Source: an uncultured Clostridia bacterium | Lineage (GTDB): Bacteria; Bacillota; Clostridia; Christensenellales; UBA1242 | Length of the DNA stretch: 64,000 bases | Direction of reading: 5' to 3' | NCBI GenBank assembly: GCA_944350015.1 | Contig: CALVNW010000001.1 | Location: forward strand, 115,183-179,182 | Shown here: positions 1-64,000 of the stretch, one piece after another | Numbering within the stretch: position 1 is the first letter of the stretch | How the letters are laid out: every line of letters starts with the position of its first letter | The notes under the pieces: model-generated | Database searches by the model: none | Seen by the model: only the letters and a program-made list of their open reading frames with translations | What the model was told of the DNA's origin: nothing | Made by a program: the position numbers and the translations under genes

Positions 1-25
1 TTATCTCCTTGCAGGTGAAAACCTA

Positions 26-3000
26 GTGGCAGATGTTGCCTACTATCCTCTTACAACTTCATCTAGCCTTCAAACCTCACAAGATATAATAAAGCTTATC
101 AACTTAGGAGACAATGAGGGCATAATTTTCGGCGAACTTACTTTAAATCATCTGTCAGTAGTATATCAAAACTTCTACTTAGCACTTAAATACACTATTT
201 CAAGCACAAGTGAAAGTCGCGACTTCTATTATGTTCTTAAGGTTGTTCCTGATGTAGTAGTTAATGACTCTGTGTATGCATATAATGGCAATACCGAATA
301 TTTGACAAGCACTCAAGGTACAAATACAGTAAATCTTGATTCGGTGTTTGGTGGAACAACATTAAATGAAAATAAGAAGAGATTTAATATAACAAAACTC
401 ATCACAGTAACTGAGCAGTATAACGAAGAACTGCAAGCAAACGAGGTACTTTCAACCATTGAGTTTGACGCTCAAACAGATATGCAAATCTGGCTTTCTG
501 TCGGCAATTCTTCAAATTATGAGGCAAAACTTGAGGAAGAGTTTATAGAGATAGATGCAGGACAAAGCACACTTGATTTGACAGATTATCTATCAAATTT
601 AACAAGCAATGACATTGTGTCAATTTCAATTGTGACAGGACAGGGCAGTATCTTATATAATGGCACTAAAGTATTCTCGTCGCTTAAATACGTAAACGAG
701 ATTGAAAGTGTATACATCGGTGAGGATCAATACACCTCACAGAGCGACTGGAGTAGATTTATTACAATAACATTCTCTGATGATTATTCATTAATGCAAT
801 ATAGTCTTGCATCATCTGTAAATGAGCAGGTTACCATCAATATCAGACACCGTTATTTAGGTGGAAGTGTTGATGATGAGCTTGGTGTTGTTGGTGGCGA
901 CCAGCTATATAAAATTGTTGTCAACACTACATCCTATAACTATTCCGTTCGCTTTGCGAATGATGACACAACCTTTACTACAGATAGGGAAAACCAAACT
1001 TTTGTTTGGGAGATAGAGGATAGCGACATCACAGAAGTAAGTGAAGATGGCGTTAGTTATAACCAAGCTTCGATGAAAATTCATTTGCTTGAAGGCTCTC
1101 AAGCTGGTTCATCTACAGGCTACACAGAGGTATGGAATATTCTTCAAATTCAAATGACAGATGAAACTGCAAGTGAAGAATTTGAAGAATCTGCTCTATT
1201 TAGTGATGGCTTTGTTTATGACTCTTCAAGAGAGAATAACGGCAAATTTGACATTAGATTTAACGAATATATCACAAGTGATAGAGAGATTGAGTTCACT
1301 CTTTATACTCAGCAAGGCTATCTTGCGACCTTGATTGTCAAGGTAAAGGCAACGGCAAGAGTTGAGACCCTTTCAACCACCTTAAAAGGGGGTTCTACTA
1401 CAAACCTCATAGGTAGCAATGGTCTTTTCAACTTCTCATTAGGTCAAACCCAGCTAACTGAAGATAATTACACCGTAAGTGCAGTAATCACAAGTACCGA
1501 TAAAGACACAAATGGCTTTAGCGGAAAAGATTTTGTTTACTTTGATAAAAACAATGGTGGCTCCTTCGTAGTTGCAAACTTAAATAGAGATTATAATATT
1601 ACTTGCGCATTTACTTTAACCTTTAATAGGGACATCGACTCAAGTTACAACAACAAAACCTTTACATTCACGGCAAACCTATTATTAAAAGCGAACATTT
1701 CATACAATAATAGCGTGGATGGCGGTGTTGTTATAGCAGGTGAGGCAAGCGAGATATCAAATAACTCTATATTTAACACTATTACATTGTCTAATACAAA
1801 CATAGTTTATGAAGAGTCATCTTCAGGTGAAGCTTTTAGAGGTATACAAGTAATAGGCGGAAAATACAATATCCTTACAAACTACGTATCAGTTTCAACA
1901 CCTCTTGATGTAAGGTTGAGCGTTCGCGTTTACTTTAATTATAACGGTCAATTTAATGGCAACATTACAAGTGCGCCATATCAAGTGTTTACAGTAAACT
2001 ATTCTCTTGATGTTGAGCCTAGCGTTAAACTTGAGGACAACTATCCTTCTCCTGCAGGCAGTCAGTTGACAAGAGAGTATATTGATAGTGGTGTGAATTT
2101 TAATAACATCTTGCGAAACTTCTTCTTGCACACACCTATATTTACTGAGTCTGATGCTACCACACGTATAGTGATGCAAAGTGGTGAAATTGTAGACGGA
2201 GAAGTTCAGTATAATGACGTACTTGATTACGGTGATATCGAAAGCACATTCAGTGGAGAAAATGGCGGTTCAATTACAGTTATAACCACACAAAACGCTA
2301 GCGTTTATAGTAATGATGACGGCGATAATAAGCCCGACCTTAACGAGAATTTCCCTCAAAGCGAGACAATTCCTTATAACGAAAATGTTATATTCACAAT
2401 CGGCAATTGGACAACGGGAAGTGGTGGAGTAACAATTGTAGACAACGGCTCAGAATCCTATATTATCTTAAGATTTACCTATCAAAATGTGTCAATAGAT
2501 TATCAAATATATCTTCTTGCAAATTCAATCTCAGTTACAACAAATTATGCAAGCAAAAACGTTTCAAGTGGTAATGTTGGCGGAGAAATAGTAAATTATG
2601 AAAATATCTACATCGACCAAACTAACATAAATGACCTATTTAGTCAAAGCAGAATGGCAAATGTAGTATACAGCAGTTCTCTTCCAAGTGCAGGGGCATA
2701 CTATCTTGTATTTACAAATGGCACAAACTTCTTCGCATCATATCCTCAATATATATCTCAAGATGACCAAGGTAGAACGCTTACATTAGATTTAGGTTAC
2801 TCTATGGCATCTGGTGGAAGAAGTTACACCTATGTTGGTACCTATCTTGCAGAGAGTTTTGAGACAAACAACCTTTCAGTAGGCGCAAATGGTATAATAA
2901 ACTATGTGGGAGGCAATTCTTCATCGCCTGTAACCATTCAAGCCGATTTAGGTACAAACCTTGACTCAAACAATGCAATCTTCCAAAGTGTAAAACTAAC

Positions 3001-5812
3001 AAACAGAGCGCAAATTGTATATGGTGGCACAAATGGCGTTGAGGTTGATTATATAAGGTATGAAGATGTTATAAAAGACTTCACCTTGACAGGAAAAATT
3101 GACGAGCCTACCTCGACAGCATTCTTCACTGGAGAACTTAGAAAGAACGATGGAAGCACAGGAGATAAAGCTACGGTGTCTCTTAGCACAAAATACTATT
3201 ATCGTCCAAGCATAGACATTGCAGTGAAAGAAGAGGCAACAACAGAATATGGTGCCGTTACACTCTCAGTAAATAAACAATATGAAAGTGTAGTTGAAGA
3301 GTTTGGCATATTCCATCCTTCAACAGGACTAAGCCTCAGCCAAAGCGACTTTGGTCATAACAACAACTTAAATATCGAGATTGTAAATTATAATAAAGGT
3401 GGCGCTGGTAGTGGTTTTGACAGTTCTATGATTTCTATGTTAGATGGCTACCTTACAACCTTTAATGAAACTAAGTTCAAATCTATGACTGACGGTTCTA
3501 ATGGTTTTGACAGAAGGGTATACCTATATGTTTCAGCTAAAACTAGTGTGGGCGAGTATGTATATGACTACCGATTGATGGCACAGGGCGCCGACAACCA
3601 AGGCGACCTCGCACTTGTTAAAGTTACCTACGAAGTTGGCTCCTATGAAAAAGATTTCTATGTTGTAGTTCAAATTTTGCCAGACTATCGAGTGTCCTAC
3701 GGTGAAATGGTTATAGAAAATGATTATTCAAGTGATGTTATCACAAATATATCAAATATCTACAATATCTCAGAGACAACAATTAATGGTAGTACCGTTT
3801 ACTATGATACCTTCACTCTTACAAGCAATAAAGGTGTAGAAGGATATGTTTCAGTTAGACATACAAATACTGGCAGTGGCTCAAGCTCATCAAGCACCGA
3901 ACTTGCAACCTCAAACTTCGCTATAAAATTAAGATATCCAGGTGAAACAATAGACGGCGTTCAATATAACAACCAAACAAACGTTGAACAAAAATTATCG
4001 GATGACTTGTCTAATACTATAAATTGGTCGAGAAGTTCGGGTACTTATACATTGCGTTCAGGTGGAAACACAACTTTTACACACGCTAAACAAGTTATAT
4101 TTGGAACGCAATACTTCGTTATAGATGCAGTTGACGCCTATGGCTTTAAGTATCAAGTTTACTTTAGCCTGCAATCGTCTTATACCGAGCCATACATTCA
4201 AGCAAGTTCAATCTCACTTATTGAAGATAGCTACTTTGATATAACCGCTCAATTTGACCTTTTGACACTGTCATCTACAGGAGAGGATGCAAATGTTCAG
4301 TACTTTATAAATTCAGTACCTACTCACCCAGAGGCGCAAGAGGGCAAGGTTACCTTAGTTGAAATTGGTGGTATTGAAGCTTACCTATTCCAGACCGACC
4401 CGACGGGTATGATGGATAGCGGAATACGTGAAAAAACAGGCGGAGGCTATATAGTTGATGAAGATTATCAACCATCGTGGTCAAGTTATCAAGAGGATAG
4501 CCGATACTTTGACAAGCCACTTATAGCTAATGTAACAATTTCAGAGATTGCTTTCTATGATATTGAAACAAATCAAAGCGTAAGCAATGTTCTTAACTTG
4601 GGAAGTTATACAATTGCTACAACAGGTAATATTGGTGCTGTTTATAATGGCTACAATAATCATAGAAGTCCGTATACAACGCAAGATGCTCTTAAAGTGC
4701 CAAAGATTACAGATACAAGTATTTACGGCGACGGCAACACAGCGCAAGTACAGATGGTAATTAAGTTAAAATATCAAACTGGTTCAGTTACTGAGTATTA
4801 TGACCTTTCTGTGCGCGTCAACATCACTCGTGAGCTTTCAATTATGGAAAATGAAATTGCCGACCCAGTGAGAGATGCTCAGTCATTCAATGTTAAGAAT
4901 GAATTTACCATAATGAGCAGTGGTACAGATGTAAAGAATAAGACCACTATAATAAATGACACCTTAGAGGTGCTTATAAATGCAAGAAGTGAGACCTCGT
5001 TTGAACTTGCTCTTTATAGAGGTACTTCTCAAATAGGGGAATCGACAATTGTAACACGCTCAAATACTGGTCGAAGCGTTGCAAGAACAGAGTATATTTC
5101 AATCTCTCAACAATTTGGCATTAATGTCAAATCAGGTGACAGGCTTGAAATTACACCACTTGATAACAACGCAACCTTCTACTATATAACAAACAATGGC
5201 AGAAACAATAAGCTTGAAGGCGAGGGTAGTTTTACTATTTCTCGAATAACTGATGACGTTATTTACGTTGAAGATTCATCCCTTCTTGAGTCAGGCTACC
5301 ATTACAATGTCAGAAAATACTATGTTGTAAATATAGACTTTGATGGTAATACTAGCACAATATTCAGCTATCGTGTATCCAAGAACTACGATGTCACAGG
5401 CTACTTCTATACGCTCAACAGAGCAAGACCTGATGACCCTGTAATGAATACATTAAATGCAACAAAATCTGGCTCTACAATCACCTCAAGCTTTGCTCAG
5501 TGGTATGGCTCGTTTACAATGACAACTGCAAATGACCAACTAGAAGCTGTAAATAGCTCTACTAACAAGTCAAATTATCTGACTTATTTAACCTTTACCC
5601 TTGATACTACTAGTGACCCTAACGCATCAGGTAATGCAACTATTACAGATAGAGGTGTTATTACTTATCAGCCAGGCTTTACATTATATGACTATATCAA
5701 TGTTGTAATAAGGATGAGAGTTTCAGGCGCAGATAGAGCCTTTAATACAACAGACGATACTTTCATTGTTATGGATACACTTAGTCTAAGCTGGGCTCGT
5801 GACTATAACTAA
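26..5812 (+). CDS. very large Ser/Thr/Asn/Tyr-rich protein (>=1928 aa), surface/adhesin-like, function unknown
   Basis: Single uninterrupted ORF. The frame stays open back to nt 2, so it may be 5'-truncated by the window. GTG-26 is preceded by AGGTGA (13-18) at 7-nt spacing, so it could also be the true start. No catalytic motif, signal peptide or C-terminal anchor recognised. Confidence 0.6.
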   Translation: MADVAYYPLTTSSSLQTSQDIIKLINLGDNEGIIFGELTLNHLSVVYQNFYLALKYTISSTSESRDFYYVLKVVPDVVVNDSVYAYNGNTEYLTSTQGTNTVNLDSVFGGTTLNENKKRFNITKLITVTEQYNEELQANEVLSTIEFDAQTDMQIWLSVGNSSNYEAKLEEEFIEIDAGQSTLDLTDYLSNLTSNDIVSISIVTGQGSILYNGTKVFSSLKYVNEIESVYIGEDQYTSQSDWSRFITITFSDDYSLMQYSLASSVNEQVTINIRHRYLGGSVDDELGVVGGDQLYKIVVNTTSYNYSVRFANDDTTFTTDRENQTFVWEIEDSDITEVSEDGVSYNQASMKIHLLEGSQAGSSTGYTEVWNILQIQMTDETASEEFEESALFSDGFVYDSSRENNGKFDIRFNEYITSDREIEFTLYTQQGYLATLIVKVKATARVETLSTTLKGGSTTNLIGSNGLFNFSLGQTQLTEDNYTVSAVITSTDKDTNGFSGKDFVYFDKNNGGSFVVANLNRDYNITCAFTLTFNRDIDSSYNNKTFTFTANLLLKANISYNNSVDGGVVIAGEASEISNNSIFNTITLSNTNIVYEESSSGEAFRGIQVIGGKYNILTNYVSVSTPLDVRLSVRVYFNYNGQFNGNITSAPYQVFTVNYSLDVEPSVKLEDNYPSPAGSQLTREYIDSGVNFNNILRNFFLHTPIFTESDATTRIVMQSGEIVDGEVQYNDVLDYGDIESTFSGENGGSITVITTQNASVYSNDDGDNKPDLNENFPQSETIPYNENVIFTIGNWTTGSGGVTIVDNGSESYIILRFTYQNVSIDYQIYLLANSISVTTNYASKNVSSGNVGGEIVNYENIYIDQTNINDLFSQSRMANVVYSSSLPSAGAYYLVFTNGTNFFASYPQYISQDDQGRTLTLDLGYSMASGGRSYTYVGTYLAESFETNNLSVGANGIINYVGGNSSSPVTIQADLGTNLDSNNAIFQSVKLTNRAQIVYGGTNGVEVDYIRYEDVIKDFTLTGKIDEPTSTAFFTGELRKNDGSTGDKATVSLSTKYYYRPSIDIAVKEEATTEYGAVTLSVNKQYESVVEEFGIFHPSTGLSLSQSDFGHNNNLNIEIVNYNKGGAGSGFDSSMISMLDGYLTTFNETKFKSMTDGSNGFDRRVYLYVSAKTSVGEYVYDYRLMAQGADNQGDLALVKVTYEVGSYEKDFYVVVQILPDYRVSYGEMVIENDYSSDVITNISNIYNISETTINGSTVYYDTFTLTSNKGVEGYVSVRHTNTGSGSSSSSTELATSNFAIKLRYPGETIDGVQYNNQTNVEQKLSDDLSNTINWSRSSGTYTLRSGGNTTFTHAKQVIFGTQYFVIDAVDAYGFKYQVYFSLQSSYTEPYIQASSISLIEDSYFDITAQFDLLTLSSTGEDANVQYFINSVPTHPEAQEGKVTLVEIGGIEAYLFQTDPTGMMDSGIREKTGGGYIVDEDYQPSWSSYQEDSRYFDKPLIANVTISEIAFYDIETNQSVSNVLNLGSYTIATTGNIGAVYNGYNNHRSPYTTQDALKVPKITDTSIYGDGNTAQVQMVIKLKYQTGSVTEYYDLSVRVNITRELSIMENEIADPVRDAQSFNVKNEFTIMSSGTDVKNKTTIINDTLEVLINARSETSFELALYRGTSQIGESTIVTRSNTGRSVARTEYISISQQFGINVKSGDRLEITPLDNNATFYYITNNGRNNKLEGEGSFTISRITDDVIYVEDSSLLESGYHYNVRKYYVVNIDFDGNTSTIFSYRVSKNYDVTGYFYTLNRARPDDPVMNTLNATKSGSTITSSFAQWYGSFTMTTANDQLEAVNSSTNKSNYLTYLTFTLDTTSDPNASGNATITDRGVITYQPGFTLYDYINVVIRMRVSGADRAFNTTDDTFIVMDTLSLSWARDYN

Positions 5813-5849
5813 TAAAATTTAAAAATCATATAAATTAGAAGGAGGAATA

Positions 5850-7301
5850 ATGAACTGGTTTACTATAGCATTTACTATCGTTGTGTGTTTCAATTTCCTC
5901 CTTTTAATAAGTATGGTTTTTCTTGAAAAACGAAAACCTGAGAATATTATTGCCTGGATAACAGTCCTTACATTTTTGCCAGTTGTAGGCTTTTTGCTAT
6001 ACATAGTTTTTGGTAGTGGGCTAAGCGTTAGAACTAGGCGAATGATTAAGAAAAAGGCTATATCAGAGCGTGATATAATAAGAAACATCAAAGGTATACA
6101 AACCTTGGAAGAAGCCAAACTCGATGGCATTTTAAAGGATGACCAAGAACTTGCGACCCTTTGCTACAGCTACGGCTCATACCCTTTGCCTGGCAATGAT
6201 ATAAAGATTTACTCAAGCGGGCAGGACAAGATGAAGGCTTTAAAAGAAGACCTCTTGAAAGCTCAAAAGTCTATCAATATGGAGTATTATATCTTTGCCG
6301 ACGATAAAACTGGTAAGGAGGTTATGGACATCTTATGTAAAAAGGCTAGAGAAGGGCTTGATGTAAAGTTAATTTACGATTCTATTGGCTCACGAAAAGC
6401 GCCACGCAGATTTTTCAAAAGACTTGAAAAAGCTGGCGGGCAGGTAGGGGAATTTTTTCCACCATTTATGCATATAAGGCTTATCAATTTAAAACTAAAC
6501 TATCGTAATCATAGAAAGGTTGTGGTAATTGATGGCAAAATTGGTTACACGGGTGGTATAAATATACGCAATGACCATATTGGGCTTGACAGGAAGCTTA
6601 GACCTTGGCGTGATACACATCTTAGAATTGAGGGAGCGGGGGTTTATGCTCTTCAAAATATCTTTCTAGATGATTGGAGATATTGTAAAGATGACAACAC
6701 TCCGCCAAGACTATATCTTGAAAATGGATATTTTCCAAGTCCTAAAATATGTGGTAGTGCAACAACCCAGGTTATAACTTCAGGTCCAGACAGCGAAGTT
6801 CCGCGAATAAAAGAGACCTTCGTCAAGATGATATTGAATGCAAAGAAGAGAGTGTACATTCAAACGCCATACTTCATACCCGATGATGTATTTTTCTCAG
6901 CTCTACGAATAGCAATCAAAAGTGGTATAGATGTTAGGATAATGGTACCTAAAATACCCGACAAGAAGACTGTCTATCTTGCAACGCTCTCCTACTTAAA
7001 GGAAATGAGCGAACTTGGCATAAAAATCTATCTTTATAATGGCTTTTTGCATAGCAAGGCAATTGTAGTGGATGACAATAAGCTTTCTATCGGAACTTGC
7101 AACACAGACAACCGCTCTTTTGGACTTAATTTTGAAAATACAGTTATAATATATTCGCACGAACTCAATGAGCAGTATAGCAATATTTTTCAAAATGATA
7201 TAGAAAGCTCTCAAGAAGTAGGCTTAAAGTACTTCCAAAAGAAAAAGTGGATAACAAAGGTATTACAAGCAGTTATGCGACTTTTGTCAGCATTATTTTA
7301 G
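5850..7301 (+). CDS. cls: cardiolipin synthase (two HKD motifs)
   Basis: Two N-terminal TM helices. Two PLD HKD motifs: NHRKVVVIDG and LHSKAIVVDD. GGAGG lies upstream of the ATG. Confidence 0.9.
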   Translation: MNWFTIAFTIVVCFNFLLLISMVFLEKRKPENIIAWITVLTFLPVVGFLLYIVFGSGLSVRTRRMIKKKAISERDIIRNIKGIQTLEEAKLDGILKDDQELATLCYSYGSYPLPGNDIKIYSSGQDKMKALKEDLLKAQKSINMEYYIFADDKTGKEVMDILCKKAREGLDVKLIYDSIGSRKAPRRFFKRLEKAGGQVGEFFPPFMHIRLINLKLNYRNHRKVVVIDGKIGYTGGINIRNDHIGLDRKLRPWRDTHLRIEGAGVYALQNIFLDDWRYCKDDNTPPRLYLENGYFPSPKICGSATTQVITSGPDSEVPRIKETFVKMILNAKKRVYIQTPYFIPDDVFFSALRIAIKSGIDVRIMVPKIPDKKTVYLATLSYLKEMSELGIKIYLYNGFLHSKAIVVDDNKLSIGTCNTDNRSFGLNFENTVIIYSHELNEQYSNIFQNDIESSQEVGLKYFQKKKWITKVLQAVMRLLSALF

Positions 7302-7350
7302 AAAAAATTGTTATTTTTTTGAAAAAGCACAAAAATTTAGAAAAAAGGTA

Positions 7351-7381
7351 TTGACTTTCCAGTTTACTGTAATGATAAGAT
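7351..7381 (+). promoter_or_regulatory. candidate promoter with 19-nt spacer upstream of the MerR-family gene
   Basis: TTGACT (7351-7356), a 19-nt spacer containing CAGTTTACTG, then TGaTAAGAT (-10 at 7376-7381). Confidence 0.45.
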
Positions 7382-7403
7382 ATGGGCGAGAGGAGAAAAG
7401 GAG

Positions 7404-8426
7404 ATGTTAAGGATTGGAGATTTTTCAAAACTCACAGGTGTTCCTGCAAAGACTATACGCTACTACGAAGAAGAAGGATTGTTGATTCCAGCACAAGTTG
7501 ACACAATGACGGGGTATAGGCAATACAATCAAAAGAACATCGAACAACTTTTAAAGATACTTTATCTCAAAGGTCTTGGTTTCAAGCTAGCGGAAATTAG
7601 AGATTTTGATGATACTGCAGTCATTAAAAAATCAAAAGAGTTGAGACAAAAATTGAAACAAATTAGAAAAAGCCTTAGCGATCTTTCCAACCTCTACAAA
7701 GATGAAAAAGGAGAGTTGATTATGAAAAATTTTATTAATGATGAAAGGCTTGTCGGTAAATGGGAGCTTTTAGGAACCGCCGTAGAAAAGAAAGATGCTT
7801 TAACTGGGAAAGTTGAGCTTGATAAATATTTTAACCTTAAAAAGTTGGTGTTTTTGCCAAACGGTGAAAAATATTGGGTGTTTACCTTTTGGACAAAAGG
7901 TCATATCTTTTTCAAAGATTGTCCGCTCAATTATGAATTTGCGGATGATAAACTCATAATTGAGTTTAAGTTTGATGGTGAAGTAGAATTTTATGCTGTA
8001 TACAAAAACATCGACCATAAGGCTTATAAAAAAGAAGAAGTGATGATTAAAGATGACATTTCAATGCCATTTGAAAATGATGAAAATTTAATTGGTGTTT
8101 GGCGTGTTTGCGGATTCGTACAAGAGATAAGAGATTTTAAAGGCGAGATAAAAGGTGACGAGCAAGAAGAGTTTGGCTATTACAAGGATGTTGCCATAAT
8201 GGATAACGGGAAGTTGTTGTTCACACTTGCAGATGGCGGTGTTTTAAAAGATAATATACGCTGGACAAAAGACTATATCATATTAGAAGTACAAGAAGTT
8301 GCACAAAAATATATCATCAAAGAGATAAATGGCGATAAATATCTGTTTATGGAACACAAATCGGGGGATTATTCCTATGGTGGAATGAAACCTTGTTATT
8401 ATGTTTTCAAAAGAGCAGGCAAGTAA
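7404..8426 (+). CDS. MerR-family transcriptional regulator with long uncharacterised C-terminal domain
   Basis: The N-terminus IGDFSKLTGVPAKTIRYYEEEGLL...GYRQY is a classic MerR HTH. The remaining ~230 aa are unassigned. Confidence 0.8.
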   Translation: MLRIGDFSKLTGVPAKTIRYYEEEGLLIPAQVDTMTGYRQYNQKNIEQLLKILYLKGLGFKLAEIRDFDDTAVIKKSKELRQKLKQIRKSLSDLSNLYKDEKGELIMKNFINDERLVGKWELLGTAVEKKDALTGKVELDKYFNLKKLVFLPNGEKYWVFTFWTKGHIFFKDCPLNYEFADDKLIIEFKFDGEVEFYAVYKNIDHKAYKKEEVMIKDDISMPFENDENLIGVWRVCGFVQEIRDFKGEIKGDEQEEFGYYKDVAIMDNGKLLFTLADGGVLKDNIRWTKDYIILEVQEVAQKYIIKEINGDKYLFMEHKSGDYSYGGMKPCYYVFKRAGK

Positions 8427-8435
8427 AAGCTTAAT

Positions 8436-8472
8436 AAATGCACCCAAAGTTTAAATACTTAAGGGTGCATTT
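8436..8472 (+). terminator. possible intrinsic terminator after the MerR-family gene
   Basis: AAATGCACCC...GGGTGCATTT forms a 10-bp stem. The loop is long and the T tract weak. Confidence 0.35.
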
Positions 8473-8540
8473 GTTATATATTGTGACAATAATTTTTAGA
8501 CAGATTTATGGTATAAGATATATCAACTAGAAAATAATGC

Positions 8541-8569
8541 CAAACAAAAAGTTCAGCATAAGCCGAACT
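8541..8569 (-). terminator. intrinsic terminator of the ferritin-like gene
   Basis: The minus strand reads AGTTCGGC-TTAT-GCTGAACT followed by TTTTTGTTTGG. Confidence 0.55.
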
Positions 8570-8582
8570 ATAGTCGAAATTA

Positions 8583-9833
8583 TCAAGAGCCCATCCTTCC
8601 AATATTTATATTGTCTGATTTTCGGTCACGTAAAGCTTTGACGGGATGCTCCTTATCTTGAAGGCGGTAGTCACTGTTAAAGTTTTTGATGTGGTCCTCA
8701 ATGACAATATGTGACGGCATAGTTTCAACATCTTTTATAGTCCTCTTTTGATAGTCAAAGAAGTTTGCATTGCTAGGAAGCTTTGTAACACTTACATAGT
8801 CTTCATATAGCGAGGTATTGCACACTGTGTTTGCTAGTATCTGCCTAATATATTCCTTTTGTGGTGCAAACGAGATAAGTTCGGGGTAGTCACCGCCTGG
8901 GATAACATCATACCAATCTTTATTTTCATATTTACGCACAAGGTCAAGAGTTGCGTGAAGGTGAGAAAGCTCTTGTTCAAACAGCATCTCCCAGATTTGT
9001 TTTATATGTTTGTCAGTTTCATCGTTATACATTGAATAGTAAAGATAGCTTTCAATATATTCGTGCATCAAAAGGTCGTCAAGCATAGACATAGTAGGGT
9101 CGATGAGTGAGCCGTACTGTGACACGTGTTCCTCTTCAACCATAGCAATTTCGGTATATATTTCTCTGCCCTTTTGGTGTTTATAGAAGGCACCCAAATT
9201 CATATAATAATTCATTGTCTGTTGCTCCGCCGTGGTGATAATTGAGACGTCGCATTTGGTAATTGGGTCTGCGGACATATTGCTAATAGGTTTTTTGATA
9301 TTGTCATAAGGGTGACGATGATGTGCAACGGTAGGTCTGCCAGGCATTATTTCGGTGTAGGAGCCTATATAATTCTCTGCGTGCTCGCCCATATCGCTTT
9401 CAAGTAAGTTTGCATAGCGATATAGGTGGTCAAAGTCCTCTAATAGTGCAAAGTCAAGTGCGTCTTTAACGAACTTGTTAGTCTGCCTCTGTGCAAGAAT
9501 GGCAGTTAGGTCGACAGCAAGTTGTTCATAACCGAGGGTTGTTTGTAAAATATTTTCATCGGCAGGCTTGAGGTTAGAGATGAGCTTTTGCTGTTGCTGT
9601 TCGCAGTTTCGAATAAATCCAACCGCTCTTCGAATATCATTATCTCCGCAGTGTCTGTTTAAATGATGTTTTGACCATACTGCCTCATATTCAGTTCCAT
9701 TCATAAGTATGCATCGCACGCGGGTGTAAGGGTCGACTTCATTTTTGTCATATGGCTTTGGTGAAAGCATTTTAAAACTCATTATAGTACTTTCAATTTT
9801 CTTTGGTTTAGCTAAAAATGGATTATAACTCAT
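8583..9833 (-). CDS. ferritin-like / di-iron-carboxylate-type protein, function unknown
   Basis: (D/E)xxH motifs LLEDFDH and MVEEEH, each preceded by a Glu-containing helix. I placed the start at the ATG (MSYNPF) 8 nt after GGAGG rather than at the TTG given in the ORF track. Confidence 0.55.
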   Translation of the reverse strand: MSYNPFLAKPKKIESTIMSFKMLSPKPYDKNEVDPYTRVRCILMNGTEYEAVWSKHHLNRHCGDNDIRRAVGFIRNCEQQQQKLISNLKPADENILQTTLGYEQLAVDLTAILAQRQTNKFVKDALDFALLEDFDHLYRYANLLESDMGEHAENYIGSYTEIMPGRPTVAHHRHPYDNIKKPISNMSADPITKCDVSIITTAEQQTMNYYMNLGAFYKHQKGREIYTEIAMVEEEHVSQYGSLIDPTMSMLDDLLMHEYIESYLYYSMYNDETDKHIKQIWEMLFEQELSHLHATLDLVRKYENKDWYDVIPGGDYPELISFAPQKEYIRQILANTVCNTSLYEDYVSVTKLPSNANFFDYQKRTIKDVETMPSHIVIEDHIKNFNSDYRLQDKEHPVKALRDRKSDNINIGRMGS

Positions 9834-9965
9834 AATTTTTTCCTCCAAAATAGAGTTTACCCATTTTCAATTTTTTAATACCTTGGTATTGTTTATAAAA
9901 ATTAAATTTATTTTAAGGATTTTTTATATCTTAAGCAACCATTACAAGTTGTATTAAGTAAATTT

Positions 9966-9996
9966 ATAAAAAAAGATGCGACCTTAGTCACATCTT
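9966..9996 (-). terminator. intrinsic terminator downstream of the lipoprotein gene
   Basis: The minus strand reads AAGATGTGAC-TAAG-GTCGCATCTT followed by TTTTTTT. Confidence 0.55.
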
Positions 9997-10174
9997 AATT
10001 ATTCAATTTTTCATTTTAGACCACATTATCGGAAGCCGAACCAAGTACAACTTTAGTTGTATTTAAGTGAGGCTGAGGGTTTTTCATACAATGTGATGGA
10101 TACAATTTATTGTGTTTTTGAGTTTAGCAAAATTAAAATTTAACTTGTTTAAATTTTTACATCACATAGTCTTA

Positions 10175-11155
10175 TTAAACGGTAGGAGTAACTTCTACAC
10201 TAGTGTCATAAAGCACATAATCATTCAAGTCGGTAGGGTACTCAATTTCTCCAGCGAAAGGAAGAATGTTAGCTTCAATTGAGCCAGAGATTGCAATTGG
10301 CATAGTTGTATATTCGTCAACCTGCATTGTGACTTTGGCGTCAATAGACGCTGTCAAAGTTGCTCCAACAAAAGTATTGTTAGAATATACTATATAAATT
10401 ACCACATCATCCATAGAGTTAATCTTAAAAGCTTCCTTGAAGTCAGCTGGCGCTTGAGTTTCAATTAAATTAACGATATATTCGCCTTTAACTGTTGCTC
10501 TAACTTTATATTCGGTTTCTGTTTCATATTTTTCAAGTATGATGCCTTCTCCCCAAGAACCTTCAGGAACAATCTCAAGTAAAGTTAAAAGAGAATAGTC
10601 GGGGATAACTGCCACATCACTTTCAGTTCCAGTAGCAAGGTTTTGGTATAGTTTTTCTGGTATAGGAGTTTCCACTGATGAGTTAATGATTGAAGTTATT
10701 GCTTGCGCCTGTGATAAATCAACATATTGTTTTCCGTCTGTAATGTATTGATTTAAAACTGCAGACAAAGTTGCAGTTGTGCCAGCACTTACCGATGTCA
10801 TATTCATATTGACATAACTTGAAACATCTATTTCGTTTATATCTAGTGTACCTTCTTGAGAGTTGTTTTTCATATAACTATCAGAAGTAATTGTGATAGT
10901 AGAACTTTGACCATTTATATCCATTTTTGCGTCAAGACCTAGAGAAACTTGAAGTCCACCAAGCATATTGTCAAGATTAAAGCCACGACCGTCAAGTTCA
11001 GTCAGTACGCTTTCATAGGCAGATGTTTCGACTGCTGTAAAATCACCAGATGTGTCGACAACTCCCTCATTTTCGCTACCGCCACAGGCAGTAAGTACAA
11101 GTGCACTAGGTATTATTGCAAGACCAAGTGCCATTAATTTTAAAGATTTTTTCAT
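10175..11155 (-). CDS. lipoprotein, function unknown
   Basis: Signal peptide with lipobox (ALVLTAC-GG). AGAGGTGA RBS. Confidence 0.8.
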   Translation of the reverse strand: MKKSLKLMALGLAIIPSALVLTACGGSENEGVVDTSGDFTAVETSAYESVLTELDGRGFNLDNMLGGLQVSLGLDAKMDINGQSSTITITSDSYMKNNSQEGTLDINEIDVSSYVNMNMTSVSAGTTATLSAVLNQYITDGKQYVDLSQAQAITSIINSSVETPIPEKLYQNLATGTESDVAVIPDYSLLTLLEIVPEGSWGEGIILEKYETETEYKVRATVKGEYIVNLIETQAPADFKEAFKINSMDDVVIYIVYSNNTFVGATLTASIDAKVTMQVDEYTTMPIAISGSIEANILPFAGEIEYPTDLNDYVLYDTSVEVTPTV

Positions 11156-11238
11156 ATTTTCACCTCTTTTATGATAGTTATAGTTTACAACAATAAATAG
11201 AAAAAGTCAACCATTTTTCAAAAGGTTTACAAAAGTTG

Positions 11239-11267
11239 TTGCAAAAGTATCATTTATGAATTATCAT
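11239..11267 (+). promoter_or_regulatory. promoter TTGCAA-17-TATCAT placed for a leaderless transcript
   Basis: The -35 is at 11239-11244 and the -10 at 11262-11267. The ATG at 11274 begins 7 nt after the last base of the -10. No SD precedes either candidate ATG. Confidence 0.5.
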
Positions 11268-11273
11268 ATATAT

Positions 11274-13454
11274 ATGAATAATGACAAAAATTTGATTAAA
11301 AAGACAGAACTTTTGTCGCCAGTTGGCAGTTTTGAAGGGCTAAAGTGTGCTGTATATAATGGTGCCGATGCTGTATATTTAGGGCTTGACAACTTTAATG
11401 CGCGCGGCAATATTGAAAATTTTACGATGGACAACCTTAAGGATGCCACGACTTTTGCCCATATGTTTGGAGTTAAAGTTTATTTAACTTTAAATACTTT
11501 AGTTAAAGACGAGGAGTTTGAGAGCGTCATTGATTATGTAAAAAACGCTTTAAAAAGCAGGGTGGATGCCTTTATTGTTCAAGATATCGGGCTTATATAT
11601 TATCTTCGTCAGCACTTTCCAAACATTGAGCTTCACGCAAGCACACAGATGGGACTTAATAACCTTGAGGGTGTAAATGCCTTGAAAGACCTAGGCTTTT
11701 CACGCGTCGTACTTGCAAGAGAGACGCCACTATCTGAGATAAAGCGAATAAAAGAAAATTCGAGCGTAGATATAGAATATTTTGTTCAAGGAGCGCTTTG
11801 TGTATCCTTTTCTGGTAACTGTTATCTATGCTCTCTTCTTACTGGTGCGAGTGGCAACCGCGGAAAGTGCAAACAATTTTGTCGCCTTCCTTTTTCTGCT
11901 AGTATTGGGGATGAACATAGACAAGGCTACCTTTTAAGCACAAAGGACTTTTGCTTGCTACCTAAGCTTAAACAACTTTTGGACTCAGGTGTTACAAGTT
12001 TGAAGATTGAAGGCAGGGCAAGGAGACCAGCATACGTCGCGGTTGCTACTGGCATATATAGAAAGGCGCTTGACAATGGTTTTAAGTATAACGACGATGA
12101 TATTTTAAAGTTAAAAAAGGTCTACAATAGAGGCAACTTTACTTTAGGCTATTTTACAAGCGAAAAGATTATATATCCATATATCCAAAATCATATGGGT
12201 ATAAAAATAGGCGAGGTTATAGACTTTTCAAAAGGTAAAAAATTTAATATCATCACAATAAAGTCGAATTACGATATAAAGAAGGGTGATGTGATAAAAT
12301 TTATCAAAAATCAAAAAGAGGTGGGAGTAATCTCTGCGGTTGACATTAAAAAAGAAGAAGATATCTATAAACTGTCAACAACTTCGGTATTGCCTTACCC
12401 TTGTCAAGCCAATTTAATAGTCGACAGTCACCTTGAGAGCGACTTTCTAAACAATAAAAGATATATAGATGTCGATGTGACGCTTTCACTGAGAGCGGGC
12501 GAAAGGGCAAGAGTTACAATGTCGGCAAAAGATGTTAAAGTTAGTTTTACAAGCGTTTTTTTAACCGAAGAGGCAAAGACCTTGCCGATAACTTATGAAG
12601 ATTGCAAGGGTCAGTTTAACAAAATGGGCGATTATTTAAGGCTAAAAAATTTTATTGCAGACATTGGCAATGTCTTTTTAACTAAGGCTCAACTCAATGG
12701 ACTTAGACGTGATGGGATAGAGCTTTTAAAAGAAAAACTTATCGAAAATTACGAAAAAACAAACAAAATTCAAGAAAAATCGCAATTTTTTGATAAAAAA
12801 TGGCAAATTATTGATAAAAAACAACTTGCAAAAGATATGATTGTGTTTGATGATTTTAATAAAGTGGAGCTTTCTCAAGATAAAATTTTTATCTACGCGC
12901 CAAGTTTATACGGCGACAATATTAAGGCTTTATATCAAGAATACAAGAACCAAAACATCTTTATCTTGCTTCCAATTATGGCAAGCGAGAGTGAGATTGA
13001 AAAGATTAAGGATATTTTACAGTATTGTCAAAACTGGGGAGTAGTTGCAAACAATTATTGGGCACTTGAGTTAAAAGATAGGGACAAAACAATCATAGGA
13101 AGCTCGTTAAACGTCTTCAATTCTTACGCCATAAAATATTATGCGGATAGAGGCTACAAAAATATCATTTTGTCTATTGAGGAGCATTCAAATATTAAAA
13201 ATAGCGGTGTAAATCTATATGAATATGCAAGTTTTTATCCAGAGTATATGTATTTTAGGCACTGCCCATTTATCGAACACTTTAATAGCAGTTGCGATAA
13301 GTGCAAGTTTAATAATAATTTAGTTTATAACCTTAATGGCGAAGAATTTGTTATAAAAAGACAAAAAACCATCTCTTGTCAGTTTGTTTTAAAAGCTAAA
13401 AAGAGGGTGACAAAGGTATCCCAAGAAAATGTAAACAAAATTTATGAAATGTAG
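11274..13454 (+). CDS. U32-family peptidase (collagenase-like)
   Basis: ELLSPVGSFEGLKCAVYNGADAVYLG and KIEGRARRPAYV are typical of peptidase U32. The start was moved from 11256 to 11274 on the promoter geometry. Confidence 0.8.
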   Translation: MNNDKNLIKKTELLSPVGSFEGLKCAVYNGADAVYLGLDNFNARGNIENFTMDNLKDATTFAHMFGVKVYLTLNTLVKDEEFESVIDYVKNALKSRVDAFIVQDIGLIYYLRQHFPNIELHASTQMGLNNLEGVNALKDLGFSRVVLARETPLSEIKRIKENSSVDIEYFVQGALCVSFSGNCYLCSLLTGASGNRGKCKQFCRLPFSASIGDEHRQGYLLSTKDFCLLPKLKQLLDSGVTSLKIEGRARRPAYVAVATGIYRKALDNGFKYNDDDILKLKKVYNRGNFTLGYFTSEKIIYPYIQNHMGIKIGEVIDFSKGKKFNIITIKSNYDIKKGDVIKFIKNQKEVGVISAVDIKKEEDIYKLSTTSVLPYPCQANLIVDSHLESDFLNNKRYIDVDVTLSLRAGERARVTMSAKDVKVSFTSVFLTEEAKTLPITYEDCKGQFNKMGDYLRLKNFIADIGNVFLTKAQLNGLRRDGIELLKEKLIENYEKTNKIQEKSQFFDKKWQIIDKKQLAKDMIVFDDFNKVELSQDKIFIYAPSLYGDNIKALYQEYKNQNIFILLPIMASESEIEKIKDILQYCQNWGVVANNYWALELKDRDKTIIGSSLNVFNSYAIKYYADRGYKNIILSIEEHSNIKNSGVNLYEYASFYPEYMYFRHCPFIEHFNSSCDKCKFNNNLVYNLNGEEFVIKRQKTISCQFVLKAKKRVTKVSQENVNKIYEM

Positions 13455-13476
13455 ACTAATAACATAATAAGTCAAT

Positions 13477-13517
13477 AAAAAAAGAAGTTTAAATTAGTGC
13501 TATTAAACTTCTTTTTT
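13477..13517. terminator. bidirectional intrinsic terminator between convergent genes
   Basis: AGAAGTTTAA...TTAAACTTCT stem, flanked by an A run and a T run. Confidence 0.6.
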
Positions 13518-13598
13518 AATGTTAAATTGTTATTTAATTAACTTAATTTATCAAAAGTAAATAAAATAATCACAAAAATCACAAATTAAACAAAGTTT

Positions 13599-14117
13599 TT
13601 ATTGTTCTTTTCCACAATGAGAGCAAAATTTGCTATCGGCATCAATCTTTTGCCCGCAGTGCTTGCAAAATATTTGTTTTTCATCTTTATCTGCTAAATT
13701 GTTATCAGGCTGAACTTCTTCCATTACACCTTCAGTAACTGATTTTGCAACTTCTTTTGCGCCAAGAGCTGATATTTCACCGCTTTGCTGAGAGATGTCC
13801 TTTAAGTCCTCTTTGTTTTTATCTATTATATATTTATTTGTCTTAATCATAGCCCTTTGAATATTAGGCAGAAAGGCAATAAACATCAAAAATACGCATA
13901 TAGGAAGGCATAAAAATCCGCCCATCCTTAAGCCAAAATTACTATCCATTTCATCGCCTAGGGTAAAAGATAAAACTATCATAGTTATTGCTCCGAGTAA
14001 AAGAATGATTGCGACTATCTTTAGGATAAGGTACATTTTAGGCTTTTTAACTTTAGTGTCAACAGGGGTGTTATTTTGTTCATTTTCATTTGGAACATTA
14101 TTTAAATTTTCTTTCAT
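13599..14117 (-). CDS. membrane protein with C-terminal zinc ribbon
   Basis: Two TM helices. C-terminal CKHCG...CSHCG motif. Confidence 0.7.
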   Translation of the reverse strand: MKENLNNVPNENEQNNTPVDTKVKKPKMYLILKIVAIILLLGAITMIVLSFTLGDEMDSNFGLRMGGFLCLPICVFLMFIAFLPNIQRAMIKTNKYIIDKNKEDLKDISQQSGEISALGAKEVAKSVTEGVMEEVQPDNNLADKDEKQIFCKHCGQKIDADSKFCSHCGKEQ

Positions 14118-14250
14118 ATTTACCTCTTTTATATCAATATATTAGCAAAACCATAAAATTTTGTCAAAGAAAAAGCGATTAAATAATTTTTAATTTATTT
14201 TGAAAAGAAGATGTTTTGTGATACAATAAATTTGAGTTTAGGGGGACTTT

Positions 14251-14631
14251 ATGAAAAAACTTGTAATATATAAATGTAAAATATGTGGAAACATCGTCAT
14301 TAAACTTGTAGACAAAGGTGTACCTTTAATGTGCTGTGGTACTTTTATGGAAGAGCTTGTTCCAGCTTCTAGCGATGGCGCAGTAGAAAAACATATGCCT
14401 GTTGTAAAAGTTGATGAGAAGGTGGTCACCGTAACTGTCGGCGAGGTGCCTCATCCTATGACTGAGGAGCACTATATCAGTCAAATCATAGCGCTTACAG
14501 ATAAGGGCTATTATGTAAAAGAACTTCAACCAAATGACCAGCCTAAGGCAAAGTTTACTTTAACTGACGAAAGCCTTGTCAGCGTATATTCACTTTGCAA
14601 TCTTCACGGTGTTTGGGCTAAAAACATATAA
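14251..14631 (+). CDS. dfx: desulfoferrodoxin (2Fe superoxide reductase)
   Basis: N-terminal CKICG...CCG desulforedoxin-like site. C-terminal HPMTEEHYI and CNLHGVW motifs. Confidence 0.85.
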   Translation: MKKLVIYKCKICGNIVIKLVDKGVPLMCCGTFMEELVPASSDGAVEKHMPVVKVDEKVVTVTVGEVPHPMTEEHYISQIIALTDKGYYVKELQPNDQPKAKFTLTDESLVSVYSLCNLHGVWAKNI

Positions 14632-14682
14632 ATTAAACAAATTAGAAGGCAAATTTAATTAATTCTTTTTAAAAGGAGAGTT

Positions 14683-15051
14683 ATGGCAAAAGGAAAAGCT
14701 AAGAAAAGTCTAAAGTTTATAATCTTGCTTGTGCTTATTGCAGGAGCTATAGTAGGTGGCTTTTTTACCGCAAAGCATATCACAAGAAATGACACTTTTG
14801 AGATAATTGGTGATAAGACTGTCACAATTCAAGTTGGTCAAGTTTACGAGGACCAAGGTGCAAAGGCAATATCTTTTGGCAAGGATGTATCTAGTAAAAT
14901 CACTACCGAAAGTAATGTTAATAATATGGAAGAGGGTAGCTATTATATCAAGTATACCGTTGACGATATAAGATATAAAAACATAGAGAGATATAGGATT
15001 GTTATTGTCATTGCTACGAGCGAAGGTGAGGTGAGCGATGAAAATAATTAA
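14683..15051 (+). CDS. membrane-anchored Ig-like (DUF5011-type) domain protein
   Basis: N-terminal TM helix. The pattern FEIIGDKTVTIQVGQVYEDQGAKA...GSYYIKYTVDD fits DUF5011. Confidence 0.6.
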   Translation: MAKGKAKKSLKFIILLVLIAGAIVGGFFTAKHITRNDTFEIIGDKTVTIQVGQVYEDQGAKAISFGKDVSSKITTESNVNNMEEGSYYIKYTVDDIRYKNIERYRIVIVIATSEGEVSDENN

Positions 15052-16219
15052 AGGTCTATTAGGAATATTGCTGTCTTTACTTTTAATTGCAATTGGTTTT
15101 GGTGTTGGTTTTGTATATTATGTATTTGTAGAGGACACACCTGTCAGTGAAACCTTGAAAGAAGACTCTGAAGTGCCTAGCGGAGAAACTGGCATAGATG
15201 ACGAAGTTATTAAAAATGGTGACCTTTCCATACACTTTATGGAACTTGGAAATATCTACACTGGCGACAGCATCTTAATTCAGTGCGGTGACAATGATAT
15301 TTTGATTGACGCTGGCTCAGAGTATTCATCAGCGCCAACGCTTATTAGTTACATTGATAAATATGTGACTGATAACACTCTTGAGTATGTTATAGCAACG
15401 CACGGTCATACCGACCATATTGCCTCTTTTATTAGCACAGAAGAATACACTGGAATATTTGAGCATTATAAGGTTGAAAATATTATAGATTTTCCTCTTA
15501 CAAACAGCTCAGGCTCATCAAGGACAATTGTTGGAAGGTACAGGAATGCCCGTGACAACGAGATAGCCGAGGGCGCTAATCACTGGACTGCGCTTGAGTG
15601 CTATAACGAAGAAAATGGCGCAAGCAGAGTTATACAGCTTTCGAAAGATGTCAATATGGAGATACTTTATAATTATTATTATGAAAATACTAGCAGTTCT
15701 GAGAATAACTACTCAGTTTGTCTTATGATCAATCAAGGTGACAATCACTATCTTTTCACAGGCGACCTTGAGACAGCGGGCGAGAAATGCCTTGTAACTT
15801 ACTATGAAGAAAATCACGGCGGACTGCCACACTGCGTATTATATAAGGCTGGGCATCACGGTTCAAAGACCTCTAGTTGTCCAGAGCTTATGGAAGCGAT
15901 AACACCAGAGTATGTAGTAGTATGTTGTTGCGCGGGAACAAGTGAGTATACCGATGACAATAACAATCAATTTCCAACGCAGGAGTTTATTGACAACGTT
16001 GCACCATACACAAAGAATGTCTATGTGACGACGATGGTTGACAATTATACGCCAAAAGACGAGTTTGAAAGTGGCACAACGGTGAAGTCAATGAACGGCA
16101 ATATTGTTTTCACGGTTACAGACGGACAAATTAAATTGATGTTTAGTAATAATAATTTAAGGCTTCTCGACACCGAATGGTTCAAAAGTAAGCGTACTTG
16201 TCCAGAGGCGTGGTTATAA
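15038..16219 (+). CDS. membrane-anchored MBL-fold hydrolase (ComEC C-terminal-domain-like)
   Basis: N-terminal TM helix. Motifs ATHGHTDHI, FTGDLE and YKAGHHGS. The start overlaps the upstream gene. Confidence 0.75.
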   Translation: MKIIKGLLGILLSLLLIAIGFGVGFVYYVFVEDTPVSETLKEDSEVPSGETGIDDEVIKNGDLSIHFMELGNIYTGDSILIQCGDNDILIDAGSEYSSAPTLISYIDKYVTDNTLEYVIATHGHTDHIASFISTEEYTGIFEHYKVENIIDFPLTNSSGSSRTIVGRYRNARDNEIAEGANHWTALECYNEENGASRVIQLSKDVNMEILYNYYYENTSSSENNYSVCLMINQGDNHYLFTGDLETAGEKCLVTYYEENHGGLPHCVLYKAGHHGSKTSSCPELMEAITPEYVVVCCCAGTSEYTDDNNNQFPTQEFIDNVAPYTKNVYVTTMVDNYTPKDEFESGTTVKSMNGNIVFTVTDGQIKLMFSNNNLRLLDTEWFKSKRTCPEAWL

Positions 16220-16325
16220 AAATTAGTTTAAATTTTCGTTATTTAATAAAAATTATAACAATATCTTGATATTTAGCTTAAATATTAATATTAATTAATA
16301 TATCAAAATTATTTAAGGAGATTTT

Positions 16326-17177
16326 ATGAAAGGTGTTATTTTGACAGCGGGCAGTGCAACAAGGCTTCGCCCAATCACAAATTGTTATGGCAAGGTGCTA
16401 GTTCCGCTGTATAATAAACCAATGATTTTTTACGGGCTGTCACTACTTTTTGGTGCGGGAGTAAATGAAATTGCCATTGTTTGCAATGAAAGAGATTATC
16501 CGCTCTTTTTTGAGCTTTTCAAAGATAAGATTTATAAAGATAGGCTAAAGTTTTTTATTCAGAAAGAGGCTCTCGGCACTGCAAACGCAATAAAGTATGC
16601 AAAAGATTTTGTCGGGGATGATGATTTTGTTCTCCTCTTTGGTGACAATATATTTGTCTATCAAAATATGAGCGTCTTGCTAAAGGATGCAATAAAAAAT
16701 AATGAAGGTATAACCTTATTTGCAAAAGAGGTTAATGACCCAGAAAGATTTGGCGTTATTGAATTTGATAAGAATAACAATGTGCTTACTATTGAAGAAA
16801 AACCACAAAAGCCAAAGTCTAATTTCGTGGCGACAGGGCTTTATGTATGTAAAAACAATCTTTTAAAGGAGATTGACTCACTCAAAAAATCACCACGTGG
16901 TGAGTATGAGTTTACTGATGTTATCGCAGGGCAGGTAGAGCGAGGGCTTGCAAAGGTCTGTCCACTGCCAAGTGAATGCGCCTATCTTGATACTGGCACT
17001 TTTGATAGTTTGCTTGAATGCTCTGTTTTAATCAAAGAATATGAGAAAGAAAACGGCTTGTATGGTGCGGTTGAGCTTGACCTATATAAGTCTGGCAAGA
17101 TAACAAAAGAAGAGTTTAAGGGTGCAATAACCATCTATGCAAAAGACTACAGAGAAAGACTAAATAAGATGTTGTAA
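16326..17177 (+). CDS. sugar-1-phosphate nucleotidyltransferase (RmlA-like)
   Basis: MKGVILTAGSATRLRPIT...KPMIFYGLS matches the G1P thymidylyltransferase signature. Confidence 0.75.
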   Translation: MKGVILTAGSATRLRPITNCYGKVLVPLYNKPMIFYGLSLLFGAGVNEIAIVCNERDYPLFFELFKDKIYKDRLKFFIQKEALGTANAIKYAKDFVGDDDFVLLFGDNIFVYQNMSVLLKDAIKNNEGITLFAKEVNDPERFGVIEFDKNNNVLTIEEKPQKPKSNFVATGLYVCKNNLLKEIDSLKKSPRGEYEFTDVIAGQVERGLAKVCPLPSECAYLDTGTFDSLLECSVLIKEYEKENGLYGAVELDLYKSGKITKEEFKGAITIYAKDYRERLNKML

Positions 17178-17456
17178 AATTTTAGTAAAATTAAAACACA
17201 TAACTAGTTTTAATTTGACTTGCAGGACAAATTCGATAGAATTTACAAAATTCTATGTCAACAAAAAATTAACATTATATAGTCTATTTATAATAATATA
17301 AGATGTCTTTTAAAGGTATCTTTTTTTGTAAATTTAATCTTACAAAAAAATAAAACTCAACTTTTCAACAAATAATAATGTAATTCTACTTTTAGTAGAG
17401 ATAATTTTTAAACTTTTTTAGATTTTTTATGCTATAATAAATTTGTCGGAGGGAAC

Positions 17457-20400
17457 GTGAAAAATTACGGACAAGTAATCTCAAAACTAAGAAAACAAAA
17501 GGGGCTTACACAAGAGCAACTTGGCAAAAAGCTAAATGTATCCTTTCAAGCTGTTTCAAAATGGGAAAACAATCAGTCAGAGCCAAATCTTGAAACCATT
17601 GAAAAGCTTGCTGATGTGTTTGGTATAACGATTGCCCAGTTTTTTGAGATGGCAAATATTGATGAAGGTGATAGTGCTACTAAAAACTTAGAAAGTACTG
17701 ACAGTAAAAATAATGATATTAATATAGAAAATAATAATGGTGGCGCGCAAGGCTCAACCAAGGGCAATGCGTTTGTGCAAAACCTAAAAAAATATAAAGA
17801 GTGGTATTTGATGATTGGGCTTGCTATTGTTATACTTGCATTAGTACTTGGCGCTTTTGTAAGACCAACAAAATACTCGAGTAGCAAGATTTATCAAATG
17901 GTCGATCCTGCTGTATTTTGTATAACCGCACAAGGTCCAGATGTTCAAAGGGCGGGCTCTGGTTTCTTTATAAATGACAGCGGGCTTGCCGTGACAAACT
18001 ATCACGTAATTGAAGGTTGCACAAGCGGAAGAGTGCAATTAAACGATGGTAAAACATATGATATAGAGCTTGTAGTTGGCTGTGACCGAAATCGTGATAT
18101 TGCTATTCTGCAGATAGATATAGGAAAGTCAAACTCTGTAAAACTTGGCAATAGCGACAAAATAGAGGTTGGTGACATTGTCTACGCGATTGGCTATCCT
18201 GAGTCATTTCAGCTTGGAAGCGCCTCTAGCACTTTTACACAAGGTATAATTTCAAAAGTTTCCTTTACATATGAAGGCAATTCATATATTCAAACAACTG
18301 TAGATATGACGCACGGCAATAGTGGTGGCGTGCTTATCAATGAAAGGGGTCAGATTATAGGTATTACAACAGGAATGCTCACTGACGGCAATGTCGACTA
18401 TATGAATTTAGCGATACCTATAAACAAACTTGATGGCGTTAAACGCGATATCAATGTGTCTATGAGCGATTACTATGATCAGGTAAAAGAGAGAACCTTT
18501 TACTATTATAGTGATGGCGATATTTATAATACTGTAAGTTATGTTGCGGGTGATTTAATAAGCCCGATAGAACCTAGCAAAGTCGGCTATCAGTTTGATG
18601 GCTGGTACACTGATGAGACCTTCCAAACAAGATTTGATTTTTCTCAGCCAGTGACCGAAAACAATACCTGCTATGCCCACTGGGTTGCAAATGCCTACAC
18701 AATCTCCTTTGACGGCAACGGCGGACGGGGTAGTATGGATAGTATCAAGGCAAGGTATGACCAAGCGGTTGCCCTTCCAAATAATGCATTTACCTTCGAG
18801 CATTACAACTTTATTGGATGGAGCATAGATGGTAGCGAGGTGTTGTACACACAAAACCAAGCCGTTAAGAACCTTACAAGCGAAAATAATGGCGAAGTTA
18901 TTTTAAAGGCTGTTTGGGATGTTGAATCTATAACCATTCACTTTGATATAAATGGTGGCGATGGCGGAGAAATGGCAGACTTCAAACTTGGATTTTTTGA
19001 CACCAAAGCCCTTCCATTAAACAGTTTTACAAAAGAAGGCTATGCCTTTGCTGGCTGGCTATATAATGGCGTAGTCTACCAAGACGGGCAAGAGGTATCA
19101 GCACTTGCTGACGAAGAGGTTACAATCACCTTTATAGCTCAGTGGCAGCCAGTTAAATATAAAGTAGTCTTTAGTTTTTTAGAAGAGACCTATTCACAAG
19201 AAATGACATATGACGAATCGGCGACATTGCTAGCAAACCAGTTTGAACATATAGGGCATCATTTTTCTTACTGGTATGATGAAGAGGGAAATCATTATTA
19301 TGACTGCCAAGAGGTTATTAATCTTATAAGTGAGCCAACAGAAATTGTACTTTATGCACAGTTTGATAGAAACACATATTATATAAGATACAATCCTCAA
19401 ATTGATGGTGTTGAGCCGATAATGGAAGCGCATTTGTATAGAGATACATTCGAGCTAATGCATTGTCCTTATGGGAAAAGAGGTTATAGCTTTGAAGGTT
19501 GGCAGGATAGTGAAGGTAAGCTTTTGGAAGACTTGTATTACACTAACCTTGCCATCGAGCAGGATGCCGTAGTAGATTTATATGCAGTTTGGGAAGAGTA
19601 TGAATATACTTTATGTTACCTAGGTTTTAATAACGAAATTTTGGCGGAAGAAAATCATAAATATTTTGATTATGTTACAATCAAGGGTGATTTTGGACTA
19701 GCGAAAGAGGGTTATATCTTTGACGGCTGGAGGTTTTATGATACCAGTGCTGAGGAATATGTTTATTTGCCAGAAAATGCAGTTTTAAATGAAATTCCAA
19801 GGCCATATTTTGTAGGCATATTGAAAGTATCATCTGTTTGGAAGCCTATTGAGTACACAATATCCTTTAATGGCAACGGCGCGGATAGTGGCACAATGTC
19901 TGACATCACTTGCAAGTATGATAGCGAGATAACTCTTCCAGCAAACACCTTTATTCGCAGTGGCTATATTTTTGCTCACTGGGAGTATGATGACAAGTCG
20001 TTTGTAGATGAGGGCACAGTTCTCAACCTCACTTCAACGAATGGTGAAGTGATAACATTAACTGCAGTTTGGGCGAAACCTTTGTCCGGTGAAGGCACAG
20101 AAGAAAATCCTTATACAATTTCTACAAAGGATGAATTTATTAGTTTTACTTTACTTTCAAGATATGTAGGCTATGAAGAAGGGCAATATTTCTCGCTTGA
20201 AACAAACATAGACTTAGAGAACGCAAGAATATGGTCGGTATTCTCATTTAACGGCATCTTTGAAGGCAATGATTATTCTATCAGCAACTTCACTTTGAAG
20301 GGTGACGGCACAACTGTTGCACTATTCAATGTCAATGATGGCATCATAAGAAACCTAACTCTTAACAATGTGACAATAGATGATAACGCATTTAAAGCGG

Positions 20401-22070
20401 CTCTACTAGTAGGCGATAATAATGGAGAGGTTGAAGGGTGCAAGGCAAGTGGCAGCATTACAATATCTTGTGGTGACGAGTCTTTCATTGGCGGTCTTGT
20501 GGCATACAATTATAATAGTGTAAGTTATTGTTTTGCAGATGTAGATATCATAGTTAACAGCGATGGTGAAAGGGTAGTTGTTGGAGGACTGCTTGGTAGA
20601 AATGATGCCAATGTCTATAATTGTTATGTGACAAGTTATATAGAATTTTTAGATATACAAGATGACTACATTATGGTTGGCGGTTTTGCAGGAACGATGC
20701 AGGATGGAAGTATTAGTTACAGCTATGCCATTTCAGAGTTAAACCTTGCTTCAACTGATGAAAGAATTGGATTAATATATTTAGGTGGCTTTATAGGTGC
20801 TGGCAGCGATGGGCGTACCACTTATTTAAACAACTGTTTTGTAAAAGTGGAAATGAATATAAATATTAAAAACTTTACAAAAGAATGGTATGACTCTTGT
20901 CCAGTATCCAACTTTAATGGATTATACTACACAGTCTTCAATCAAACTAGACAGGAAAAAGATTTTGTAAGTGACAGCTCAACCTTTAATGTTATAGTAA
21001 ATGGTCAGCCTTTTACAGTAGAACAAGCTGCGACAGTAACAGAGGACGCAAACCTTAAAGACCAAGCTTGGGTTGAAGAAAATCTTTTTGACAATGTAGG
21101 GGGCTGGAAATATGAGGACGGCTATCCTGTTTTTGACAAATCTTCGCAGACTTTTGAAGTCAATTCGCTAGATGACTTTTTATCACTTAACAACAAGACA
21201 ATTTTTGCAGACGTAAAACTCAATTGTAATATAGATTTATCAGGACAGAAAATTATAATTCTTAATAACTACGCAAACTTTGACGGTAATGGTTTTACTA
21301 TATCAAACCTCACAATTACAAGCGGACGAAGAGACATATTCAGCTTGTTTAATGAAAATTATGGCACTATTAAAAACTTGAGGCTATCAAATGTAAATGT
21401 TAATGTAGAGGCAGAAGATGATGTCTATGCAGGCTCACTTGTTGGCAACAACTTTGGCGCTATATCTAACGTTGCGATTTATGGCAATGTAAATGCCTAT
21501 TGTTTAGATGCAGGCTATACTGGCGGAGTTTGCGCGTACAACTATGGAACAATCAAAAACTGCTATGCCGATGTAAGCGTGACAATAACAGCCAGTTATA
21601 TGGCATATGGCGGTGGAATAGCAGGTTATAATGGAGGCACTATTACAAACACAATCATCTTAGGTGAAATTAGTACAACCAACTTGCGTGACGACAATGT
21701 AAATTGTTATTCAAGCGGTATTGCAAGCGGGCACACTGGTAGTACAATCAAAAATTGTATAAGTTTTGCAAATATTTCAGTTACCTCAGAGTGTAATTAT
21801 CTAGGCATATCGGTAATCGGCGTTGGTGATTTTACAAAGGAAAATTGTTCGGGATACCTTCAACAGAAATTGACCGTCAATGGAGAGGAAAGTTTTAATA
21901 CAAGCGGTAAGACAAGGAACGAACTTATAAGCAAAGCTTATCTATCAGGCTTAGGCTTTATCGAGTTTGTCTCAGAAGAGAATTTATCAAATAATCCTGA
22001 TGCCGTTTGGGTTATAGACGAAGTAAACGCTCCATTATTATGGTTTGACGTACAAGGAGAGAGGGAATGA
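17457..22070 (+). CDS. XRE-HTH / TM / S1 trypsin-like protease / Listeria-Bacteroides repeats / GLUG-repeat fusion protein (1537 aa)
   Basis: XRE HTH at aa 1-65 and a TM helix near aa 116-135. Protease triad contexts are NYHVIEG, DIAILQI and HGNSGGVLIN. There are at least 6 repeats of the Y.I.FDGNGG...GY.F.GW type, followed by many GGLVG.N.G.I.NCY (GLUG-like) repeats. Confidence 0.75.
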   Translation: MKNYGQVISKLRKQKGLTQEQLGKKLNVSFQAVSKWENNQSEPNLETIEKLADVFGITIAQFFEMANIDEGDSATKNLESTDSKNNDINIENNNGGAQGSTKGNAFVQNLKKYKEWYLMIGLAIVILALVLGAFVRPTKYSSSKIYQMVDPAVFCITAQGPDVQRAGSGFFINDSGLAVTNYHVIEGCTSGRVQLNDGKTYDIELVVGCDRNRDIAILQIDIGKSNSVKLGNSDKIEVGDIVYAIGYPESFQLGSASSTFTQGIISKVSFTYEGNSYIQTTVDMTHGNSGGVLINERGQIIGITTGMLTDGNVDYMNLAIPINKLDGVKRDINVSMSDYYDQVKERTFYYYSDGDIYNTVSYVAGDLISPIEPSKVGYQFDGWYTDETFQTRFDFSQPVTENNTCYAHWVANAYTISFDGNGGRGSMDSIKARYDQAVALPNNAFTFEHYNFIGWSIDGSEVLYTQNQAVKNLTSENNGEVILKAVWDVESITIHFDINGGDGGEMADFKLGFFDTKALPLNSFTKEGYAFAGWLYNGVVYQDGQEVSALADEEVTITFIAQWQPVKYKVVFSFLEETYSQEMTYDESATLLANQFEHIGHHFSYWYDEEGNHYYDCQEVINLISEPTEIVLYAQFDRNTYYIRYNPQIDGVEPIMEAHLYRDTFELMHCPYGKRGYSFEGWQDSEGKLLEDLYYTNLAIEQDAVVDLYAVWEEYEYTLCYLGFNNEILAEENHKYFDYVTIKGDFGLAKEGYIFDGWRFYDTSAEEYVYLPENAVLNEIPRPYFVGILKVSSVWKPIEYTISFNGNGADSGTMSDITCKYDSEITLPANTFIRSGYIFAHWEYDDKSFVDEGTVLNLTSTNGEVITLTAVWAKPLSGEGTEENPYTISTKDEFISFTLLSRYVGYEEGQYFSLETNIDLENARIWSVFSFNGIFEGNDYSISNFTLKGDGTTVALFNVNDGIIRNLTLNNVTIDDNAFKAALLVGDNNGEVEGCKASGSITISCGDESFIGGLVAYNYNSVSYCFADVDIIVNSDGERVVVGGLLGRNDANVYNCYVTSYIEFLDIQDDYIMVGGFAGTMQDGSISYSYAISELNLASTDERIGLIYLGGFIGAGSDGRTTYLNNCFVKVEMNINIKNFTKEWYDSCPVSNFNGLYYTVFNQTRQEKDFVSDSSTFNVIVNGQPFTVEQAATVTEDANLKDQAWVEENLFDNVGGWKYEDGYPVFDKSSQTFEVNSLDDFLSLNNKTIFADVKLNCNIDLSGQKIIILNNYANFDGNGFTISNLTITSGRRDIFSLFNENYGTIKNLRLSNVNVNVEAEDDVYAGSLVGNNFGAISNVAIYGNVNAYCLDAGYTGGVCAYNYGTIKNCYADVSVTITASYMAYGGGIAGYNGGTITNTIILGEISTTNLRDDNVNCYSSGIASGHTGSTIKNCISFANISVTSECNYLGISVIGVGDFTKENCSGYLQQKLTVNGEESFNTSGKTRNELISKAYLSGLGFIEFVSEENLSNNPDAVWVIDEVNAPLLWFDVQGERE

Positions 22071-22537
22071 AAGTAGTTATAAATAATGAAAACACAAACA
22101 ACAAAACACTTATCTACCAAGAGGGCTTCTGGACGGGTAAGCGCACTATTTCTTATGACGGAACGCCACTTACCAAGGTTAAACGCAACATTTTTGAGTA
22201 TAAAACAGAAAAGACAACCGAAAACTTTGAGATAAAGGGGAATCAACTTGTTGGCGTTACGATAAATATGCTTGGCAAAGATGTCGGGGTGTCGCGCAAG
22301 CTCACTTGGTATGAAATTGTCTTGTCAATTTTGGTATTTATCCCTTGCATCCTCTTTGGCGCGGTAGGTGGTGCCGTTGGCGGAGCTTTAGGTTTTACAA
22401 ATATTATGGTCATAAGAAGTCTAGATAAAACTTGGGTTAAAATCGTTGTTTCGGTTGAATTCATAGCAATAAGCCTACTTTTAAGCTATGTCCTAGCAGT
22501 GCTTGTTTTCAAAGCGCTAACACTTGTTGGCTTGTAA
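22067..22537 (+). CDS. small membrane protein translationally coupled to the XRE-protease gene
   Basis: ATGA start/stop overlap. Soluble N-terminal ~75 aa followed by 2-3 TM helices. Confidence 0.6.
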   Translation: MKVVINNENTNNKTLIYQEGFWTGKRTISYDGTPLTKVKRNIFEYKTEKTTENFEIKGNQLVGVTINMLGKDVGVSRKLTWYEIVLSILVFIPCILFGAVGGAVGGALGFTNIMVIRSLDKTWVKIVVSVEFIAISLLLSYVLAVLVFKALTLVGL

Positions 22538-22549
22538 ATTAAGTAAATT

Positions 22550-22583
22550 AAAATCAGTACGCTTTTCTCGTACTGATTTTTTA
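22550..22583 (+). terminator. intrinsic terminator
   Basis: ATCAGTACG-cttttct-CGTACTGAT followed by TTTTTT. Confidence 0.7.
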
Positions 22584-22652
22584 TAGCAATTATTTTTAAT
22601 AAAACACCTCATTTTCTTTTGAAGAAAGAGGCAATTGTTGTAAAATAGAATT

Positions 22653-23489
22653 ATGGAAATATTAGATGGTAAAAGTTTTTCAAATGAGATAAAGGCCGAA
22701 GTAAAGGCAAAAGTTGAAAGGTATTTTAAAGAGGGTAGCCCTCTTCTTGCTTGCATCATAGTTGAAGGTGATAAGGCAAGCGAGACCTATGTTGCCTCAA
22801 AGCAAAAGGCGTGCGAGGTGTGCGGACTTAAATCTATGGTGTGTAGACTTCCTCACGATACTTCGCAAGAAGAGCTAGAAGAGGTTATCAAAAACTTAAA
22901 TAGTGACGAAAAGGTTGATGCAATCTTGCTTCAATTGCCACTGCCAAAACATCTTGACTCTAATAGCGCAATTAATAAAATAAGCCCAGATAAAGATGTC
23001 GACTGCCTCACAAATGAGAACCTTGGCGCAATGTTTGCAGGGTCTTCATTTGCGCCTTGCACTGCAAGCGGAATAATAAAATTGCTTGAAAGATATAACA
23101 TAAACCTTGAAGGCAAAAACGCAGTGGTGATTGGTCGAAGCTTGCTTGTTGGCAAAAGTGTAGCCACACTTTTAGAGCATAAAAACGCCACGGTTACATT
23201 ATGCCATAGCAAAACAAAAAATCTAAAGGAGATTACAAATAGTGCCGACATCTTGATTGTTGCAATAGGAAAGCCACTCTTTATCACAGCCGACTATGTA
23301 AAGGAAGGTGCAATCGTTATAGATGTTGGTATCAATAGGATTGATGGTAAAATAAAAGGTGATGTAGACTACGAAAATGTGAAAAATAAATGCGCGTATA
23401 TCACTCCAGTGCCAGGTGGAGTAGGACCTTTGACAGTCGCCTGTCTTATGGAAAACACCTTGCACCTTGCCTTAAAAACCAAAAAATAA
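22653..23489 (+). CDS. folD: bifunctional methylene-THF dehydrogenase / methenyl-THF cyclohydrolase
   Basis: Full-length FolD-like sequence (LQLPLP, VIGRS.LVGK, PVPGGVGP). No SD. TAAAAT (22641-22646) ends 7 nt before the ATG. Confidence 0.9.
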   Translation: MEILDGKSFSNEIKAEVKAKVERYFKEGSPLLACIIVEGDKASETYVASKQKACEVCGLKSMVCRLPHDTSQEELEEVIKNLNSDEKVDAILLQLPLPKHLDSNSAINKISPDKDVDCLTNENLGAMFAGSSFAPCTASGIIKLLERYNINLEGKNAVVIGRSLLVGKSVATLLEHKNATVTLCHSKTKNLKEITNSADILIVAIGKPLFITADYVKEGAIVIDVGINRIDGKIKGDVDYENVKNKCAYITPVPGGVGPLTVACLMENTLHLALKTKK

Positions 23490-23705
23490 AATTATCAAAA
23501 TAAAATTGAAAAATAATAAAAAATATTAAAATTAAACTAAAAAACAAGTTAAAAAAAATCAAAAAATAAAATTATTATTTTATTTTAAATAAAAACAATA
23601 AAAAATTTTACAAGCACTATAAAAAATGTAAAAATCAAATTACTATAACCCTTATAAATAAAAGCTAAAAAATATTTTTATAAATATAGTTTTAGGAGAT
23701 AAAAA

Positions 23706-24203
23706 ATGAATTTAATTGTCGCAGTCGCAAAAGACTATGCAATAGGAAAAGATAATAAATTATTATTTTCTTTGCCATCCGATATGAAATATTTTAAAGA
23801 AAAAACCTTAAATAAAGTGGTGGTTATGGGAGAAAAAACCTATCTATCTTTGCCAAAAAGACCGCTTATAAATCGAATAAATATTGTGCTTAGTGATAAT
23901 AAGAATTTTGCTCCAGAGGGTGCGATTGTTGTCAATAATTTAGATGAGCTTTTTAGCCAGCTTAAAAAATATAATGACGACGATATATTTGTCTGTGGCG
24001 GTGCAAGCGTATACAATCTTTTAATGGAGTATTGCCACCTTGCTTATGTTACCATAGTTGACAAAATAGTTCCAGCCGACACATATATAATTGACCCTAT
24101 CAAAAAGGGTTTTGTCCTTAGAGAGACATCACAGACTTTTGAAGAAAATGGGCTAAAATTCACATTTAATATTTTTGAAAACAAAAAGTCTAAAGAGTAT
24201 TAA
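23706..24203 (+). CDS. folA: dihydrofolate reductase
   Basis: The N-terminus LIVAVAKDYAIGKDNKLLFSLPSDMKYFKEKT and a 165-aa length are typical of DHFR. Confidence 0.85.
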   Translation: MNLIVAVAKDYAIGKDNKLLFSLPSDMKYFKEKTLNKVVVMGEKTYLSLPKRPLINRINIVLSDNKNFAPEGAIVVNNLDELFSQLKKYNDDDIFVCGGASVYNLLMEYCHLAYVTIVDKIVPADTYIIDPIKKGFVLRETSQTFEENGLKFTFNIFENKKSKEY

Positions 24204-24236
24204 ACAAAATTAAAATCAATGTATAAGGAGGGAAAA

Positions 24237-25466
24237 ATGAATTATAAGCAACTAAAAGAAACTGACAAGGAAGTTTACAATTCCATCAGGCGTGAGGAGA
24301 AAAGACAGCGAGAGCATATTGAGCTTATCGCCAGTGAAAATTTTACAAGCCTAGCCGTTCGCGAGGCGATGTCCAGCGTGCTAACCAATAAGTATGCCGA
24401 GGGCTATCCTGGCAAGCGATATTATTGTGGGTGCGAGTATGTTGACGAGATTGAAAGTCTTGCCATAGAGCGCGCCAAAAAATTATTCGGTGCCGAGCAC
24501 GCCAATGTTCAACCTCACTCGGGCGCCAACGCCAATCTTGCCGCCTACCTTGCACTTTGCAAGAGTGGTGACACAATCTTAGGAATGTCTCTTCCAGCGG
24601 GCGGGCACCTAACTCACGGCACAAAGGTGAATATCTCGGGCAAAATTTTTAATTCAATTTCTTATGGGCTTAACTCTGAAAGTGAACTTATTGACTATGA
24701 CGAGGTTGAGCGTCTTGCGAAAGAATATAAGCCAAAGGTCATCGTTGCAGGGGCGAGTGCCTACCCAAGAATTATTGATTTTAAAAGGTTTAGGGAGATT
24801 GCTGAAAGCGTTGGCGCCTACCTTATGGTTGATATGGCGCACATTGCAGGGCTAGTTGCCACCGGCTTGCATCCAAATCCTTGTGAGTTTGCCGATGTTG
24901 TAACGACAACCACTCATAAGACCTTGCGCGGACCAAGAGGTGGTATGATATTATGCAGAGCCGAGTTTGCAAAGAAAATCGATAGTGCGGTCTTTCCAGG
25001 CACGCAAGGCGGTCCACTTGAGCATATCATTGCGGGTAAAGCGGTTATGCTAAAAGAGGCGCTTGAGCCTGAGTTTAAAGATTATCAAATTCAAGTGTTG
25101 AAAAATTGCAAAGTTCTTGCATCCGAGCTTGAAAAATATGGCTTTAGGCTGGTTTCTGGTGGCAGTGATAACCATTTGATACTTGTTGATTTGACTCCAT
25201 TTAATGCTACAGGCAAGGAAATATCGGAGTTACTTAACAGCGCAAATATCACAACAAATAAAAATTCGATACCTAATGAGAAACTTAGCCCGACAGTCAC
25301 AAGCGGTATAAGGCTTGGCACTCCAGCAGTTACCACTCTTGGTATGAAAGAGGGCGAGATGAAGGAAATAGCAAATATGATTTACCGCATTGTAACAGAG
25401 AAGGAGAGCGCAGTGCCTTCAGTTAAAAAAGAGGCTATTGCACTTATGAAAAGGTTTATAAAATAA
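24237..25466 (+). CDS. glyA: serine hydroxymethyltransferase
   Basis: ELIASENF...[12 protein letters not shown] and [14 protein letters not shown] motifs. The start is set at the ATG after AAGGAGGG. Confidence 0.92.
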
Positions 25467-25530
25467 TTGATAAAAAATATTTTAAATAAACAATAATTTT
25501 ATGTTAAAAATTAAAAAATAGGGGGAGAAA

Positions 25531-26748
25531 ATGAGTAGAGCTGATTGGACATACTTAAAAACGGTAAATAAAATTTTAAAAGAGGGCGTTTGGGATACAA
25601 AAGAGGTTGTCAGACCGAAGTGGGCAGATGGGACGCCCGCACATACTGCCAAGGTGTTTGCAATCAACAATGTGTATGACCTTGAAAAGGAGTTCCCGAT
25701 AGTGACCCTGCGTTTCACTAATTGGAAGGCGTCAATAGATGAGATTTTGTGGATTTGGCAGTTAAAAAGCAACAATGTAAATGACCTCAACAGTCACATT
25801 TGGGACCAGTGGGCAGACGAGAAGGGTAGCATTGGTAAGGCATATGGCTGGCAGATTGGGCAGAAGTCCATCTATAAAGAGGGTGAGTTTGACCAAATTG
25901 ATAGAGTTATATGGTATCTTAAAAATCAACCAGCTTTTAGAAGCATTTTAACCGAAATCTTTGTACATAAGGACTTGCACGAAATGGGACTTTATCCTTG
26001 CGTGCACGGCGCTCAATTTGATGTTACAGATGGCAAACTTAATCTATTTTTAAACCAGCGCTCTAATGACACGCTCGCTGCTGGTAGCTGGAATGTAGTG
26101 CAGTACTCCGCGCTCGTCTATATGCTTGCACAAGTTTGCAATTTAAAGCCAGGCAAGCTCTCACATATGATTGTCAATAGTCATATTTATGATAGACATA
26201 TGCCTTATATTGTCGATATAACCTTGTCGCGTGCAAGACTTGTAGAGGAGCGACTGCGGACAACAAACCTTAAAGATGCCAAGAATAAATTATCGCCAGA
26301 GAAATATGAGGCGTTAAAGACTTTCAAAAAACAACTAAGCGGGTACATCGATTACGATAGCCTTATAAAAGAGGCGCAAGAGCTTGAGGTTAAAGTAGGG
26401 CAGTACGATCTATCAAATAAAGATGAAAATCATCTGTATTTTTGTAAGGACCCAATAGATTTTGAAAAATACGTCAAAGATGTCACCTCTCAAGAGGCGT
26501 TTGAAAGGGCGCAGTACATTGTTGATACTATGGCAAGCTATCCAGAGTTTGAAGAGATTTTGTCTTTCAAATCTCCAAAACTTATCTTAGATAAAAATGT
26601 GACTGATTTTTATAAATTTATATCCCCAAAAACCAAAGATAAGGATGGTAAAATTATCGATAATCCAAACAGCAGCTTTTCTGTTCAAGATTACGACTAC
26701 CTTGAAGAAGGCGTTAAACTTCAATCAAAAGTGCCTGTCGCCGAGTAA
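25531..26748 (+). CDS. thyA: thymidylate synthase (ThyA, B. subtilis ThyA-like) with ~110-aa internal insertion
   Basis: WADGTPAHT, EILWIWQLKSNNVNDL, catalytic YPCVHG and RSND motifs. It is 405 aa versus ~280 aa expected; the extra segment is roughly aa 232-345. Confidence 0.85.
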   Translation: MSRADWTYLKTVNKILKEGVWDTKEVVRPKWADGTPAHTAKVFAINNVYDLEKEFPIVTLRFTNWKASIDEILWIWQLKSNNVNDLNSHIWDQWADEKGSIGKAYGWQIGQKSIYKEGEFDQIDRVIWYLKNQPAFRSILTEIFVHKDLHEMGLYPCVHGAQFDVTDGKLNLFLNQRSNDTLAAGSWNVVQYSALVYMLAQVCNLKPGKLSHMIVNSHIYDRHMPYIVDITLSRARLVEERLRTTNLKDAKNKLSPEKYEALKTFKKQLSGYIDYDSLIKEAQELEVKVGQYDLSNKDENHLYFCKDPIDFEKYVKDVTSQEAFERAQYIVDTMASYPEFEEILSFKSPKLILDKNVTDFYKFISPKTKDKDGKIIDNPNSSFSVQDYDYLEEGVKLQSKVPVAE

Positions 26749-26806
26749 AAATAGGTGCAATAGATATCAAGCTATCAAACAAGCACGCAATTAATGGGAG
26801 AGAAAA

Positions 26807-27601
26807 ATGAATTACACTAACAAATATAAAGATATAATTGAAGAAAAATATAATAATTATCAAGAAGATGAGAGATTTAATAGAAAATCGCAGTCTTTTG
26901 AGTTTAAAACTACAATGCACTATATACAAAAATATCTTAAAAAGGGCAGTAAGATTCTAGAAATTGGTGCAGGAACGGGAAGATACTCAATCGCGCTTGC
27001 AAAAATGGGCTATGATGTGACTGCAGTCGAACTTGTAGAAAATAATTTAAAAGTATTAAGAGAAAACGCAAAAGGGCTTGAAAACCTTAAAAGTTATCAA
27101 GGAGATGCGCTAAATTTGCAGTTTGAAAATAATTCTTTTGACCTAGTACTTTGTTTTGGTCCAATGTATCATTTATTCAACAAAAAGGATAAAGACAGGG
27201 CAATCTCTGAAACAATCAGGGTGTGCAAGCCAATAGGTATATGTATGTTTGCCTATCTTACACATTCTTCTATCGTTTGGACTTATGGCGTGAGAAAAGG
27301 TAAATTACAAAATTTGGCTTATGCACTAAATAAAGATGGGAGTATTAAAGACATACCAGAAGAAATATTTTGTTCATACTTTATTGAAGATTTTGCAAAA
27401 CAATTTGAAAAGACGGATACTACATTTTTGAAAAATGTGGCAACCGACGGTCTTGCACCTATGATGAGAGATTATATTGATGATGGTAAAATGTCAGACG
27501 AGGATATTAAGCTGCTTTACAAACTACATCTTGCCACTTGCGAGCGTCTTGATCATCAAGGATATAGCAGTCATATGCTATACATTTGCAAAAAGAATTA
27601 G
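26807..27601 (+). CDS. class I SAM-dependent methyltransferase
   Basis: Motif I ILEIGAGTGRYS followed by DVTAVE. Confidence 0.75.
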   Translation: MNYTNKYKDIIEEKYNNYQEDERFNRKSQSFEFKTTMHYIQKYLKKGSKILEIGAGTGRYSIALAKMGYDVTAVELVENNLKVLRENAKGLENLKSYQGDALNLQFENNSFDLVLCFGPMYHLFNKKDKDRAISETIRVCKPIGICMFAYLTHSSIVWTYGVRKGKLQNLAYALNKDGSIKDIPEEIFCSYFIEDFAKQFEKTDTTFLKNVATDGLAPMMRDYIDDGKMSDEDIKLLYKLHLATCERLDHQGYSSHMLYICKKN

Positions 27602-27618
27602 AATAAAATTTAATTAAA

Positions 27619-28188
27619 GTGATAGGACAAAAAATGATTATTGGTTTTCAAGGAATAAAAAACAGCTACAATGATTATGCTACCGACGAATTTATTAAAA
27701 GGTTGAAAATTAATATAAAAAAACTTCCACTTACAACGTCGGAATGCGTTGCAAGATCTTTGTTGAATAAAGAAATAGATTTTGGAGTTATCGCTTTAAA
27801 AAATAATATTGCAGGAATAGTGGAGGAAAGTAGTAAAATCTTAAGGTCTAACTTATTCAGAATAGTGGATACGATAGAAATGGAAATTAGCCATTGCCTT
27901 TTTGCATTTAACGAAAGTTCTGCTATAAATCCAAAAATTATTATTTCTCACCCGCAAGCACTAAAACAATGTGAGAAATATTTGAAATCAAATTACCCAA
28001 ACTGTGAATTACAGAAGTATATAGATACAGCAAAAACAGCAGAAGATTTAAAAAGTGGATTTTTAAATAATAGAACCCTTATTATTTGCAGTGAAAAGGC
28101 AGGAAAAGAAAATGGATTATATCTAGTTTCAAAAAACATTGCAGACAATATTAGTAGAACAACCTTTGGATTAATAAAACTCATATGA
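27619..28188 (+). CDS. pheA: prephenate dehydratase (PDT) domain protein lacking an ACT domain
   Basis: GFQGIKNSY, ISHPQALKQCEKYL and NISRTTFGLI match PDT motifs. At 189 aa it has no regulatory domain. An alternative start is the ATG at 27634. Confidence 0.65.
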   Translation: MIGQKMIIGFQGIKNSYNDYATDEFIKRLKINIKKLPLTTSECVARSLLNKEIDFGVIALKNNIAGIVEESSKILRSNLFRIVDTIEMEISHCLFAFNESSAINPKIIISHPQALKQCEKYLKSNYPNCELQKYIDTAKTAEDLKSGFLNNRTLIICSEKAGKENGLYLVSKNIADNISRTTFGLIKLI

Positions 28189-28277
28189 ATTTTTCTAAAA
28201 ATCTTACGATTTTCAGGGGACCCAAACAGAAGGTCTAGGGGAAGAGGTTGTTAATAAAAAAAACAGCCAATGGATTT

Positions 28278-28416
28278 GGCTTGTTAGAGCGGATACGAAA
28301 TAGAAACTCAATATTTACTTTGGCGGACAATCGCCAAGCGTAAGGCTTGTTAGAGCGGAGACGAGGTATAAATTGAAAAATCATTTTGACGGACAATCGC
28401 CAAGCGTAAGGCTTGT
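28278..28416. repeat. ~66-bp tandem repeat (about 2 copies plus a degenerate one) abutting the tRNA fragment
   Basis: CGGACAATCGCCAAGCGTAAGGCTTGT occurs at 28324-28350 and 28390-28416. GGCTTGTTAGAGCGGA occurs at 28278-28293 and 28344-28359. Each unit contains a TTGGCG/CGCCAA hairpin. Confidence 0.8.
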
Positions 28417-28460
28417 GGTGCACCCAGAGGAGATCGAATCCCCAACCTTTCGTTCCGTAG
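28416..28460 (-). pseudogene. 3' half of a canonical tRNA-Arg(ACG): anticodon loop through CCA, no 5' half
   Basis: The minus strand reads CTACGGA-ACGAA-AGGTT-GGGGA-TTCGATC-TCCTC-TGGGTGC-A-CCA. Sequence 5' of the loop (GCTTG) cannot pair with ACGAA, and no GCACCCA lies nearby. Confidence 0.8.
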
Positions 28461-28777
28461 CAAGCACCTAAAAATGTTATAATTTGCAATTTTTGCACCA
28501 TTTTTCATCATATTTTATCAAATACTGAAAAGCCTAAACCCCATATAAAATATGACAAATCAGCTTTTATCTTTAACATACAACATTAAACAAAAGTAAA
28601 ACATAAAAACACATCATAAAACGGCACATTTTTCATAAACTTTGCAAAAATCAAGCACAAATTCGTAGACACGAGCATGAGAGCTTCTCTTAAAAAAATT
28701 TAATTCTGATTGCTACTTTTTTGTTAAGCATTTTTGTTACATTTAATTTTTCTGTGAAAGCATGTGGATTTTTAGTA

Positions 28778-28806
28778 TTGACACAAAGCTTATATGTTGT
28801 TATAAT
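28778..28806 (+). promoter_or_regulatory. consensus sigma-A-type promoter of the island operon
   Basis: TTGACA (28778-28783), a 17-nt spacer, then TATAAT (28801-28806). GGAGG at 28815-28819 and ATG at 28827. Confidence 0.7.
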
Positions 28807-28826
28807 AACCATATGGAGGATTAAAA

Positions 28827-29429
28827 ATGATAATAACAATTGATGGAGCTGATGGAGTTGGAAAAACATCTTTAGCACAGAAATTAAAAATTTATTATAA
28901 TTGTACATTAATAGAAAAACCAATTTATACATATTATAAAAGAGAATTTGGGGAAAACTGGAAAATTTTAGCAGACAAAGCGATGCAAGATAACTTAGCA
29001 GATAACTTAACTGATGAAGATAAAGTAAGGTTCGTTTGTAAATTTTTAGTTTACCTAAAGAATATATTAAACAAAAATGATTTATATATAATAGATAGAG
29101 GATTATTATCTTGTTATATTTACAATGGTAATGAAAAAACAAATCACATATTTGATAAACTTATAGAAAATGGAATTGGATTTGACTTAAGTATTTTATT
29201 AGATGCTGATACAGGCATAAGAAAGCAAAGACTCCTTTATAGAGATAAGAAAATAGATAGTAAAGTATTAGGGCTTAGGGTAGATAGGGCTTTGTCATAT
29301 GCAAAATCAAGAAATATGAATTTTGAGTATATAAATACAACAAAATTAAGTATAGATGAAGTTTTTGAACAATCAAAAGCAATGATAAACCGAAATATAA
29401 GAGAACATTTTGATGAAAGGGAATTATAA
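28827..29429 (+). CDS. P-loop kinase, thymidylate-kinase-like
   Basis: Walker A IDGADGVGKTS and a DRGLLS motif. It lacks the REPGGT-type motif of the canonical Tmk encoded at 55467-56111. Confidence 0.6.
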   Translation: MIITIDGADGVGKTSLAQKLKIYYNCTLIEKPIYTYYKREFGENWKILADKAMQDNLADNLTDEDKVRFVCKFLVYLKNILNKNDLYIIDRGLLSCYIYNGNEKTNHIFDKLIENGIGFDLSILLDADTGIRKQRLLYRDKKIDSKVLGLRVDRALSYAKSRNMNFEYINTTKLSIDEVFEQSKAMINRNIREHFDEREL

Positions 29430-29431
29430 AT

Positions 29432-30289
29432 ATGGAAATATATGAATGTCCACAAATTATAGAGATTCAATTTTGCAACTTATGTAACTCAAATTGTTTG
29501 ATTTGTCCTTACAAAGATATGAAATATAAGGCGGAGTATATGTCAAGCTCTTTGTTTTTTAAATTTATCAATGAGTTAAAAACATTAAACATAAAAAGAA
29601 TTATACCATATTTAAATAATGAACCATTTATAGATAAAAATTATATAGATAAAGTAAAAATAATACGAGAGAATTGTCCGAATGTAGAAATAGAAATATC
29701 TACAAATGCTTCATTATTGACAGAAAATATAATGTTTGAATTATTGAAATTAAATATTACTGAACTAAGATTAAGTGTATTTGGGTATTATAAAAAGACA
29801 TATAACAAAATGATGCCCAATTTAACAAAAAATGTTGTATTTGAAAATCTACACAAATTATCCAAAATTTTTAAAAATGCTAACACAAAAATTTCAATAG
29901 TTATGATTGATAATGGACAAATAGAAGAAATCGAAATCCAAAAAATGAAAAATCTTGCGACCAATTTGAATTTTGAGTTTAACAAATGGGGATTTCTTGA
30001 TAGGGCAAAAAATGTTAAAGGACAATCAAATGACTTTTATAATGATAAAGTAAATTTTTGTGAACAATTAAGGCCACTAAAAAGAATGCATATACTTGCC
30101 AATGGAGACGTCATTTTTTGCTGTCAAGATTGGAGACATAGGTATATTGTGGGCAATTTGAACAAAAATTCAATACTTGAAATTTGGAATTCTGAAAAAT
30201 ATAACTCTTTAAGAAAACAATTGTATGATAAAAATTTACTTGCTCCAGAGTTATGTTGTAATTGTAAATTAGCACATATTAAGGAGTAA
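29432..30289 (+). CDS. radical SAM enzyme with C-terminal SPASM/twitch-like Cys cluster
   Basis: CNSNCLIC (CX3CX2C) near the N-terminus. C-terminal C...GDVIFCCQD...GNL...EIW...CCNC. Confidence 0.75.
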   Translation: MEIYECPQIIEIQFCNLCNSNCLICPYKDMKYKAEYMSSSLFFKFINELKTLNIKRIIPYLNNEPFIDKNYIDKVKIIRENCPNVEIEISTNASLLTENIMFELLKLNITELRLSVFGYYKKTYNKMMPNLTKNVVFENLHKLSKIFKNANTKISIVMIDNGQIEEIEIQKMKNLATNLNFEFNKWGFLDRAKNVKGQSNDFYNDKVNFCEQLRPLKRMHILANGDVIFCCQDWRHRYIVGNLNKNSILEIWNSEKYNSLRKQLYDKNLLAPELCCNCKLAHIKE

Positions 30290-30291
30290 GT

Positions 30292-31758
30292 ATGAAAGTA
30301 GGAATTTATTATTTTAGAACATTATATACACAATCAGCGGCCTCCCTTTCGGTTGGCAAATTGTCGAATAAACTTTTAAACAATGGATATGAAGTAAATT
30401 TATTTTTGCTAAATCAAAGCAATATTTATGATAATATTTTTAATTTAAAAAATGTAGAAAATTTAGATTGTTTAATTTATAAGTGCAATTATAAAGATTT
30501 TGAATTTGGTATCAAGTTTTTTAAAAAGATATATGAAAAATATCATAAAAAAATATTTTTAACGGGTGTTTTCGCATGTTTAAATAAAAATAGAATTGAA
30601 GAAAAGTATAGTTTTCTTAAAATATTCAATCTTCTAAATGATGAGGATATAAATTTAACATTTCCTTATGTTGCTACTAAAATTCAAAAAGAAACTGTAA
30701 TTTGCAATGTTGATAGAGAAATTGAGCTAAACGAGCATAGCAAATACATTAATATAGAATTAACCAATAGTTGTAATAAAAAATGCGAATTTTGTCATAT
30801 TAATTTATTAAATCATACAAAAATAGATAAAAATATATACGAATTAGTCAATGAAATAGAATCTCTTATTAAATGTAATAAAAGATTTTTTATATTTAAT
30901 GATTGCATTTTTTGGACAGGAGAACAAGATAACGAAAAAATACTTGAATTTTGCAAAGAGGTAAAGCGAAGAAAACTAGTTTTTAGTTTTTACATTTATC
31001 TTTCATTAACACCTTTAATTCCTGATAAGCTCTTGAAAGAATTAAAAGATATTGGACTTGTAAGAGTTTTTTTTGGTGTTGAGAATATTTCAAGCGACTT
31101 CTCAAATCATTATTTGAAATTCTTGTCAACGCAGAACACAGAAAGAATGATACAAAAATTGAATGCTTGCAAAATATCTTATCATATTGGATTTATTTTA
31201 TTTTATAAACAGGTATCTTATAATTCTTTATTAGACAACCTAAATTACTTACGAACATTAGGAAAACTTTTCAGATTAGGTATAATTATAGAAAAACTAA
31301 GAATTTTACCACACACTAAAGATGCTTGTTATCTTACTGAAAACAAAGATAAAATAGATATGGCTTATAATTATAATTTTGATGATGAAAAAGTTGAAAA
31401 AATATTTAATAATCTTACACATTTGTTTAAGAATATCAACATTCGCAATTTTGAACAATTTTTTAATGGAATTTCACTTGCCGAAAGTTTATTAATAAGA
31501 TACAATAAATATGATAGTTATAAAAAGGAATTAAATGATTATTATAATTTAAAAATAGATGTAAATAATAAACTTTATGATATAATAATTGATATAATAG
31601 AAAAAGACGAAATTAATGAAGATCACATTAACGAAATCAAACTTTTGTATTCTGCTAGCGAAATAAATTATACTTTTTTCTTTAAAAAATTATTGACTTT
31701 AGATTTTGATATTTTTTCTATGATACCACATGGGCAGGAGACATTAAATTTATGGTAA
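30292..31758 (+). CDS. radical SAM enzyme with N-terminal B12-binding-type domain (class B-like)
   Basis: The N-terminal ~100 aa have a Rossmann-like pattern (SLSVGKLSNKLLNNGYEV...IFLTGVF). This is followed by CNKKCEFC and GVENIS. Confidence 0.65.
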   Translation: MKVGIYYFRTLYTQSAASLSVGKLSNKLLNNGYEVNLFLLNQSNIYDNIFNLKNVENLDCLIYKCNYKDFEFGIKFFKKIYEKYHKKIFLTGVFACLNKNRIEEKYSFLKIFNLLNDEDINLTFPYVATKIQKETVICNVDREIELNEHSKYINIELTNSCNKKCEFCHINLLNHTKIDKNIYELVNEIESLIKCNKRFFIFNDCIFWTGEQDNEKILEFCKEVKRRKLVFSFYIYLSLTPLIPDKLLKELKDIGLVRVFFGVENISSDFSNHYLKFLSTQNTERMIQKLNACKISYHIGFILFYKQVSYNSLLDNLNYLRTLGKLFRLGIIIEKLRILPHTKDACYLTENKDKIDMAYNYNFDDEKVEKIFNNLTHLFKNINIRNFEQFFNGISLAESLLIRYNKYDSYKKELNDYYNLKIDVNNKLYDIIIDIIEKDEINEDHINEIKLLYSASEINYTFFFKKLLTLDFDIFSMIPHGQETLNLW

Positions 31759-32636
31759 TCGCGTTTGAGGGGAATGTACATTCGGGTAAAACATATTTTA
31801 CAAAGCAATTTTTGCATAAACATAAAGATTTTACATTTATACCCGAAATACATTTCATTGAAAAGCCAAACCAATTTGAGCAACAAGAATATTATATAAA
31901 AGAAGAAATATCAAAAAAATCCAATAACCTTGACAAAAATATTTTACTAGATAGATCAATAATATCAACAATTATATTTACTCAATATACAACAATGTTA
32001 ACAAAACAAGATAAGAAATTCTTATTAGATAAAATCGAAAAGGCTATTTTAAATAAAGATTTGTTCTTCCCAGATATTGTTTATATTTTCCTCTATCCTT
32101 TTAATAAAATAGTAGATAACCATAATATTTTATACAAAACAAAACATACTCAAAATGAACTTGCTACATATGATTACTATTGCTTTACACTGAAAATTCT
32201 TTCAAATTTAAGCAATAAGTATAGAATAGTATATAATGATGATGACAGGCAAATTTTAGAAGTAAAAAATATAAAATTAAATCAAACTCAAAATAATATT
32301 ATAGCAATTAATTTAACAAAAATTAATTCAGAATATAATTTGAATAAATTTTACGAAAAATATATAATTAAAAGGGAAAAGGTTGATGAGAACTTTTTAA
32401 AAGCACTATTGTATTTTGCAAAAAGCTTAAACAATAATAATTTTTCAGCATTAATATATGATATTTATAAGAACATTCCTTTAATTTATCATTTTAAAAC
32501 AAAAGATGTTATAAACATTATAAAGAATTCGCTTAATTGTGAACTTCAAATTGATCTAAACAAAAAAAATAATGTTGTTTTTTTAATAGACATAATGGAA
32601 TTTATAAAAAATTATAGGGGGGAGATAAAATGTTGA
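31752..32636 (+). CDS. deoxynucleoside-kinase-like P-loop kinase fused to an unknown ~130-aa C-terminal region
   Basis: Walker A FEGNVHSGKT and the LLDRSIIS motif (dNK/TMK family). Overlaps the upstream gene by 7 nt. Confidence 0.55.
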   Translation: MVIAFEGNVHSGKTYFTKQFLHKHKDFTFIPEIHFIEKPNQFEQQEYYIKEEISKKSNNLDKNILLDRSIISTIIFTQYTTMLTKQDKKFLLDKIEKAILNKDLFFPDIVYIFLYPFNKIVDNHNILYKTKHTQNELATYDYYCFTLKILSNLSNKYRIVYNDDDRQILEVKNIKLNQTQNNIIAINLTKINSEYNLNKFYEKYIIKREKVDENFLKALLYFAKSLNNNNFSALIYDIYKNIPLIYHFKTKDVINIIKNSLNCELQIDLNKKNNVVFLIDIMEFIKNYRGEIKC

Positions 32637-33832
32637 TATTCCTTATATTATCAGTTTCAATTATAATGTTTTCAATATTAAAAGCACTTTATAGGCTAAT
32701 AAGAGTTAAAAAATTCCTTTTTAGTAGCAAAGTTTCTTTGGATAATTCAATGATGGGTAATAATAAAAAAATTGATATAATTATCCCCGTTTACAATGAA
32801 ACTAAAACAGTTGAAAATAGCATAAGCTATTTTTCTAGGTTAGATAATTATTGTAATATATATTATGTCACAACCAATAAAGAAAAAAGTAAAGATACTT
32901 ATAAAAAGATTCTTTATTTGATAGATAAATACAAAACGAAGAATGTTTTTCTTTATAACTGCCCAAATACTACAGGAACTATGGCTACACAACTAAATTA
33001 TATTGCGAAGAAATTGCCTAATGACAGCATTATTGGGATATATAATGTAGACTCTTTTCCAAAACCAGATACATTTCTATATGTATTAAATCACATAAAA
33101 AAAGGATCCCCCTTGCAACAGGTATCCTATTTTAACGATAATAAAAAATTCATAATGTCCAGTGCGCAAAATTGGCAAAATAGATGGTCTGTTGTTTATG
33201 AACTAGGTAAATATACTAGTAAAGCAAAATTAAATTTTACATATAGTATCGGACACGGTTTTTTTATTTATAAGTCTGATTTAGATAAATATGGCTATTG
33301 GTCCGATACAGAAATTAATGAAGACAATGAATTTGGCTATAGAATTTTAATAAACAATGGTAAAATATATTCCATTCCTTTTTTTGAACAAGCTGGATTC
33401 GCTAAAAATGTATCAGTTTATATAAAACAACAATCGACATGGTTTAATGGTCCATTGTATGCTTTTAGTTATTTTAAAAAGAATAAAAAAAATTTTCATA
33501 ATTTTTTATTATCATGTTTAAATTTTAAAGCTGCAGTAAGTTGGCTATTTTATCCAATTTTTTCACTCATAATTTTTATTTTAGGATTTATCTTCAATTA
33601 CTGGTATATTTCGATCATTTTATTTGTCGAAATGTTTATTTATATTACAATTATTAACTATCTCTCATACAAAATTTTAAAAGTATATTTACCAAAATTA
33701 AAATACTCGCTAACATCAGTTTTAACTGATTTTCTCTTTTTTTTAATTCATTCTTTTGGTCCTTGCCTAACATTGTGCAAAGTTATTTTAAGAAAAAATA
33801 CGATTAACAATAAATACAATACAGAAAAATAA
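32630..33832 (+). CDS. integral-membrane family-2 glycosyltransferase (processive-synthase-like motifs)
   Basis: N-terminal TM helix. Motifs IDIIIPVYNE, NVDS, EDNEFGYR and QQSTW (QxxRW-like). At least 3 C-terminal TM helices. Confidence 0.7.
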   Translation: MLIFLILSVSIIMFSILKALYRLIRVKKFLFSSKVSLDNSMMGNNKKIDIIIPVYNETKTVENSISYFSRLDNYCNIYYVTTNKEKSKDTYKKILYLIDKYKTKNVFLYNCPNTTGTMATQLNYIAKKLPNDSIIGIYNVDSFPKPDTFLYVLNHIKKGSPLQQVSYFNDNKKFIMSSAQNWQNRWSVVYELGKYTSKAKLNFTYSIGHGFFIYKSDLDKYGYWSDTEINEDNEFGYRILINNGKIYSIPFFEQAGFAKNVSVYIKQQSTWFNGPLYAFSYFKKNKKNFHNFLLSCLNFKAAVSWLFYPIFSLIIFILGFIFNYWYISIILFVEMFIYITIINYLSYKILKVYLPKLKYSLTSVLTDFLFFLIHSFGPCLTLCKVILRKNTINNKYNTEK

Positions 33833-33851
33833 AGATATGAAATACATATCC

Positions 33852-34370
33852 TTATTTTTTGTGGACTCCTCTTGCCTTTCTCATTTCAAAAAGTGCTGAA
33901 ATGAAAGATGGGTAGTAACCTATAAAATTTTTTGATTCTATCATTTTCAAAATTTCTTCCTTTGTTGCCCATTTGACGGCTTGAACTTCATTATCTTTAA
34001 AAGTAACTTCATCTAAAGATACATCTTTTTCAATTAAATAGAAATCATCAAAACCATTGTCAAAATTAATGGTCATATATGGTCGCTCATTCGAAAAATC
34101 ATAATCTAAGCCAAGTTCTTCGCTCAATTCTCTTCTTGCAGCTTGCCTTGAGTTTTCTCCTGCTTGAACACATCCACCTAATGTGATGTCCCAAGCATTG
34201 GGCCACGATTTTTTGGTGCTTTGTCGCTGTTGAATAAGCATTTCACCTTTTTTATTAAAAATACATATATGTATAACCAGTCTACAAAGATCAGAAGGAC
34301 AATTTTCTCCGCGCTCAATAGTTTTGCCTACTAACTGCCTATCATTATTATATAAGTCCCATTTTTCCAT
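33852..34370 (-). CDS. Nudix hydrolase
   Basis: Nudix box GGCVQAGENSRQAARRELSEELGL. The start is set at the ATG 9 nt after AGGAG. Confidence 0.8.
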   Translation of the reverse strand: MEKWDLYNNDRQLVGKTIERGENCPSDLCRLVIHICIFNKKGEMLIQQRQSTKKSWPNAWDITLGGCVQAGENSRQAARRELSEELGLDYDFSNERPYMTINFDNGFDDFYLIEKDVSLDEVTFKDNEVQAVKWATKEEILKMIESKNFIGYYPSFISALFEMRKARGVHKK

Positions 34371-34417
34371 AATCACAAACTCCTTTTTAATAATATAACA
34401 TAATTAATGTAAAAAAA

Positions 34418-35053
34418 TCAACTTTTTTTCAAAACAAAAATAATAAAGGGTTTATTTTTAAACCATTTCTTAACTTGTAAAATTTTTTTTACAAACTTTC
34501 TATCGTCAAATCTTTTAATTTCAACGATTTGAAAGTTAGCTGAATCTAGAATTTTCAGCCAGTCTTTTTTGGACATAAATCTTTCGTTTCCATATGTTGC
34601 CTCTTTTTTATTAAAAAAGTTTGTTGGTACGCTAATTATATTATATTGGCAAAAATTAAATATGTTTTTGATTGCTTTTATTATCATTTTATCATTAAAA
34701 TGTTCGTAAACACCATTTGAAAATGCAACATCAAATTGTCTATCAAATTTGCAATTTATTATATCCTCTTTTAAATATTCCGGTATGTTTTCATTCTCTT
34801 TAGCTATATTTGAAATTTGTTTAGCTAGATTTATCATCTTTTCATCATTATCTATAGATACTACCTTATAACCTATTTGTGCTAGATATAAAGATATAAT
34901 ACCTGTTCCGCAACCAGTTTCAATGATTGTCTTGTTATTTGCATATTTTTCTATTATCTTGATATAATTTTTTTTATATTTAACTTTATTTTCTATGTAT
35001 TTTTTTACACCTTTTTTATTAATTTCATCTTTATAAACTTTAATCCATTCCAT
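34418..35053 (-). CDS. class I SAM-dependent methyltransferase
   Basis: Motif I IIETGCGTGIIS. The start is set at MEWIKVY after AAGGTGG. Confidence 0.7.
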   Translation of the reverse strand: MEWIKVYKDEINKKGVKKYIENKVKYKKNYIKIIEKYANNKTIIETGCGTGIISLYLAQIGYKVVSIDNDEKMINLAKQISNIAKENENIPEYLKEDIINCKFDRQFDVAFSNGVYEHFNDKMIIKAIKNIFNFCQYNIISVPTNFFNKKEATYGNERFMSKKDWLKILDSANFQIVEIKRFDDRKFVKKILQVKKWFKNKPFIIFVLKKS

Positions 35054-35233
35054 ATATACCCACCTTATTAAATAACATAAAAACACATTAAATAATTTAT
35101 CTCTTTAATTAAGATAATGATTTATGCTTATTAATAATATATTATAAACTATACAAAAATTTAGTCAAATGTTTTGAAGGCCGGAATTTAGATTAACAAA
35201 AAATATCAATATAAATATTTCGGCATAGAAATT

Positions 35234-35588
35234 ATGGAAGCGCAAGCAAAATACATTTTTGAAAACTTGGAATTTGATAAAATCGAAAATGGATATTTTG
35301 TTGCAAGTCATCGAACTTTGCCACTTTTTCCAAAAATAGAAAAACTTTTGCTTTGTCAAAAAGAGCAAACGGAGCACAACAAACTTATCTATGGCAAATA
35401 CTACAACACCAAATATCTTGACTATGTCTTTGTGAATGAAATTGTGATTTACTTCTTCCTGACTATGTAGCTCACAAATTTTGTGAGATTTTAAAGAAGA
35501 ATAAACTCAAACACCATTCGCTTTCACGATTTGAGGCACAGTTGTGCAAGTTTGCTTGTTGCTAATGGCGTGCTAATTTTGTGATTAA
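35234..35588 (+). pseudogene. tyrosine integrase pseudogene (N- and C-terminally truncated, two in-frame stops)
   Basis: Reads ...RTLPLFPKIEKLL...YLDYVFVNE...*LTNFVRF*RRINSNTIRFHDLRHSCASLLVANGV and then stops. The catalytic-Tyr segment is absent. Confidence 0.75.
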
Positions 35589-35589
35589 A

Positions 35590-35624
35590 ACAAAAAATCT
35601 AGCGACTGTCAAAATCGCTAGATT
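35590..35624 (-). terminator. intrinsic terminator immediately 3' of the mini-tRNA copy
   Basis: The minus strand reads AATCTAGCGA-TTTTGACAG-TCGCTAGATT followed by TTTTTTG. Confidence 0.6.
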
Positions 35625-35644
35625 GCCCATAAGTATTGGGGGGA

Positions 35645-35698
35645 TGGTGCACCCAGAGGAGTTCGAATCCCCAACCTTTCGTTATGCTTTCTGGGTGC
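35645..35698 (-). pseudogene. internally deleted tRNA-Arg copy (acceptor stem, T arm and 3' anticodon-stem strand only)
   Basis: The minus strand reads GCACCCA-GAAAGCATA-ACGAA-AGGTT-GGGGA-TTCGAAC-TCCTC-TGGGTGC-A-CCA. The D arm, 5' anticodon stem and loop are missing. Confidence 0.75.
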
Positions 35699-35862
35699 AA
35701 ATCTCAAGTTCTGCGTAAATTTTTACACCCAAAAACAACTAAAACGCCCAAAACGACTTGTGTTTTTACACATTTCACACCTAAACAATACAACATAAAT
35801 ACACAAAAAGTCAACCGTATTGGTTGGCTTTTTTCATATCTAAAAACAAAGGAGAACTACAA

Positions 35863-36381
35863 ATGAAAGTAATAACAACAATGCAAGAAGCATTACAAGA
35901 ACTACCTAATACAAACCTAACTCCGAACGTAGTAAAGGACGTATTACTAAATACGTACCTGTTTGAAACAGAGTTCAAAGGTAGTACAATAAATCAAATA
36001 ATAATACTAGATAAAGATGACAACTACGTACCACCAAATACGACACCTGAAATAGAAGAAGATATAGACAACTACCATAAAACCCTGTACATAGTCTCTG
36101 ATACTGGCGAGGGTGTACTGACGTATTCCGAACAAATTCGAGGTATGGCTTCGACTCCCATCGTCCTTGACGATAATCAACGAATAATAACTTTGCTACA
36201 CAACGCAATTTCATACATAGAAGATACAATGTTGAATGGCGATAAACTAATAAACACGAAAATAGCAAATGAACTTGGCATCACCAACGAAGAATACGAA
36301 CATCTAATGAGTGAGTGTCCTGAGAGTGCTGACGATTCAACTAGTAACCTCGCCGAAAGGCGTAAAATCACTACCAAATAA
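35863..36381 (+). CDS. hypothetical protein (element-borne)
   Basis: ORF with an AAGGAG RBS at MKVITTMQ. No motif recognised. Confidence 0.5.
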   Translation: MKVITTMQEALQELPNTNLTPNVVKDVLLNTYLFETEFKGSTINQIIILDKDDNYVPPNTTPEIEEDIDNYHKTLYIVSDTGEGVLTYSEQIRGMASTPIVLDDNQRIITLLHNAISYIEDTMLNGDKLINTKIANELGITNEEYEHLMSECPESADDSTSNLAERRKITTK

Positions 36382-36458
36382 AAAACACTTGCCAAACCAT
36401 CAAAATTCCTATGGGGGTGGGTGGGCGTTCTTGGCATATTAAAATAAAGGAGTAAAAA

Positions 36459-36707
36459 ATGGATAATCTAATTGAACTTGTATGGAACAAGTTAGAAGAA
36501 ACCGAAAGAACTGGCGAAATGGAACGCCAACTAGACATAATAATTGAAAAAGAAAAGAAATTCACAAAAGAATTTTCAAAAGATAAGTTTGGCGAATATC
36601 TAGACCTATCTTTTGAAACACTTGCGTACGAAGGTATGAAGATTGAGCAAGCAATCAAAGTGACAATCGAAGTATTGAAAGATATTCAAAAACTAGTCGC
36701 CGTCTAG
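36459..36707 (+). CDS. hypothetical small helical protein (element-borne)
   Basis: ORF with an AAGGAG RBS. No motif recognised. Confidence 0.45.
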   Translation: MDNLIELVWNKLEETERTGEMERQLDIIIEKEKKFTKEFSKDKFGEYLDLSFETLAYEGMKIEQAIKVTIEVLKDIQKLVAV

Positions 36708-36763
36708 AAACTTATACGTAAAATGAACTATACTTAAAATGTTTGCAAAAAGGAGGCGAAAAT

Positions 36764-37720
36764 ATGCAAATACTATTCAAAGATTGGCTGATTGAATGGC
36801 TTGAAAGCAAGAAGAACAACATAAAATACCGAACATTTTTGAGATATAACGAACTGATAAAATTACACATACTTGAAAACTTGGGTAATGTTGAAATCAA
36901 AAACCTCAGTTTGCAAATGGTACAAGATTTCATAAATACTCAAATGGAAAAAGGAAACTTAAACAATGGTAAAGGTATGTCAACCAGCAGTGCAAAAACA
37001 ATGATAAGTATAATCAAAAATAGCGTTGACTACGCTGTTGATTGTGGAATACTAGAAGATAATAAAATAGCAAGAATGAAAAACCCTAAGTCAGTTGAAA
37101 GATACGTTGACGCATTCACGACACAAGACCAAATAAAGATTGAAAACTACATACAAAACAATGGAAGAAAAAATCACATTGGAATAATAATCTGCTTGTA
37201 CACAGGTTTGCGATTGGGTGAACTACTATCTCTCACTTGGGATGACATAGATTTTGAACATTCAATGTTAAAAGTAAATCGCACATATTCAGTAATCAAA
37301 AATGAAAATGGCGAATACATACAGCACATTGATACCCCTAAAACGTTCAGTTCTCGTAGAGTGATACCATTACCACCTTTCCTACTAAAAATACTTAAAC
37401 AACTAAAAAGGACTAGCACAAGCAACCACATTATCAATACTTGCCATAATACGCTAGTAAGTCCTCGTTCGTATCAAAGAACGTTTGAAAAGATAACACG
37501 CAAAGCAAATGTACCTAAAAAGAATTTTCACTCACTACGTCACACATTTGCGACACGTGCTCTTGAAAATGGAATGGATGTCAAAACTCTAAGCAAGATA
37601 CTAGGACATAAAAACCCTATGATTACACTCACAAAATATGGGCATAGTTTGATTGAAACTAAACGCAAGATGATGAATGCCCTTGCTAAAATCTCAGTTT
37701 ACAATCTCAAAAAAGTATAA
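36764..37720 (+). CDS. tyrosine recombinase / phage-type integrase (apparently intact)
   Basis: YTGLRLGELLSLTWDDID, HSLRHTFATRALENGMDVKTLSKILGH and a TKYGH C-terminal Tyr. The start is set after AAGGAGG. Confidence 0.85.
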   Translation: MQILFKDWLIEWLESKKNNIKYRTFLRYNELIKLHILENLGNVEIKNLSLQMVQDFINTQMEKGNLNNGKGMSTSSAKTMISIIKNSVDYAVDCGILEDNKIARMKNPKSVERYVDAFTTQDQIKIENYIQNNGRKNHIGIIICLYTGLRLGELLSLTWDDIDFEHSMLKVNRTYSVIKNENGEYIQHIDTPKTFSSRRVIPLPPFLLKILKQLKRTSTSNHIINTCHNTLVSPRSYQRTFEKITRKANVPKKNFHSLRHTFATRALENGMDVKTLSKILGHKNPMITLTKYGHSLIETKRKMMNALAKISVYNLKKV

Positions 37721-37849
37721 TAAATGACATCTTGCAAAAGTCACAAAATTCAGCCAAAAAATGAAACAAAAAATCCACCTATTTATTCAATTGGTGGACT
37801 GAATTTTTAAGTTCTTACATTCATTATAGCAGAAAAGAGGGACAAATAC

Positions 37850-37879
37850 AATACTTTTTGAAAAATTTCAAAAAGTATT
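37850..37879. promoter_or_regulatory. perfect 14-bp inverted repeat (operator-like) upstream of the element lipoprotein gene
   Basis: AATACTTTTTGAAA-aa-TTTCAAAAAGTATT. Confidence 0.4.
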
Positions 37880-37944
37880 ACCAAGATTCACGTCAAAAAA
37901 CCACCTAATGAATAAATTGGCGTACATACAAAAGGAGAATAAAA

Positions 37945-38732
37945 ATGAAAAAAAGAAAAACGTTGTTGACTATAATGATTTCAGTATTTTTATGCTGTGC
38001 ATTTCTTTTAAGTGGTTGTGGTGGAAGTAAAGACTCAACCGTATCAGTTAGATTTGGTGAATTTGGATATAATGGCAGATATTTAACAGCCTTTGCGACA
38101 CAAAATATCCAACCTGAACAAAGCAAAACAAATTTTGTCTGATAATATGGGTAGCAATGTTATGTCAGTAAGTGCATTATCGGTAGCAAGTGAAGTTAAC
38201 CCAGCCCCAGACCAAACACTAGTTGACTTTGTGCTTGCTAGATATGCAGGATGCCATATCATAACTAAATTCTATGTTGAAGGAAGCGAAGAACAAGTTT
38301 CAAAAACAGATTACTTAATTGGTACTGACTTAAAAAATATGATTGTTGAAAATAAGTTTACACCTTTTTTAACAATTAGTTGCAAAATATGTGGTTTGTT
38401 TTCCAAATTTAATTGATACAATGGAAGAACTTAATAACGAATTTCAAAATTCCAGCGAATCACTAATTGCTCCATTTACTAGTATATTTACATACCATAC
38501 TAACGCAAAAGGCGAATTGGTTATTCAATCAAGAGATTTTGCTGAAATACCTTCAAGCATTGGTGGTGGCATAGGCTCGAGTTATAGACAAGATACTGAA
38601 ATACTATATGACAATCAAAATAAAATTCAGAAGTGGCAAACTTCACTTGGTTTGTATTCTGCTACACCACAAGGAACAATGAAGCAAGGTTATATTTTGG
38701 AAATTGAGTTTATTTGGGAAATGAAAGTATAA
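37945..38732 (+). pseudogene. lipoprotein gene apparently broken by two frameshifts
   Basis: Lipobox LLSGC-GG at the start. Three consecutive overlapping ORFs in frames 1, 2 and 3 (37945-38142, 38093-38416, 38391-38732) without their own RBSs. Confidence 0.4.
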
Positions 38733-38746
38733 GGAGTAAATATATA

Positions 38747-39013
38747 TATGATAACTTTTTCGTATGTATTAATTGCTTTCATTGGACTGGGTTTTATTTT
38801 CAATATTACATTGGAATATTGACATCATTGCTTGGAATAATTTATCTATGTTTGTATATTTTTAAAGCAATGGTAGTTATTGAATTAGCGTGGGCTTGGT
38901 TTGCTGTTGTCTCCCTATCAGTTTTAATCAATCTATTTTTAGGTGGTAAGGGGTTGGCTTTGATATGTGCAACTATACCAGAGATTGTATATTTATGTAT
39001 AACACTATTTTAA
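38747..39013 (+). pseudogene. small membrane protein gene, probably frameshifted
   Basis: The ATG at 38747 follows AAGGAG but stops after 24 codons. The hydrophobic ORF continues in another frame to 39013. Confidence 0.3.
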
Positions 39014-39034
39014 TTATTAAAAAGAGGGCAATAT

Positions 39035-39289
39035 GTGTATTTTAAGAAAAAAATACAAACTACAAGAAAATATAAAAAAGAATTTTTGCTTGAAATCGCA
39101 AAGATTGCTTGTGAAGAGAATATGTATATCTCAAGCATTCAAAGAAAACTAAGTGTCGGATACGCTGTAGCAAGTCAGCATTTGGAGTGGCTTGCAAGCA
39201 ATAAATTCGCAAGTTTGGATGCCGAAGGGAAAACCTATTCAATGAATAAAAAACAATACATTAAACTTACAAAAGCAAAATTTCAATAA
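39035..39289 (+). CDS. small winged-helix protein resembling the FtsK gamma domain
   Basis: ISSIQRKLSVGYAVASQHLEWLASNKF resembles the FtsK-gamma S.LQRRL.IGYNRAAR motif. Confidence 0.5.
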   Translation: MYFKKKIQTTRKYKKEFLLEIAKIACEENMYISSIQRKLSVGYAVASQHLEWLASNKFASLDAEGKTYSMNKKQYIKLTKAKFQ

Positions 39290-39359
39290 GGAGCAAAGGA
39301 TGTCAAACAACGAAAAAATGAAAGAACTATATACTAAACTATCTACTTAATACTCAGAT

Positions 39360-40008
39360 ATGTCGTTTGAGTTAAAAGATAATCAAGTGTTGAGTAAATA
39401 TAAGAATGGAGTTTTTGTATTAAAAAATGTTTCTGATAGCAAATACTATGGCGTAACCGTTCAATACAATATCTATTACAAACACAATATTGACGAAAAC
39501 GAAGTATTAAAATGCTTAAACGAAATAAACTCAGAACACAACCTAGTGGCAACTCTAACTCAATTCTCAAGTTACTGGTGAGAATTATCACGGAATTGTT
39601 TATGGACGTGCTCAAATCAAGGAGGAAGGAACGATTGTTTCAATTTCAAACACTATCCTCAGAGATATTATGATTCGCAACGGTTTCCCTCAGTACAGGA
39701 ATTATTTTCCAGATTGGGAGAAACGAGGTTTTGCAAGAATTATCAGCACCAACTCTGCGAATTTAGGCAGGCACGTCGACTTTTATTTCAGGGACAACGT
39801 TGGGTATGGTCAAAGTGATTTCCCTGAGAATGCAAAGCCAGTCAAGAGTGATGCAGAAATCATTAAGGAGTTGAGACAGCAAGTTCAGTCTCAACACAGC
39901 ACTATTCTATCTCAGGAGCTCAAAATTGACGAGCAAAGCAAGAAGATTGACGAGTTTGAGAAGGTAGAAGTAGATAAGGCGATTAACGAAATGTTTGACA
40001 AAAATTAG
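39360..40008 (+). other. two adjacent ORFs (39360-39581, 39670-40008) that may be one frameshifted gene, function unknown
   Basis: The frame upstream of 39670 is open (GENYHGIVYGRAQIKEEG...) and abuts the end of the first ORF. Confidence 0.3.
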
Positions 40009-40049
40009 TTAATGTTAAACGTATTTTATATTTATGGTGTTGGAAGTAA

Positions 40050-40301
40050 GTGTTGTTCCAGCATCTGCAAACGATGGGCGATTTATTTCGCCCTTTGTTT
40101 ATGGCGAAGTTTAGAACTATTGCAAAAGCACTTGAAGAAGTGAAGAAGATTGACCCTGACACGTGTTTGTCAGATTATGTATTGAGACGACTTGCGTCTG
40201 AGGAAAAGATTTCTCAGATTCAGTCAGGTAACAAAACACTTGTTGAAGTTGAGTCACTACTCGACTTTTTGAACGGAGAAGAAAACCAAGAAAGAAGTTA
40301 G
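40050..40301 (+). CDS. excisionase-like small DNA-binding protein
   Basis: Lies directly upstream of the integrase remnant. The ...VLRRLASEEKI...GNKTLV...LLDFL pattern resembles Tn916-type Xis. The start codon is uncertain. Confidence 0.4.
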   Translation: MLFQHLQTMGDLFRPLFMAKFRTIAKALEEVKKIDPDTCLSDYVLRRLASEEKISQIQSGNKTLVEVESLLDFLNGEENQERS

Positions 40302-40695
40302 CGTTTTAGATGATACCGATGCAAAAGCACTCAAAAAGGCACTCGACGAGGAGCCAAACATTCGCTGGAAAGTTGCAATTTACAAGGAAATATTGATTGA
40401 CGACTGGAAGCATACTGACCGATTATTGATTTCGGATGACGGACACGTGCTACGACCATCTTGCTACAAAAAATGGCTCAGCAAGATTTTGCAAAGAGCA
40501 AACTTGAAATCCGTGACGCTTCATTCTCTCAGACATACCAATATCACTATGCAACTGACTTTAGGTGTTGACCTTAGGACTGTTGTAGCACGTGCAGGAC
40601 ATTCACGTACTAGTACGACCACCGACATTTACTCTCACTTCATCAAGAGCAGTGACCAACACGCAAGCAAAGTGATTGACTCGCTATTTGAGTAA
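40273..40695 (+). pseudogene. tyrosine integrase remnant (internal deletion; C-terminal catalytic part retained)
   Basis: Reads ...LDDTDAKALKKALDEEPNIRWKVAIY and then jumps directly to ...HSLRHTNITMQLTLGVDLRTVVARAGHSRTSTTTDIYSH. The ARM-type N-terminus and first catalytic Arg region are missing. Confidence 0.7.
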
Positions 40696-40708
40696 TTATC
40701 AGGCACAC

Positions 40709-40743
40709 AAAAAAAATCCCCTTGAAGCATTTTTCAAGGGGAT
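40709..40743 (-). terminator. intrinsic terminator of tRNA-Arg
   Basis: The minus strand reads ATCCCCTTGAA-AAATGC-TTCAAGGGGAT followed by TTTTTTTT. Confidence 0.75.
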
Positions 40744-40747
40744 TATA

Positions 40748-40822
40748 TGGTGCACCTGCCAGAATTCGAATCTGGAATGACGGTTCCGTAGACCGTTGTG
40801 ATATCCATTTCACCACAGGTGC
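40748..40822 (-). tRNA. tRNA-Arg (anticodon ACG), CCA encoded
   Basis: Hand-folded cloverleaf: GCACCTG/CAGGTGC acceptor, GTGA/TCAC D stem with GG and A20, ACGGT/ACCGT anticodon stem, loop CTACGGA, CCAGA-TTCGAAT-TCTGG T arm, discriminator A. Confidence 0.85.
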
Positions 40823-40982
40823 ATATCGTGACTTTTGAATGAGATTTCGAACTCAATTTTTAGCATTTTTAACAACTTCGGTGCAAATTGGGTGCAAATT
40901 TGCATTTCTTATTACCCATTATACACCGAATTGCTTTATTTTTCAAGGGTTTTTGGCTATGAATTTTTGCCAGAGCAAAAGT

Positions 40983-41012
40983 TCCGTAGACGAACGCTCT
41001 ATCCAGTTGAGC
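40983..41012 (-). pseudogene. 5' internal portion of a canonical tRNA-Arg(ACG): D arm, 5' anticodon stem and loop
   Basis: The minus strand reads GCTCAACTGGATAGAGC-G-TTCGT-CTACGGA. TTCGT complements the ACGAA of the 3' halves at 28416 and 35645. No acceptor strand is present. Confidence 0.7.
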
Positions 41013-41178
41013 AATTACTACTTTTGCTTTAACTAGCATAATTTTTGTTTTCTAACCCTATTGACCTCTATATTATATCATATTATTTTTAATTTTGCAA
41101 TAATTTTTAATAGATTAATTTTTTTGTTTTAATTTTGTTTATTAAAAGATAGATGCTATAATAAAAAAGGAGCAAATT

Positions 41179-41772
41179 ATGTTAGATTATGAAGGCAGGT
41201 ATAGCGGAAAAGTAATTGCAGGGATTGACGAGGCGGGGAGAGGTCCGCTTGCTGGTCCTGTTGTTTGTGCTTGCGTAATAATGTCGCTTAAGAGCGAAGA
41301 TATTATCGACGGGATAAATGACAGCAAAAAGCTAAGCGAGAAAAGGCGTGAGGAGCTGTATGACAGAATAATAGAGAAGGCGCTTTCCTATTCAATCACT
41401 GTTGTCGACCAGAAGACTATAGACCAAATAAATATCTTAAATGCCACCAAACTTGGAATGAAAAGGGCGCTTGAGAGCTTAGAGATAACGCCAGATATTG
41501 TGCTTATTGATGCTGTCAAGATTGACACAGCTCTGCCACAAGAGAATATTATCAAAGGTGATGAGAAAAGCTATAACATAGCAAGCGCCTCCATACTTGC
41601 CAAGGTTTATAGAGATAGGCTTATGAAAGATTTATCTTTAAAGTATCCGCAATATAATTTTGCAAAGCATAAGGGTTATGGCACAAAGGAGCATATAGAA
41701 AAACTGAAACTTTATGGCAAATGTGAACTGCACCGAGAAAGTTTTATTAAAAATTTTATAAATAAAAACTAA
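41179..41772 (+). CDS. rnhB: ribonuclease HII
   Basis: AGIDEAGRGPLAGPVV and DSKKLS motifs. AAGGAG RBS. Confidence 0.9.
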   Translation: MLDYEGRYSGKVIAGIDEAGRGPLAGPVVCACVIMSLKSEDIIDGINDSKKLSEKRREELYDRIIEKALSYSITVVDQKTIDQINILNATKLGMKRALESLEITPDIVLIDAVKIDTALPQENIIKGDEKSYNIASASILAKVYRDRLMKDLSLKYPQYNFAKHKGYGTKEHIEKLKLYGKCELHRESFIKNFINKN

Positions 41773-41844
41773 AAAAAGTAAAGTTTGTATTGAAAAAAAT
41801 ATTTTTTTTGATACAATATATATATAAACAAAAGGATAAAATAA

Positions 41845-44800
41845 ATGAAATCAATTTATAAATATTATAAAGAAAGATTAATAGAAATAAGCGGTAAAAA
41901 TCGAAGTTTATATTCAAAAAACATCAGCAAGAAATATGCCTACGATATTGGCGCTGTGATTGGCGATGATAAAAAAGAATTTGATGAGTTTTTCACTTTT
42001 TTGTGGAAAGGCAAACGCAGTGGCTACACGCTTATAAAGAAAGAGGCAAAAGATAGGCTCAGCAAAAACTTTAATCTTGAAAATAAGATTAAGGCATCTT
42101 TTATTGACACTAAAAATATGTCAACAGAAGAAAAACGAAGCGAAAATTTGAGAAGGGAACGCGTCAAAAAGGAGGAGACAAAGAAACTACTTCTATCTCA
42201 AGTAAGCCAGCTTAAATCGCTAAAAAGAGAGATAGAGGAGTTTGCCAAAGAAACAGGCCGTTATGAGATGTTTATTGGCTATCCATTTGTTACAGGTTAT
42301 ATTAATAAAGATATGCAGATAAAGGGACCTCTAATTCTTTTCCCAGTTACCATAAATATAGAGGATGACCAAACAGTGAGCATTGAGGCAAAGCAAGATG
42401 AACTTATACAATTTAACAAGGTGCTTGTGCTTGCCTATGCTAAGGAGCATAAACTCAATTACGACGGGCTTATTATGGAGTTTGACAACCTCATAGATTA
42501 TAAACTTAAAAGCATAGAGGACGTTGTCGACTATCTTTCAGCCTACGGTTTTAAATTGGAGTGGCAGGGCGATAAGAAAGGGCTTATCAAATTTGACCAA
42601 ATTGCCGAGCCGTCTTTTAAGGATGATGCTCTTAAAGTGGTCAATGCTTGTGTTATTGGAAGATTTCCTCTTGCAAATGCGATATATAACGATTATTCAT
42701 TGCTTGAGAAAAAGCGCCTGTCAAGCGAGGCGATAGACCAGCTTTTAGAGGGTAAAAGTGGCAAGAAAATCAAAAAAGTTGACGAGAGCGTATACACAAT
42801 AAACGATCTTGACTATGCTCAAGAGAGTGCAATCACGGCGCTTAATGGGTCTGGCAACCTTGTCATCTACGGACCGCCTGGAACAGGTAAGTCACAAACC
42901 ATTGTCAACATCATATCCGATGCACTATGCAAAGACAAAAAGGTGCTTGTGGTATCGCAAAAGAAGGCGGCGCTTGACGTTGTATTTAACAGACTTAAAA
43001 ACCTTAACTCAAAATGTATGTTCATAACCGACGCCGAGAAAAATAAGGTTGAATTTTATGAAAGATGCAACAAAATGCACCAAGCGCTAGTCAATGGTTA
43101 CAAGCCAAGCGAAGAAAAATATGAAGAGTTTAAGCAGGTGGAGGAGAGTATAGACAGAGAGACTAGTGACCTTCAAATAATTTCAGACACCCTCTTTACT
43201 AAAACATCGTTCGGGCTGACTTTACAAGAGATGTACGCAAACTCAGCGCGTATTGGAAAGACTAGCAATGACTATGTTGTCTACAAACAGATGCTTAAAA
43301 ATCGCGAGCTTATGAAGATGGACTACAAGCGTCTTTACCAAACTCTTCGTGTCATAAAGGAGAAAAATAAGAGCAACCTTTATTACCGCTATATAGAGCT
43401 TAAGAAAAATAATCCGCTCATTGACCATATAAGAGCAGACGTAGACATTCACGTCATCAATCAGATGAAAACCTACTTAAATGGACTTATACAGAAAACA
43501 ATCATACCTTTTGACACGGCAAAACATCCGCACGCAAGACAACTTATGGTCTATATGCTTGAAAATGATATAGAGGACAACAAGAAGATTAAACCTCTTG
43601 TCAAGATGATTTCAAAGATAGACTATCCAAAACTCCACACCGCGCTCAACTGGTCAAAAGTGTTTTTCCCAGCCTATCCATTTGTAAAACACAAACTAAA
43701 CGGCGTTGAAAAAGAGATTTCAGAGCAGTTCGAAAGCACACTTGCCGACATACAAAGCTATATTAGTAATTATAGCTTGCTTGAAAAGGTGCTTGACCGT
43801 AAAGGTTACCTCATGACAATTGACAATATCGTCAATGGCAACACCATCTTTTTGAAGCTATTGCTAAGCGCCCTAGAAGATTACGTTGAGATACGTGACG
43901 TCAACGTTTCGCTCAGCGGGTTGACCGATGATGAAAAGACGATATTAAATTTTGCCTATGCAAACTCTAAAAACTTGAGGCAATTCCAAGATGTCATATC
44001 AAAACTACTTGAGATAAGAATTTATCACGAGGCTGTTACACAAGAAGAGCTTAACAAGGACAAACTTTCAAAGATTATTGACTTTGAGAATATCAGAAAT
44101 AGGATAGTTTCATTAAAGAACGACGAAAAGCAGATTGCAAACGAGATTTGTATAGAAAAGTTTAAGCAGGAGTATATTGACCATTATAATAACGACCCTG
44201 ACAACAAAAACTATCTCTATCAAATCACAAAACAGCAAGCGCTAATGCCTATAAGGAAGATGATGGACCTTTATAGCGACTATCTATTAAAACTCTTCCC
44301 TTGCTGGCTACTTTCACCAGAAAGCGTGTCAACAATATTCCCATTAAAGCGAAATATGTTTGATATCATTCTGTTTGACGAGGCAAGTCAGGTGTTTATT
44401 GAAAACACCTTGCCAACAATCTATAGAGGCAAATATATCGTTGTTGCCGGAGACTCAAAACAGCTTAGACCAACCCAGACCTTTATGAAGAGGTATCTAG
44501 GCAATGATGATGAGGACCTTGACCTTGCAACGCAGGCGGCACTTGAGGTTGAAAGTTTGCTTGACCTTGCAACTTCGCGTTACACCAGCGCAAATCTTAC
44601 CTACCATTATAGAAGCAAAAATGAAGAGCTTATAGACTTTTCAAACTACGCCTTCTATGATGGTAAACTTCAAATTGCGCCAAACATCTCAAAGAATGTT
44701 GGCAGTAAGCCTATTGAAAGAATAAAGGTCAACGGCACTTGGATAGGGAGACGCAATCAAGAAGAGGCAAACGCCATTGTAACGCTACTTAAAAAGCTTA

Positions 44801-45660
44801 TCAAAAATAAAAGAAATAAAAGCTCAATCGGTATAATTACTTTTAATACCGAGCAGGAGAACGCCATTGAGGACGCTATTGATAAGGAGTGCCAAAAGGA
44901 TACCGCCTTCCGTGACGCCTATATTAGAGAGCAAAATAGGAAGGATAACGGCGAGGACACCTCAATCTTCATCAAGAACCTTGAAAATGTCCAAGGTGAT
45001 GAGCGCGATATAATTATCTTCAGCATAGGTTACGCTAGGAACGAATATGGCAAGGTTGTTGCTCATTTTGGTACACTTTCTGTTGAAGGTGGCGAAAATA
45101 GACTTAACGTTGCCATCACACGTGCCAAAGAAAAGATTTATGTGGTGACAAGTATTGAGCCTGAGGAGCTTGCCGTTGAAGGCACTAAAAACGCCGGTCC
45201 AAAGATATTCAAAAGCTATCTCAAATATGTTAGGGCTATATCAAATAAAAAATACAAAGAGGCACAATTTGTGCTTGACAGTTTCAAACCAGCTCTTCCT
45301 GAAACAAACGACATAATTGTCGAGAACAAGCTTGAAAAGTATATCAAGGATGAACTTACTAAACTTGGCTATAGCGTAGAGACAAATCTTGGCAATACCG
45401 ATTATAAACTTTCACTTGCCGTGTATGATAAAACTCTTGACCGCTATCTACTAGGCATAGAGTGCGACTATTCTGCCTACAGAAGTAGCGACTCAATACT
45501 TGAGCGTGATGTTTATAGAAATAAATTTTTAAGCTCACGTGGCTGGAAGATTATGAGGGTTTGGAGCCGTGACTGGTGGCTAAACAAGAATAGGGTTATA
45601 TCAAACATCGTCAAAGCTATCAACGCCTCTAAGAAAGAACTTCAAGAAAAAGCAGATTAA
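41845..45660 (+). CDS. SF1 (Upf1-like) helicase with DUF4011-like N-terminus and C-terminal DUF559/Vsr-like endonuclease-fold domain
   Basis: GPPGTGKSQT (Walker A), FDEASQV (Walker B), YHYRS, VQGDERD, NVAITRAK. The C-terminus has GIECD...RD...GWKIMRVWSRDWW. Confidence 0.75.
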   Translation: MKSIYKYYKERLIEISGKNRSLYSKNISKKYAYDIGAVIGDDKKEFDEFFTFLWKGKRSGYTLIKKEAKDRLSKNFNLENKIKASFIDTKNMSTEEKRSENLRRERVKKEETKKLLLSQVSQLKSLKREIEEFAKETGRYEMFIGYPFVTGYINKDMQIKGPLILFPVTINIEDDQTVSIEAKQDELIQFNKVLVLAYAKEHKLNYDGLIMEFDNLIDYKLKSIEDVVDYLSAYGFKLEWQGDKKGLIKFDQIAEPSFKDDALKVVNACVIGRFPLANAIYNDYSLLEKKRLSSEAIDQLLEGKSGKKIKKVDESVYTINDLDYAQESAITALNGSGNLVIYGPPGTGKSQTIVNIISDALCKDKKVLVVSQKKAALDVVFNRLKNLNSKCMFITDAEKNKVEFYERCNKMHQALVNGYKPSEEKYEEFKQVEESIDRETSDLQIISDTLFTKTSFGLTLQEMYANSARIGKTSNDYVVYKQMLKNRELMKMDYKRLYQTLRVIKEKNKSNLYYRYIELKKNNPLIDHIRADVDIHVINQMKTYLNGLIQKTIIPFDTAKHPHARQLMVYMLENDIEDNKKIKPLVKMISKIDYPKLHTALNWSKVFFPAYPFVKHKLNGVEKEISEQFESTLADIQSYISNYSLLEKVLDRKGYLMTIDNIVNGNTIFLKLLLSALEDYVEIRDVNVSLSGLTDDEKTILNFAYANSKNLRQFQDVISKLLEIRIYHEAVTQEELNKDKLSKIIDFENIRNRIVSLKNDEKQIANEICIEKFKQEYIDHYNNDPDNKNYLYQITKQQALMPIRKMMDLYSDYLLKLFPCWLLSPESVSTIFPLKRNMFDIILFDEASQVFIENTLPTIYRGKYIVVAGDSKQLRPTQTFMKRYLGNDDEDLDLATQAALEVESLLDLATSRYTSANLTYHYRSKNEELIDFSNYAFYDGKLQIAPNISKNVGSKPIERIKVNGTWIGRRNQEEANAIVTLLKKLIKNKRNKSSIGIITFNTEQENAIEDAIDKECQKDTAFRDAYIREQNRKDNGEDTSIFIKNLENVQGDERDIIIFSIGYARNEYGKVVAHFGTLSVEGGENRLNVAITRAKEKIYVVTSIEPEELAVEGTKNAGPKIFKSYLKYVRAISNKKYKEAQFVLDSFKPALPETNDIIVENKLEKYIKDELTKLGYSVETNLGNTDYKLSLAVYDKTLDRYLLGIECDYSAYRSSDSILERDVYRNKFLSSRGWKIMRVWSRDWWLNKNRVISNIVKAINASKKELQEKAD

Positions 45661-45670
45661 ATAGAAAATT

Positions 45671-45713
45671 TACTCTAAATTTGGAAAAATTTTTAAATTT
45701 AGAGTATTTTTTT
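45671..45713 (+). terminator. intrinsic terminator of the helicase gene
   Basis: TACTCTAAATTT...AAATTTAGAGTA 12-bp stem followed by TTTTTTT. Confidence 0.7.
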
Positions 45714-45933
45714 ATTTTTTCTAACTATTTTAATATTTTTTTACGGTTAAAGATTTTTTAAATTCTGGAAATTTGTTATGCCTTAAAATTCGGACGGGGT
45801 TCGCGTGATATGTTTGCTTACCACATATCAATCTATTTCAACAGTTTTTGCATACATTATTTATTCTTTCTCACATTTTCACGTATGTTTTTTATAATGA
45901 TATTAAGGGGTTAAACGTATTACGGAGGATAAT

Positions 45934-46731
45934 GTGAGCAGGCTTGCTATAACCGCTATCGGAATAATTTTTATTTTTTTAATGACAACTATCGGCTCGG
46001 CGGTTGTGTTTTGTTTCAAAAAGGGTACGAGCAGTAAAATTAACAGTCTTTTTCTGGGTTTTGCCTCTGGGCTTATGATAGCGGCGTCTGTTTGGTCGCT
46101 GATAATTCCCTCTATTGAGCAGTCAGAAAACCTTGGCAAATTTAGTTTCATTCCTGCCTCTTGTGGAATAATTTTAGGTTGTCTATTTTTGGTGCTTATG
46201 GATAAGGTTGTCCCTTACTTTTTAAATAGAAAGAGTAAAAATGATGAGAATTTGCCCAAAAAGAGAGGGCTTAGCAAATCCAGCAAATTATTTCTAGCGG
46301 TAACGCTCCATAATATTCCAGAAGGGCTTGCAGTAGGGCTAGCGTTTGGCAATGCCTTCATCGCAAGTGAAATGTCGGCGTTCTATTCGGCACTCTGGCT
46401 TGCAATAGGCATAGGACTGCAGAACTTGCCAGAAGGCACGGCAATATCTCTTCCGATGAAAGAGCAATTACATTCAAGTAAAAAAGCCTTTTTATTTGGA
46501 TTTTTAAGCGGAGTAGTTGAGCCTATAATGGCGCTAATCGGCATATGGCTTTCAACCTCACTTGCCCACTTAATGCCTTGGTTTTTGGCGTTTTCTGCAG
46601 GTGCAATGTTATTTGTAGTTGCCGAGGAGCTTTTGCCAGAGGCAAAAAATGGCTATCCAAGCAATATCGGTTCGTGGGGATTTATAGTAGGTTTTGTTGT
46701 AATGATGATTTTAGATGTCGCGCTAGGTTAG
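45934..46731 (+). CDS. zupT: ZIP-family metal (zinc) transporter
   Basis: Multi-TM protein with HNIPEGLAVG and LQNLPEGTAIS motifs. GTG start after GGAGG. Confidence 0.75.
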   Translation: MSRLAITAIGIIFIFLMTTIGSAVVFCFKKGTSSKINSLFLGFASGLMIAASVWSLIIPSIEQSENLGKFSFIPASCGIILGCLFLVLMDKVVPYFLNRKSKNDENLPKKRGLSKSSKLFLAVTLHNIPEGLAVGLAFGNAFIASEMSAFYSALWLAIGIGLQNLPEGTAISLPMKEQLHSSKKAFLFGFLSGVVEPIMALIGIWLSTSLAHLMPWFLAFSAGAMLFVVAEELLPEAKNGYPSNIGSWGFIVGFVVMMILDVALG

Positions 46732-46875
46732 TTTTTGAGGCAAATTTTTATATAGCAATAAAAAATATTAGCAAAAACAAATAATAAATAAAGAAAATCA
46801 AAAATTAAATTATACATTGTAATAATTTTGTAGTATTTTAAGATAATAATTGTAAGGAGCAAACTTTAAGTAAAT

Positions 46876-47094
46876 ATGTACTATAATTATCACGCACAAA
46901 TAAAAAAGTTGATATTATCGGGCAGGCTTACCGGCTATAAATTTGTTGATGATTACAATGGTATTCGCCCCGCGCTTGTGCTGTATTTTGACGACCATCG
47001 ACCTATGCCCATCCGAAGTTATAGGTGGGCAGAGTATACAGAGCTACTTATGATGTACTGCGACAAAATCCAAGAAGAGCCGCCTCAAACCTAA
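46876..47094 (+). CDS. hypothetical small protein
   Basis: ORF only. AAGGAG lies 16 nt upstream, which is distant. Confidence 0.35.
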   Translation: MYYNYHAQIKKLILSGRLTGYKFVDDYNGIRPALVLYFDDHRPMPIRSYRWAEYTELLMMYCDKIQEEPPQT

Positions 47095-47240
47095 CTTTAG
47101 GGCTTATAACTAGTATTTTATTTTTAGTTTATAAAATTGTGCCACTGAATGAAAAGTCGCGACATTGTAAAAAGTTGGTTTTGCTAAAACAGCTAAAAGA
47201 GCGATAATATCAAAAAAAATATTTAAATTTTGCATAAATA

Positions 47241-47269
47241 TTGACATTATTTTAAAAGGGTAGTATAAT
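47241..47269 (+). promoter_or_regulatory. consensus promoter TTGACA-17-TATAAT
   Basis: The -35 is at 47241-47246 and the -10 at 47264-47269. AGGAGG and the ATG (47293) follow downstream. Confidence 0.65.
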
Positions 47270-47292
47270 TTAAAATATAGGAGGAAATAAAA

Positions 47293-47631
47293 ATGGCAAC
47301 AAAGAAAACTTCATCAAGTTCATCAAAGTCTACAAAATCAAGTTCTTCTTCAAGTTCATCTAAAAAGACAGTTTGGGGACTTAACAAAATCTCATTTTGG
47401 ACAATTGTAGCGGTAACTTTCTTGTATGCTTTGTCACTTATTTTATCTGCTTGTGGGATAAATATGAAGGTTGTTAGTGCTCTTCAAGGTGTAGCAACTG
47501 CTATTATGATTATAATCGTTGCAGTGCTTGCTTGGCGCTATGTAAGACCAAAGCAAATGGTATGGAAAGTTCTTTATGTAATTTGCTTGCTTATCGTGAT
47601 TGCTGGTATTATAGTTCCACTTGTAATATAA
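47293..47631 (+). CDS. small membrane protein with Ser/Lys-rich N-terminus
   Basis: Strong promoter and RBS. Three predicted TM helices. Confidence 0.65.
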   Translation: MATKKTSSSSSKSTKSSSSSSSSKKTVWGLNKISFWTIVAVTFLYALSLILSACGINMKVVSALQGVATAIMIIIVAVLAWRYVRPKQMVWKVLYVICLLIVIAGIIVPLVI

Positions 47632-47632
47632 T

Positions 47633-47702
47633 AAAAGGCGTTAAAAAACGCTTTTTATTATGTAAAAATTGGTGTTTTATTAAAATAAAGCACCTTTTTT
47701 GT
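47633..47702 (+). terminator. two tandem intrinsic terminators
   Basis: AAAAGGCGTT-aaaa-AACGCTTTTT, then GGTGTTTTAT-taaa-ATAAAGCACC followed by TTTTTT. Confidence 0.6.
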
Positions 47703-47828
47703 TTGAATTAATGTTAAAATGTCCAAACGTCTTGCAATTATTAAAAAATTGTTATATAATATATTTACCTAAACACATTTTTTAATGTATTAGATATATT
47801 TTGTCTTAAAAAGAGGAATATTAATATT

Positions 47829-49847
47829 ATGAAAGCTTGTGAAAGTACTGCAAAGGTAAAAGAGAAAAAGGTCCTCGTCAACAATTTTTTATTTCCACTT
47901 CTCTTTATTGTTTTTGCAATTATTCTTGAAATGGTCAACTTTTTGTACTTAGGTTTTAAGGATTCTGATGGCTCTGTTATGGCGCTACCATCTTATTTTT
48001 TGTTTGATTTTGCCATTATTTTAATGCTTGCAGGACTGATTTATGTTGTCCATAATAGAGTTGCCGTACTTGTACTATTCTTATTTTTTCTTGGCTTGCA
48101 ATGCGCCCTAAACATTGCTAACGCCACAATGTATAACATATTTGGCGACATTCTTTCCTTCGACCTTTTTGTCTTAGGTGGCGAGGCTACGAGCGCAATT
48201 ACTCCTGACGTCATAGACTGGGGCGGGTCATTTTTAAATCTTGGCATATATATCGCGATGGTTGTAGTTGGTGTTTTGCTATTCAAATACAACAAAAGGT
48301 CGATTTCCATCAAAAACTTTTCTATTCCTGTAATACTACTTGCTGTATTTATACTTTTTCAGTCATCTGGGCTAGGACTTTACTCAATATCTCAATCAAC
48401 TTTGGCAGGGTCAGCGCCTGGAGAGACCGAGATTGAAAGTAGTGACAAGTATCTCTGGGATAACTTCCAATTTAAGCTTGAGGCATTCAAGAAGTTTGGC
48501 AACTATGGCTTTTATACAAAGAGTGTGCTAAATTTGATATTTAATCATAAGGCGACAGAGGACGAGCAAGAATATTATTCAAACTATATCGATAGTGGCT
48601 ATCAACCTGAGGATGAAACGGCACCATTGTATGGCGAAAATTTGATTATAATTTTGTGCGAAAGTACCGACTGGTTTGCAATTGACCCGTTTAATACTCC
48701 AACGCTTTATAGCATAGCAAGTGGAAATAGCAGCCTTGTTTTCACAGAGTTTTATGCAAGAAACCGAACAAACAACAGTGAGGGCATTGTCTTAAATGGA
48801 AGTATGCCAAAGAACATATCCTTAAAGGAAGCCTACCATAATGGCTACAACTTTGACTACGCACTTCCTAAGGTGTTTGAGGCGACGACCGATGAAGAGA
48901 CAGTTGCCACATATATCCACAATAATACAAGGGAATATTATGGCAGAGATGTCACGCACGTAGACGGACTTGGATTTGACTATATGTACACAAGAGAAGA
49001 TTACACTGGCGAGCAAGAGTATAAAGGCTGGGGCAAGTGGATGACAGACGTTGACTTTACAAGTAACTTGATGGATAAGGTTATACCAGACAGCGAAAGG
49101 TTCTTCACCTTCATTGCTACGATGGCAACCCACGGACCTTACACCTATACAAATCCTTATTATGAGGAGTACTATCAAACTTTTGATGAAAACTATGAGC
49201 AGTTTGAGGCTTGGTTTACTGAAAATACTCCGTATATAATACCAGAGGACGAGGGCGATTTTGAGCTCTTCCGTCACTACAAATCGGCTGCGATTGACCT
49301 TGATAGAACGGTTGCAAACATCATCTCAGAGCTTGAGAAGAGAGGTAGAGCTGACGATACATCAATAGTGCTTTTTGCAGACCATAATGTATACTATCAC
49401 GACCTCAGTTTAAAGCTCAAGGGCATTGACAAGATTGATTACCAAGAAACCTTTGCCTATAACATTCCTTTTATGATATATAGCCCATCACTTACACAAG
49501 GTGAAGGTCAGATAATAGACACTTTCTGTAACACCTATGATATTTTGCCTACCATTTGCGATTTGTATGGGTTAGCTTACAACAAGAGTTTGCTATTTGG
49601 CTATTCTGTATTCTCTGATGGGATAGAAAACTCTTTCTTTGCCTCGCACCTCAACGGTATGTTTACAGACAATATCTACAGTATGAATATAACCGACGTT
49701 TTCGTTGTTGGCGATAACGTGACCGAAGAAGAGATTGATAGGTTTAGACAAAACGCCAATAAATACTTTAAAAAGCAAGGGGAACTTGAAATAATCTACA
49801 CAAATGGTATAAATGGAACGATAGATATTACTGCAGACTATGTATAA
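47829..49847 (+). CDS. LtaS-like sulfatase-family membrane protein (lipoteichoic acid synthase family)
   Basis: Five N-terminal TM helices, then a sulfatase-type domain (ILCESTDWF, TMATHGPY, FADHN). Confidence 0.7.
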   Translation: MKACESTAKVKEKKVLVNNFLFPLLFIVFAIILEMVNFLYLGFKDSDGSVMALPSYFLFDFAIILMLAGLIYVVHNRVAVLVLFLFFLGLQCALNIANATMYNIFGDILSFDLFVLGGEATSAITPDVIDWGGSFLNLGIYIAMVVVGVLLFKYNKRSISIKNFSIPVILLAVFILFQSSGLGLYSISQSTLAGSAPGETEIESSDKYLWDNFQFKLEAFKKFGNYGFYTKSVLNLIFNHKATEDEQEYYSNYIDSGYQPEDETAPLYGENLIIILCESTDWFAIDPFNTPTLYSIASGNSSLVFTEFYARNRTNNSEGIVLNGSMPKNISLKEAYHNGYNFDYALPKVFEATTDEETVATYIHNNTREYYGRDVTHVDGLGFDYMYTREDYTGEQEYKGWGKWMTDVDFTSNLMDKVIPDSERFFTFIATMATHGPYTYTNPYYEEYYQTFDENYEQFEAWFTENTPYIIPEDEGDFELFRHYKSAAIDLDRTVANIISELEKRGRADDTSIVLFADHNVYYHDLSLKLKGIDKIDYQETFAYNIPFMIYSPSLTQGEGQIIDTFCNTYDILPTICDLYGLAYNKSLLFGYSVFSDGIENSFFASHLNGMFTDNIYSMNITDVFVVGDNVTEEEIDRFRQNANKYFKKQGELEIIYTNGINGTIDITADYV

Positions 49848-49871
49848 CTAAAAAATACTGACATATTTAGA

Positions 49872-49912
49872 TTTTCGAGAATATAAATTACTATGTTCTC
49901 GAAAATTTTTTT
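49872..49912 (+). terminator. intrinsic terminator whose loop contains the alr start codon
   Basis: TTTTCGAGAA (49872-49881) pairs with TTCTCGAAAA (49896-49905), followed by TTTTTTT. The ATG at 49893 lies in the 14-nt loop. Confidence 0.6.
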
Positions 49913-50924
49913 ATCTAAAGAAAATCTACTATATAATGTCAACAAAATAGAGGAGATATCCAAGAAAAAGACCTGTGTAATGATAAAGGCAAACGCATAC
50001 GGCCACGGCACAAAAGAGGTCTTATCGATTTTAAATGATAGAATTGATTTTTTTGGTGTTTCAAATCAAAGCGAAGGGCTTTACGCTAGAAAATATACCA
50101 CAAAGGATGTCATAGTATTTGGCGCCTGTGAGGACTACAAACAATGCATAATAAACAATGTGTCCTTTGCGCTATTTTCCTATGATGACGCAAGAGAAAT
50201 AGTTAAAATTGCCCAAAAGTGTGATTTAAAACCTAAGATGCACCTTTGTATCAATACGGGTATGAATAGGTATGGCGTAAAAACCGAAAAGGAGCTATTA
50301 AAAATCATCTCATTTTTAACTAAAAAGGGCATAGAACTTGCAGGCGTCTATACTCATTTTTCTTCGCTGACCACAGATAGAGAGTATACAGCTTCACAAA
50401 AAGAAAAGTTTTGCAGTATGCTAAAACTTATACCAAAAAACTGGAACCCTTTGTTGCACGTGGGTGGCGGACGAAGTATTTTCGAACAGGTTGATGCCGA
50501 TATGTTTAGAGTAGGGCTTGAGGTCTACGGTTATGGTAATGAATTTGTCAAACCCGTCCTTCGAGTTGAAAGTGAGATTGTCGATTTGCAAAGAGTTGGC
50601 GCTAATGAGCATATTGGTTACCTTTGCGGTTACACTGCAAAAGAAGATATGGTTATAGCGACCGTTCCACTAGGTTATGGAGACGGTTTGCCAAGGAAGC
50701 TGTCAAACAAATTAAGAGTTAAAATAAACGGCAAAGAGACAGTAAATGTCGGCAATATCTGTATGGATGCCTTTATGGTTGATGTCACAAATTTGCCTTG
50801 TAAGAAGGGTGACAGGGTTGACATTATGAGAAATGCGAGCGAACTTGCACCGCTTATTGAAAGCACCGAATATGAGGTTTTGACGAACCTTGGTAGATTC
50901 CGAGGTGAGAGGATAATAGATTAA
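49893..50924 (+). CDS. alr: alanine racemase
   Basis: MIKANAYGHG (PLP lysine motif) and overall Alr-like length. Confidence 0.85.
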   Translation: MFSKIFLSKENLLYNVNKIEEISKKKTCVMIKANAYGHGTKEVLSILNDRIDFFGVSNQSEGLYARKYTTKDVIVFGACEDYKQCIINNVSFALFSYDDAREIVKIAQKCDLKPKMHLCINTGMNRYGVKTEKELLKIISFLTKKGIELAGVYTHFSSLTTDREYTASQKEKFCSMLKLIPKNWNPLLHVGGGRSIFEQVDADMFRVGLEVYGYGNEFVKPVLRVESEIVDLQRVGANEHIGYLCGYTAKEDMVIATVPLGYGDGLPRKLSNKLRVKINGKETVNVGNICMDAFMVDVTNLPCKKGDRVDIMRNASELAPLIESTEYEVLTNLGRFRGERIID

Positions 50925-50977
50925 GTCTTTAAAACTTTATATAAAATCGCCAAATAAGAGGCTTTATAAATAATATC

Positions 50978-51006
50978 TTTACAAAATTTCTTAAATATGC
51001 TATAAT
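50978..51006 (+). promoter_or_regulatory. promoter TTTACA-17-TGcTATAAT placed for a leaderless transcript
   Basis: The -10 is at 51001-51006. The second ATG (51013) begins 7 nt after the last base of the -10. The first ATG abuts the -10. Confidence 0.55.
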
Positions 51007-51012
51007 ATGACT

Positions 51013-51678
51013 ATGGATAAAGAAAAGTTTAGCGTAAAAGAGGAATTAAAAAACGAGCTCCGCGAGAGCGTTCCCTACAATATTACGCCACAAGATTTGG
51101 AAATAGACGACGCCATAGTTGACAAATACACAAGTTCGGTCTTTGCAAAATTTAAAAAGGGCGAGACTAACAATAGGTGGTTCACGGCATCTGGCATACT
51201 TTCAATTTTGTTTGGTGTGATTGCTTTTTTGACGATAACAATTATTGCCATTGTATTTGCTGTGCGCCCTGAGCTTATCGTAGGTGATGGCGACTTTGAA
51301 AGCGTGCGTACAAAAATCATTATAAGCTGTGTGATTGTGCCAATCGTTGCAATAATAAGTATCATTGTTGGCGCAAAGATAAAGTCATACTCAAAATATT
51401 CAAAGGTAAAGTTGATAGATAATGTGGTCTCCATTTCGGTTATGATTGTGCTTCAATTCTTGTTTGGCGGGCTTATATTTTCTGCGCTCACAATAGTTGG
51501 ATATTTTGTTGGTATTGGCTCAGATTATGGCGCTATTTACTACAATAAGGTTGACAACCCATCAACTCAAGTACGACGTCTTGCCGACGCTAAAAAACTT
51601 TTTCAAGATGGCGTCATAGATGAACAGGAATTTAAGAGGTTAAAAGAACATATTTTAAGGGAAAGCGATTTTGAATAA
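51013..51678 (+). CDS. membrane protein with C-terminal SHOCT domain
   Basis: Four TM helices. The C-terminus RLADAKKLFQDGVIDEQEFKRLKEHIL is SHOCT-like. The start was moved to 51013. Confidence 0.7.
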   Translation: MDKEKFSVKEELKNELRESVPYNITPQDLEIDDAIVDKYTSSVFAKFKKGETNNRWFTASGILSILFGVIAFLTITIIAIVFAVRPELIVGDGDFESVRTKIIISCVIVPIVAIISIIVGAKIKSYSKYSKVKLIDNVVSISVMIVLQFLFGGLIFSALTIVGYFVGIGSDYGAIYYNKVDNPSTQVRRLADAKKLFQDGVIDEQEFKRLKEHILRESDFE

Positions 51679-51684
51679 GCTAGT

Positions 51685-51782
51685 GGAGACTTGTATGGGA
51701 CTTGCCTCGCAAGTCCCATTGTTTTGTTTTTGAAACAAAAACAAAACGCTGTTTGCAAAGATTGCAAACAGCACAAGTCTCT
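51685..51782. other. ~100-nt four-way junction of perfect palindromes (probable bidirectional terminator module)
   Basis: Outer stem 51685-51694/51773-51782. Arm 1 is 51697-51717 (9 bp), arm 2 is 51721-51747 (12 bp, T/A-rich), arm 3 is 51748-51772 (11 bp). All three loops are 3 nt. Confidence 0.7.
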
Positions 51783-51931
51783 AGGATGGAATAAAATTTT
51801 ATAATTATGTTAAAATTCCTCATTTTATTTTAGTTTACTTCTCATTTAAAGCATTTTTTAAGAGGAATGAATATAATTTTATAATTATATCAAAAAATTT
51901 TTAATCAATTAAAACTCATCATTTTTATACT

Positions 51932-53113
51932 CTATTCATCAGCATAGTTATTAAAATAGCCTTTTATAAGCACAATTGGTGTGCCTTTATCGCCACTACC
52001 ACTTGTAAGGTCGGCTAGAGAGCCAAGCAAATCGGTGATTCTTCTAGGAGTTGTGCCTAGCGAGATGTTTTGATTTTTAAGGTCCTTTGACTTTTTGCTG
52101 ATTATCTCTTTCATTGCCTTTTCTGCCTCTTTGCCACTGAGGTTTGCAATTTGAGTATCTGCAACGTATTTAAGTTTAATCTCATTTGGTGTGCCTTTGA
52201 GGCCATCAGTAAATGCAGGTGAAACAACAGGGTCAGCAAGCTCCCAAATACCGCCAACAGGGTCTTTAAAAGCGCCGTCTCCATAGACCATACATTCAAT
52301 ATCTTTGCCACATTCTTCTTTAAATCTACTTTGAAGTTTTGTTACAAAAGTTTTGGTATCTCTTGGGAAAAGCTTTAAAACTTCATCAGTGGAGAGGTTG
52401 GAGCCAAGTACGCCAAACTCTTCGTTATATCCGCATCCATCAACTGAGCTATTTAAAATCTCGTCAAGAGTGATAACCTTTTTAGCCCCGCGCTTTAAAA
52501 GTAAATCTTTGTTTCGCTGGCGAGAGTGGATGTCGGCAGAGATCACCTTCTTTGTATATTTTAGAATAGTGGTAGGGTCATTAGAAAGAATTATTTTGCA
52601 TTTGTCACCACAAATTTTCTTGTAGAAATCAATATAGTCAAGCCCAGTGAAAGGGTGCTCAATCTTGCCCACTGTTTTATAGAATTTTTCTTCTGAAAAA
52701 GTTTTATTAAAATTTGTGATGCCAAGCTCATATAACTTATCAATAGAAACAAGAGGGTTGCCAACCTCATCAAAAGGATAGGAAAGTTGCAAGACAATAT
52801 TGTCGCATCCTCTTGCAATGCCTTTTAAAATATTTGAAAAACGATTGCGTGATAAGATTGGAAAGATTACACCAATCGTGCCTTCGCCCATCTTGTTTCG
52901 CACATCCTTTGCAATATCATCAACGCTTGCAAAGTTGCCTTGACTTTTTGCAACAACCGCCTCAGTCACAGCGACTATATCTCTGTCGTTTAAGGTAAGC
53001 TTTGCCTCTTTGACAGCCTTTAAAACACTTTCAACGGTTATCTCAACAAGATTGTCTCCTTTTCTAATAATAGGCGCTTTAACGCCAAGTGAAATTGTAC
53101 CTATATTTTTCAT
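51932..53113 (-). CDS. CofE-like (F420-0:gamma-glutamyl ligase family) protein
   Basis: The N-terminal pattern PIIRKGDNL...DRDIVAVTEAVVAKSQGN is typical of the CofE/F420-ligase fold. AAGGAG RBS. Confidence 0.5.
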   Translation of the reverse strand: MKNIGTISLGVKAPIIRKGDNLVEITVESVLKAVKEAKLTLNDRDIVAVTEAVVAKSQGNFASVDDIAKDVRNKMGEGTIGVIFPILSRNRFSNILKGIARGCDNIVLQLSYPFDEVGNPLVSIDKLYELGITNFNKTFSEEKFYKTVGKIEHPFTGLDYIDFYKKICGDKCKIILSNDPTTILKYTKKVISADIHSRQRNKDLLLKRGAKKVITLDEILNSSVDGCGYNEEFGVLGSNLSTDEVLKLFPRDTKTFVTKLQSRFKEECGKDIECMVYGDGAFKDPVGGIWELADPVVSPAFTDGLKGTPNEIKLKYVADTQIANLSGKEAEKAMKEIISKKSKDLKNQNISLGTTPRRITDLLGSLADLTSGSGDKGTPIVLIKGYFNNYADE

Positions 53114-53266
53114 TTTATCTCCTTACTTAGATATATTAACATAAATTGTGATAATTTAAAAATTTTTTTATAGTTTTTATGTAAAATAATAAAAAATAAT
53201 TATATAAAAAGCCTTGAATAATAATAAAATAAATGATATAATAATATCACAAAAGGAGAGTGTAAT

Positions 53267-53698
53267 ATGTGGTTTTTCGGTAAGAAAAAGAAAGAGAAGA
53301 AGGTAGAGACAAACAGTCAAGAAGTTCAGGAAGAAAAAGTTTCAAAAGAGGATGAGGAACAAGAAAAGACTGAAACAAAAACTTCAAGTAAAAGTATGCA
53401 AAACAAGACCAAAACAGAGAAAACTAATCAATCAAATGCAAAAGAAGAAAAGGGGGAAGAGGTGGAAGAGAAACAAAAGAAAGCCGTTTACCGTGTAATC
53501 TTTGACAAAGAGGATAAGCTTTGGAAGATTAAGAAGGACGGCGCAAAGCGTGTCATCGACAGCAAGAAGACCAAGGAAGAGGCACTAGAGAGAGTTCAAG
53601 AGCTAAGCAAAAGTCAAGACTCAAGCTTTGTAGTTTACAAAAAGGACGGCAAGTTCCAAAAGAAAGCTAACTTAAAACTCAAAAATAACGACGAATAA
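53267..53698 (+). CDS. Lys/Glu-rich protein with C-terminal DUF2188-like domain
   Basis: YRVIFDKEDKLWKIKKDGAKRVIDSKKTKEEALERVQEL pattern. Confidence 0.55.
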   Translation: MWFFGKKKKEKKVETNSQEVQEEKVSKEDEEQEKTETKTSSKSMQNKTKTEKTNQSNAKEEKGEEVEEKQKKAVYRVIFDKEDKLWKIKKDGAKRVIDSKKTKEEALERVQELSKSQDSSFVVYKKDGKFQKKANLKLKNNDE

Positions 53699-53719
53699 AT
53701 AAGTTGACCAGATTTAATA

Positions 53720-53744
53720 TGCTCAAAATTTGAGCAGATTTTTT
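53720..53744 (+). terminator. intrinsic terminator
   Basis: TGCTCAA-aat-TTGAGCA followed by GATTTTTT. Confidence 0.55.
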
Positions 53745-53850
53745 GCGTAATAAAGTTAACAGTAAAAACAGACTTTTAAATTAAAGATTTTCGCATAAAC
53801 AAGCATTATTTTACGAAAAATAAGAATAAATTTGTGTATATGAGGTTGAA

Positions 53851-55188
53851 ATGGAGAAAGAAATATTTACGACTAAGGAAGGAATAGAGGTAATCTATCA
53901 GCATGTAAAAAATGTAAACGGAGTAGTCTTTGAAATTCACTTTAAAGCAGGCGGGCTAAATGACCCGAAAGGCAAGGCAGGGCTTGCTCATTTTTGCGAG
54001 CACGCTATTATGGGGTTTTCAACCGACAGGCATACAAGAGCTGAAAGAGTGGAAGGGAGAAGAAAGTTTAGAAGCATTAATGCCTACACTTCAAATTATG
54101 AAGTTGTTTTTTGGACGGGAACCACATTGAATAAACTCGATGATGCAGTTGACTATTTGACTGAAGGCTTTGAGTGCATAAAATTTGATAAAGAGAATTT
54201 TGACTCTGAGTACAAGATAATCTACGATGAACTCAAAACAAGAAATAAGCAAAATAAATTTCTTTTGTCTTATATTTGGGCGCATAAACTTTCGCTAGAC
54301 CCAAGAGATAATAATCTTGAGTATAGTTTGGTTGGAAGTGAAGAGAGTCTATCTAATATCACGCTTGAGGATATAGTAAAATACTCTCACGACTACTTCA
54401 ACTTAGAAAATATGACGATAAATGCAAGTGGTGCTACAACCAAAAGAGACCTAGAGCGCGTTATTTCAAAGTATATAGCAAAAAGGGTTTATAAGTCAGG
54501 CAAGATTGGCTTTAAGAGAGGTGATAATCTTGGCTATAGCGATAAACCAATGTATTGCTACGAAAAATCTCTCGAAGAGGGGAAGGCGCTAGTCAATATT
54601 AGCTATCAACTTGAAAATCAAGACTATAGCGATTACTATAACAGAGAAGAAAGTGTCTTCCATCGCGTAATGACCAAAGTGCTTTCAAATAATGCAAACT
54701 ATTATTTTAGAACAACTAAAGAGTTATGTTATGGATGTGGCACACAAATATATAGAACATACAACAAAATTATGTTTGATTTTTTCATCCAATGCCAGCA
54801 AGATAATGTTCAAAAGGTGTTAGACGAATTTCCAGAATATATCAGCAATGTCATAAGCGAGTTTACTGAGGAGCGTTTTGAGAAGGCACGAGAAACAATA
54901 CTTGAGGGCTTTAAGTTCGATGTTTCAACCATATGGGACTGGGTGGATGCAAACTATAGGCAGGTTGAAAGGTACGGCAATCTCCTAGGCAACACCATAA
55001 AAGAAGAAGATGAGTTTTATATTAACGCCTATAACTCTGTAAAATTTGAGTCTGCAGTGAAAGAACTTGAAAAACTTCAAAATGTTAAGCCGACAATTAT
55101 AATTATAAGCAATGATGAAAAATATAAAGATTTTGACTATAATAATTACAGCAAAAAAATTACTTTCAAAAAAATTGCTTATAAATAA
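53851..55188 (+). CDS. M16-family (insulinase-like) zinc peptidase
   Basis: Inverted zinc motif HFCEH (HxxEH) near the N-terminus. ~445 aa. Confidence 0.75.
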   Translation: MEKEIFTTKEGIEVIYQHVKNVNGVVFEIHFKAGGLNDPKGKAGLAHFCEHAIMGFSTDRHTRAERVEGRRKFRSINAYTSNYEVVFWTGTTLNKLDDAVDYLTEGFECIKFDKENFDSEYKIIYDELKTRNKQNKFLLSYIWAHKLSLDPRDNNLEYSLVGSEESLSNITLEDIVKYSHDYFNLENMTINASGATTKRDLERVISKYIAKRVYKSGKIGFKRGDNLGYSDKPMYCYEKSLEEGKALVNISYQLENQDYSDYYNREESVFHRVMTKVLSNNANYYFRTTKELCYGCGTQIYRTYNKIMFDFFIQCQQDNVQKVLDEFPEYISNVISEFTEERFEKARETILEGFKFDVSTIWDWVDANYRQVERYGNLLGNTIKEEDEFYINAYNSVKFESAVKELEKLQNVKPTIIIISNDEKYKDFDYNNYSKKITFKKIAYK

Positions 55189-55261
55189 TTTAAAACTAAT
55201 TAATTATTAAAAAATATTTTATAAAAAATTAAGAAAGATAAAAAAATATGATAATTACAAT

Positions 55262-55300
55262 AAAAAATCACATAAATTGAGTATTTTATGTGATTTTTTT
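55262..55300. terminator. bidirectional intrinsic terminator between convergent genes
   Basis: ATCACATAAA...TTTATGTGAT stem flanked by an A run and a T run. Confidence 0.6.
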
Positions 55301-55466
55301 GATAAATAATTAAAAAATTTAAGAATATCAATTATTTTCATCAAATTGATGTTAAAAACTAAATTAAAATTAAAAATGTTTAAATTAATTTTAATATTAA
55401 TTAAATTAAAATTAAAATATAAAAATATCTAATAAATTAAAATTAAATTAACAATAAAATATATTT

Positions 55467-56111
55467 TTAATTTAAAAATTGCGGTATTTTCTCATTTAAA
55501 ACCTTGATTATTTCATTAAATATTTCATCTATTGATTTTGTAGCATCAATACAATAAAACCTATCACTTTCAATTTTAGAAATATAGTCATAGCCTGCCT
55601 GAACTTTTTTATGAAACTCAAGTCCTTCACTTTCAATTCTGTCTAATTTTTCTTCCATCTTATTTTTTCGTGCAAATGCCTCTTCGGGTGAAAGCTTAAA
55701 ATAAAAAGTGAGGTCTGGCTTGACATCTCCAATAATTTTTTTGGTAAGGGCAAGCAAATCTTCGACAGGCATAATGTTACGCGCTGAACACTGGTAGGCA
55801 ATTGTCGAGTCGTAAAATCTATCTGCAATCACAACTTTACCTTGACTAAGTGCTGGCAAAATTCGCTTTTGGACGTTTTCAACCCTTGAGGCGCAAAGTA
55901 GTAAAAGCTCTGTCATTGGCAGGGGACTATCAACTTCATAGTCAAGTATAAGTCTGCGTAGCTCGTCAGTAAGTGGCGTGCCACCAGGCTCTCGAGCAAA
56001 GACAAAATTATCAGCATTCTTTAAAGAGGAAACATATTCCTTAAGTCTTTTGATTTGCGTTGACTTTCCGCAACCTTCTCCGCCTTCAAAGGAGATAAAG
56101 TAACCTTTCAT
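55467..56111 (-). CDS. tmk: thymidylate kinase (canonical)
   Basis: FISFEGGEGCGKSTQ, REPGGT and DRFYDSTIAYQ motifs. The start is set at MKGYF after AGGAG. Confidence 0.9.
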   Translation of the reverse strand: MKGYFISFEGGEGCGKSTQIKRLKEYVSSLKNADNFVFAREPGGTPLTDELRRLILDYEVDSPLPMTELLLLCASRVENVQKRILPALSQGKVVIADRFYDSTIAYQCSARNIMPVEDLLALTKKIIGDVKPDLTFYFKLSPEEAFARKNKMEEKLDRIESEGLEFHKKVQAGYDYISKIESDRFYCIDATKSIDEIFNEIIKVLNEKIPQFLN

Positions 56112-56227
56112 ATGCACTCCTAATAAAAGCTTTGTTAAAAATTTTAACAAAGCTATTTTTAAAATTTTAAGTTTTTTGCATTTATGAGTTTTTTGTTTTT
56201 AGTTAAAATTTAAAAATAATAATTTAC

Positions 56228-57367
56228 TTAATCTTCATTATGGTGACCACAATGTTCGTGCCCACAGCCACAATCATCATCAAAATCAACGATTTCAATG
56301 TACTTATCAAGGTTGTGTGCTTTGTAAAGGTTTTCAGGCATTTGGTCGGTAGTTGTGTAACCAGGTTCAGCGCAAAGCACCTCAACAATTCGGTTGATTA
56401 CGGATGCACAGGTAAGCTCAGCTGTCGAAGGTCTTTCAACAACTACGCGAGTAGTTGGCTCGCCAATGATAGTCCAGTCATTACAGTCAAAGTCATTTGG
56501 TCCATAAACCTTACCGATACATTCGCTTTCAATGACTGTGCCTTCTTTTGTCTCTGTTGTAACAACGGCGCTAAGTCCTGTGCAGTGACCTTTTGGAATA
56601 GTCATACCAAGAGTTTCGCTGTGAATTTCTTCTTCTGCAATAATAGGAACAGATTTTTGAGTCTGTCTTGTTACGTGAAGACCAAGCTTAGAACAAAGCC
56701 AGCCGTTTACATTCCACATATAACTAGGAGCAAACTGCCCAGCATTTATAACTTTTTTAAGCTCTTCATCGCTCATCTTTTCTTTTTCTACAATTTCTCT
56801 TTGGAACTGAGCCTTGGTAAAACCAGCCCCGTGAACTTTAGCAAGGCTAACACCATAATCTTCAACATTATAGCTAGACCTTCCTTTAATTTTAACAATT
56901 TTGTGTGTTGCACCACCAATGACACTTATAAGGTTGCCCCAGAACACGTCTTGATAACCGCTTCCGCAAATTGTACAACCATTTTCTTTTGCAAGTTTAT
57001 CGAGTTTCTTTGCAAGTTTTGGTGAAGAATTTTGAGCATAAAATGCCTCTTCACAAGTTGAAATGGCGTTTACACCATTCTTAGCACAGATTTCATAGAT
57101 AGGGTAGTTTTCAGCAAAGATGCTTGTTGTTGTGACGATAGCCACATCTACATCGTGAGTTTTGAGGAACTCATCAAACTCTTTTGCATCCTGAATTTTA
57201 ACGTTAAGCTTTTTATCGCTGTCTATAAGATAGGATATATCTTTGCCAATTTTGCTTTCATCAATATCGAAAGCACCGACAATTTTTACACCTTTTTCGA
57301 GCGCATATTTGATTGTGAACTTGCTCATTTTTCCACAACCATATTGAACCATAGTAATTTTTCTCAT
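56228..57367 (-). CDS. NAD(P)-binding oxidoreductase (DapB-like / amine dehydrogenase family) with His/Cys-rich C-terminal tail
   Basis: N-terminal Rossmann pattern VQYGCGKMSK. It resembles the 2,4-diaminopentanoate dehydrogenase family. The tail is DDDCGCGHEHCGHHNED. The start is set after GGAGG. Confidence 0.5.
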   Translation of the reverse strand: MRKITMVQYGCGKMSKFTIKYALEKGVKIVGAFDIDESKIGKDISYLIDSDKKLNVKIQDAKEFDEFLKTHDVDVAIVTTTSIFAENYPIYEICAKNGVNAISTCEEAFYAQNSSPKLAKKLDKLAKENGCTICGSGYQDVFWGNLISVIGGATHKIVKIKGRSSYNVEDYGVSLAKVHGAGFTKAQFQREIVEKEKMSDEELKKVINAGQFAPSYMWNVNGWLCSKLGLHVTRQTQKSVPIIAEEEIHSETLGMTIPKGHCTGLSAVVTTETKEGTVIESECIGKVYGPNDFDCNDWTIIGEPTTRVVVERPSTAELTCASVINRIVEVLCAEPGYTTTDQMPENLYKAHNLDKYIEIVDFDDDCGCGHEHCGHHNED

Positions 57368-57518
57368 ACTAACCTCCAAGATTAGTATACCAATAACAAG
57401 GCATTTATACAAATGATTTGCAAAATTTTTTGTATAGATTTTTTAAATTTGTTTTTTAATAAAGATATTATTGTGACCTTATTTCAAAGATAATTTTGGG
57501 AAAATAGTTGTTAATTTA

Positions 57519-57556
57519 CAAAAAAAGAGGCAAATATGCGATTTTTTACCTCTTTT
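57519..57556 (-). terminator. intrinsic terminator of uvrC
   Basis: The minus strand has an AAAGAGG...CCTCTTT stem followed by TTTTTTTG. Confidence 0.5.
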
Positions 57557-57583
57557 AGCTATTTAACCTTTGATTTTGTCCAC

Positions 57584-59428
57584 TTATTCTTCTGGCTTAT
57601 ATTCAATAGGATTATCTTTAAAATATTGATGTATGGTAGAGGCGAGGGCGGGCGAAATCCCTGGCACAGATGCAAGCATATCAATGTCAGCCTTTGCAAT
57701 TTCTTCGCTTGTGCCGAAAGCCTTTAGTAGGGCATCGCGTTTCTTTGGTCCAACGCCGTTTATATCATCAAGCATTGTTTTAATCTGCTTTTGCGTTCTG
57801 ATGTAACGGTGGTAGGTGATTGCAAACCTATGCGCCTCATCTCTTATGCGCTGAAGGAGCTTAAGTTCGGCGCTTCCTGCCTTTAAAATCACAGGCTTTG
57901 GATTGTTCGGAAAGAAAACCTCTTCAATTCGCTTTGCAAGCCCTATGATTTCAATATCATTTTCAAAGCCGAACTCCTTTAGTATCTCGTAGCAAGTTGA
58001 AACCTGCCCTTTGCCACCATCAATGATGATAAGGTTTGGTTTTTCACTAAAACTTTCGCCATTTTGTTCTTTCAAACGCTTTAGTCTACGCGACAATGCT
58101 TCTGCAAGTGAAGCAAAATCGTTGGAGCCTTTGACAGACTTAATCTTAAACTTGCGATAATCTTTTTTAGACGCCTCGCCATTTTTGAACACCACCATCG
58201 AGCAGACCTTATTCGTTCCGCTGATGTTGGATATATCATAGCATTCCATACGCATTGGCGCCTCTTTAAGAGTAAGCTTTTCTTGCAAGCTCTTGACAGC
58301 GCCAAGGGTGTTGTTGTATTTAAGCCTTTCTTTTTCGATAAATTTGTTTAAGTATTCTTTTGCATTGACAAGTGCCATATCAAGCAAGTTTTTGTTTATG
58401 CCGTGTGGGCTTGTGATAATGTTAACCTTTTTGCCTAGCACCTGCCAAAGCAGATTTTTGTTATCTTCGTCAATATCGTGTGATAGGATTATTTCATTTG
58501 GCACAAGAAGATTTTGATAATACTGCACAACAAAGTTAAACAGCGTTTCACTCTCTTCAAGTTCGGCGTCAAGACAAGGGTAGGAGATGATACCAAGTAT
58601 CTTCCCGCCACGTACAACCATATATGTGATAACTCCGCTCAAGCCGTCAGTGTAATAGGCAAAGACGTCCTTACTTACATCTTTTGGAAGGTTAGCAACT
58701 ACGCGCTGTTTCAACTTTTCAACCATTTTGAGTCGGTCGCGATAGAGTATGGCGTTCTCATAATTTTCATTTTCAGAGGCATTAAGCATCTTTTTTGTTA
58801 AAATTTCTTCTATTTCATCGTCATTTCCATTTAAAAAGTTGATAACTTTATCTATTTCCTTGAGGTAATCCTCTCTATTTATCTTCTTCGTGCAAGGCGC
58901 ATTGCAAAGTCCGAGACTATAGTTTAAGCATTCGCGCTTTGCCATTGACGATTCTGTGATTTTTAGGTTGCAGGTGCGCAGTTTAAAGGCAGAATTGATG
59001 GTCTTTGCAATCTCACGCACGTCGATACCAGCAAAGTAAGGACCAAAATATTTTGCACCATCCTTTTTGACCTTACGCACAATTTCAATCTTAGGAAAGG
59101 GGGCTTTTAAGTCAATTTTGATGTAAGGGAATTGCTTGCCATCCTTTAAAAGAATGTTATAAAAAGGTTGATATTTTTTGATAAGATTGCTCTCAAGTGC
59201 AAGCGCATCCATCTCACTCATAGTTATAAAGTAGTCAAAGATGTCAACATTGTCCACCATTGCCTGCACTTTAGAGGGTTTTGGCGAATTTCTGAAATAT
59301 TGACTAACCCTATTTTTAAGATTTTTAGCCTTGCCAACGTAAATGACATTGCCATCTTTATCTCGCATTATATAGACGCCAGGCTTGGTAGTTAAAAGTT
59401 TAAGTTTTTCTCTAATTTGCTCATTCAT
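57584..59428 (-). CDS. uvrC: excinuclease ABC subunit C
   Basis: GIY-YIG N-terminus (PGVYIMRDKDGNVIYVGKAKNLKNRVSQYF), UVR domain, and C-terminal HhH (GVGPKKRDALLKAFG). Confidence 0.92.
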   Translation of the reverse strand: MNEQIREKLKLLTTKPGVYIMRDKDGNVIYVGKAKNLKNRVSQYFRNSPKPSKVQAMVDNVDIFDYFITMSEMDALALESNLIKKYQPFYNILLKDGKQFPYIKIDLKAPFPKIEIVRKVKKDGAKYFGPYFAGIDVREIAKTINSAFKLRTCNLKITESSMAKRECLNYSLGLCNAPCTKKINREDYLKEIDKVINFLNGNDDEIEEILTKKMLNASENENYENAILYRDRLKMVEKLKQRVVANLPKDVSKDVFAYYTDGLSGVITYMVVRGGKILGIISYPCLDAELEESETLFNFVVQYYQNLLVPNEIILSHDIDEDNKNLLWQVLGKKVNIITSPHGINKNLLDMALVNAKEYLNKFIEKERLKYNNTLGAVKSLQEKLTLKEAPMRMECYDISNISGTNKVCSMVVFKNGEASKKDYRKFKIKSVKGSNDFASLAEALSRRLKRLKEQNGESFSEKPNLIIIDGGKGQVSTCYEILKEFGFENDIEIIGLAKRIEEVFFPNNPKPVILKAGSAELKLLQRIRDEAHRFAITYHRYIRTQKQIKTMLDDINGVGPKKRDALLKAFGTSEEIAKADIDMLASVPGISPALASTIHQYFKDNPIEYKPEE

Positions 59429-59434
59429 ATAGAT

Positions 59435-59463
59435 ATTATAAACAAAGGCACTATTTATTACAA
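59435..59463 (-). promoter_or_regulatory. uvrC promoter TTGTAA-17-TATAAT placed for a leaderless transcript
   Basis: On the minus strand the -35 is at 59463-59458 and the -10 at 59440-59435. The ATG at 59428 begins 7 nt after the last base of the -10. No SD. Confidence 0.55.
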
Positions 59464-59545
59464 GTTTTTATTTTTGTTTTTTATATAATTTTGAAGTTTA
59501 AAACTCCTAGTTTATTAAAAAACAGCTATAAATATCAAATAAACC

Positions 59546-59573
59546 TTGACAACAAGGCGTTTTGTATTATAAT
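59546..59573 (+). promoter_or_regulatory. promoter TTGACA-16-TATAAT placed for a leaderless transcript of the dual-HEPN-motif gene
   Basis: The -35 is at 59546-59551 and the -10 at 59568-59573. The ATG at 59580 begins 7 nt after the last base of the -10. Confidence 0.55.
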
Positions 59574-59579
59574 TATATT

Positions 59580-61064
59580 ATGTTTGAATTAGATGAGATA
59601 GTAAACAGATATAAGCCACTATTTTGCTTTAAACTCGTTATGGATGAGATTGACAAAAATCCTGATTTAAGTTTAAAATCTGCCTTTAAAAAGGTGGTTA
59701 AGTTTAAAGATGACAAAGAATTTGAAATGCTTAGTAACTTTGTGTTAGGCTATGCCAGCGGTCAATTTATCAATGAGATTTTTGTTTTTATGGAAGAGTT
59801 TGTTGACAATAATCTTGTTGTCAATAATTTTACCAAGAAAAATGATTATGATGACGTATTAAACGAAATTTTTAAGGATTATCCAGAGCTGAAAAACGAA
59901 AGTCCAAGTCAAATTTTTAAAAGTCTAAGGAATGCGTTTGCGCATCGTCAAATAAAGGAACAACTTGATGGCTATGGTCATTACAACCTTCGATATTATT
60001 CTCAAAGCCAAAAGCGAGGGTATGATTTAGAGGTGAAAGCCTCGCAAATGTTAACATTTTTGCTTTTATATTTTCATAGTTGCCAAGAGACTGATTGGGG
60101 ATATAAGTGTAATATGGAAAAGGCAAGGCCATATTTTGATATAAAAACTATTAATATTTTCTTTAGAAAAGCAGTTTTTAAGAGCATAAATGAAACCACA
60201 AAAGAAACAAAACGGGTAGTACTAGACGATTGGCAACGTGAGTGTATGACGACATTATTTTTGGCGCATAAAGTGGAAAAAATAAGCATAAATTTCCTTT
60301 TGATGAAGGTTTTACCTGGCTCAACTGCGAAAATTATGGAAAAATTTAGGCAAACATTGATGCTAAGTTATGTATTGAATTCAAACAAGGACCTTCCATA
60401 CAAAGAGGCTTTTCGTCTAAGTGCAGAGTTTATTGCGCGACTTATGCCAAGTGATCTAACTTACAAAAATTGGGATATTTATAAGGATGCAAATAGCGAC
60501 CTATATAAATACGCTCTTCACGACTGCTCTGCTAAGATGGTCTCATCAAACGCTCTGATTTCCTGCGTAAGTTACCTTTTAAGCCAACTTGAATGTAGAC
60601 ATCTGTTATATAAACTTGCCTCACGCGAGCCACTAGCAAAGTATTTTCAAAATATGAGTGAGCAGGAGAGTGCAAGACGATGTAAGCGTATAAGAAACTC
60701 GCTTGTGCACGGAAGATATATATTTGACTGTGATATAAAAGTTTATTTGTATGACGGAAAAGATAAGGACCATCTTGAGAAGATAATGACCTTAGACCTA
60801 AACGATTTTGAGCGCCTGTCACGTGAGGCAATAGACGTACTTGAAGAGAGCCTTGAGGGACAAGCAGAAGGGGAGGCAAGCACAAATACCACTTCTCAAA
60901 TGCCAAACGCAAACGATGGAGATTCGCAGCACTTACAAACACAAAATGCAAACGATGACAATATTCAAAATCCGCAAATACAAAACATAGGCAATGCTAG
61001 TGTAGTTTCGCAAACGCCAGATAGCCAAATTAATCAAAGTGACGATGAAGAAGAAATTGAATAA
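59580..61064 (+). CDS. uncharacterised protein with two RNxxxH (HEPN-like) motifs and an acidic/Gln-Asn-rich tail
   Basis: SLRNAFAHRQ (nt 59928-59945) and RIRNSLVHGRY (nt 60693-60710). The start was moved from the TTG at 59562, which contains the -10, to the ATG at 59580. Confidence 0.6.
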   Translation: MFELDEIVNRYKPLFCFKLVMDEIDKNPDLSLKSAFKKVVKFKDDKEFEMLSNFVLGYASGQFINEIFVFMEEFVDNNLVVNNFTKKNDYDDVLNEIFKDYPELKNESPSQIFKSLRNAFAHRQIKEQLDGYGHYNLRYYSQSQKRGYDLEVKASQMLTFLLLYFHSCQETDWGYKCNMEKARPYFDIKTINIFFRKAVFKSINETTKETKRVVLDDWQRECMTTLFLAHKVEKISINFLLMKVLPGSTAKIMEKFRQTLMLSYVLNSNKDLPYKEAFRLSAEFIARLMPSDLTYKNWDIYKDANSDLYKYALHDCSAKMVSSNALISCVSYLLSQLECRHLLYKLASREPLAKYFQNMSEQESARRCKRIRNSLVHGRYIFDCDIKVYLYDGKDKDHLEKIMTLDLNDFERLSREAIDVLEESLEGQAEGEASTNTTSQMPNANDGDSQHLQTQNANDDNIQNPQIQNIGNASVVSQTPDSQINQSDDEEEIE

Positions 61065-61105
61065 AAAATGGCTTTAATGAAGGTTTCAAAAAAGCCATTT
61101 TTTTG
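61063..61105. terminator. bidirectional intrinsic terminator
   Basis: AAATGGCTTT...AAAGCCATTT stem flanked by AAAAAA and TTTTTTT. Confidence 0.65.
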
Positions 61106-61276
61106 TATATAAAGATATATTATTTTAATTATTCTATGTAAATAAATTTAAAGCCCATTTTTTGCAAAAAAATAGAAATTATAGTATACCATAGAAGATT
61201 AAATATGCTCAGCGCCATATAATTTTCAAGGCGAGTTTAAACTAGATAATTAGTTTATATTGATTTTTAACCAAAA

Positions 61277-62644
61277 TTACCTTTTATATTCTTTTAAATA
61301 CTCATCAAAACTTTTGTTTTGTATGCGTTTTGACTTTTGCAAAATAAATTTGCACTCTTCTTTTGAAAGAAGAGCTTGCTCTCCTGTAGTCATATTTTTT
61401 AGAGTGTACCTATCAGTCTGTTGTTCCTCTTCGCCAATTATGATTACATAAGGTATTTGTTTTCTGTTTGCTTCTTTCATCTTTGACTTAAAATTGCGCT
61501 CTTCATAGTTGACTTCACTAATAATGCTGTTGCCAAGGTAGGTTTTAAGCTTAAGGGCAGTTATCAAATAGTCATTTCCCATCGGCAAGATTTGAACTTT
61601 CACATTTGTAGGCTTAACTTCTGGAAGCAGTCCACTACTATCAAGCAGGTCAAAAAGCCTTGTAAGCCCAATGCTGAGCCCAACCCCTGGCATTTTCTTA
61701 TCGGTATAGTAAGAGGCGAGATTGTCATATCTGCCACCACCACAGACGGTAGAAAACTCAGGATGCTCTGGCATCTTCGCTTCAAAAACCGTACCCGTAT
61801 AGTAATTTTGCCCACGAATAACGCCAATGTCGAGAATATAGTTGTTCTCACTGACATTTGTTGCCTTAAGGTAGGAGTGAATTTCTTCAAGCTCTCTAAC
61901 ACCTTTTTCATAGGTTTCGTTAGTGCAGATGCCTTTAATTTTTTCAAGCACACTATCAAAACTGCCTCGCATTAAGGTTAAATCTATAAGCTTTTGGCAC
62001 TGATTTGAGTCAGGGATAAAAACGCTAAGCTCGATAAGTGCATTCTCTTTTCCGATTTTATCAATCTTATCAAGTATTGTAAGGATGTCAGAGGCGCTTT
62101 GGCTTAGCCCTAAACTTTCTATGTAGCCAAACAAGATGTTTCTATTTGATATGTGGTTGACGATTTTAAGGTTGAGCGCCTTAAAGACCTTGTCAACTAT
62201 CTCCAAGATTTCGCCGTCAGCTGTGACGGGAAGATTGTCTAGCCCTACAATATCGGCATCACACTGATAGAACTCTCTAAATCTGCCTTTTTGAGCCTTT
62301 TCACCGCGGTATACCTTGCCGATTTGATAGCGTTTAAAAGGGAATGCAATGTCATTTGCGTTCATTGCAACATATCTTGCAAGTGGAACAGTGAGGTCGT
62401 AGCGCATACAGATATCGGTGTCGCCTTTTTTGAAGGCATAAACCTCTTTATCTATGGATCCGCCAGACTTTGCCATCAAGATTTCGCTATATTCTAGCAC
62501 AGGGGTGTCAAGTGGCATAAATGCAGAGTTTTTATATACCTTTCGAATTTTTTCAACCATATCGTCAAAAAGCATCTGCTTGCTTGGTGAAAGCTCCATA
62601 AAGCCCGACAATTTTCGCGGGCAAATCAACTTTTTTTCATTCAT
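61277..62644 (-). CDS. hisS: histidine--tRNA ligase
   Basis: Class II core motifs (FKRYQIGKVYRGEKAQKGRFREFYQCD, GGGRYDNL) and a C-terminal anticodon-binding domain. The start is set at MNEKKL after AGGAG. Confidence 0.85.
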   Translation of the reverse strand: MNEKKLICPRKLSGFMELSPSKQMLFDDMVEKIRKVYKNSAFMPLDTPVLEYSEILMAKSGGSIDKEVYAFKKGDTDICMRYDLTVPLARYVAMNANDIAFPFKRYQIGKVYRGEKAQKGRFREFYQCDADIVGLDNLPVTADGEILEIVDKVFKALNLKIVNHISNRNILFGYIESLGLSQSASDILTILDKIDKIGKENALIELSVFIPDSNQCQKLIDLTLMRGSFDSVLEKIKGICTNETYEKGVRELEEIHSYLKATNVSENNYILDIGVIRGQNYYTGTVFEAKMPEHPEFSTVCGGGRYDNLASYYTDKKMPGVGLSIGLTRLFDLLDSSGLLPEVKPTNVKVQILPMGNDYLITALKLKTYLGNSIISEVNYEERNFKSKMKEANRKQIPYVIIIGEEEQQTDRYTLKNMTTGEQALLSKEECKFILQKSKRIQNKSFDEYLKEYKR

Positions 62645-62753
62645 AATAACTCCTAATAATTTAATAAGATATAGTGCGAGGGGAACATTATCATCTATTT
62701 CAACTGCCAAGTGACTATCCTTACAACAGCTCGCACGCCTAACTTCTGATAAG

Positions 62754-62781
62754 ATTATATCACAATTTGTTAATATAACAA
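62754..62781 (-). promoter_or_regulatory. candidate hisS promoter TTGTTA-16-TGaTATAAT
   Basis: On the minus strand the -35 is at 62781-62776 and the -10 at 62759-62754. This leaves a ~100-nt leader. Confidence 0.4.
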
Positions 62782-62972
62782 ACAAATTTGCAAAATGATT
62801 GACTTTGAGATTATAAGTAGATTTTAAAGTCGCATAGATAAAACACTTGCCTTACACGACCAAATATTAAAAAGCTTCAATCTCGATAAATTTGTAGTTA
62901 TACATCTTGTAGCTTACATTTAGCTTGCCATTATCACAAACGGGTAGTGTAATTTTAAAGAAAATACGCAAA

Positions 62973-63304
62973 GATAACCACAAAAGTTATCCACATTTCC
63001 ACACTCAAATAATTATGCAAAACTATTAATTTTTATGCAAAACCAGTTATTTTTGGGGTTATACAGGCAAGTTATCCACATTTCCACATTAAAATTTTGT
63101 TTTTGTGGCAGTTTTTTGTGTTTTTGATTAAAAATTTTTTAAATTTTTTTTGAAAAATATATCAATTCACTTGACAATTTTTGCTGGGCGGTTTTTGCTG
63201 TGAAATTTTTTGTCGATATAGTTATAAATTCATATATATTTTTTAGCGCTATTTGTATATTTATTAATATTTTTGTTGTATTTATCCACCACTAGGTGTG
63301 GAAA
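62973..63304. promoter_or_regulatory. DnaA-box cluster with adjacent AT-rich tract
   Basis: Perfect TTATCCACA at 62986-62994 and 63071-63079, each within a 20-bp direct repeat AAGTTATCCACATTTCCACA. An inverted pair TTATCCACC (63281-63289) and TGTGGAAAA (63296-63304). A weaker ATAACCACA at 62973-62981. Confidence 0.6.
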
Positions 63305-63333
63305 ACTTGAAAAAACCGTAAATTTTTTAAGGT

Positions 63334-64000
63334 CTATTCTACTACTTCGATATTTTTTAACATATGGCTAGGCTCTTTTTCGCAGGTAAAAAATAGTTTG
63401 TGAAGGGCTCTAGTTGAAGATACATATAAAATATTTTTGTCAATGGTGTTTTTGTAGTTTTCACTATCTGCATTTGGAATGATTACAGCGTCAAACTCGA
63501 TACCTTTGGCGGTAGCGCAGGTTGTTACAAGCACTCTGTTGTTGTAATCTTCTGGCTGGGTAAGCATTGTGCAGGTTATAAGCTTTGAAAGTTTCTTGTA
63601 AACGCCTTCAGCCTCTTTGTTGCATTTGCAGATTATGGCAATGTGGTCAAACTTTTTGCATTCATTTTCTATTATTTCGCTTATAGTCTGTTCTTGGTTA
63701 ACAGCGAGGTAGATACAAGGTTCGTCACCATTACGGTTTACATATTCTATATTACTTTGACCTATGAGGCTACTTGCAAATTTTGCAATTTGCTTTGTCG
63801 AACGGTAGGTCTTGTTAAGCTCAATGAGCTTACAACCTAAAAAGTCGGCTGTGATTTGCAGGTATTCGTCTGACACATTCTTTTCAATGCATTGATTGAC
63901 GTCGCCAACTACTATGCAAGGGCAGTTCCATAACTTTTTAAAGAGGTAGATATCAACAGGGGTGAAGTCTTGCATTTCGTCAACAATAAGGTATTTGGCT
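63334..64000 (-). CDS. UvrD/Rep-family helicase, C-terminal part (5' end beyond window)
   Basis: The frame is open to the window edge (…AKYLIVDEMQDF is Walker B/motif II). C-terminal TTCATAKGIEFDAVIIP and YVSSTRALHKLFF (motif VI-like). Confidence 0.7.
   Translation of the reverse strand, partial: AKYLIVDEMQDFTPVDIYLFKKLWNCPCIVVGDVNQCIEKNVSDEYLQITADFLGCKLIELNKTYRSTKQIAKFASSLIGQSNIEYVNRNGDEPCIYLAVNQEQTISEIIENECKKFDHIAIICKCNKEAEGVYKKLSKLITCTMLTQPEDYNNRVLVTTCATAKGIEFDAVIIPNADSENYKNTIDKNILYVSSTRALHKLFFTCEKEPSHMLKNIEVVE

Follow-up and report, generated by a model that had tools for sequence, protein, structure and literature searches.

The present study indicates that the 12.6-kb insert in our 64-kb window (the whole stretch of DNA that was analysed) is a decayed tandem array at a tRNA-Arg(ACG) hot spot. 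In this reading, which we consider about two-thirds probable, a first unit (element A) integrated in the classical manner, and a second (segment CB) then split the tRNA gene and replaced its function. That a site-specific integration cut a tRNA-Arg(ACG) gene within its anticodon loop is supported. The initial annotation had described one composite island that destroyed the resident tRNA and supplied a substitute on which the host could come to depend; the split and the substitute inside the insert stand, but the insert is a tandem array, not one island. It had overlooked this tandem make-up, as well as a fourth piece of tRNA origin (35644–35683), three integrase genes or remnants, and a second, strong predicted promoter ahead of the complete tRNA.

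Two pieces of the disrupted gene lie on the minus strand, as had been annotated. Frag5 (40983–41012) covers about nt 10–39 of a 77-nt-type tRNA-Arg(ACG), from the D arm to the anticodon loop. From 41012 to 40983 it reads GCTCAACTGGATAGAGC-G-TTCGT-CTACGGA, and then comes ACTTTTGCTC, which is not a tRNA 3′ half. Frag3 occupies Site 3 (28416–28460), the outer junction of element A, and consists of the core CTACGGAAC and the tRNA 3′ half down to CCA; from 28460 to 28416 it reads CTACGGA-ACGAA-AGGTT-GGGGATTCGATCTCCTC-TGGGTGC-A-CCA. The loop common to Frag5 and Frag3 was confirmed, as was the perfect pairing of the anticodon-stem strand of Frag5 with that of Frag3 and of a second 3′ half, piece M. 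When Frag5 and Frag3 are joined, the D, anticodon, and T stems are all perfect. The joined pieces thus reconstruct, as had been claimed, a tRNA-Arg(ACG) minus nt 1–9, and ARAGORN calls the 77-nt gene only with a hypothetical GCACCCATA added as nt 1–9. Frag5 is without nt 1–9 in every strain, and the leader on its 5′ side is 57 nt long. Compared with tRNA-Arg(ACG) genes of relatives, Frag5 is identical at 27 to 29 of 30 positions (nt 10–39) and Frag3 at 31 to 34 of the last 45. The 9-mer GTTCCGTAG has exactly three copies in the window (28452, 40783, and 40981), in agreement with the earlier count; shuffled sequences held 0.13 copies on average, and three copies were reached in 0 of 100 shuffles. 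A conserved promoter, TTGCAA-17-TGATATAAT (41072–41100, minus strand), faces the tRNA and is common to L008, L102, L009, L013, L024, and L029. An assembly artefact is excluded, since the layout is identical across independent metagenome assemblies from several samples (L001, L003, L109, L112, L113, and L114).

At the disrupted junction (Site 1), the common core CTACGGAAC spans 9 bp (40981–40989, minus strand). The statement that this junction rebuilds no tRNA was borne out: ACTTTTGCTC lies beyond the core, and neither ARAGORN nor Rfam called a tRNA at Site 1 or at piece M. The single tRNA that either program found in the window is an intact, divergent 75-nt tRNA-Arg(ACG) of what we call type 2 (40748–40822, minus strand; 59.9 bits), located inside the inserted DNA, 158 bp from the junction, as had been noted. 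It has a GTGA/TCAC D arm and a 4-nt variable loop, and every stem is paired. Its scaffold is common to phage tRNA-Arg genes, and only 50 of 78 aligned positions agree with the reconstructed resident tRNA. The terminator attributed to it was also found, an intrinsic one with a 12-bp stem followed by a T run (40715–40744, minus strand). Between the core and this gene lies the proximal (P′) arm of CB (40823–40980, minus strand), which contains its predicted promoter, TTGAAA-17-TATAAT (40946–40918; 11 of 12 matches). Identical type-2 genes occur in L044 (at the canonical position), L022, and L100. Since no integrase was seen beside the L044 and L022 copies, type 2 is not always carried on a recognisable element. 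A metagenome scan for the type-2 anticodon arm gave a single, uninformative match. All eight fossil-bearing loci (the window, L009, L013, L024, L028, L029, L031, and L042) have at least one tRNA-Arg(ACG) copy each, called by ARAGORN except for the L009 and L029 copies, which run into the contig end.

Element A (28461–35643) is a classical tRNA-integrating island with a direct repeat of 39 to 45 nt on both sides. Its low-GC cargo (28827–35086) encodes a dTMP-kinase-like protein, a radical SAM/SPASM enzyme, a second radical SAM enzyme, a P-loop ORF, a GT2 glycosyltransferase, a NUDIX hydrolase, and a methyltransferase. The integrase remnant int_A (35234–35573, plus strand) is 90% identical in nucleotides and 92% in amino acids to the middle of a 419-aa integrase in L013, and 466 bp with its C-terminus are deleted at 35573|35574. 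The L013 integrase adjoins a tRNA with the same terminator flank that follows in the window (35574–35643, minus strand, 3′ of the tRNA), and this flank is homologous to that of the intact tRNA-Arg in L008, L010, and L013. Next comes piece M (35644–35683, minus strand), whose 39 nt are 97% identical to 28416–28454 and which forms the inner junction of CB. The window has lost about 155 nt at M, comprising element arm and core. M is undeleted in L103, L112, and L114, where the element arm and CTACGGAAC precede a 3′ half whose 45 nt are identical to Frag3. Because this conspecific form shows the arm, the 9-bp core, and the 3′ half in succession, we read the insert as a tandem array. The proposal that 28416–28460 was the other junction of the splitting event has therefore to be given up; the partner of Frag5 is 35644–35683, 5.3 kb away. 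We also considered M as a tRNA with nt 8–36 deleted, GCACCCA being its nt 1–7 and the remainder complementary to Frag5. This was rejected because, in the undeleted junction of L103 and L114, GCACCCA lies about 170 nt up the element arm.

Segment CB (35684–40980; 5.3 kb) is the unit that split the tRNA, and it shares only CTACGGAAC with its target. It begins with the remnant of the distal (P) arm (35684–35727, minus strand), which includes the fortuitous GCACCCA; where the arm is undeleted, some 170 nt separate this motif from the core. Module B (35824–37720, plus strand) holds two small ORFs and an intact tyrosine integrase, int_B (36764–37720). Homologs of int_B with 66 to 80% identity elsewhere have no adjoining tRNA genes; as two of these contexts (L117 and L119) were without tRNA, they do not identify the integrase behind the junctions. 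The module C cargo (37945–40301, plus strand) includes a lipoprotein gene that is intact at 251 aa in L130 but split here into three ORFs. Besides it there are a membrane ORF, small ORFs, and an 84-aa ORF whose match to FtsK-gamma is weak and below threshold. One ORF of this module, orf40050, has a 40%-identical homolog immediately 5′ of the integrase in L024. Next to the type-2 tRNA lies the int_C remnant (40393–40695, plus strand), all that is left of a large tyrosine integrase: its C-terminal 100 aa, with HxLRH and the catalytic Tyr kept. The remnant shares 40% identity with the integrase of L024 (476 aa), which has the same placement relative to a tRNA; the contexts of other int_C homologs (L120–L127) showed no tRNA. 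Thus the insert holds integrase genes or remnants of three different lineages (int_A, int_B, and int_C). Between modules B and C, no boundary was detectable, and a search for a degenerate core found none; the arms upstream of Site 3 and of M have only weak, AT-rich similarity in common. Neither the attP junction as predicted nor the attB as reconstructed was matched in scans of viral contigs, and there was no evidence of circular forms or empty sites.

The locus lies between a prephenate-dehydratase-like (pheA-like) gene, whose protein as called here gave no record in an exact look-up, and rnhB. The ancestral site is a tRNA-Arg(ACG) upstream of rnhB in several relatives. Specifically, a 77-nt tRNA-Arg(ACG) stands about 200 to 260 nt upstream of rnhB in the same orientation in L027, L028, L031, and L041, and 134 nt upstream of it in L042b. 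In an island-free conspecific haplotype (L102 and L008), both flanks are 96 to 97% identical to the window, and 989 bp with an intact 77-nt tRNA-Arg(ACG) replace 28421–41061; homology to this haplotype stops near 28420 and resumes at 41062. Its tRNA is a different one, with 64 of 79 aligned positions matching, and its 3′ fossil differs too. The expectation that island-free relatives carry an intact gene here was thus correct as to place, but the sequence is other than predicted: the intact GCACCCA..GCTCAACTGG.. gene, the presumed progenitor, was absent from all 130 fetched loci. A look-up found no haplotype with element A alone. The disrupt-and-replace layout recurs in relatives. In L024, the order is an xis-like ORF, the 476-aa integrase, an intact tRNA-Arg, a 115-nt arm, and the core with an unrestored 5′ half; in L009, L013, and L029, the core links host-specific 5′ halves to a conserved arm, followed by a spacer and a complete, identical tRNA.

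These observations suggest the following history. Element A, of about 7.2 kb and int_A type, would have integrated classically by a crossover in the anticodon loop, its own 3′ half rebuilding the tRNA and the old 3′ half being displaced to 28416–28460. CB would then have recombined with the rebuilt tRNA via the 9-bp core CTACGGAAC; here the structure is evident in the letters, and the order of events is our inference. Because the arms of CB hold no tRNA 3′ half, Frag5 would have been joined to element DNA and the 3′ half left at 35644–35683. The phage-like 75-nt tRNA-Arg(ACG) of CB, with its own predicted promoter and terminator, may have taken over the function. Later decay probably removed the N-terminal part of int_C, the C-terminus of int_A, about 155 nt including the core at M, and nt 1–9 of Frag5, and broke the lipoprotein gene; this would have locked the array in place, so excision would no longer be able to regenerate a working resident tRNA. 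Since the tRNA and the 3′ fossil of the island-free haplotype are both different ones, the halves may have been reshuffled by earlier events.

Such reshuffling could be taken further. Frag5 and the 3′ halves may never have formed one gene here but be independent fossils of serial turnover, Frag5 being for example the 5′ half of a tRNA from an earlier element at a locus overwritten several times; the integration would still be non-restoring, though a split of the resident gene would then not be literally true. The different 3′ fossil at the same boundary in the conspecific haplotype, the two stacked 5′ fossils in each of L024 and L013, and the intact progenitor that was never observed all agree with this, as do tRNA alleles that are patchy relative to host phylogeny (the window and L008 share 95% RnhB identity with different tRNAs, L008 and L041 only 69% with identical ones). 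We nevertheless regard it as unlikely: the anticodon-stem strands of Frag5 and M/Frag3 pair perfectly, the GCACC.. acceptor type is present in the 5′ fossils of L009 and L013, and one event, the simplest, suffices for both CB junctions. A composite island of 12.5 kb that integrated a single time, with Site 1 (40981–40989) and Site 3 (28452–28460) as its junctions, appears less credible still. It would account for the complementary 5′ and 3′ pieces with their common loop, and A and CB do occur together on all island-bearing contigs. However, it is hard to reconcile with the third, internal junction (the core plus the 45-nt 3′ half) in L103, L112, and L114, with three integrase lineages of which both remnants are placed as by independent elements, and with classical direct repeats on element A alone.

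Likewise, the 75-nt tRNA could be the ancestral resident, and all the pieces around it what classical restoring integrations left behind. In L044, a tRNA of identical type stands 196 nt upstream of rnhB without an integrase, and the L022 and L100 copies sit in ordinary-looking contexts. We consider this very improbable, as the gene lies within DNA bounded by the 5′ half plus core and the core plus 3′ half of a different tRNA, stands downstream of the conserved promoter and fossil while abutting an integrase stump, and is entirely absent from the conspecific island-free haplotype; furthermore, a displaced type-2 3′ half is absent from the window. That the pattern is a chance resemblance or an assembly chimera can practically be dismissed. 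Nothing beyond the short length of the 9-mer speaks for it, and the shuffles, the close match of Frag5 to real tRNAs, and the recurrence of the structure in independent assemblies speak against it.

The locus is a fossil record of stacked 5′ halves, displaced 3′ halves, and mismatched alleles, and it suggests that replacement of an essential tRNA gene can be driven by mobile elements. A broader proposal, which we offer tentatively and hold to be rather doubtful, is that newcomers at the rnhB hot spot in a clade of gut Clostridia repeatedly break the tRNA-Arg(ACG) and install their own, that the phage-scaffold 75-nt allele has become resident in L044, L022, and L100, and that decay of the integrase and of the 5′ fossil has left this host irreversibly island-dependent for CGU, CGC, and CGA. 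If true, repeated overwriting would leave behind both stacked 5′ and 3′ fossils and tRNA alleles out of step with host phylogeny. In practical terms, island finders that need both an intact tDNA and a displaced fragment to match it will overlook such arrays or map them wrongly, and a tRNA beside an integrase stump may be the only working copy.

Among known systems, element A resembles the classical tRNA-gene islands and tandem arrays described with Islander, where class A has an anticodon-centred attP (PMC4383910). Its direct repeat of 45 nt runs from the anticodon loop to CCA, its integrase adjoins the tRNA-proximal end, and it belongs to a tandem array at one tDNA. Viewed as such an island, it presents a displaced fragment and an integrase remnant, its regenerated gene having since been split by CB; CB presents no regeneration at all. 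Unlike class A islands, the array lacks any regenerated target gene that matches the fragment in type.

As read from the sequence, the mechanism proposed for CB matches the already published tRNA-dependent lysogeny of mycobacteriophages and other actinobacteriophages (Guerrero-Bustamante & Hatfull, mBio 2024; PMC10865867), exemplified by Fionnbharth (K4), Cluster L, Gaia, and BrutonGaster. In the published cases, the core has 8 to 17 bp, the tRNA is not reconstructed, a cognate, non-host-like tRNA with its own promoter is carried, and tRNA-restoring relatives coexist with the non-restoring elements (PMC10865867), as they appear to here. In both systems, the integrase attB overlaps a tRNA gene (here the 5′ part plus core, and the core plus 3′ half in L103 and L114), and no tRNA is rebuilt at the junction because the core is so short (here CTACGGAAC, 9 bp, with ACTTTTGCTC beyond it). 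The published family further calls for an expressed element tRNA that agrees in isotype and anticodon with the broken gene, and for a disrupted host tRNA that is essential or single-copy, so that viability depends on the element's gene. The candidate replacement gene here is intact, agrees in isotype and anticodon, and comes with a predicted consensus promoter and a terminator. A precedent in Firmicutes is the Lj965 prophage of Lactobacillus johnsonii, which, by its description in PMC10865867, likewise combines non-restoring integration with an element-borne cognate tRNA; unlike CB, it is a full prophage. CB could be a prophage remnant, yet we take it to work like this family without being a phage, because none of its 10 ORFs tested matched PHROGs, the segment had no match among 50,697 phage records, and it measures only 5.3 kb. 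What sets this case apart from the actinobacterial systems is the host, an uncultured gut bacterium of the Clostridia; the tRNA, Arg(ACG), placed 158 bp from the core next to the integrase; the carrier, a cryptic segment without phage genes rather than a temperate phage; and the fossilised state, in which the integrase is truncated and the 5′ fragment damaged. Non-restoring, bring-your-own-tRNA integration would in this way be extended from actinobacteriophages to an uncultured gut Firmicute lineage, what is new being the phylum, the tRNA, and the carrier, small cryptic islands instead of phages.

Across the 64-kb window, ARAGORN and Rfam both call just one tRNA, an intact 75-nt tRNA-Arg(ACG) on the minus strand at 40748-40822 (59.9 bits). 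The initial annotation had also described two pieces of another tRNA-Arg(ACG), and our minus-strand reading matches them exactly. The 5' piece (41012..40983) reads GCTCAACTGGATAGAGC-G-TTCGT-CTACGGA, then ACTTTTGCTC, and the 3' piece (28460..28416) reads CTACGGA-ACGAA-AGGTT-GGGGATTCGATCTCCTC-TGGGTGC-A-CCA. The three copies reported for the 9-mer GTTCCGTAG were borne out as well, against 0.13 expected in the window and with three copies found in none of the shuffles. The 5' piece agrees with nt 10-39 of the tRNA-Arg(ACG) of relatives at 27-29 of 30 positions; for the 3' piece, compared with the final 45 nt of these tRNAs, the agreement is 31-34 of 45. Joined, the two pieces form perfect D, anticodon, and T stems (progenitor query sequence, GCACCCATAGCTCAACTGGATAGAGCGTTCGTCTACGGAACGAAAGGTTGGGGATTCGA). 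ARAGORN recognizes the join as a tRNA only when a hypothetical GCACCCATA is added as nt 1-9, a part that the 5' piece lacks in every strain. Independent assemblies of other samples carry the identical arrangement, without a single base difference around the tRNA, which excludes an assembly artefact; the window itself matches a 350-kb metagenome scaffold (ONAT22-1_SAMEA6814446 scaffold_18) at 100% identity. The observation is confirmed; its interpretation, a single composite island that split the gene and supplied a replacement, is partly supported.

By an RNase HII scan of species-representative genomes, the host groups with uncultured Clostridia. In several relatives, a 77-nt tRNA-Arg(ACG) lies upstream of rnhB, divergent as in the window, at a distance of ~200 to 260 nt in four loci (L027, L028, L031, and L041) and of 134 nt in L042b. 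Furthermore, the promoter TTGCAA-17-TATAAT (41100-41072) is conserved in L008, L102, L009, L013, L024, and L029, and in L029 it directly precedes a 5'-half fossil (pseudo-tRNA). Together, these observations identify the site as an old tRNA-Arg locus. The neighborhood has further features of its own. A 1271-aa DUF4011/AAA_11/AAA_12/MTES_1575 helicase-like gene directly downstream of rnhB (41845-45660) is conserved in both haplotypes. In L010 (609-5748), a MarR regulator, an ABC transporter fusion, and a 670-aa ORF separate the tRNA-Arg from the promoter of rnhB, making the region 5' of the tRNA an insertion hot spot too.

Exact-protein matching of the left-flank methyltransferase led to an island-free haplotype of the same species, L102, which is 96 to 97% identical to the window on either flank and has 989 bp in place of window 28421-41061 (12.6 kb). 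Within this stretch lie an intact 77-nt tRNA-Arg(ACG) (GCGTTCATAGCTCAGCTGG..), a short 3' fossil, and, under the conserved promoter, a small ORF. L008, the species representative, is organized in the same way. The intact gene predicted for island-free relatives therefore exists in kind; its sequence is not the predicted one, as only 64 of 79 aligned positions match the reconstruction, and no intact gene of the predicted GCACCCA type was found among 130 loci. The L102 fossil is yet another tRNA-Arg allele. It abuts the same two tandem 66-nt repeats (28278-28409, 83% identical) that lie directly 3' of the displaced half in the window. In L102 (12299-12583) and L008 (about 820-1100), the conserved tRNA promoter leads into a 94-aa ORF that has a good ribosome-binding site, and ~400 nt of AT-rich DNA separates this ORF from the tRNA. 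The predicted empty-site junction is GAGCGTTCGTCTACGGAACGAAAGGTTGG.

The 12.6 kb is a tandem array. The initial annotation overlooked a fourth piece of tRNA origin, M (35644-35683), a 39-nt copy of the tRNA 3' half that is 97% identical to 28416-28454, as well as three integrase lineages and the promoters. Undeleted versions of M occur in the island-bearing conspecifics L103/L112 and L114, where an element arm (...AAGTGGCATATA) is followed by CTACGGAAC, by a 3' half with the same 45 nt as 28416-28460, and then by the same terminator flank and integrase (int_A) remnant. In the window, M derives from this junction by loss of ~155 nt. GCACCCA beside M was considered as tRNA nt 1-7 and rejected, being arm sequence in the undeleted version. 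Element A (28461-35643) is flanked by 45-nt direct repeats that span the anticodon loop through CCA, and its integrase lies at the tRNA-proximal end, which is the classical design of a restoring island (PMC4383910). Segment CB (35684-40980) ends differently, in the 5' tRNA part plus core (40981-40989) on one side and in core plus 3' half at the opposite end, and shares only the 9-bp core with its target. Inserted DNA did split the tRNA, as had been claimed. The splitter is CB, not one island of 12.5 kb; the physical partner of the 5' piece is M, 5.3 kb away. Since a restoring element requires the whole anticodon arm as its target, A would have integrated first and CB second. No strain with A only was found in our look-up, and a search for a boundary between modules B and C of CB gave none. 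The predicted junctions of the CB circle and the A+CB circle are GGCATATACTACGGAACTTTTGCTCTGG and TTAGGTGCTTGCTACGGAACTTTTGCTC, respectively.

Element A carries a cargo operon of very low GC (28827-35086, 21 to 27%) for a dTMP-kinase-like protein, a radical SAM/SPASM enzyme, a second radical SAM enzyme, a 294-aa P-loop ORF, a GT2 glycosyltransferase, a NUDIX hydrolase, and a SAM methyltransferase, which could constitute a nucleotide or cell-envelope modification pathway. In a conspecific deletion haplotype (L109 2390|2391, window 27904|36529), the middle of a prephenate-dehydratase-like gene is joined to module B, removing the displaced 3' half, element A, and M.

Among the integrases, only int_B (36743-37720, 318-325 aa) is intact, and its homologs showed no association with tRNA genes in the contexts seen. 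The int_A remnant (35234-35573, 340 bp) is 90% identical in nucleotides to the 419-aa integrase of L013 and has lost its C-terminus (466 bp). The int_C remnant (40393-40695) has lost the N-terminal part of a large integrase and retains its final 100 aa, against 476 aa in the L024 homolog. Homologs of this stump in a 5.8-billion-protein database are nearly all 70 to 174 aa long, and in L126 (7135-8525) and L127 a 259-aa N-terminal ORF adjoins a 174-aa catalytic ORF; this integrase lineage is thus often split or truncated. Decay extends to M, which has lost its core, to the 5' piece with its missing nt 1-9, and to a lipoprotein gene (37945-38732) broken into ORFs of 65, 89, and 113 aa that is intact (251 aa) in L130 (4681-5436). 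Recombination of the remaining cores would give a product without the 5' acceptor strand, and the array therefore looks locked in place. The host would depend on the array if its genome had no other tRNA-Arg(ACG). An indirect hint in this direction is that all 8 fossil-bearing loci keep at least one tRNA-Arg(ACG), either called by ARAGORN or running into the contig end (L009, L029).

Four lines of evidence support that the intact tRNA belongs to the inserted DNA, as had been proposed. The gene starts 158 bp into CB from the junction, with the fossil and the conserved promoter upstream of it; it has its own promoter (40946-40918, like 41100-41072 a strong sigma-70-type promoter facing the tRNA) and its own terminator (12-bp stem); it directly abuts the int_C stump; and it is absent from the island-free haplotype. 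Its design (75 nt, D arm GTGA/TCAC, 4-nt variable loop), here called type 2, is a different one: of 78 aligned positions, 50 agree with the reconstructed resident gene. The last T-stem pair, 53:61, is A:T in the type-2 tRNA (CCAGA/TCTGG) as well as in the fossil 3' halves at 28416-28460 and 35644-35683 (GGGGA/TCCTC), and G:C in all relatives and phage tRNAs examined. The D-arm signature GTGGTGAAATGGATATCAC was found in 12 IMG/VR contigs, mostly in phage tRNA-Arg(UCU) genes within tRNA arrays. Near-identical type-2 genes occur in L022, L100, and L044, in the last as the sole copy at the locus, 196 nt from rnhB; no integrase was seen beside the gene in L044 or L022. In L022 (6108-6440), the last 20 nt of the tRNA and its terminator are repeated ~190 nt downstream, the mark of a separate integration event at the type-2 3' end.

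Non-restoring integration with an on-board tRNA-Arg has recurred at this locus. L024 has the gene order of the window with an intact 476-aa integrase: an ORF like orf40050, the integrase, an opposite-strand 331-aa ORF, a complete tRNA-Arg(ACG), a 115-nt arm, CTACGGAAC with an unrestored 5' half, a second, older 5' fossil, the conserved promoter, and rnhB. L009, L013, and L029 represent a third version, in which the core links host-specific 5' halves with a conserved arm and spacer (~94% identity of L013 with L009, compared by eye), followed by an identical complete tRNA; in L013 this arrangement adjoins an int_A-type integrase. On these sequences, tRNA alleles do not follow host relatedness. 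L022 and L044 share identical tRNAs at only 64% RnhB identity, as do L008 and L041 at 69%, whereas the window and L008 have different tRNAs at 95%. Such patchiness fits, without proving, element-driven allele replacement.

In tRNA-dependent lysogeny (Guerrero-Bustamante & Hatfull 2024, PMC10865867), a tyrosine integrase uses an attB within a tRNA, the common core is just 8 to 17 bp, and the tRNA is not reconstructed. The phage instead brings a cognate tRNA with its own promoter, not close in sequence to the host gene, which is required for survival of the lysogen; Lactobacillus johnsonii prophage Lj965 was named as a possible case beyond Actinobacteria (PMC10865867). The window shares the structural features: its attB lies in a tRNA, the core is 9 bp, the tRNA is not rebuilt, and the insert carries a cognate tRNA. 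In contrast to the temperate phages of that system, the carrier here does not look like a temperate phage, as none of the 10 CB ORFs tested matched PHROGs and CB had no match in the phage collection. Considering the shared structure and the non-phage carrier, we class the insert as working like tRNA-dependent lysogeny. The mechanism is already known; the example is new and well documented, and it extends the mechanism to a new phylum, a new tRNA, and a small cryptic island as the carrier.

Follow-up and report, generated by a model that had tools for sequence, protein, structure and literature searches.

In prokaryotic viperin operons, a radical SAM enzyme is combined with a nucleotide kinase and an NTP pyrophosphatase, while BtrN, a sugar/aminocyclitol dehydrogenase, and AprD4, a sugar 1,2-diol dehydratase, are sugar-acting. 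Glycosyltransferases of the PgaC/IcaA/NodC type are synthases that make and translocate their own product. Among nucleoside pathways, the thmABC cluster produces 4'-thiothymidine with a radical SAM enzyme, an AbmG-like kinase and an NTPase for self-resistance, AbmG itself being a kinase of thionucleoside biosynthesis (PMC12691670), and TruD-like enzymes are a hallmark of C-nucleoside antibiotics (PMC8724604). The island described here lies in a window of 64,000 nucleotides (the whole stretch of DNA analysed) from an uncultured Clostridia bacterium, and no published description of its cassette was found in the literature.

Layout and borders of the island

All seven ORFs reported in the preliminary description are present at its coordinates, with gaps and overlaps of the sizes it gave, and the region contains the following features:

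28416-28454: left att-like direct repeat, tRNA-Arg(acg) 3'-half fragment
28778-28806, plus strand: sigma-70-type promoter of the five-gene operon, TTGACA-17-TATAAT with extended -10 TG
28816-28820, plus strand: ribosome-binding site GGAGG, 3' of the operon promoter, read directly from the sequence
28827-29429, plus strand: ORF1, TMK-superfamily NMP-kinase-like protein, 200 aa
29432-30289, plus strand: ORF2, BtrN-like radical SAM enzyme with one twitch-type auxiliary-cluster domain, 285 aa
30292-31758, plus strand: ORF3, radical SAM enzyme of class-B architecture, 488 aa
31752-32636, plus strand: ORF4, dNK/TMK-fold kinase domain followed by a degenerate second kinase domain
32630-33832, plus strand: ORF5, membrane-embedded synthase-type GT2, 400 aa
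33852-34370 (ORF to 34376), minus strand: ORF6, Nudix hydrolase of the YfcD/DR_0079 subgroup
34418-35053/35086, minus strand: ORF7, class I SAM-dependent methyltransferase
35168 to 35141, minus strand: promoter-like site TTGACT-16-TATAAT (11/12 match), upstream of the methyltransferase-Nudix pair
~35234-35570, plus strand: decayed tyrosine-integrase gene, seen by three-frame translation
35645-35683: right att-like direct repeat, tRNA-Arg 3'-half fragment
35684-40747: second integrative element, between the island and tRNA-Arg(acg) at 40748-40822

The plus-strand operon (28827-33832), to which the Nudix-methyltransferase pair is convergent, has 2-nt gaps at ORF1/2 and ORF2/3 and 7-nt overlaps at ORF3/4 and ORF4/5, and its genes are translationally coupled under one strong promoter, which looks constitutive. 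This promoter had been called perfect and is indeed the sole 12/12 match within 28400-35700; because promoter-like sites in the region (69, versus 58.6 +/- 7.1 in shuffles) do not exceed shuffles in total, only its quality and position carry weight. The island is AT-rich, as claimed, with a computed G+C of 24.3% against 36% in the flanks, figures that replace the hand counts of 10-30% and 35-55%.

Regarding the borders, an earlier reading had placed the island between 3'-half repeats of tRNA-Arg next to an integrase pseudogene, and both elements are found. The repeats are 39 nt long, 97% identical and match the 3' halves of tRNA-Arg(acg), the similarity of the left one extending to ~28460 and reaching the anticodon region; both differ in the T-stem from the resident tRNA-Arg, and the right one forms the border to the second integrative element. 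The decayed integrase keeps ...SHRTLPLFP... and RFHDLRHSCASLLVANGV but neither its N-terminal half nor the region of the catalytic Tyr; stop codons break the frame, and over a local stretch it is weakly similar to the intact integrase at 36743-37720. The copy in a sister species likewise adjoins tRNA-Arg(acg) and has an unrelated left flank. In higher-GC hosts the G+C of the cassette is below that of the host, and in hosts of 22-27% GC it is equal to it. The island is best explained as a horizontally mobile, self-contained cassette of probably biosynthetic function.

The encoded enzymes

ORF1, previously described as thymidylate-kinase-like, matches Pfam Thymidylate_kin above cutoff (34.3 bits, cutoff 27; E 2.4e-8) and a PHROG thymidylate kinase (2.4e-14), has TMK 2pbr as its PDB relative and carries the P-loop DGADGVGKT, DRG and LID arginines in the family alignment, while scoring below the NCBIfam dTMP-kinase cutoff (28.6 versus 83). 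The host tmk is a separate gene, as had been noted, its span now corrected from 55467-56111 to 55467-56150 on the minus strand. ORF4 had no match in the Pfam search of the island proteins; its residues 1-175 form a kinase domain with GNVHSGKT, E32, Q45, Y48 and DRS, which is TMK/dNK-like by fold (Foldseek relatives TMK 2pbr, dAK 8puu, dCK and AbmG 8j5f) and by phrog_761 (thymidylate kinase, 4.8e-6), in agreement with the deoxynucleoside-kinase assignment. Its C-terminus, formerly regarded as unknown, is what remains, in degenerate form, of a second P-loop kinase domain (residues ~176-294, ~120 in number), which the family alignment shows intact in orthologues of 379-420 aa; the AF2 pLDDT is 80-90 for the N-domain and below 40 for the C-terminal half. 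Both proteins belong to the TMK/dNK superfamily, as expected for nucleotide or nucleoside kinases.

ORF2 matches Radical_SAM and SPASM in Pfam and has the SAM-cluster motif CNSNCLIC. The alignment shows only five invariant C-terminal cysteines (C210, C230, C231, C275 and C278), so the SPASM/twitch-like region noted before is twitch-like, as in BtrN, and not the full SPASM of peptide maturases. Compared with PDB, its profile finds BtrN (2e-18), the match covering the SAM-cluster region as well as the twitch region, with the peptide epimerase YydG a far weaker match. ORF3, with a Pfam Radical_SAM match, the core motif CNKKCEFC and a helical C-domain (AF2 pLDDT 90.7), has OxsB as its best solved relative by sequence (HMM, 5e-9) and by fold (Foldseek, 3e-15, followed by MgmA, CysS, TokK, AprD4 and TsrM), and its best mutual structural coverage is with AprD4 (TM 0.59/0.63). 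Its N-domain, described earlier as B12-binding, is a diverged Rossmann/B12-like domain, as judged from its fold and from homology to PF02310-carrying outgroups; it has no Pfam B12-binding match, and putative cobalamin binding is unsupported at the sequence level. The family is rare, with 72 representatives at E<=1e-30 among 1.84 billion. Both enzymes share 10-20% identity with their solved relatives, a level at which radical SAM function is poorly predictable.

The Pfam matches of ORF5 (Glyco_trans_2_3, 9.6e-11/Glycos_transf_2), ORF6 (NUDIX, 3.9e-18, with a canonical Nudix box) and ORF7 (Methyltransf_25/11/23) agree with the multi-TM GT2, Nudix and class I methyltransferase first assigned. Hydropathy gives ORF5 one TM segment at the N-terminus and about three at the C-terminus; its motifs are PVYNE, D-S-x, NEDN and QQSTW and, in the alignment, an invariant C-terminal NKYNTEK, and 11 of 12 family members match PgaC/IcaA weakly along the full length. 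DxD lacks its second acidic residue and QxxRW its Arg, so the sugar donor of ORF5 is uncertain. Of all cassette genes, ORF6 is conserved best (52-88% identity to orthologues, versus 24-82% for the other genes), and its PDB relatives are DR_0079 (4e-15) and YfcD (3e-10), the former preferring cytosine (deoxy)nucleoside di-/triphosphates, as given in a passage of PMC5389931 citing Buchko 2008.

Recurrence of the gene set

The core set comprises the twitch radical SAM enzyme, the class-B-like radical SAM enzyme, the dNK-like kinase, the synthase-type membrane GT2 and the Nudix hydrolase, usually but not always accompanied by the TMK-like kinase. It is conserved outside this genome, as had been proposed, and its recurrence is confirmed to exceed chance by far, since it is found in ~30 independent loci of gut Clostridia/Bacilli at 33-80% protein identity, in different host species and unrelated contexts. 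The hosts seen are uncultured gut Firmicutes only, and the phage, plasmid and viral contigs searched held no relatives. Wherever the length of a locus permits all four to be seen, ORF2-ORF3-ORF4-ORF5 lie next to one another; an orthologous Nudix gene is present in 14 loci and the TMK-like gene in 12, being missing at some (L012, L013 and L026). A GT2-seeded search independently returned the same partners as the radical SAM-seeded one, with the GT2 and the radical SAM pair conserved equally strictly. All-against-all clustering of the loci gave no further recurring family, be it a flippase, polymerase, precursor peptide, defence gene, dedicated transporter or regulator, and embedding in capsule or teichoic-acid loci, raised earlier as a concern, was never seen. 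ORF7 is an accessory, not a core, member, as its orthologue adjoins the cassette in only three other loci (L021, L023 and L038) and is absent at the sister-species locus (L032).

Variant clusters retain the core and gain nucleotide- and phosphate-related enzymes: three tandem kinases, an IMPase-type and a HAD phosphatase in L048; CYTH, HAD, NTP_transf_5 and MTase in L038; His-phosphatase, kinase, Nudix and Ter-type ATP-grasp in L042; and TruD, PHP, two NTP_transf_5, Aminotran_5, GDSL, a carrier protein and an aaRS-like ligase in L013/L026/L029/L039/L047.

Candidate product and competing readings

The preliminary proposal of an acquired pathway that modifies a nucleoside or nucleotide holds as to mobility, conservation and the type of kinases; the methyltransferase is not a core component, and for cobalamin binding by ORF3 the sequence gives no support. 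To a nucleoside-derived secondary metabolite, i.e., a modified nucleoside or nucleotide whose substrate, order of steps and identity we infer, we assign about half of the total probability. The ORF4 N-domain would phosphorylate a salvaged nucleoside, probably a pyrimidine, and ORF1 would convert the monophosphate into the diphosphate, the triphosphate being reached by host Ndk in the present host and, in other loci, by the second intact ORF4 kinase domain or the three tandem kinases. Then, the two radical SAM enzymes would remodel the sugar of the phosphorylated nucleotide, with ORF3 (OxsB/AprD4-type class-B) possibly abstracting hydrogen with rearrangement, dehydration or methylation and ORF2 (BtrN-type twitch) oxidising or epimerising a secondary alcohol. 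The DR_0079-like Nudix may cleave NDP/NTP, whether modified or stray, down to the monophosphate, either for release or for cleaning the producer's own nucleotide pool as self-protection; the membrane GT2 would add one or more sugars and move the product through the membrane, and the methyltransferase would be optional tailoring. The product may be an antimetabolite that works outside the producer. The solved relatives (OxsB/AprD4, BtrN, AbmG/dNK/TMK and DR_0079) lend independent support to the nucleotide direction, and candidate roles of the product are those of an antibiotic, an anti-phage agent or a surface component.

A different product, unlikely in our estimate, is a surface glycan or glycolipid: the radical SAM enzymes would alter a nucleotide-sugar (e.g., UDP-GlcNAc), and the GT2 would polymerise or transfer and extrude the unusual sugar. 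The altered cell surface would serve to mask phage receptors or to interact with the host, and the kinases and Nudix would be there for recycling or policing of the nucleotide carrier. ORF5 corresponds to PgaC/IcaA/NodC-type synthases in size, topology and order of motifs, BtrN and AprD4 act on sugars, the conservation of the GT2 equals that of the radical SAM pair and the hosts include several Bacilli with small genomes, in which surface glycolipids are important. However, clustering of the loci found no recurring gene for a sugar-1-phosphate nucleotidyltransferase, epimerase/dehydratase, flippase, polymerase or ligase, nor one for anchoring. Carrier recycling hardly explains the HAD, IMPase, His-phosphatase, PHP and CYTH enzymes of the variants together with as many as three dNK/TMK-type kinases, and the extended variant with TruD, carrier protein and aaRS-like ligase resembles small-molecule biosynthesis.

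Less probable still is an anti-phage system, in which, on infection, kinases and radical SAM enzymes would turn a cellular nucleotide into a chain-terminating or polymerase-poisoning analogue, as viperins do, and the Nudix would limit self-toxicity. The gene combination parallels the logic of viperin operons, PADLOC relates ORF1 to the candidate PDC-M51B (8e-11) and the Nudix to PDC-S07 (2e-13), and the cassette lies in mobile or variable regions, with MazG-like, Nudt16-like, SLFN-type helicase and Fic neighbours in L030 and a reverse transcriptase in L009. Nevertheless, these neighbours did not recur in the clustering, PADLOC gave no match for the radical SAM enzymes, ORF4 or the GT2, the obligatory GT2 has no role in such a mechanism, and the seemingly constitutive promoter and the lack of relatives on the phage, plasmid and viral contigs speak against it. 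The earlier viperin analogy fails as a statement of membership; ORF2 matches viperin weakly and in the SAM-cluster region only (E 0.003).

A RiPP cluster, with a ribosomal peptide that radical SAM enzymes of the SPASM and B12 types would modify and the GT2 would then glycosylate, is very improbable: despite the Pfam SPASM match of ORF2, weak NCBIfam matches of ORF3 to RiPP enzymes (ApyD and CUAEP-tail), the otherwise unexplained invariant tail of the GT2 and, directly upstream of the cassette in L031, a C39-peptidase ABC exporter with four small ORFs, these bacteriocin-like genes occur in no other locus, clustering found no conserved small ORF, ORF2 is short, has no RRE domain and a single auxiliary cluster and resembles the small-molecule enzyme BtrN, and the kinases, Nudix and phosphatases are left unaccounted for.

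Returning to the nucleoside-derived metabolite, we know of no counterpart to the obligatory membrane synthase-type GT2 in nucleoside-analogue clusters, and this enzyme fits a surface glycan at least as naturally. Meanwhile, the antimetabolite logic proposed for the cassette product is that of nucleoside-analogue antibiotics, and thmABC offers a precedent for its combination of radical SAM enzyme and kinase.

Organization and genomic setting of the island

The seven open reading frames claimed in the preliminary description were all found, at the coordinates listed below, and they form a cassette of about 6.3 kb with one strong promoter. ORF1 to ORF5 are as tightly packed as had been described, with 2-nt gaps or 7-nt overlaps, which implies translational coupling. 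In addition, the TTGACA-17-TATAAT promoter ahead of them proved to be the sole perfect sigma-70 consensus in the region and also bears an extended -10 TG, with a GGAGG ribosome-binding site downstream. The Nudix and methyltransferase (MTase) genes run convergent to this operon and have their own promoter, with an 11/12 match.

Features of the island and its surroundings
28416-28454 and 35645-35683, 39-nt direct repeats (att-like)
28778-28806, promoter of ORF1 to ORF5
28827-33832, forward strand, ORF1 to ORF5: TMK-like kinase, twitch radical SAM enzyme (rSAM), class-B-like rSAM, dNK-like kinase, membrane GT2
33852-34370, reverse strand, ORF6, Nudix hydrolase
34418-35053, reverse strand, ORF7, methyltransferase
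35168 to 35141, promoter of the Nudix-methyltransferase pair
35684-40747, second element
40748-40822, resident tRNA-Arg(acg)
55467-56150, host tmk

A tRNA-targeting integrative island is recognized by direct repeats from a tRNA 3' end, an integrase gene and a deviant composition. Here, a decayed tyrosine integrase and the seven genes lie between 39-nt repeats of 97% identity, and the G+C content is 24% against 36% (computed as 24.3% for the cassette and 36% for each flank). Alignment with tRNA-Arg genes identified both repeats as tRNA-Arg(acg) 3' halves, the left copy extending into the anticodon region. The integrase remnant keeps the segments ...SHRTLPLFP... and RFHDLRHSCASLL; stop codons break its reading frame, and the catalytic Tyr region is missing. 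An Rfam search for riboswitches or other RNAs returned tRNA-Arg as its sole match. The sole terminator-like hairpin in the region, a 12-bp stem followed by a T-run, lies at 35596-35624 on the reverse strand, between the integrase remnant and the right repeat, facing leftward.

The island is separated from the resident tRNA-Arg(acg) by the second element, which is small, carries an intact tyrosine integrase (36743-37720) and has about ten short ORFs. Compared with the two displaced 39-mers, the 3' half of the present tRNA shows paired changes in the T-stem, which would be expected had the newer element brought its own tRNA end. In a sister species (L032, proteins 76-88% identical), an intact tRNA-Arg(acg) directly adjoins the cassette, and both copies are associated with this tRNA. 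A shared insertion site was rejected, as the left flank of the sister-species locus L014 has no nucleotide similarity to that of the window. Neither an integrase nor the att 39-mer was found in the other loci, nor a left-hand tRNA-fragment repeat in L032.

The exact cassette proteins occur on at least 23 metagenome contigs, in the same context every time, indicating that the island is fixed in its source species. Regarding composition, cassette G+C is lower than that of the host in higher-GC hosts (the window, L014, L015 and L029) and equal to it in hosts of 22-27% G+C. This pattern suggests that the cassette arose in very AT-rich Firmicutes and later spread.

The left flank has features of its own. 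At 25531-28188, which is slightly AT-richer (30-33% G+C) than the remaining flank, a folD-folA-glyA-thyA row is closed by a 405-aa ThyA-like protein, composed of a thymidylate synthase domain and a C-terminal extension of ~130 aa. It is followed by a 264-aa methyltransferase, which is a paralogue of ORF7, and then by a PDT-domain protein. Immediately adjoining the att-like 39-mer on its left side, two copies (83% identical) of a 66-nt unit form a tandem direct repeat (28278-28415), and a third unit starts with GGCTTGT and runs directly into the tRNA fragment. Gene calls over this repeat differ between L001 and L003, suggesting that its copy number varies between strains.

Predicted enzymes of the cassette

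The functions discussed here are predictions drawn from remote homology (10-20% identity to solved enzymes) and from gene context. Pfam supported the domain calls of the preliminary description for six of the proteins, ORF4 being the one for which no family match was obtained.

ORF2 and ORF3 both show the CX3CX2C motif of the radical SAM superfamily, as CNSNCLIC and CNKKCEFC, respectively, and score above the Pfam threshold for Radical_SAM (52.9 and 43.9 bits; cutoff 29.5), with the SAM-cluster cysteines invariant in each family. Twitch-type enzymes have about 250-290 aa, no RRE and a truncated SPASM fold in which about four C-terminal cysteines hold one auxiliary [4Fe-4S] cluster. In agreement with this, ORF2 has 285 aa and five invariant C-terminal cysteines (C210, C230, C231, C275 and C278). 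Its family profile finds BtrN at 2e-18, in an alignment that spans the SAM-cluster core as well as the twitch region and brings the CC..C..C columns into register; the peptide enzyme YydG scores far behind. By these sequence features, ORF2 is classed as a BtrN-like twitch-type rSAM. Full SPASM peptide maturases possess seven to eight auxiliary-cluster cysteines, an RRE/PqqD-like domain and a precursor peptide nearby; ORF2 was rejected as one of them, having five conserved cysteines, no N-terminal extension and no conserved small ORF. A Pfam SPASM match is present in ORF2, and this Pfam family also takes in twitch domains.

ORF3 defines a distinct family of ~490 aa. It is rare, numbering about 45-70 sequence clusters among 1.8 billion representatives, and exhaustive HMMER searching gave 72 representatives at E<=1e-30 among 1.84 billion. 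Its model (pLDDT 90.7) has a class-B architecture and matches OxsB, CysS, TokK and TsrM over the full length of the fold. OxsB is the closest solved relative (5e-9 by sequence, 3e-15 by fold), followed by MgmA, CysS, TokK, AprD4 and TsrM, while AprD4 gives the best mutual coverage (TM 0.59/0.63). Class B is defined by fusion of the radical SAM core to a B12-binding Rossmann domain (PF02310) at the N-terminus. Pfam found no PF02310 match in ORF3 or in its sister group of 520-560 aa; the domain is present in outgroups at E ~1e-30, where it aligns to the N-domain region of ORF3. Thus, ORF3 is probably a descendant of class-B enzymes and may use cobalamin. The B12-like domain of AprD4 makes no use of cobalamin, showing that a class-B architecture can function in its absence. 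On metagenome contig L034, the ORF3 orthologue is broken into a 214-aa and a 286-aa ORF (5392-6868), representing either a frameshift pseudogene or an assembly error.

Regarding the kinases, ORF1 belongs to the TMK superfamily. It has a P-loop and a DRG motif, its LID contains three conserved arginines, and it is a Pfam-level member of Thymidylate_kin (34.3 bits, cutoff 27). A Tmk equivalog is expected to exceed the curated cutoff and to show a P-loop, a DR(Y/F/H) motif and a LID. ORF1 was rejected as a dTMP kinase for its score of 28.6 bits against TIGR00041 (cutoff 83.25), its DRG in place of DRY/F and the presence of the host tmk, to which it is additional; this canonical gene had been claimed beforehand and was found.

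For ORF4, a dNK assignment looks for the fold, a P-loop, a Glu base after beta2, base-contacting Gln/Tyr, (D/E)RS and Pfam PF01712. Residues 1-175 form a P-loop kinase domain with invariant GNVHxGKT (GNVHSGKT in the window), E32, Q45, Y48 and D67-R68-S69, and the LID is devoid of the usual arginines. The structure was predicted from a six-sequence alignment, of which the usable part is the N-domain (pLDDT 80-90). This domain superposes on thymidylate, deoxyadenosine and deoxycytidine kinases and on AbmG, with Foldseek TM to target of 0.5-0.6. Pfam gave no match for the window protein; its orthologues reach 23-31 bits, the cutoff being 27. ORF4 is also matched by PHROG phrog_761 'thymidylate kinase'. 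A second P-loop domain (DGxPxxGKS) is intact in the orthologues of 379-420 aa, is a degenerate remnant in the window copy and is wholly missing in L012 and L023. This diversity was taken from fetched loci, as word-indexed searching, even with a profile, gave seven proteins.

In ORF5, a GT-A domain is predicted to lie between one TM segment on its N-terminal side and about three on its C-terminal side; the protein scores 42.3 against Pfam Glyco_trans_2_3 (cutoff 27). Processive GT2 enzymes combine a GT-A domain, the D, DxD, (T/G)ED and QxxRW motifs, and flanking TM helices forming a channel. The motif order of ORF5 is that of processive synthases (PVYNE, D-S-x, NEDN, QQS[T/V]W), but the DxD lacks its second acidic residue and the QxxRW its Arg. 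Such residues normally contact the nucleotide diphosphate and the metal. A weak full-length PgaC/IcaA match is seen in 11 of 12 family members, the PgaC_IcaA score of ORF5 being 35 bits against a curated cutoff of 422, and the family alignment shows an invariant C-terminal tail, NKYNTEK.

Meanwhile, ORF6 contains the canonical Nudix box (GX5EX7REUXEEXGU) as GGCVQAGENSRQAARRELSEELGL, scores 66.2 bits against Pfam NUDIX and has DR_0079 and YfcD as its closest solved relatives; of these, DR_0079 acts preferentially on di- and triphosphates of cytosine (deoxy)nucleosides (PMC5389931, citing Buchko 2008). It is the best-conserved member of the cassette, 78% identical to the L015 copy, against 36-57% for the other proteins. 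The ORF7-type methyltransferase occurs in only two loci of the phmmer map and in L038.

Conservation of the gene set and its variants

Conservation of the gene set outside the source genome, which the preliminary description had asked for, was confirmed in about 30 loci. The contexts of distant ORF3 members and a scan of GTDB species genomes gave loci from Clostridium sp. CAG:710, from uncultured Clostridia and Bacilli of the gut, and from Eubacterium sp. AF36-5BH, a cultured carrier of the extended variant described below. In the phmmer map of all loci, ORF2, ORF3, ORF4 and ORF5 occur together in each sufficiently long locus, with an orthologous Nudix in 14 loci and the TMK-like gene in 12. 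An independent metagenome scan seeded with the GT2 recovered the same partners wherever a flank was available; thus, the GT2 is linked as tightly as the rSAM pair.

When all ORFs of 40 aa or more from 17 loci were clustered against one another, no further family recurred, only antisense shadow ORFs, so transporters, flippases, polymerases, regulators, precursor peptides and defence genes are excluded as conserved partners. Nor are the clusters embedded in capsule or teichoic-acid loci, an arrangement that the preliminary description had named as one that would refute its reading: across the roughly 30 loci, with up to 10 kb of flank per side, no glycan-assembly gene recurs, whether flippase, polymerase, chain-length regulator, priming transferase or nucleotide-sugar gene. 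A capsule or teichoic-acid, Wzx-Wzy or ABC-dependent glycan locus was rejected, since the co-located genes that it requires do not recur. A surface glycan or glycolipid made from an rSAM-modified nucleotide-sugar would account for the synthase-like GT2; however, it appears rather doubtful in view of the missing nucleotide-sugar and glycan-assembly genes and of the abundant nucleoside kinases and phosphatases. We favour, with moderate confidence, a mobile cassette that builds a modified nucleoside or nucleotide. The variant clusters also point to nucleotide and phosphate chemistry.

Variant clusters among the homologous loci
L046, L048, L049: twitch rSAM, class-B-like rSAM and GT2 kept, no ORF4; three consecutive dNK/TMK-like kinases, an IMPase-family phosphatase and a HAD phosphatase added
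L038: ORF3, tandem kinase, GT2, Nudix and ORF7-type methyltransferase kept; CYTH triphosphatase, HAD, NTP_transf_5 and GDSL enzyme added
L042: twitch rSAM, GT2 and Nudix kept; His-phosphatase, P-loop kinase and Ter-type ATP-grasp added
L013, L026, L029, L039, L047 (extended variant): full core within a cluster of about 15 genes; class-V aminotransferase, two NTP_transf_5, PHP phosphoesterase, TruD-like pseudouridine synthase, GDSL enzyme, carrier protein and class II aaRS-like ligase added

The five extended loci are mutually syntenic. In L013 (9579-11417), the twitch rSAM is fused to an N-terminal P-loop protein of ~320 aa, giving 612 aa in total, and the same P-loop protein is a separate upstream gene in L026 (18960-20824), L029, L039 and L047. 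It was not counted as a kinase, since it has only the P-loop in common with ORF4 (hhalign probability 14%).

Some loci have neighbours of their own. In L012, a Peptidase_S66 gene (LdcA/MccF family, 12247-13287) follows the GT2 after a 3-nt gap; MccF-type enzymes detoxify aminoacyl-nucleotide antibiotics, and the gene could serve in immunity or simply be a cell-wall LD-carboxypeptidase. In L031 (5723-8984), a C39-peptidase ABC exporter and four bacteriocin-like ORFs of 49-65 aa lie directly upstream of the cassette, and these genes were found in no other locus examined. In L030, the cassette is flanked by defence-like genes (2734-6973 and 15609-16127), encoding a Nudt16-like Nudix, a MazG-like protein, an SLFN/nSTAND-type helicase and Fic.

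Proposed pathway and relation to known systems

From the gene linkage, the mobility and the family and fold assignments, which are observed, we infer substrate, step order, product and role as follows. A nucleoside would be converted to its di- or triphosphate by ORF4 and ORF1, the last phosphorylation in some relatives being made by a third kinase domain. The sugar of this nucleotide would be remodelled by the OxsB/AprD4-like and BtrN-like rSAMs, and the Nudix enzyme would cleave NDP/NTP, whether modified or stray, back to the monophosphate, serving release, self-protection or both. The synthase-type GT2 would glycosylate the product and carry it over the membrane, the methyltransferase being an optional tailoring enzyme.

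An anti-phage role like that of viperin, with chemistry close to this pathway, seems improbable. It would agree with the PADLOC candidate matches of ORF1 and the Nudix and with the occasional defence-like neighbours, but neither rSAM is a viperin and the GT2 would be left without explanation. The effector of prokaryotic viperin defence is an rSAM homologous to viperin over its full length, whereas viperin chains match the ORF2 profile at E 0.003-0.004 over residues 6-123 only, the shared SAM-cluster region, and give no match to ORF3. PADLOC models matched ORF1, the Nudix and the methyltransferase alone, each by a candidate or generic model, and matched neither rSAM; the name PDC-M51 was not found in the searchable literature. 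In addition, no relatives of ORF3 were found in IMG/VR contigs, INPHARED phages or PLSDB plasmids, so the role is not backed by phage or plasmid copies, and PHROGs matches are to generic kinase, Nudix and methyltransferase families alone. A RiPP cluster is unlikely, with neither precursor peptide nor RRE and with the affinity of ORF2 to BtrN.

Within the modified-nucleotide reading, it is conceivable, as a tentative extension, that the cassette makes a new class of natural product, an rSAM-remodelled nucleotide that is glycosylated and exported via the GT2, or polymerized into a nucleotide-derived surface polymer, and used by gut Firmicutes against microbes or phages. In that case, a donor or acceptor without precedent would explain the altered diphosphate-binding motifs of the GT2 (D-S-x, QQS[T/V]W), and secretion would be coupled to glycosylation, a route known for no nucleoside metabolite.

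None of the cassette proteins reaches the cutoff of a curated NCBIfam model, public databases name them 'radical SAM protein' or not at all, and full-text searches by gene-content combinations found no description of the cassette. The enzyme superfamilies and the logic of rSAM, kinase and pyrophosphatase are already known; the novelty lies in the particular pairing of rSAMs, in a synthase-type GT2 that is obligatory and in the host range in gut Firmicutes. There is a real chance that the cassette is more unusual than a variant on known logic. Antibiotics and antivirals have already been drawn from nucleoside analogues, and to our knowledge their producers are nearly all actinomycetes or Gammaproteobacteria, and no nucleoside pathway has an obligatory membrane glycosyltransferase. 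Here, a mobile, self-contained and rare cassette of strictly anaerobic gut Firmicutes joins two rSAMs to up to three nucleotide kinases. Its small size, single strong promoter and cultured carrier make its function directly testable, with new rSAM nucleotide chemistry, a bioactive gut-microbiome metabolite or a new defence mechanism as the possible gain.

Comparing the cassette with known systems, ORF5 resembles the PgaC/IcaA/NodC/HAS synthases in its length of about 400 aa, its N-terminal TM, cytosolic GT-A and C-terminal TMs, its motif order and the spacing of about 37 residues from the (E)D motif to the Q-x-x-x-W motif. However, it differs in D-S-x, QQS[T/V]W and its own NKYNTEK tail, and is devoid of partners such as PgaABD or IcaDBC. 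ORF2 shares with BtrN of butirosin its size, the CX3CX2C motif and the cysteine pattern of a single twitch cluster, and AprD4 of apramycin superposes best on the ORF3 model in mutual coverage. Both act on aminoglycoside pseudo-oligosaccharides and belong to actinomycete/Bacillus clusters rich in aminotransferases and GTs of other families, whereas the cassette carries no aminoglycoside genes. With prokaryotic viperins only the logic is shared, an rSAM converting the NTP from an associated kinase into an antiviral nucleotide, and the cassette differs in having two rSAMs and a membrane GT2.

Meanwhile, OxsB of oxetanocin A acts on phosphorylated deoxyadenosine, is the best solved relative of ORF3 and is likewise paired with a nucleotide phosphohydrolase. 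It differs in having 744 aa with an extra N-terminal domain and about 13% identity to ORF3. OxsB is cobalamin-dependent, and ORF3 has no recognizable B12-binding sequence signature; moreover, the OxsB partner OxsA is an HD phosphohydrolase instead of a Nudix, and the Oxs system has neither GT2 nor kinases. Albomycin biosynthesis also combines a dNK-like kinase with two rSAMs (the twitch enzymes AbmM and AbmJ), there acting on a cytidine nucleotide; AbmG (8j5f/8j5g) is among the structural neighbours of ORF4, and the SerRS-like AbmK recalls the aaRS-like gene of the extended variant. However, the cassette core has no siderophore or peptide part, and we know of no GT2 or Nudix in the abm cluster.

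Pseudouridimycin and malayamycin, which are C-nucleoside antibiotics, have as their hallmark a TruD-like enzyme that works with kinases, phosphatases and an rSAM (PMC8724604), and the extended variant similarly combines a TruD-like gene with kinases, a phosphatase and rSAMs. The window cassette lacks TruD, whereas the pum and mal clusters, from actinomycetes, lack the GT2, the Nudix and the class-B-like rSAM. Finally, thmABC of Photorhabdus asymbiotica produces the antibiotic 4'-thiothymidine with an rSAM, an AbmG/dNK-like nucleoside kinase and a self-resistance nucleoside triphosphatase (PMC12691670). The likeness is one of gene content, that of a compact cluster of rSAM, AbmG-like kinase and nucleotide hydrolase (PMC12691670). 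Differently from the cassette, thmABC has three genes, a gammaproteobacterial host and no second rSAM, GT2 or TMK-like kinase, and its NTPase is not stated to be a Nudix, as that of the cassette is (PMC12691670). By analogy, thmABC would be a direct precedent for the kinase, rSAM and NTPase elements of the proposed pathway, and its gene content suggests that the cassette may be of the nucleoside-analogue antibiotic type.
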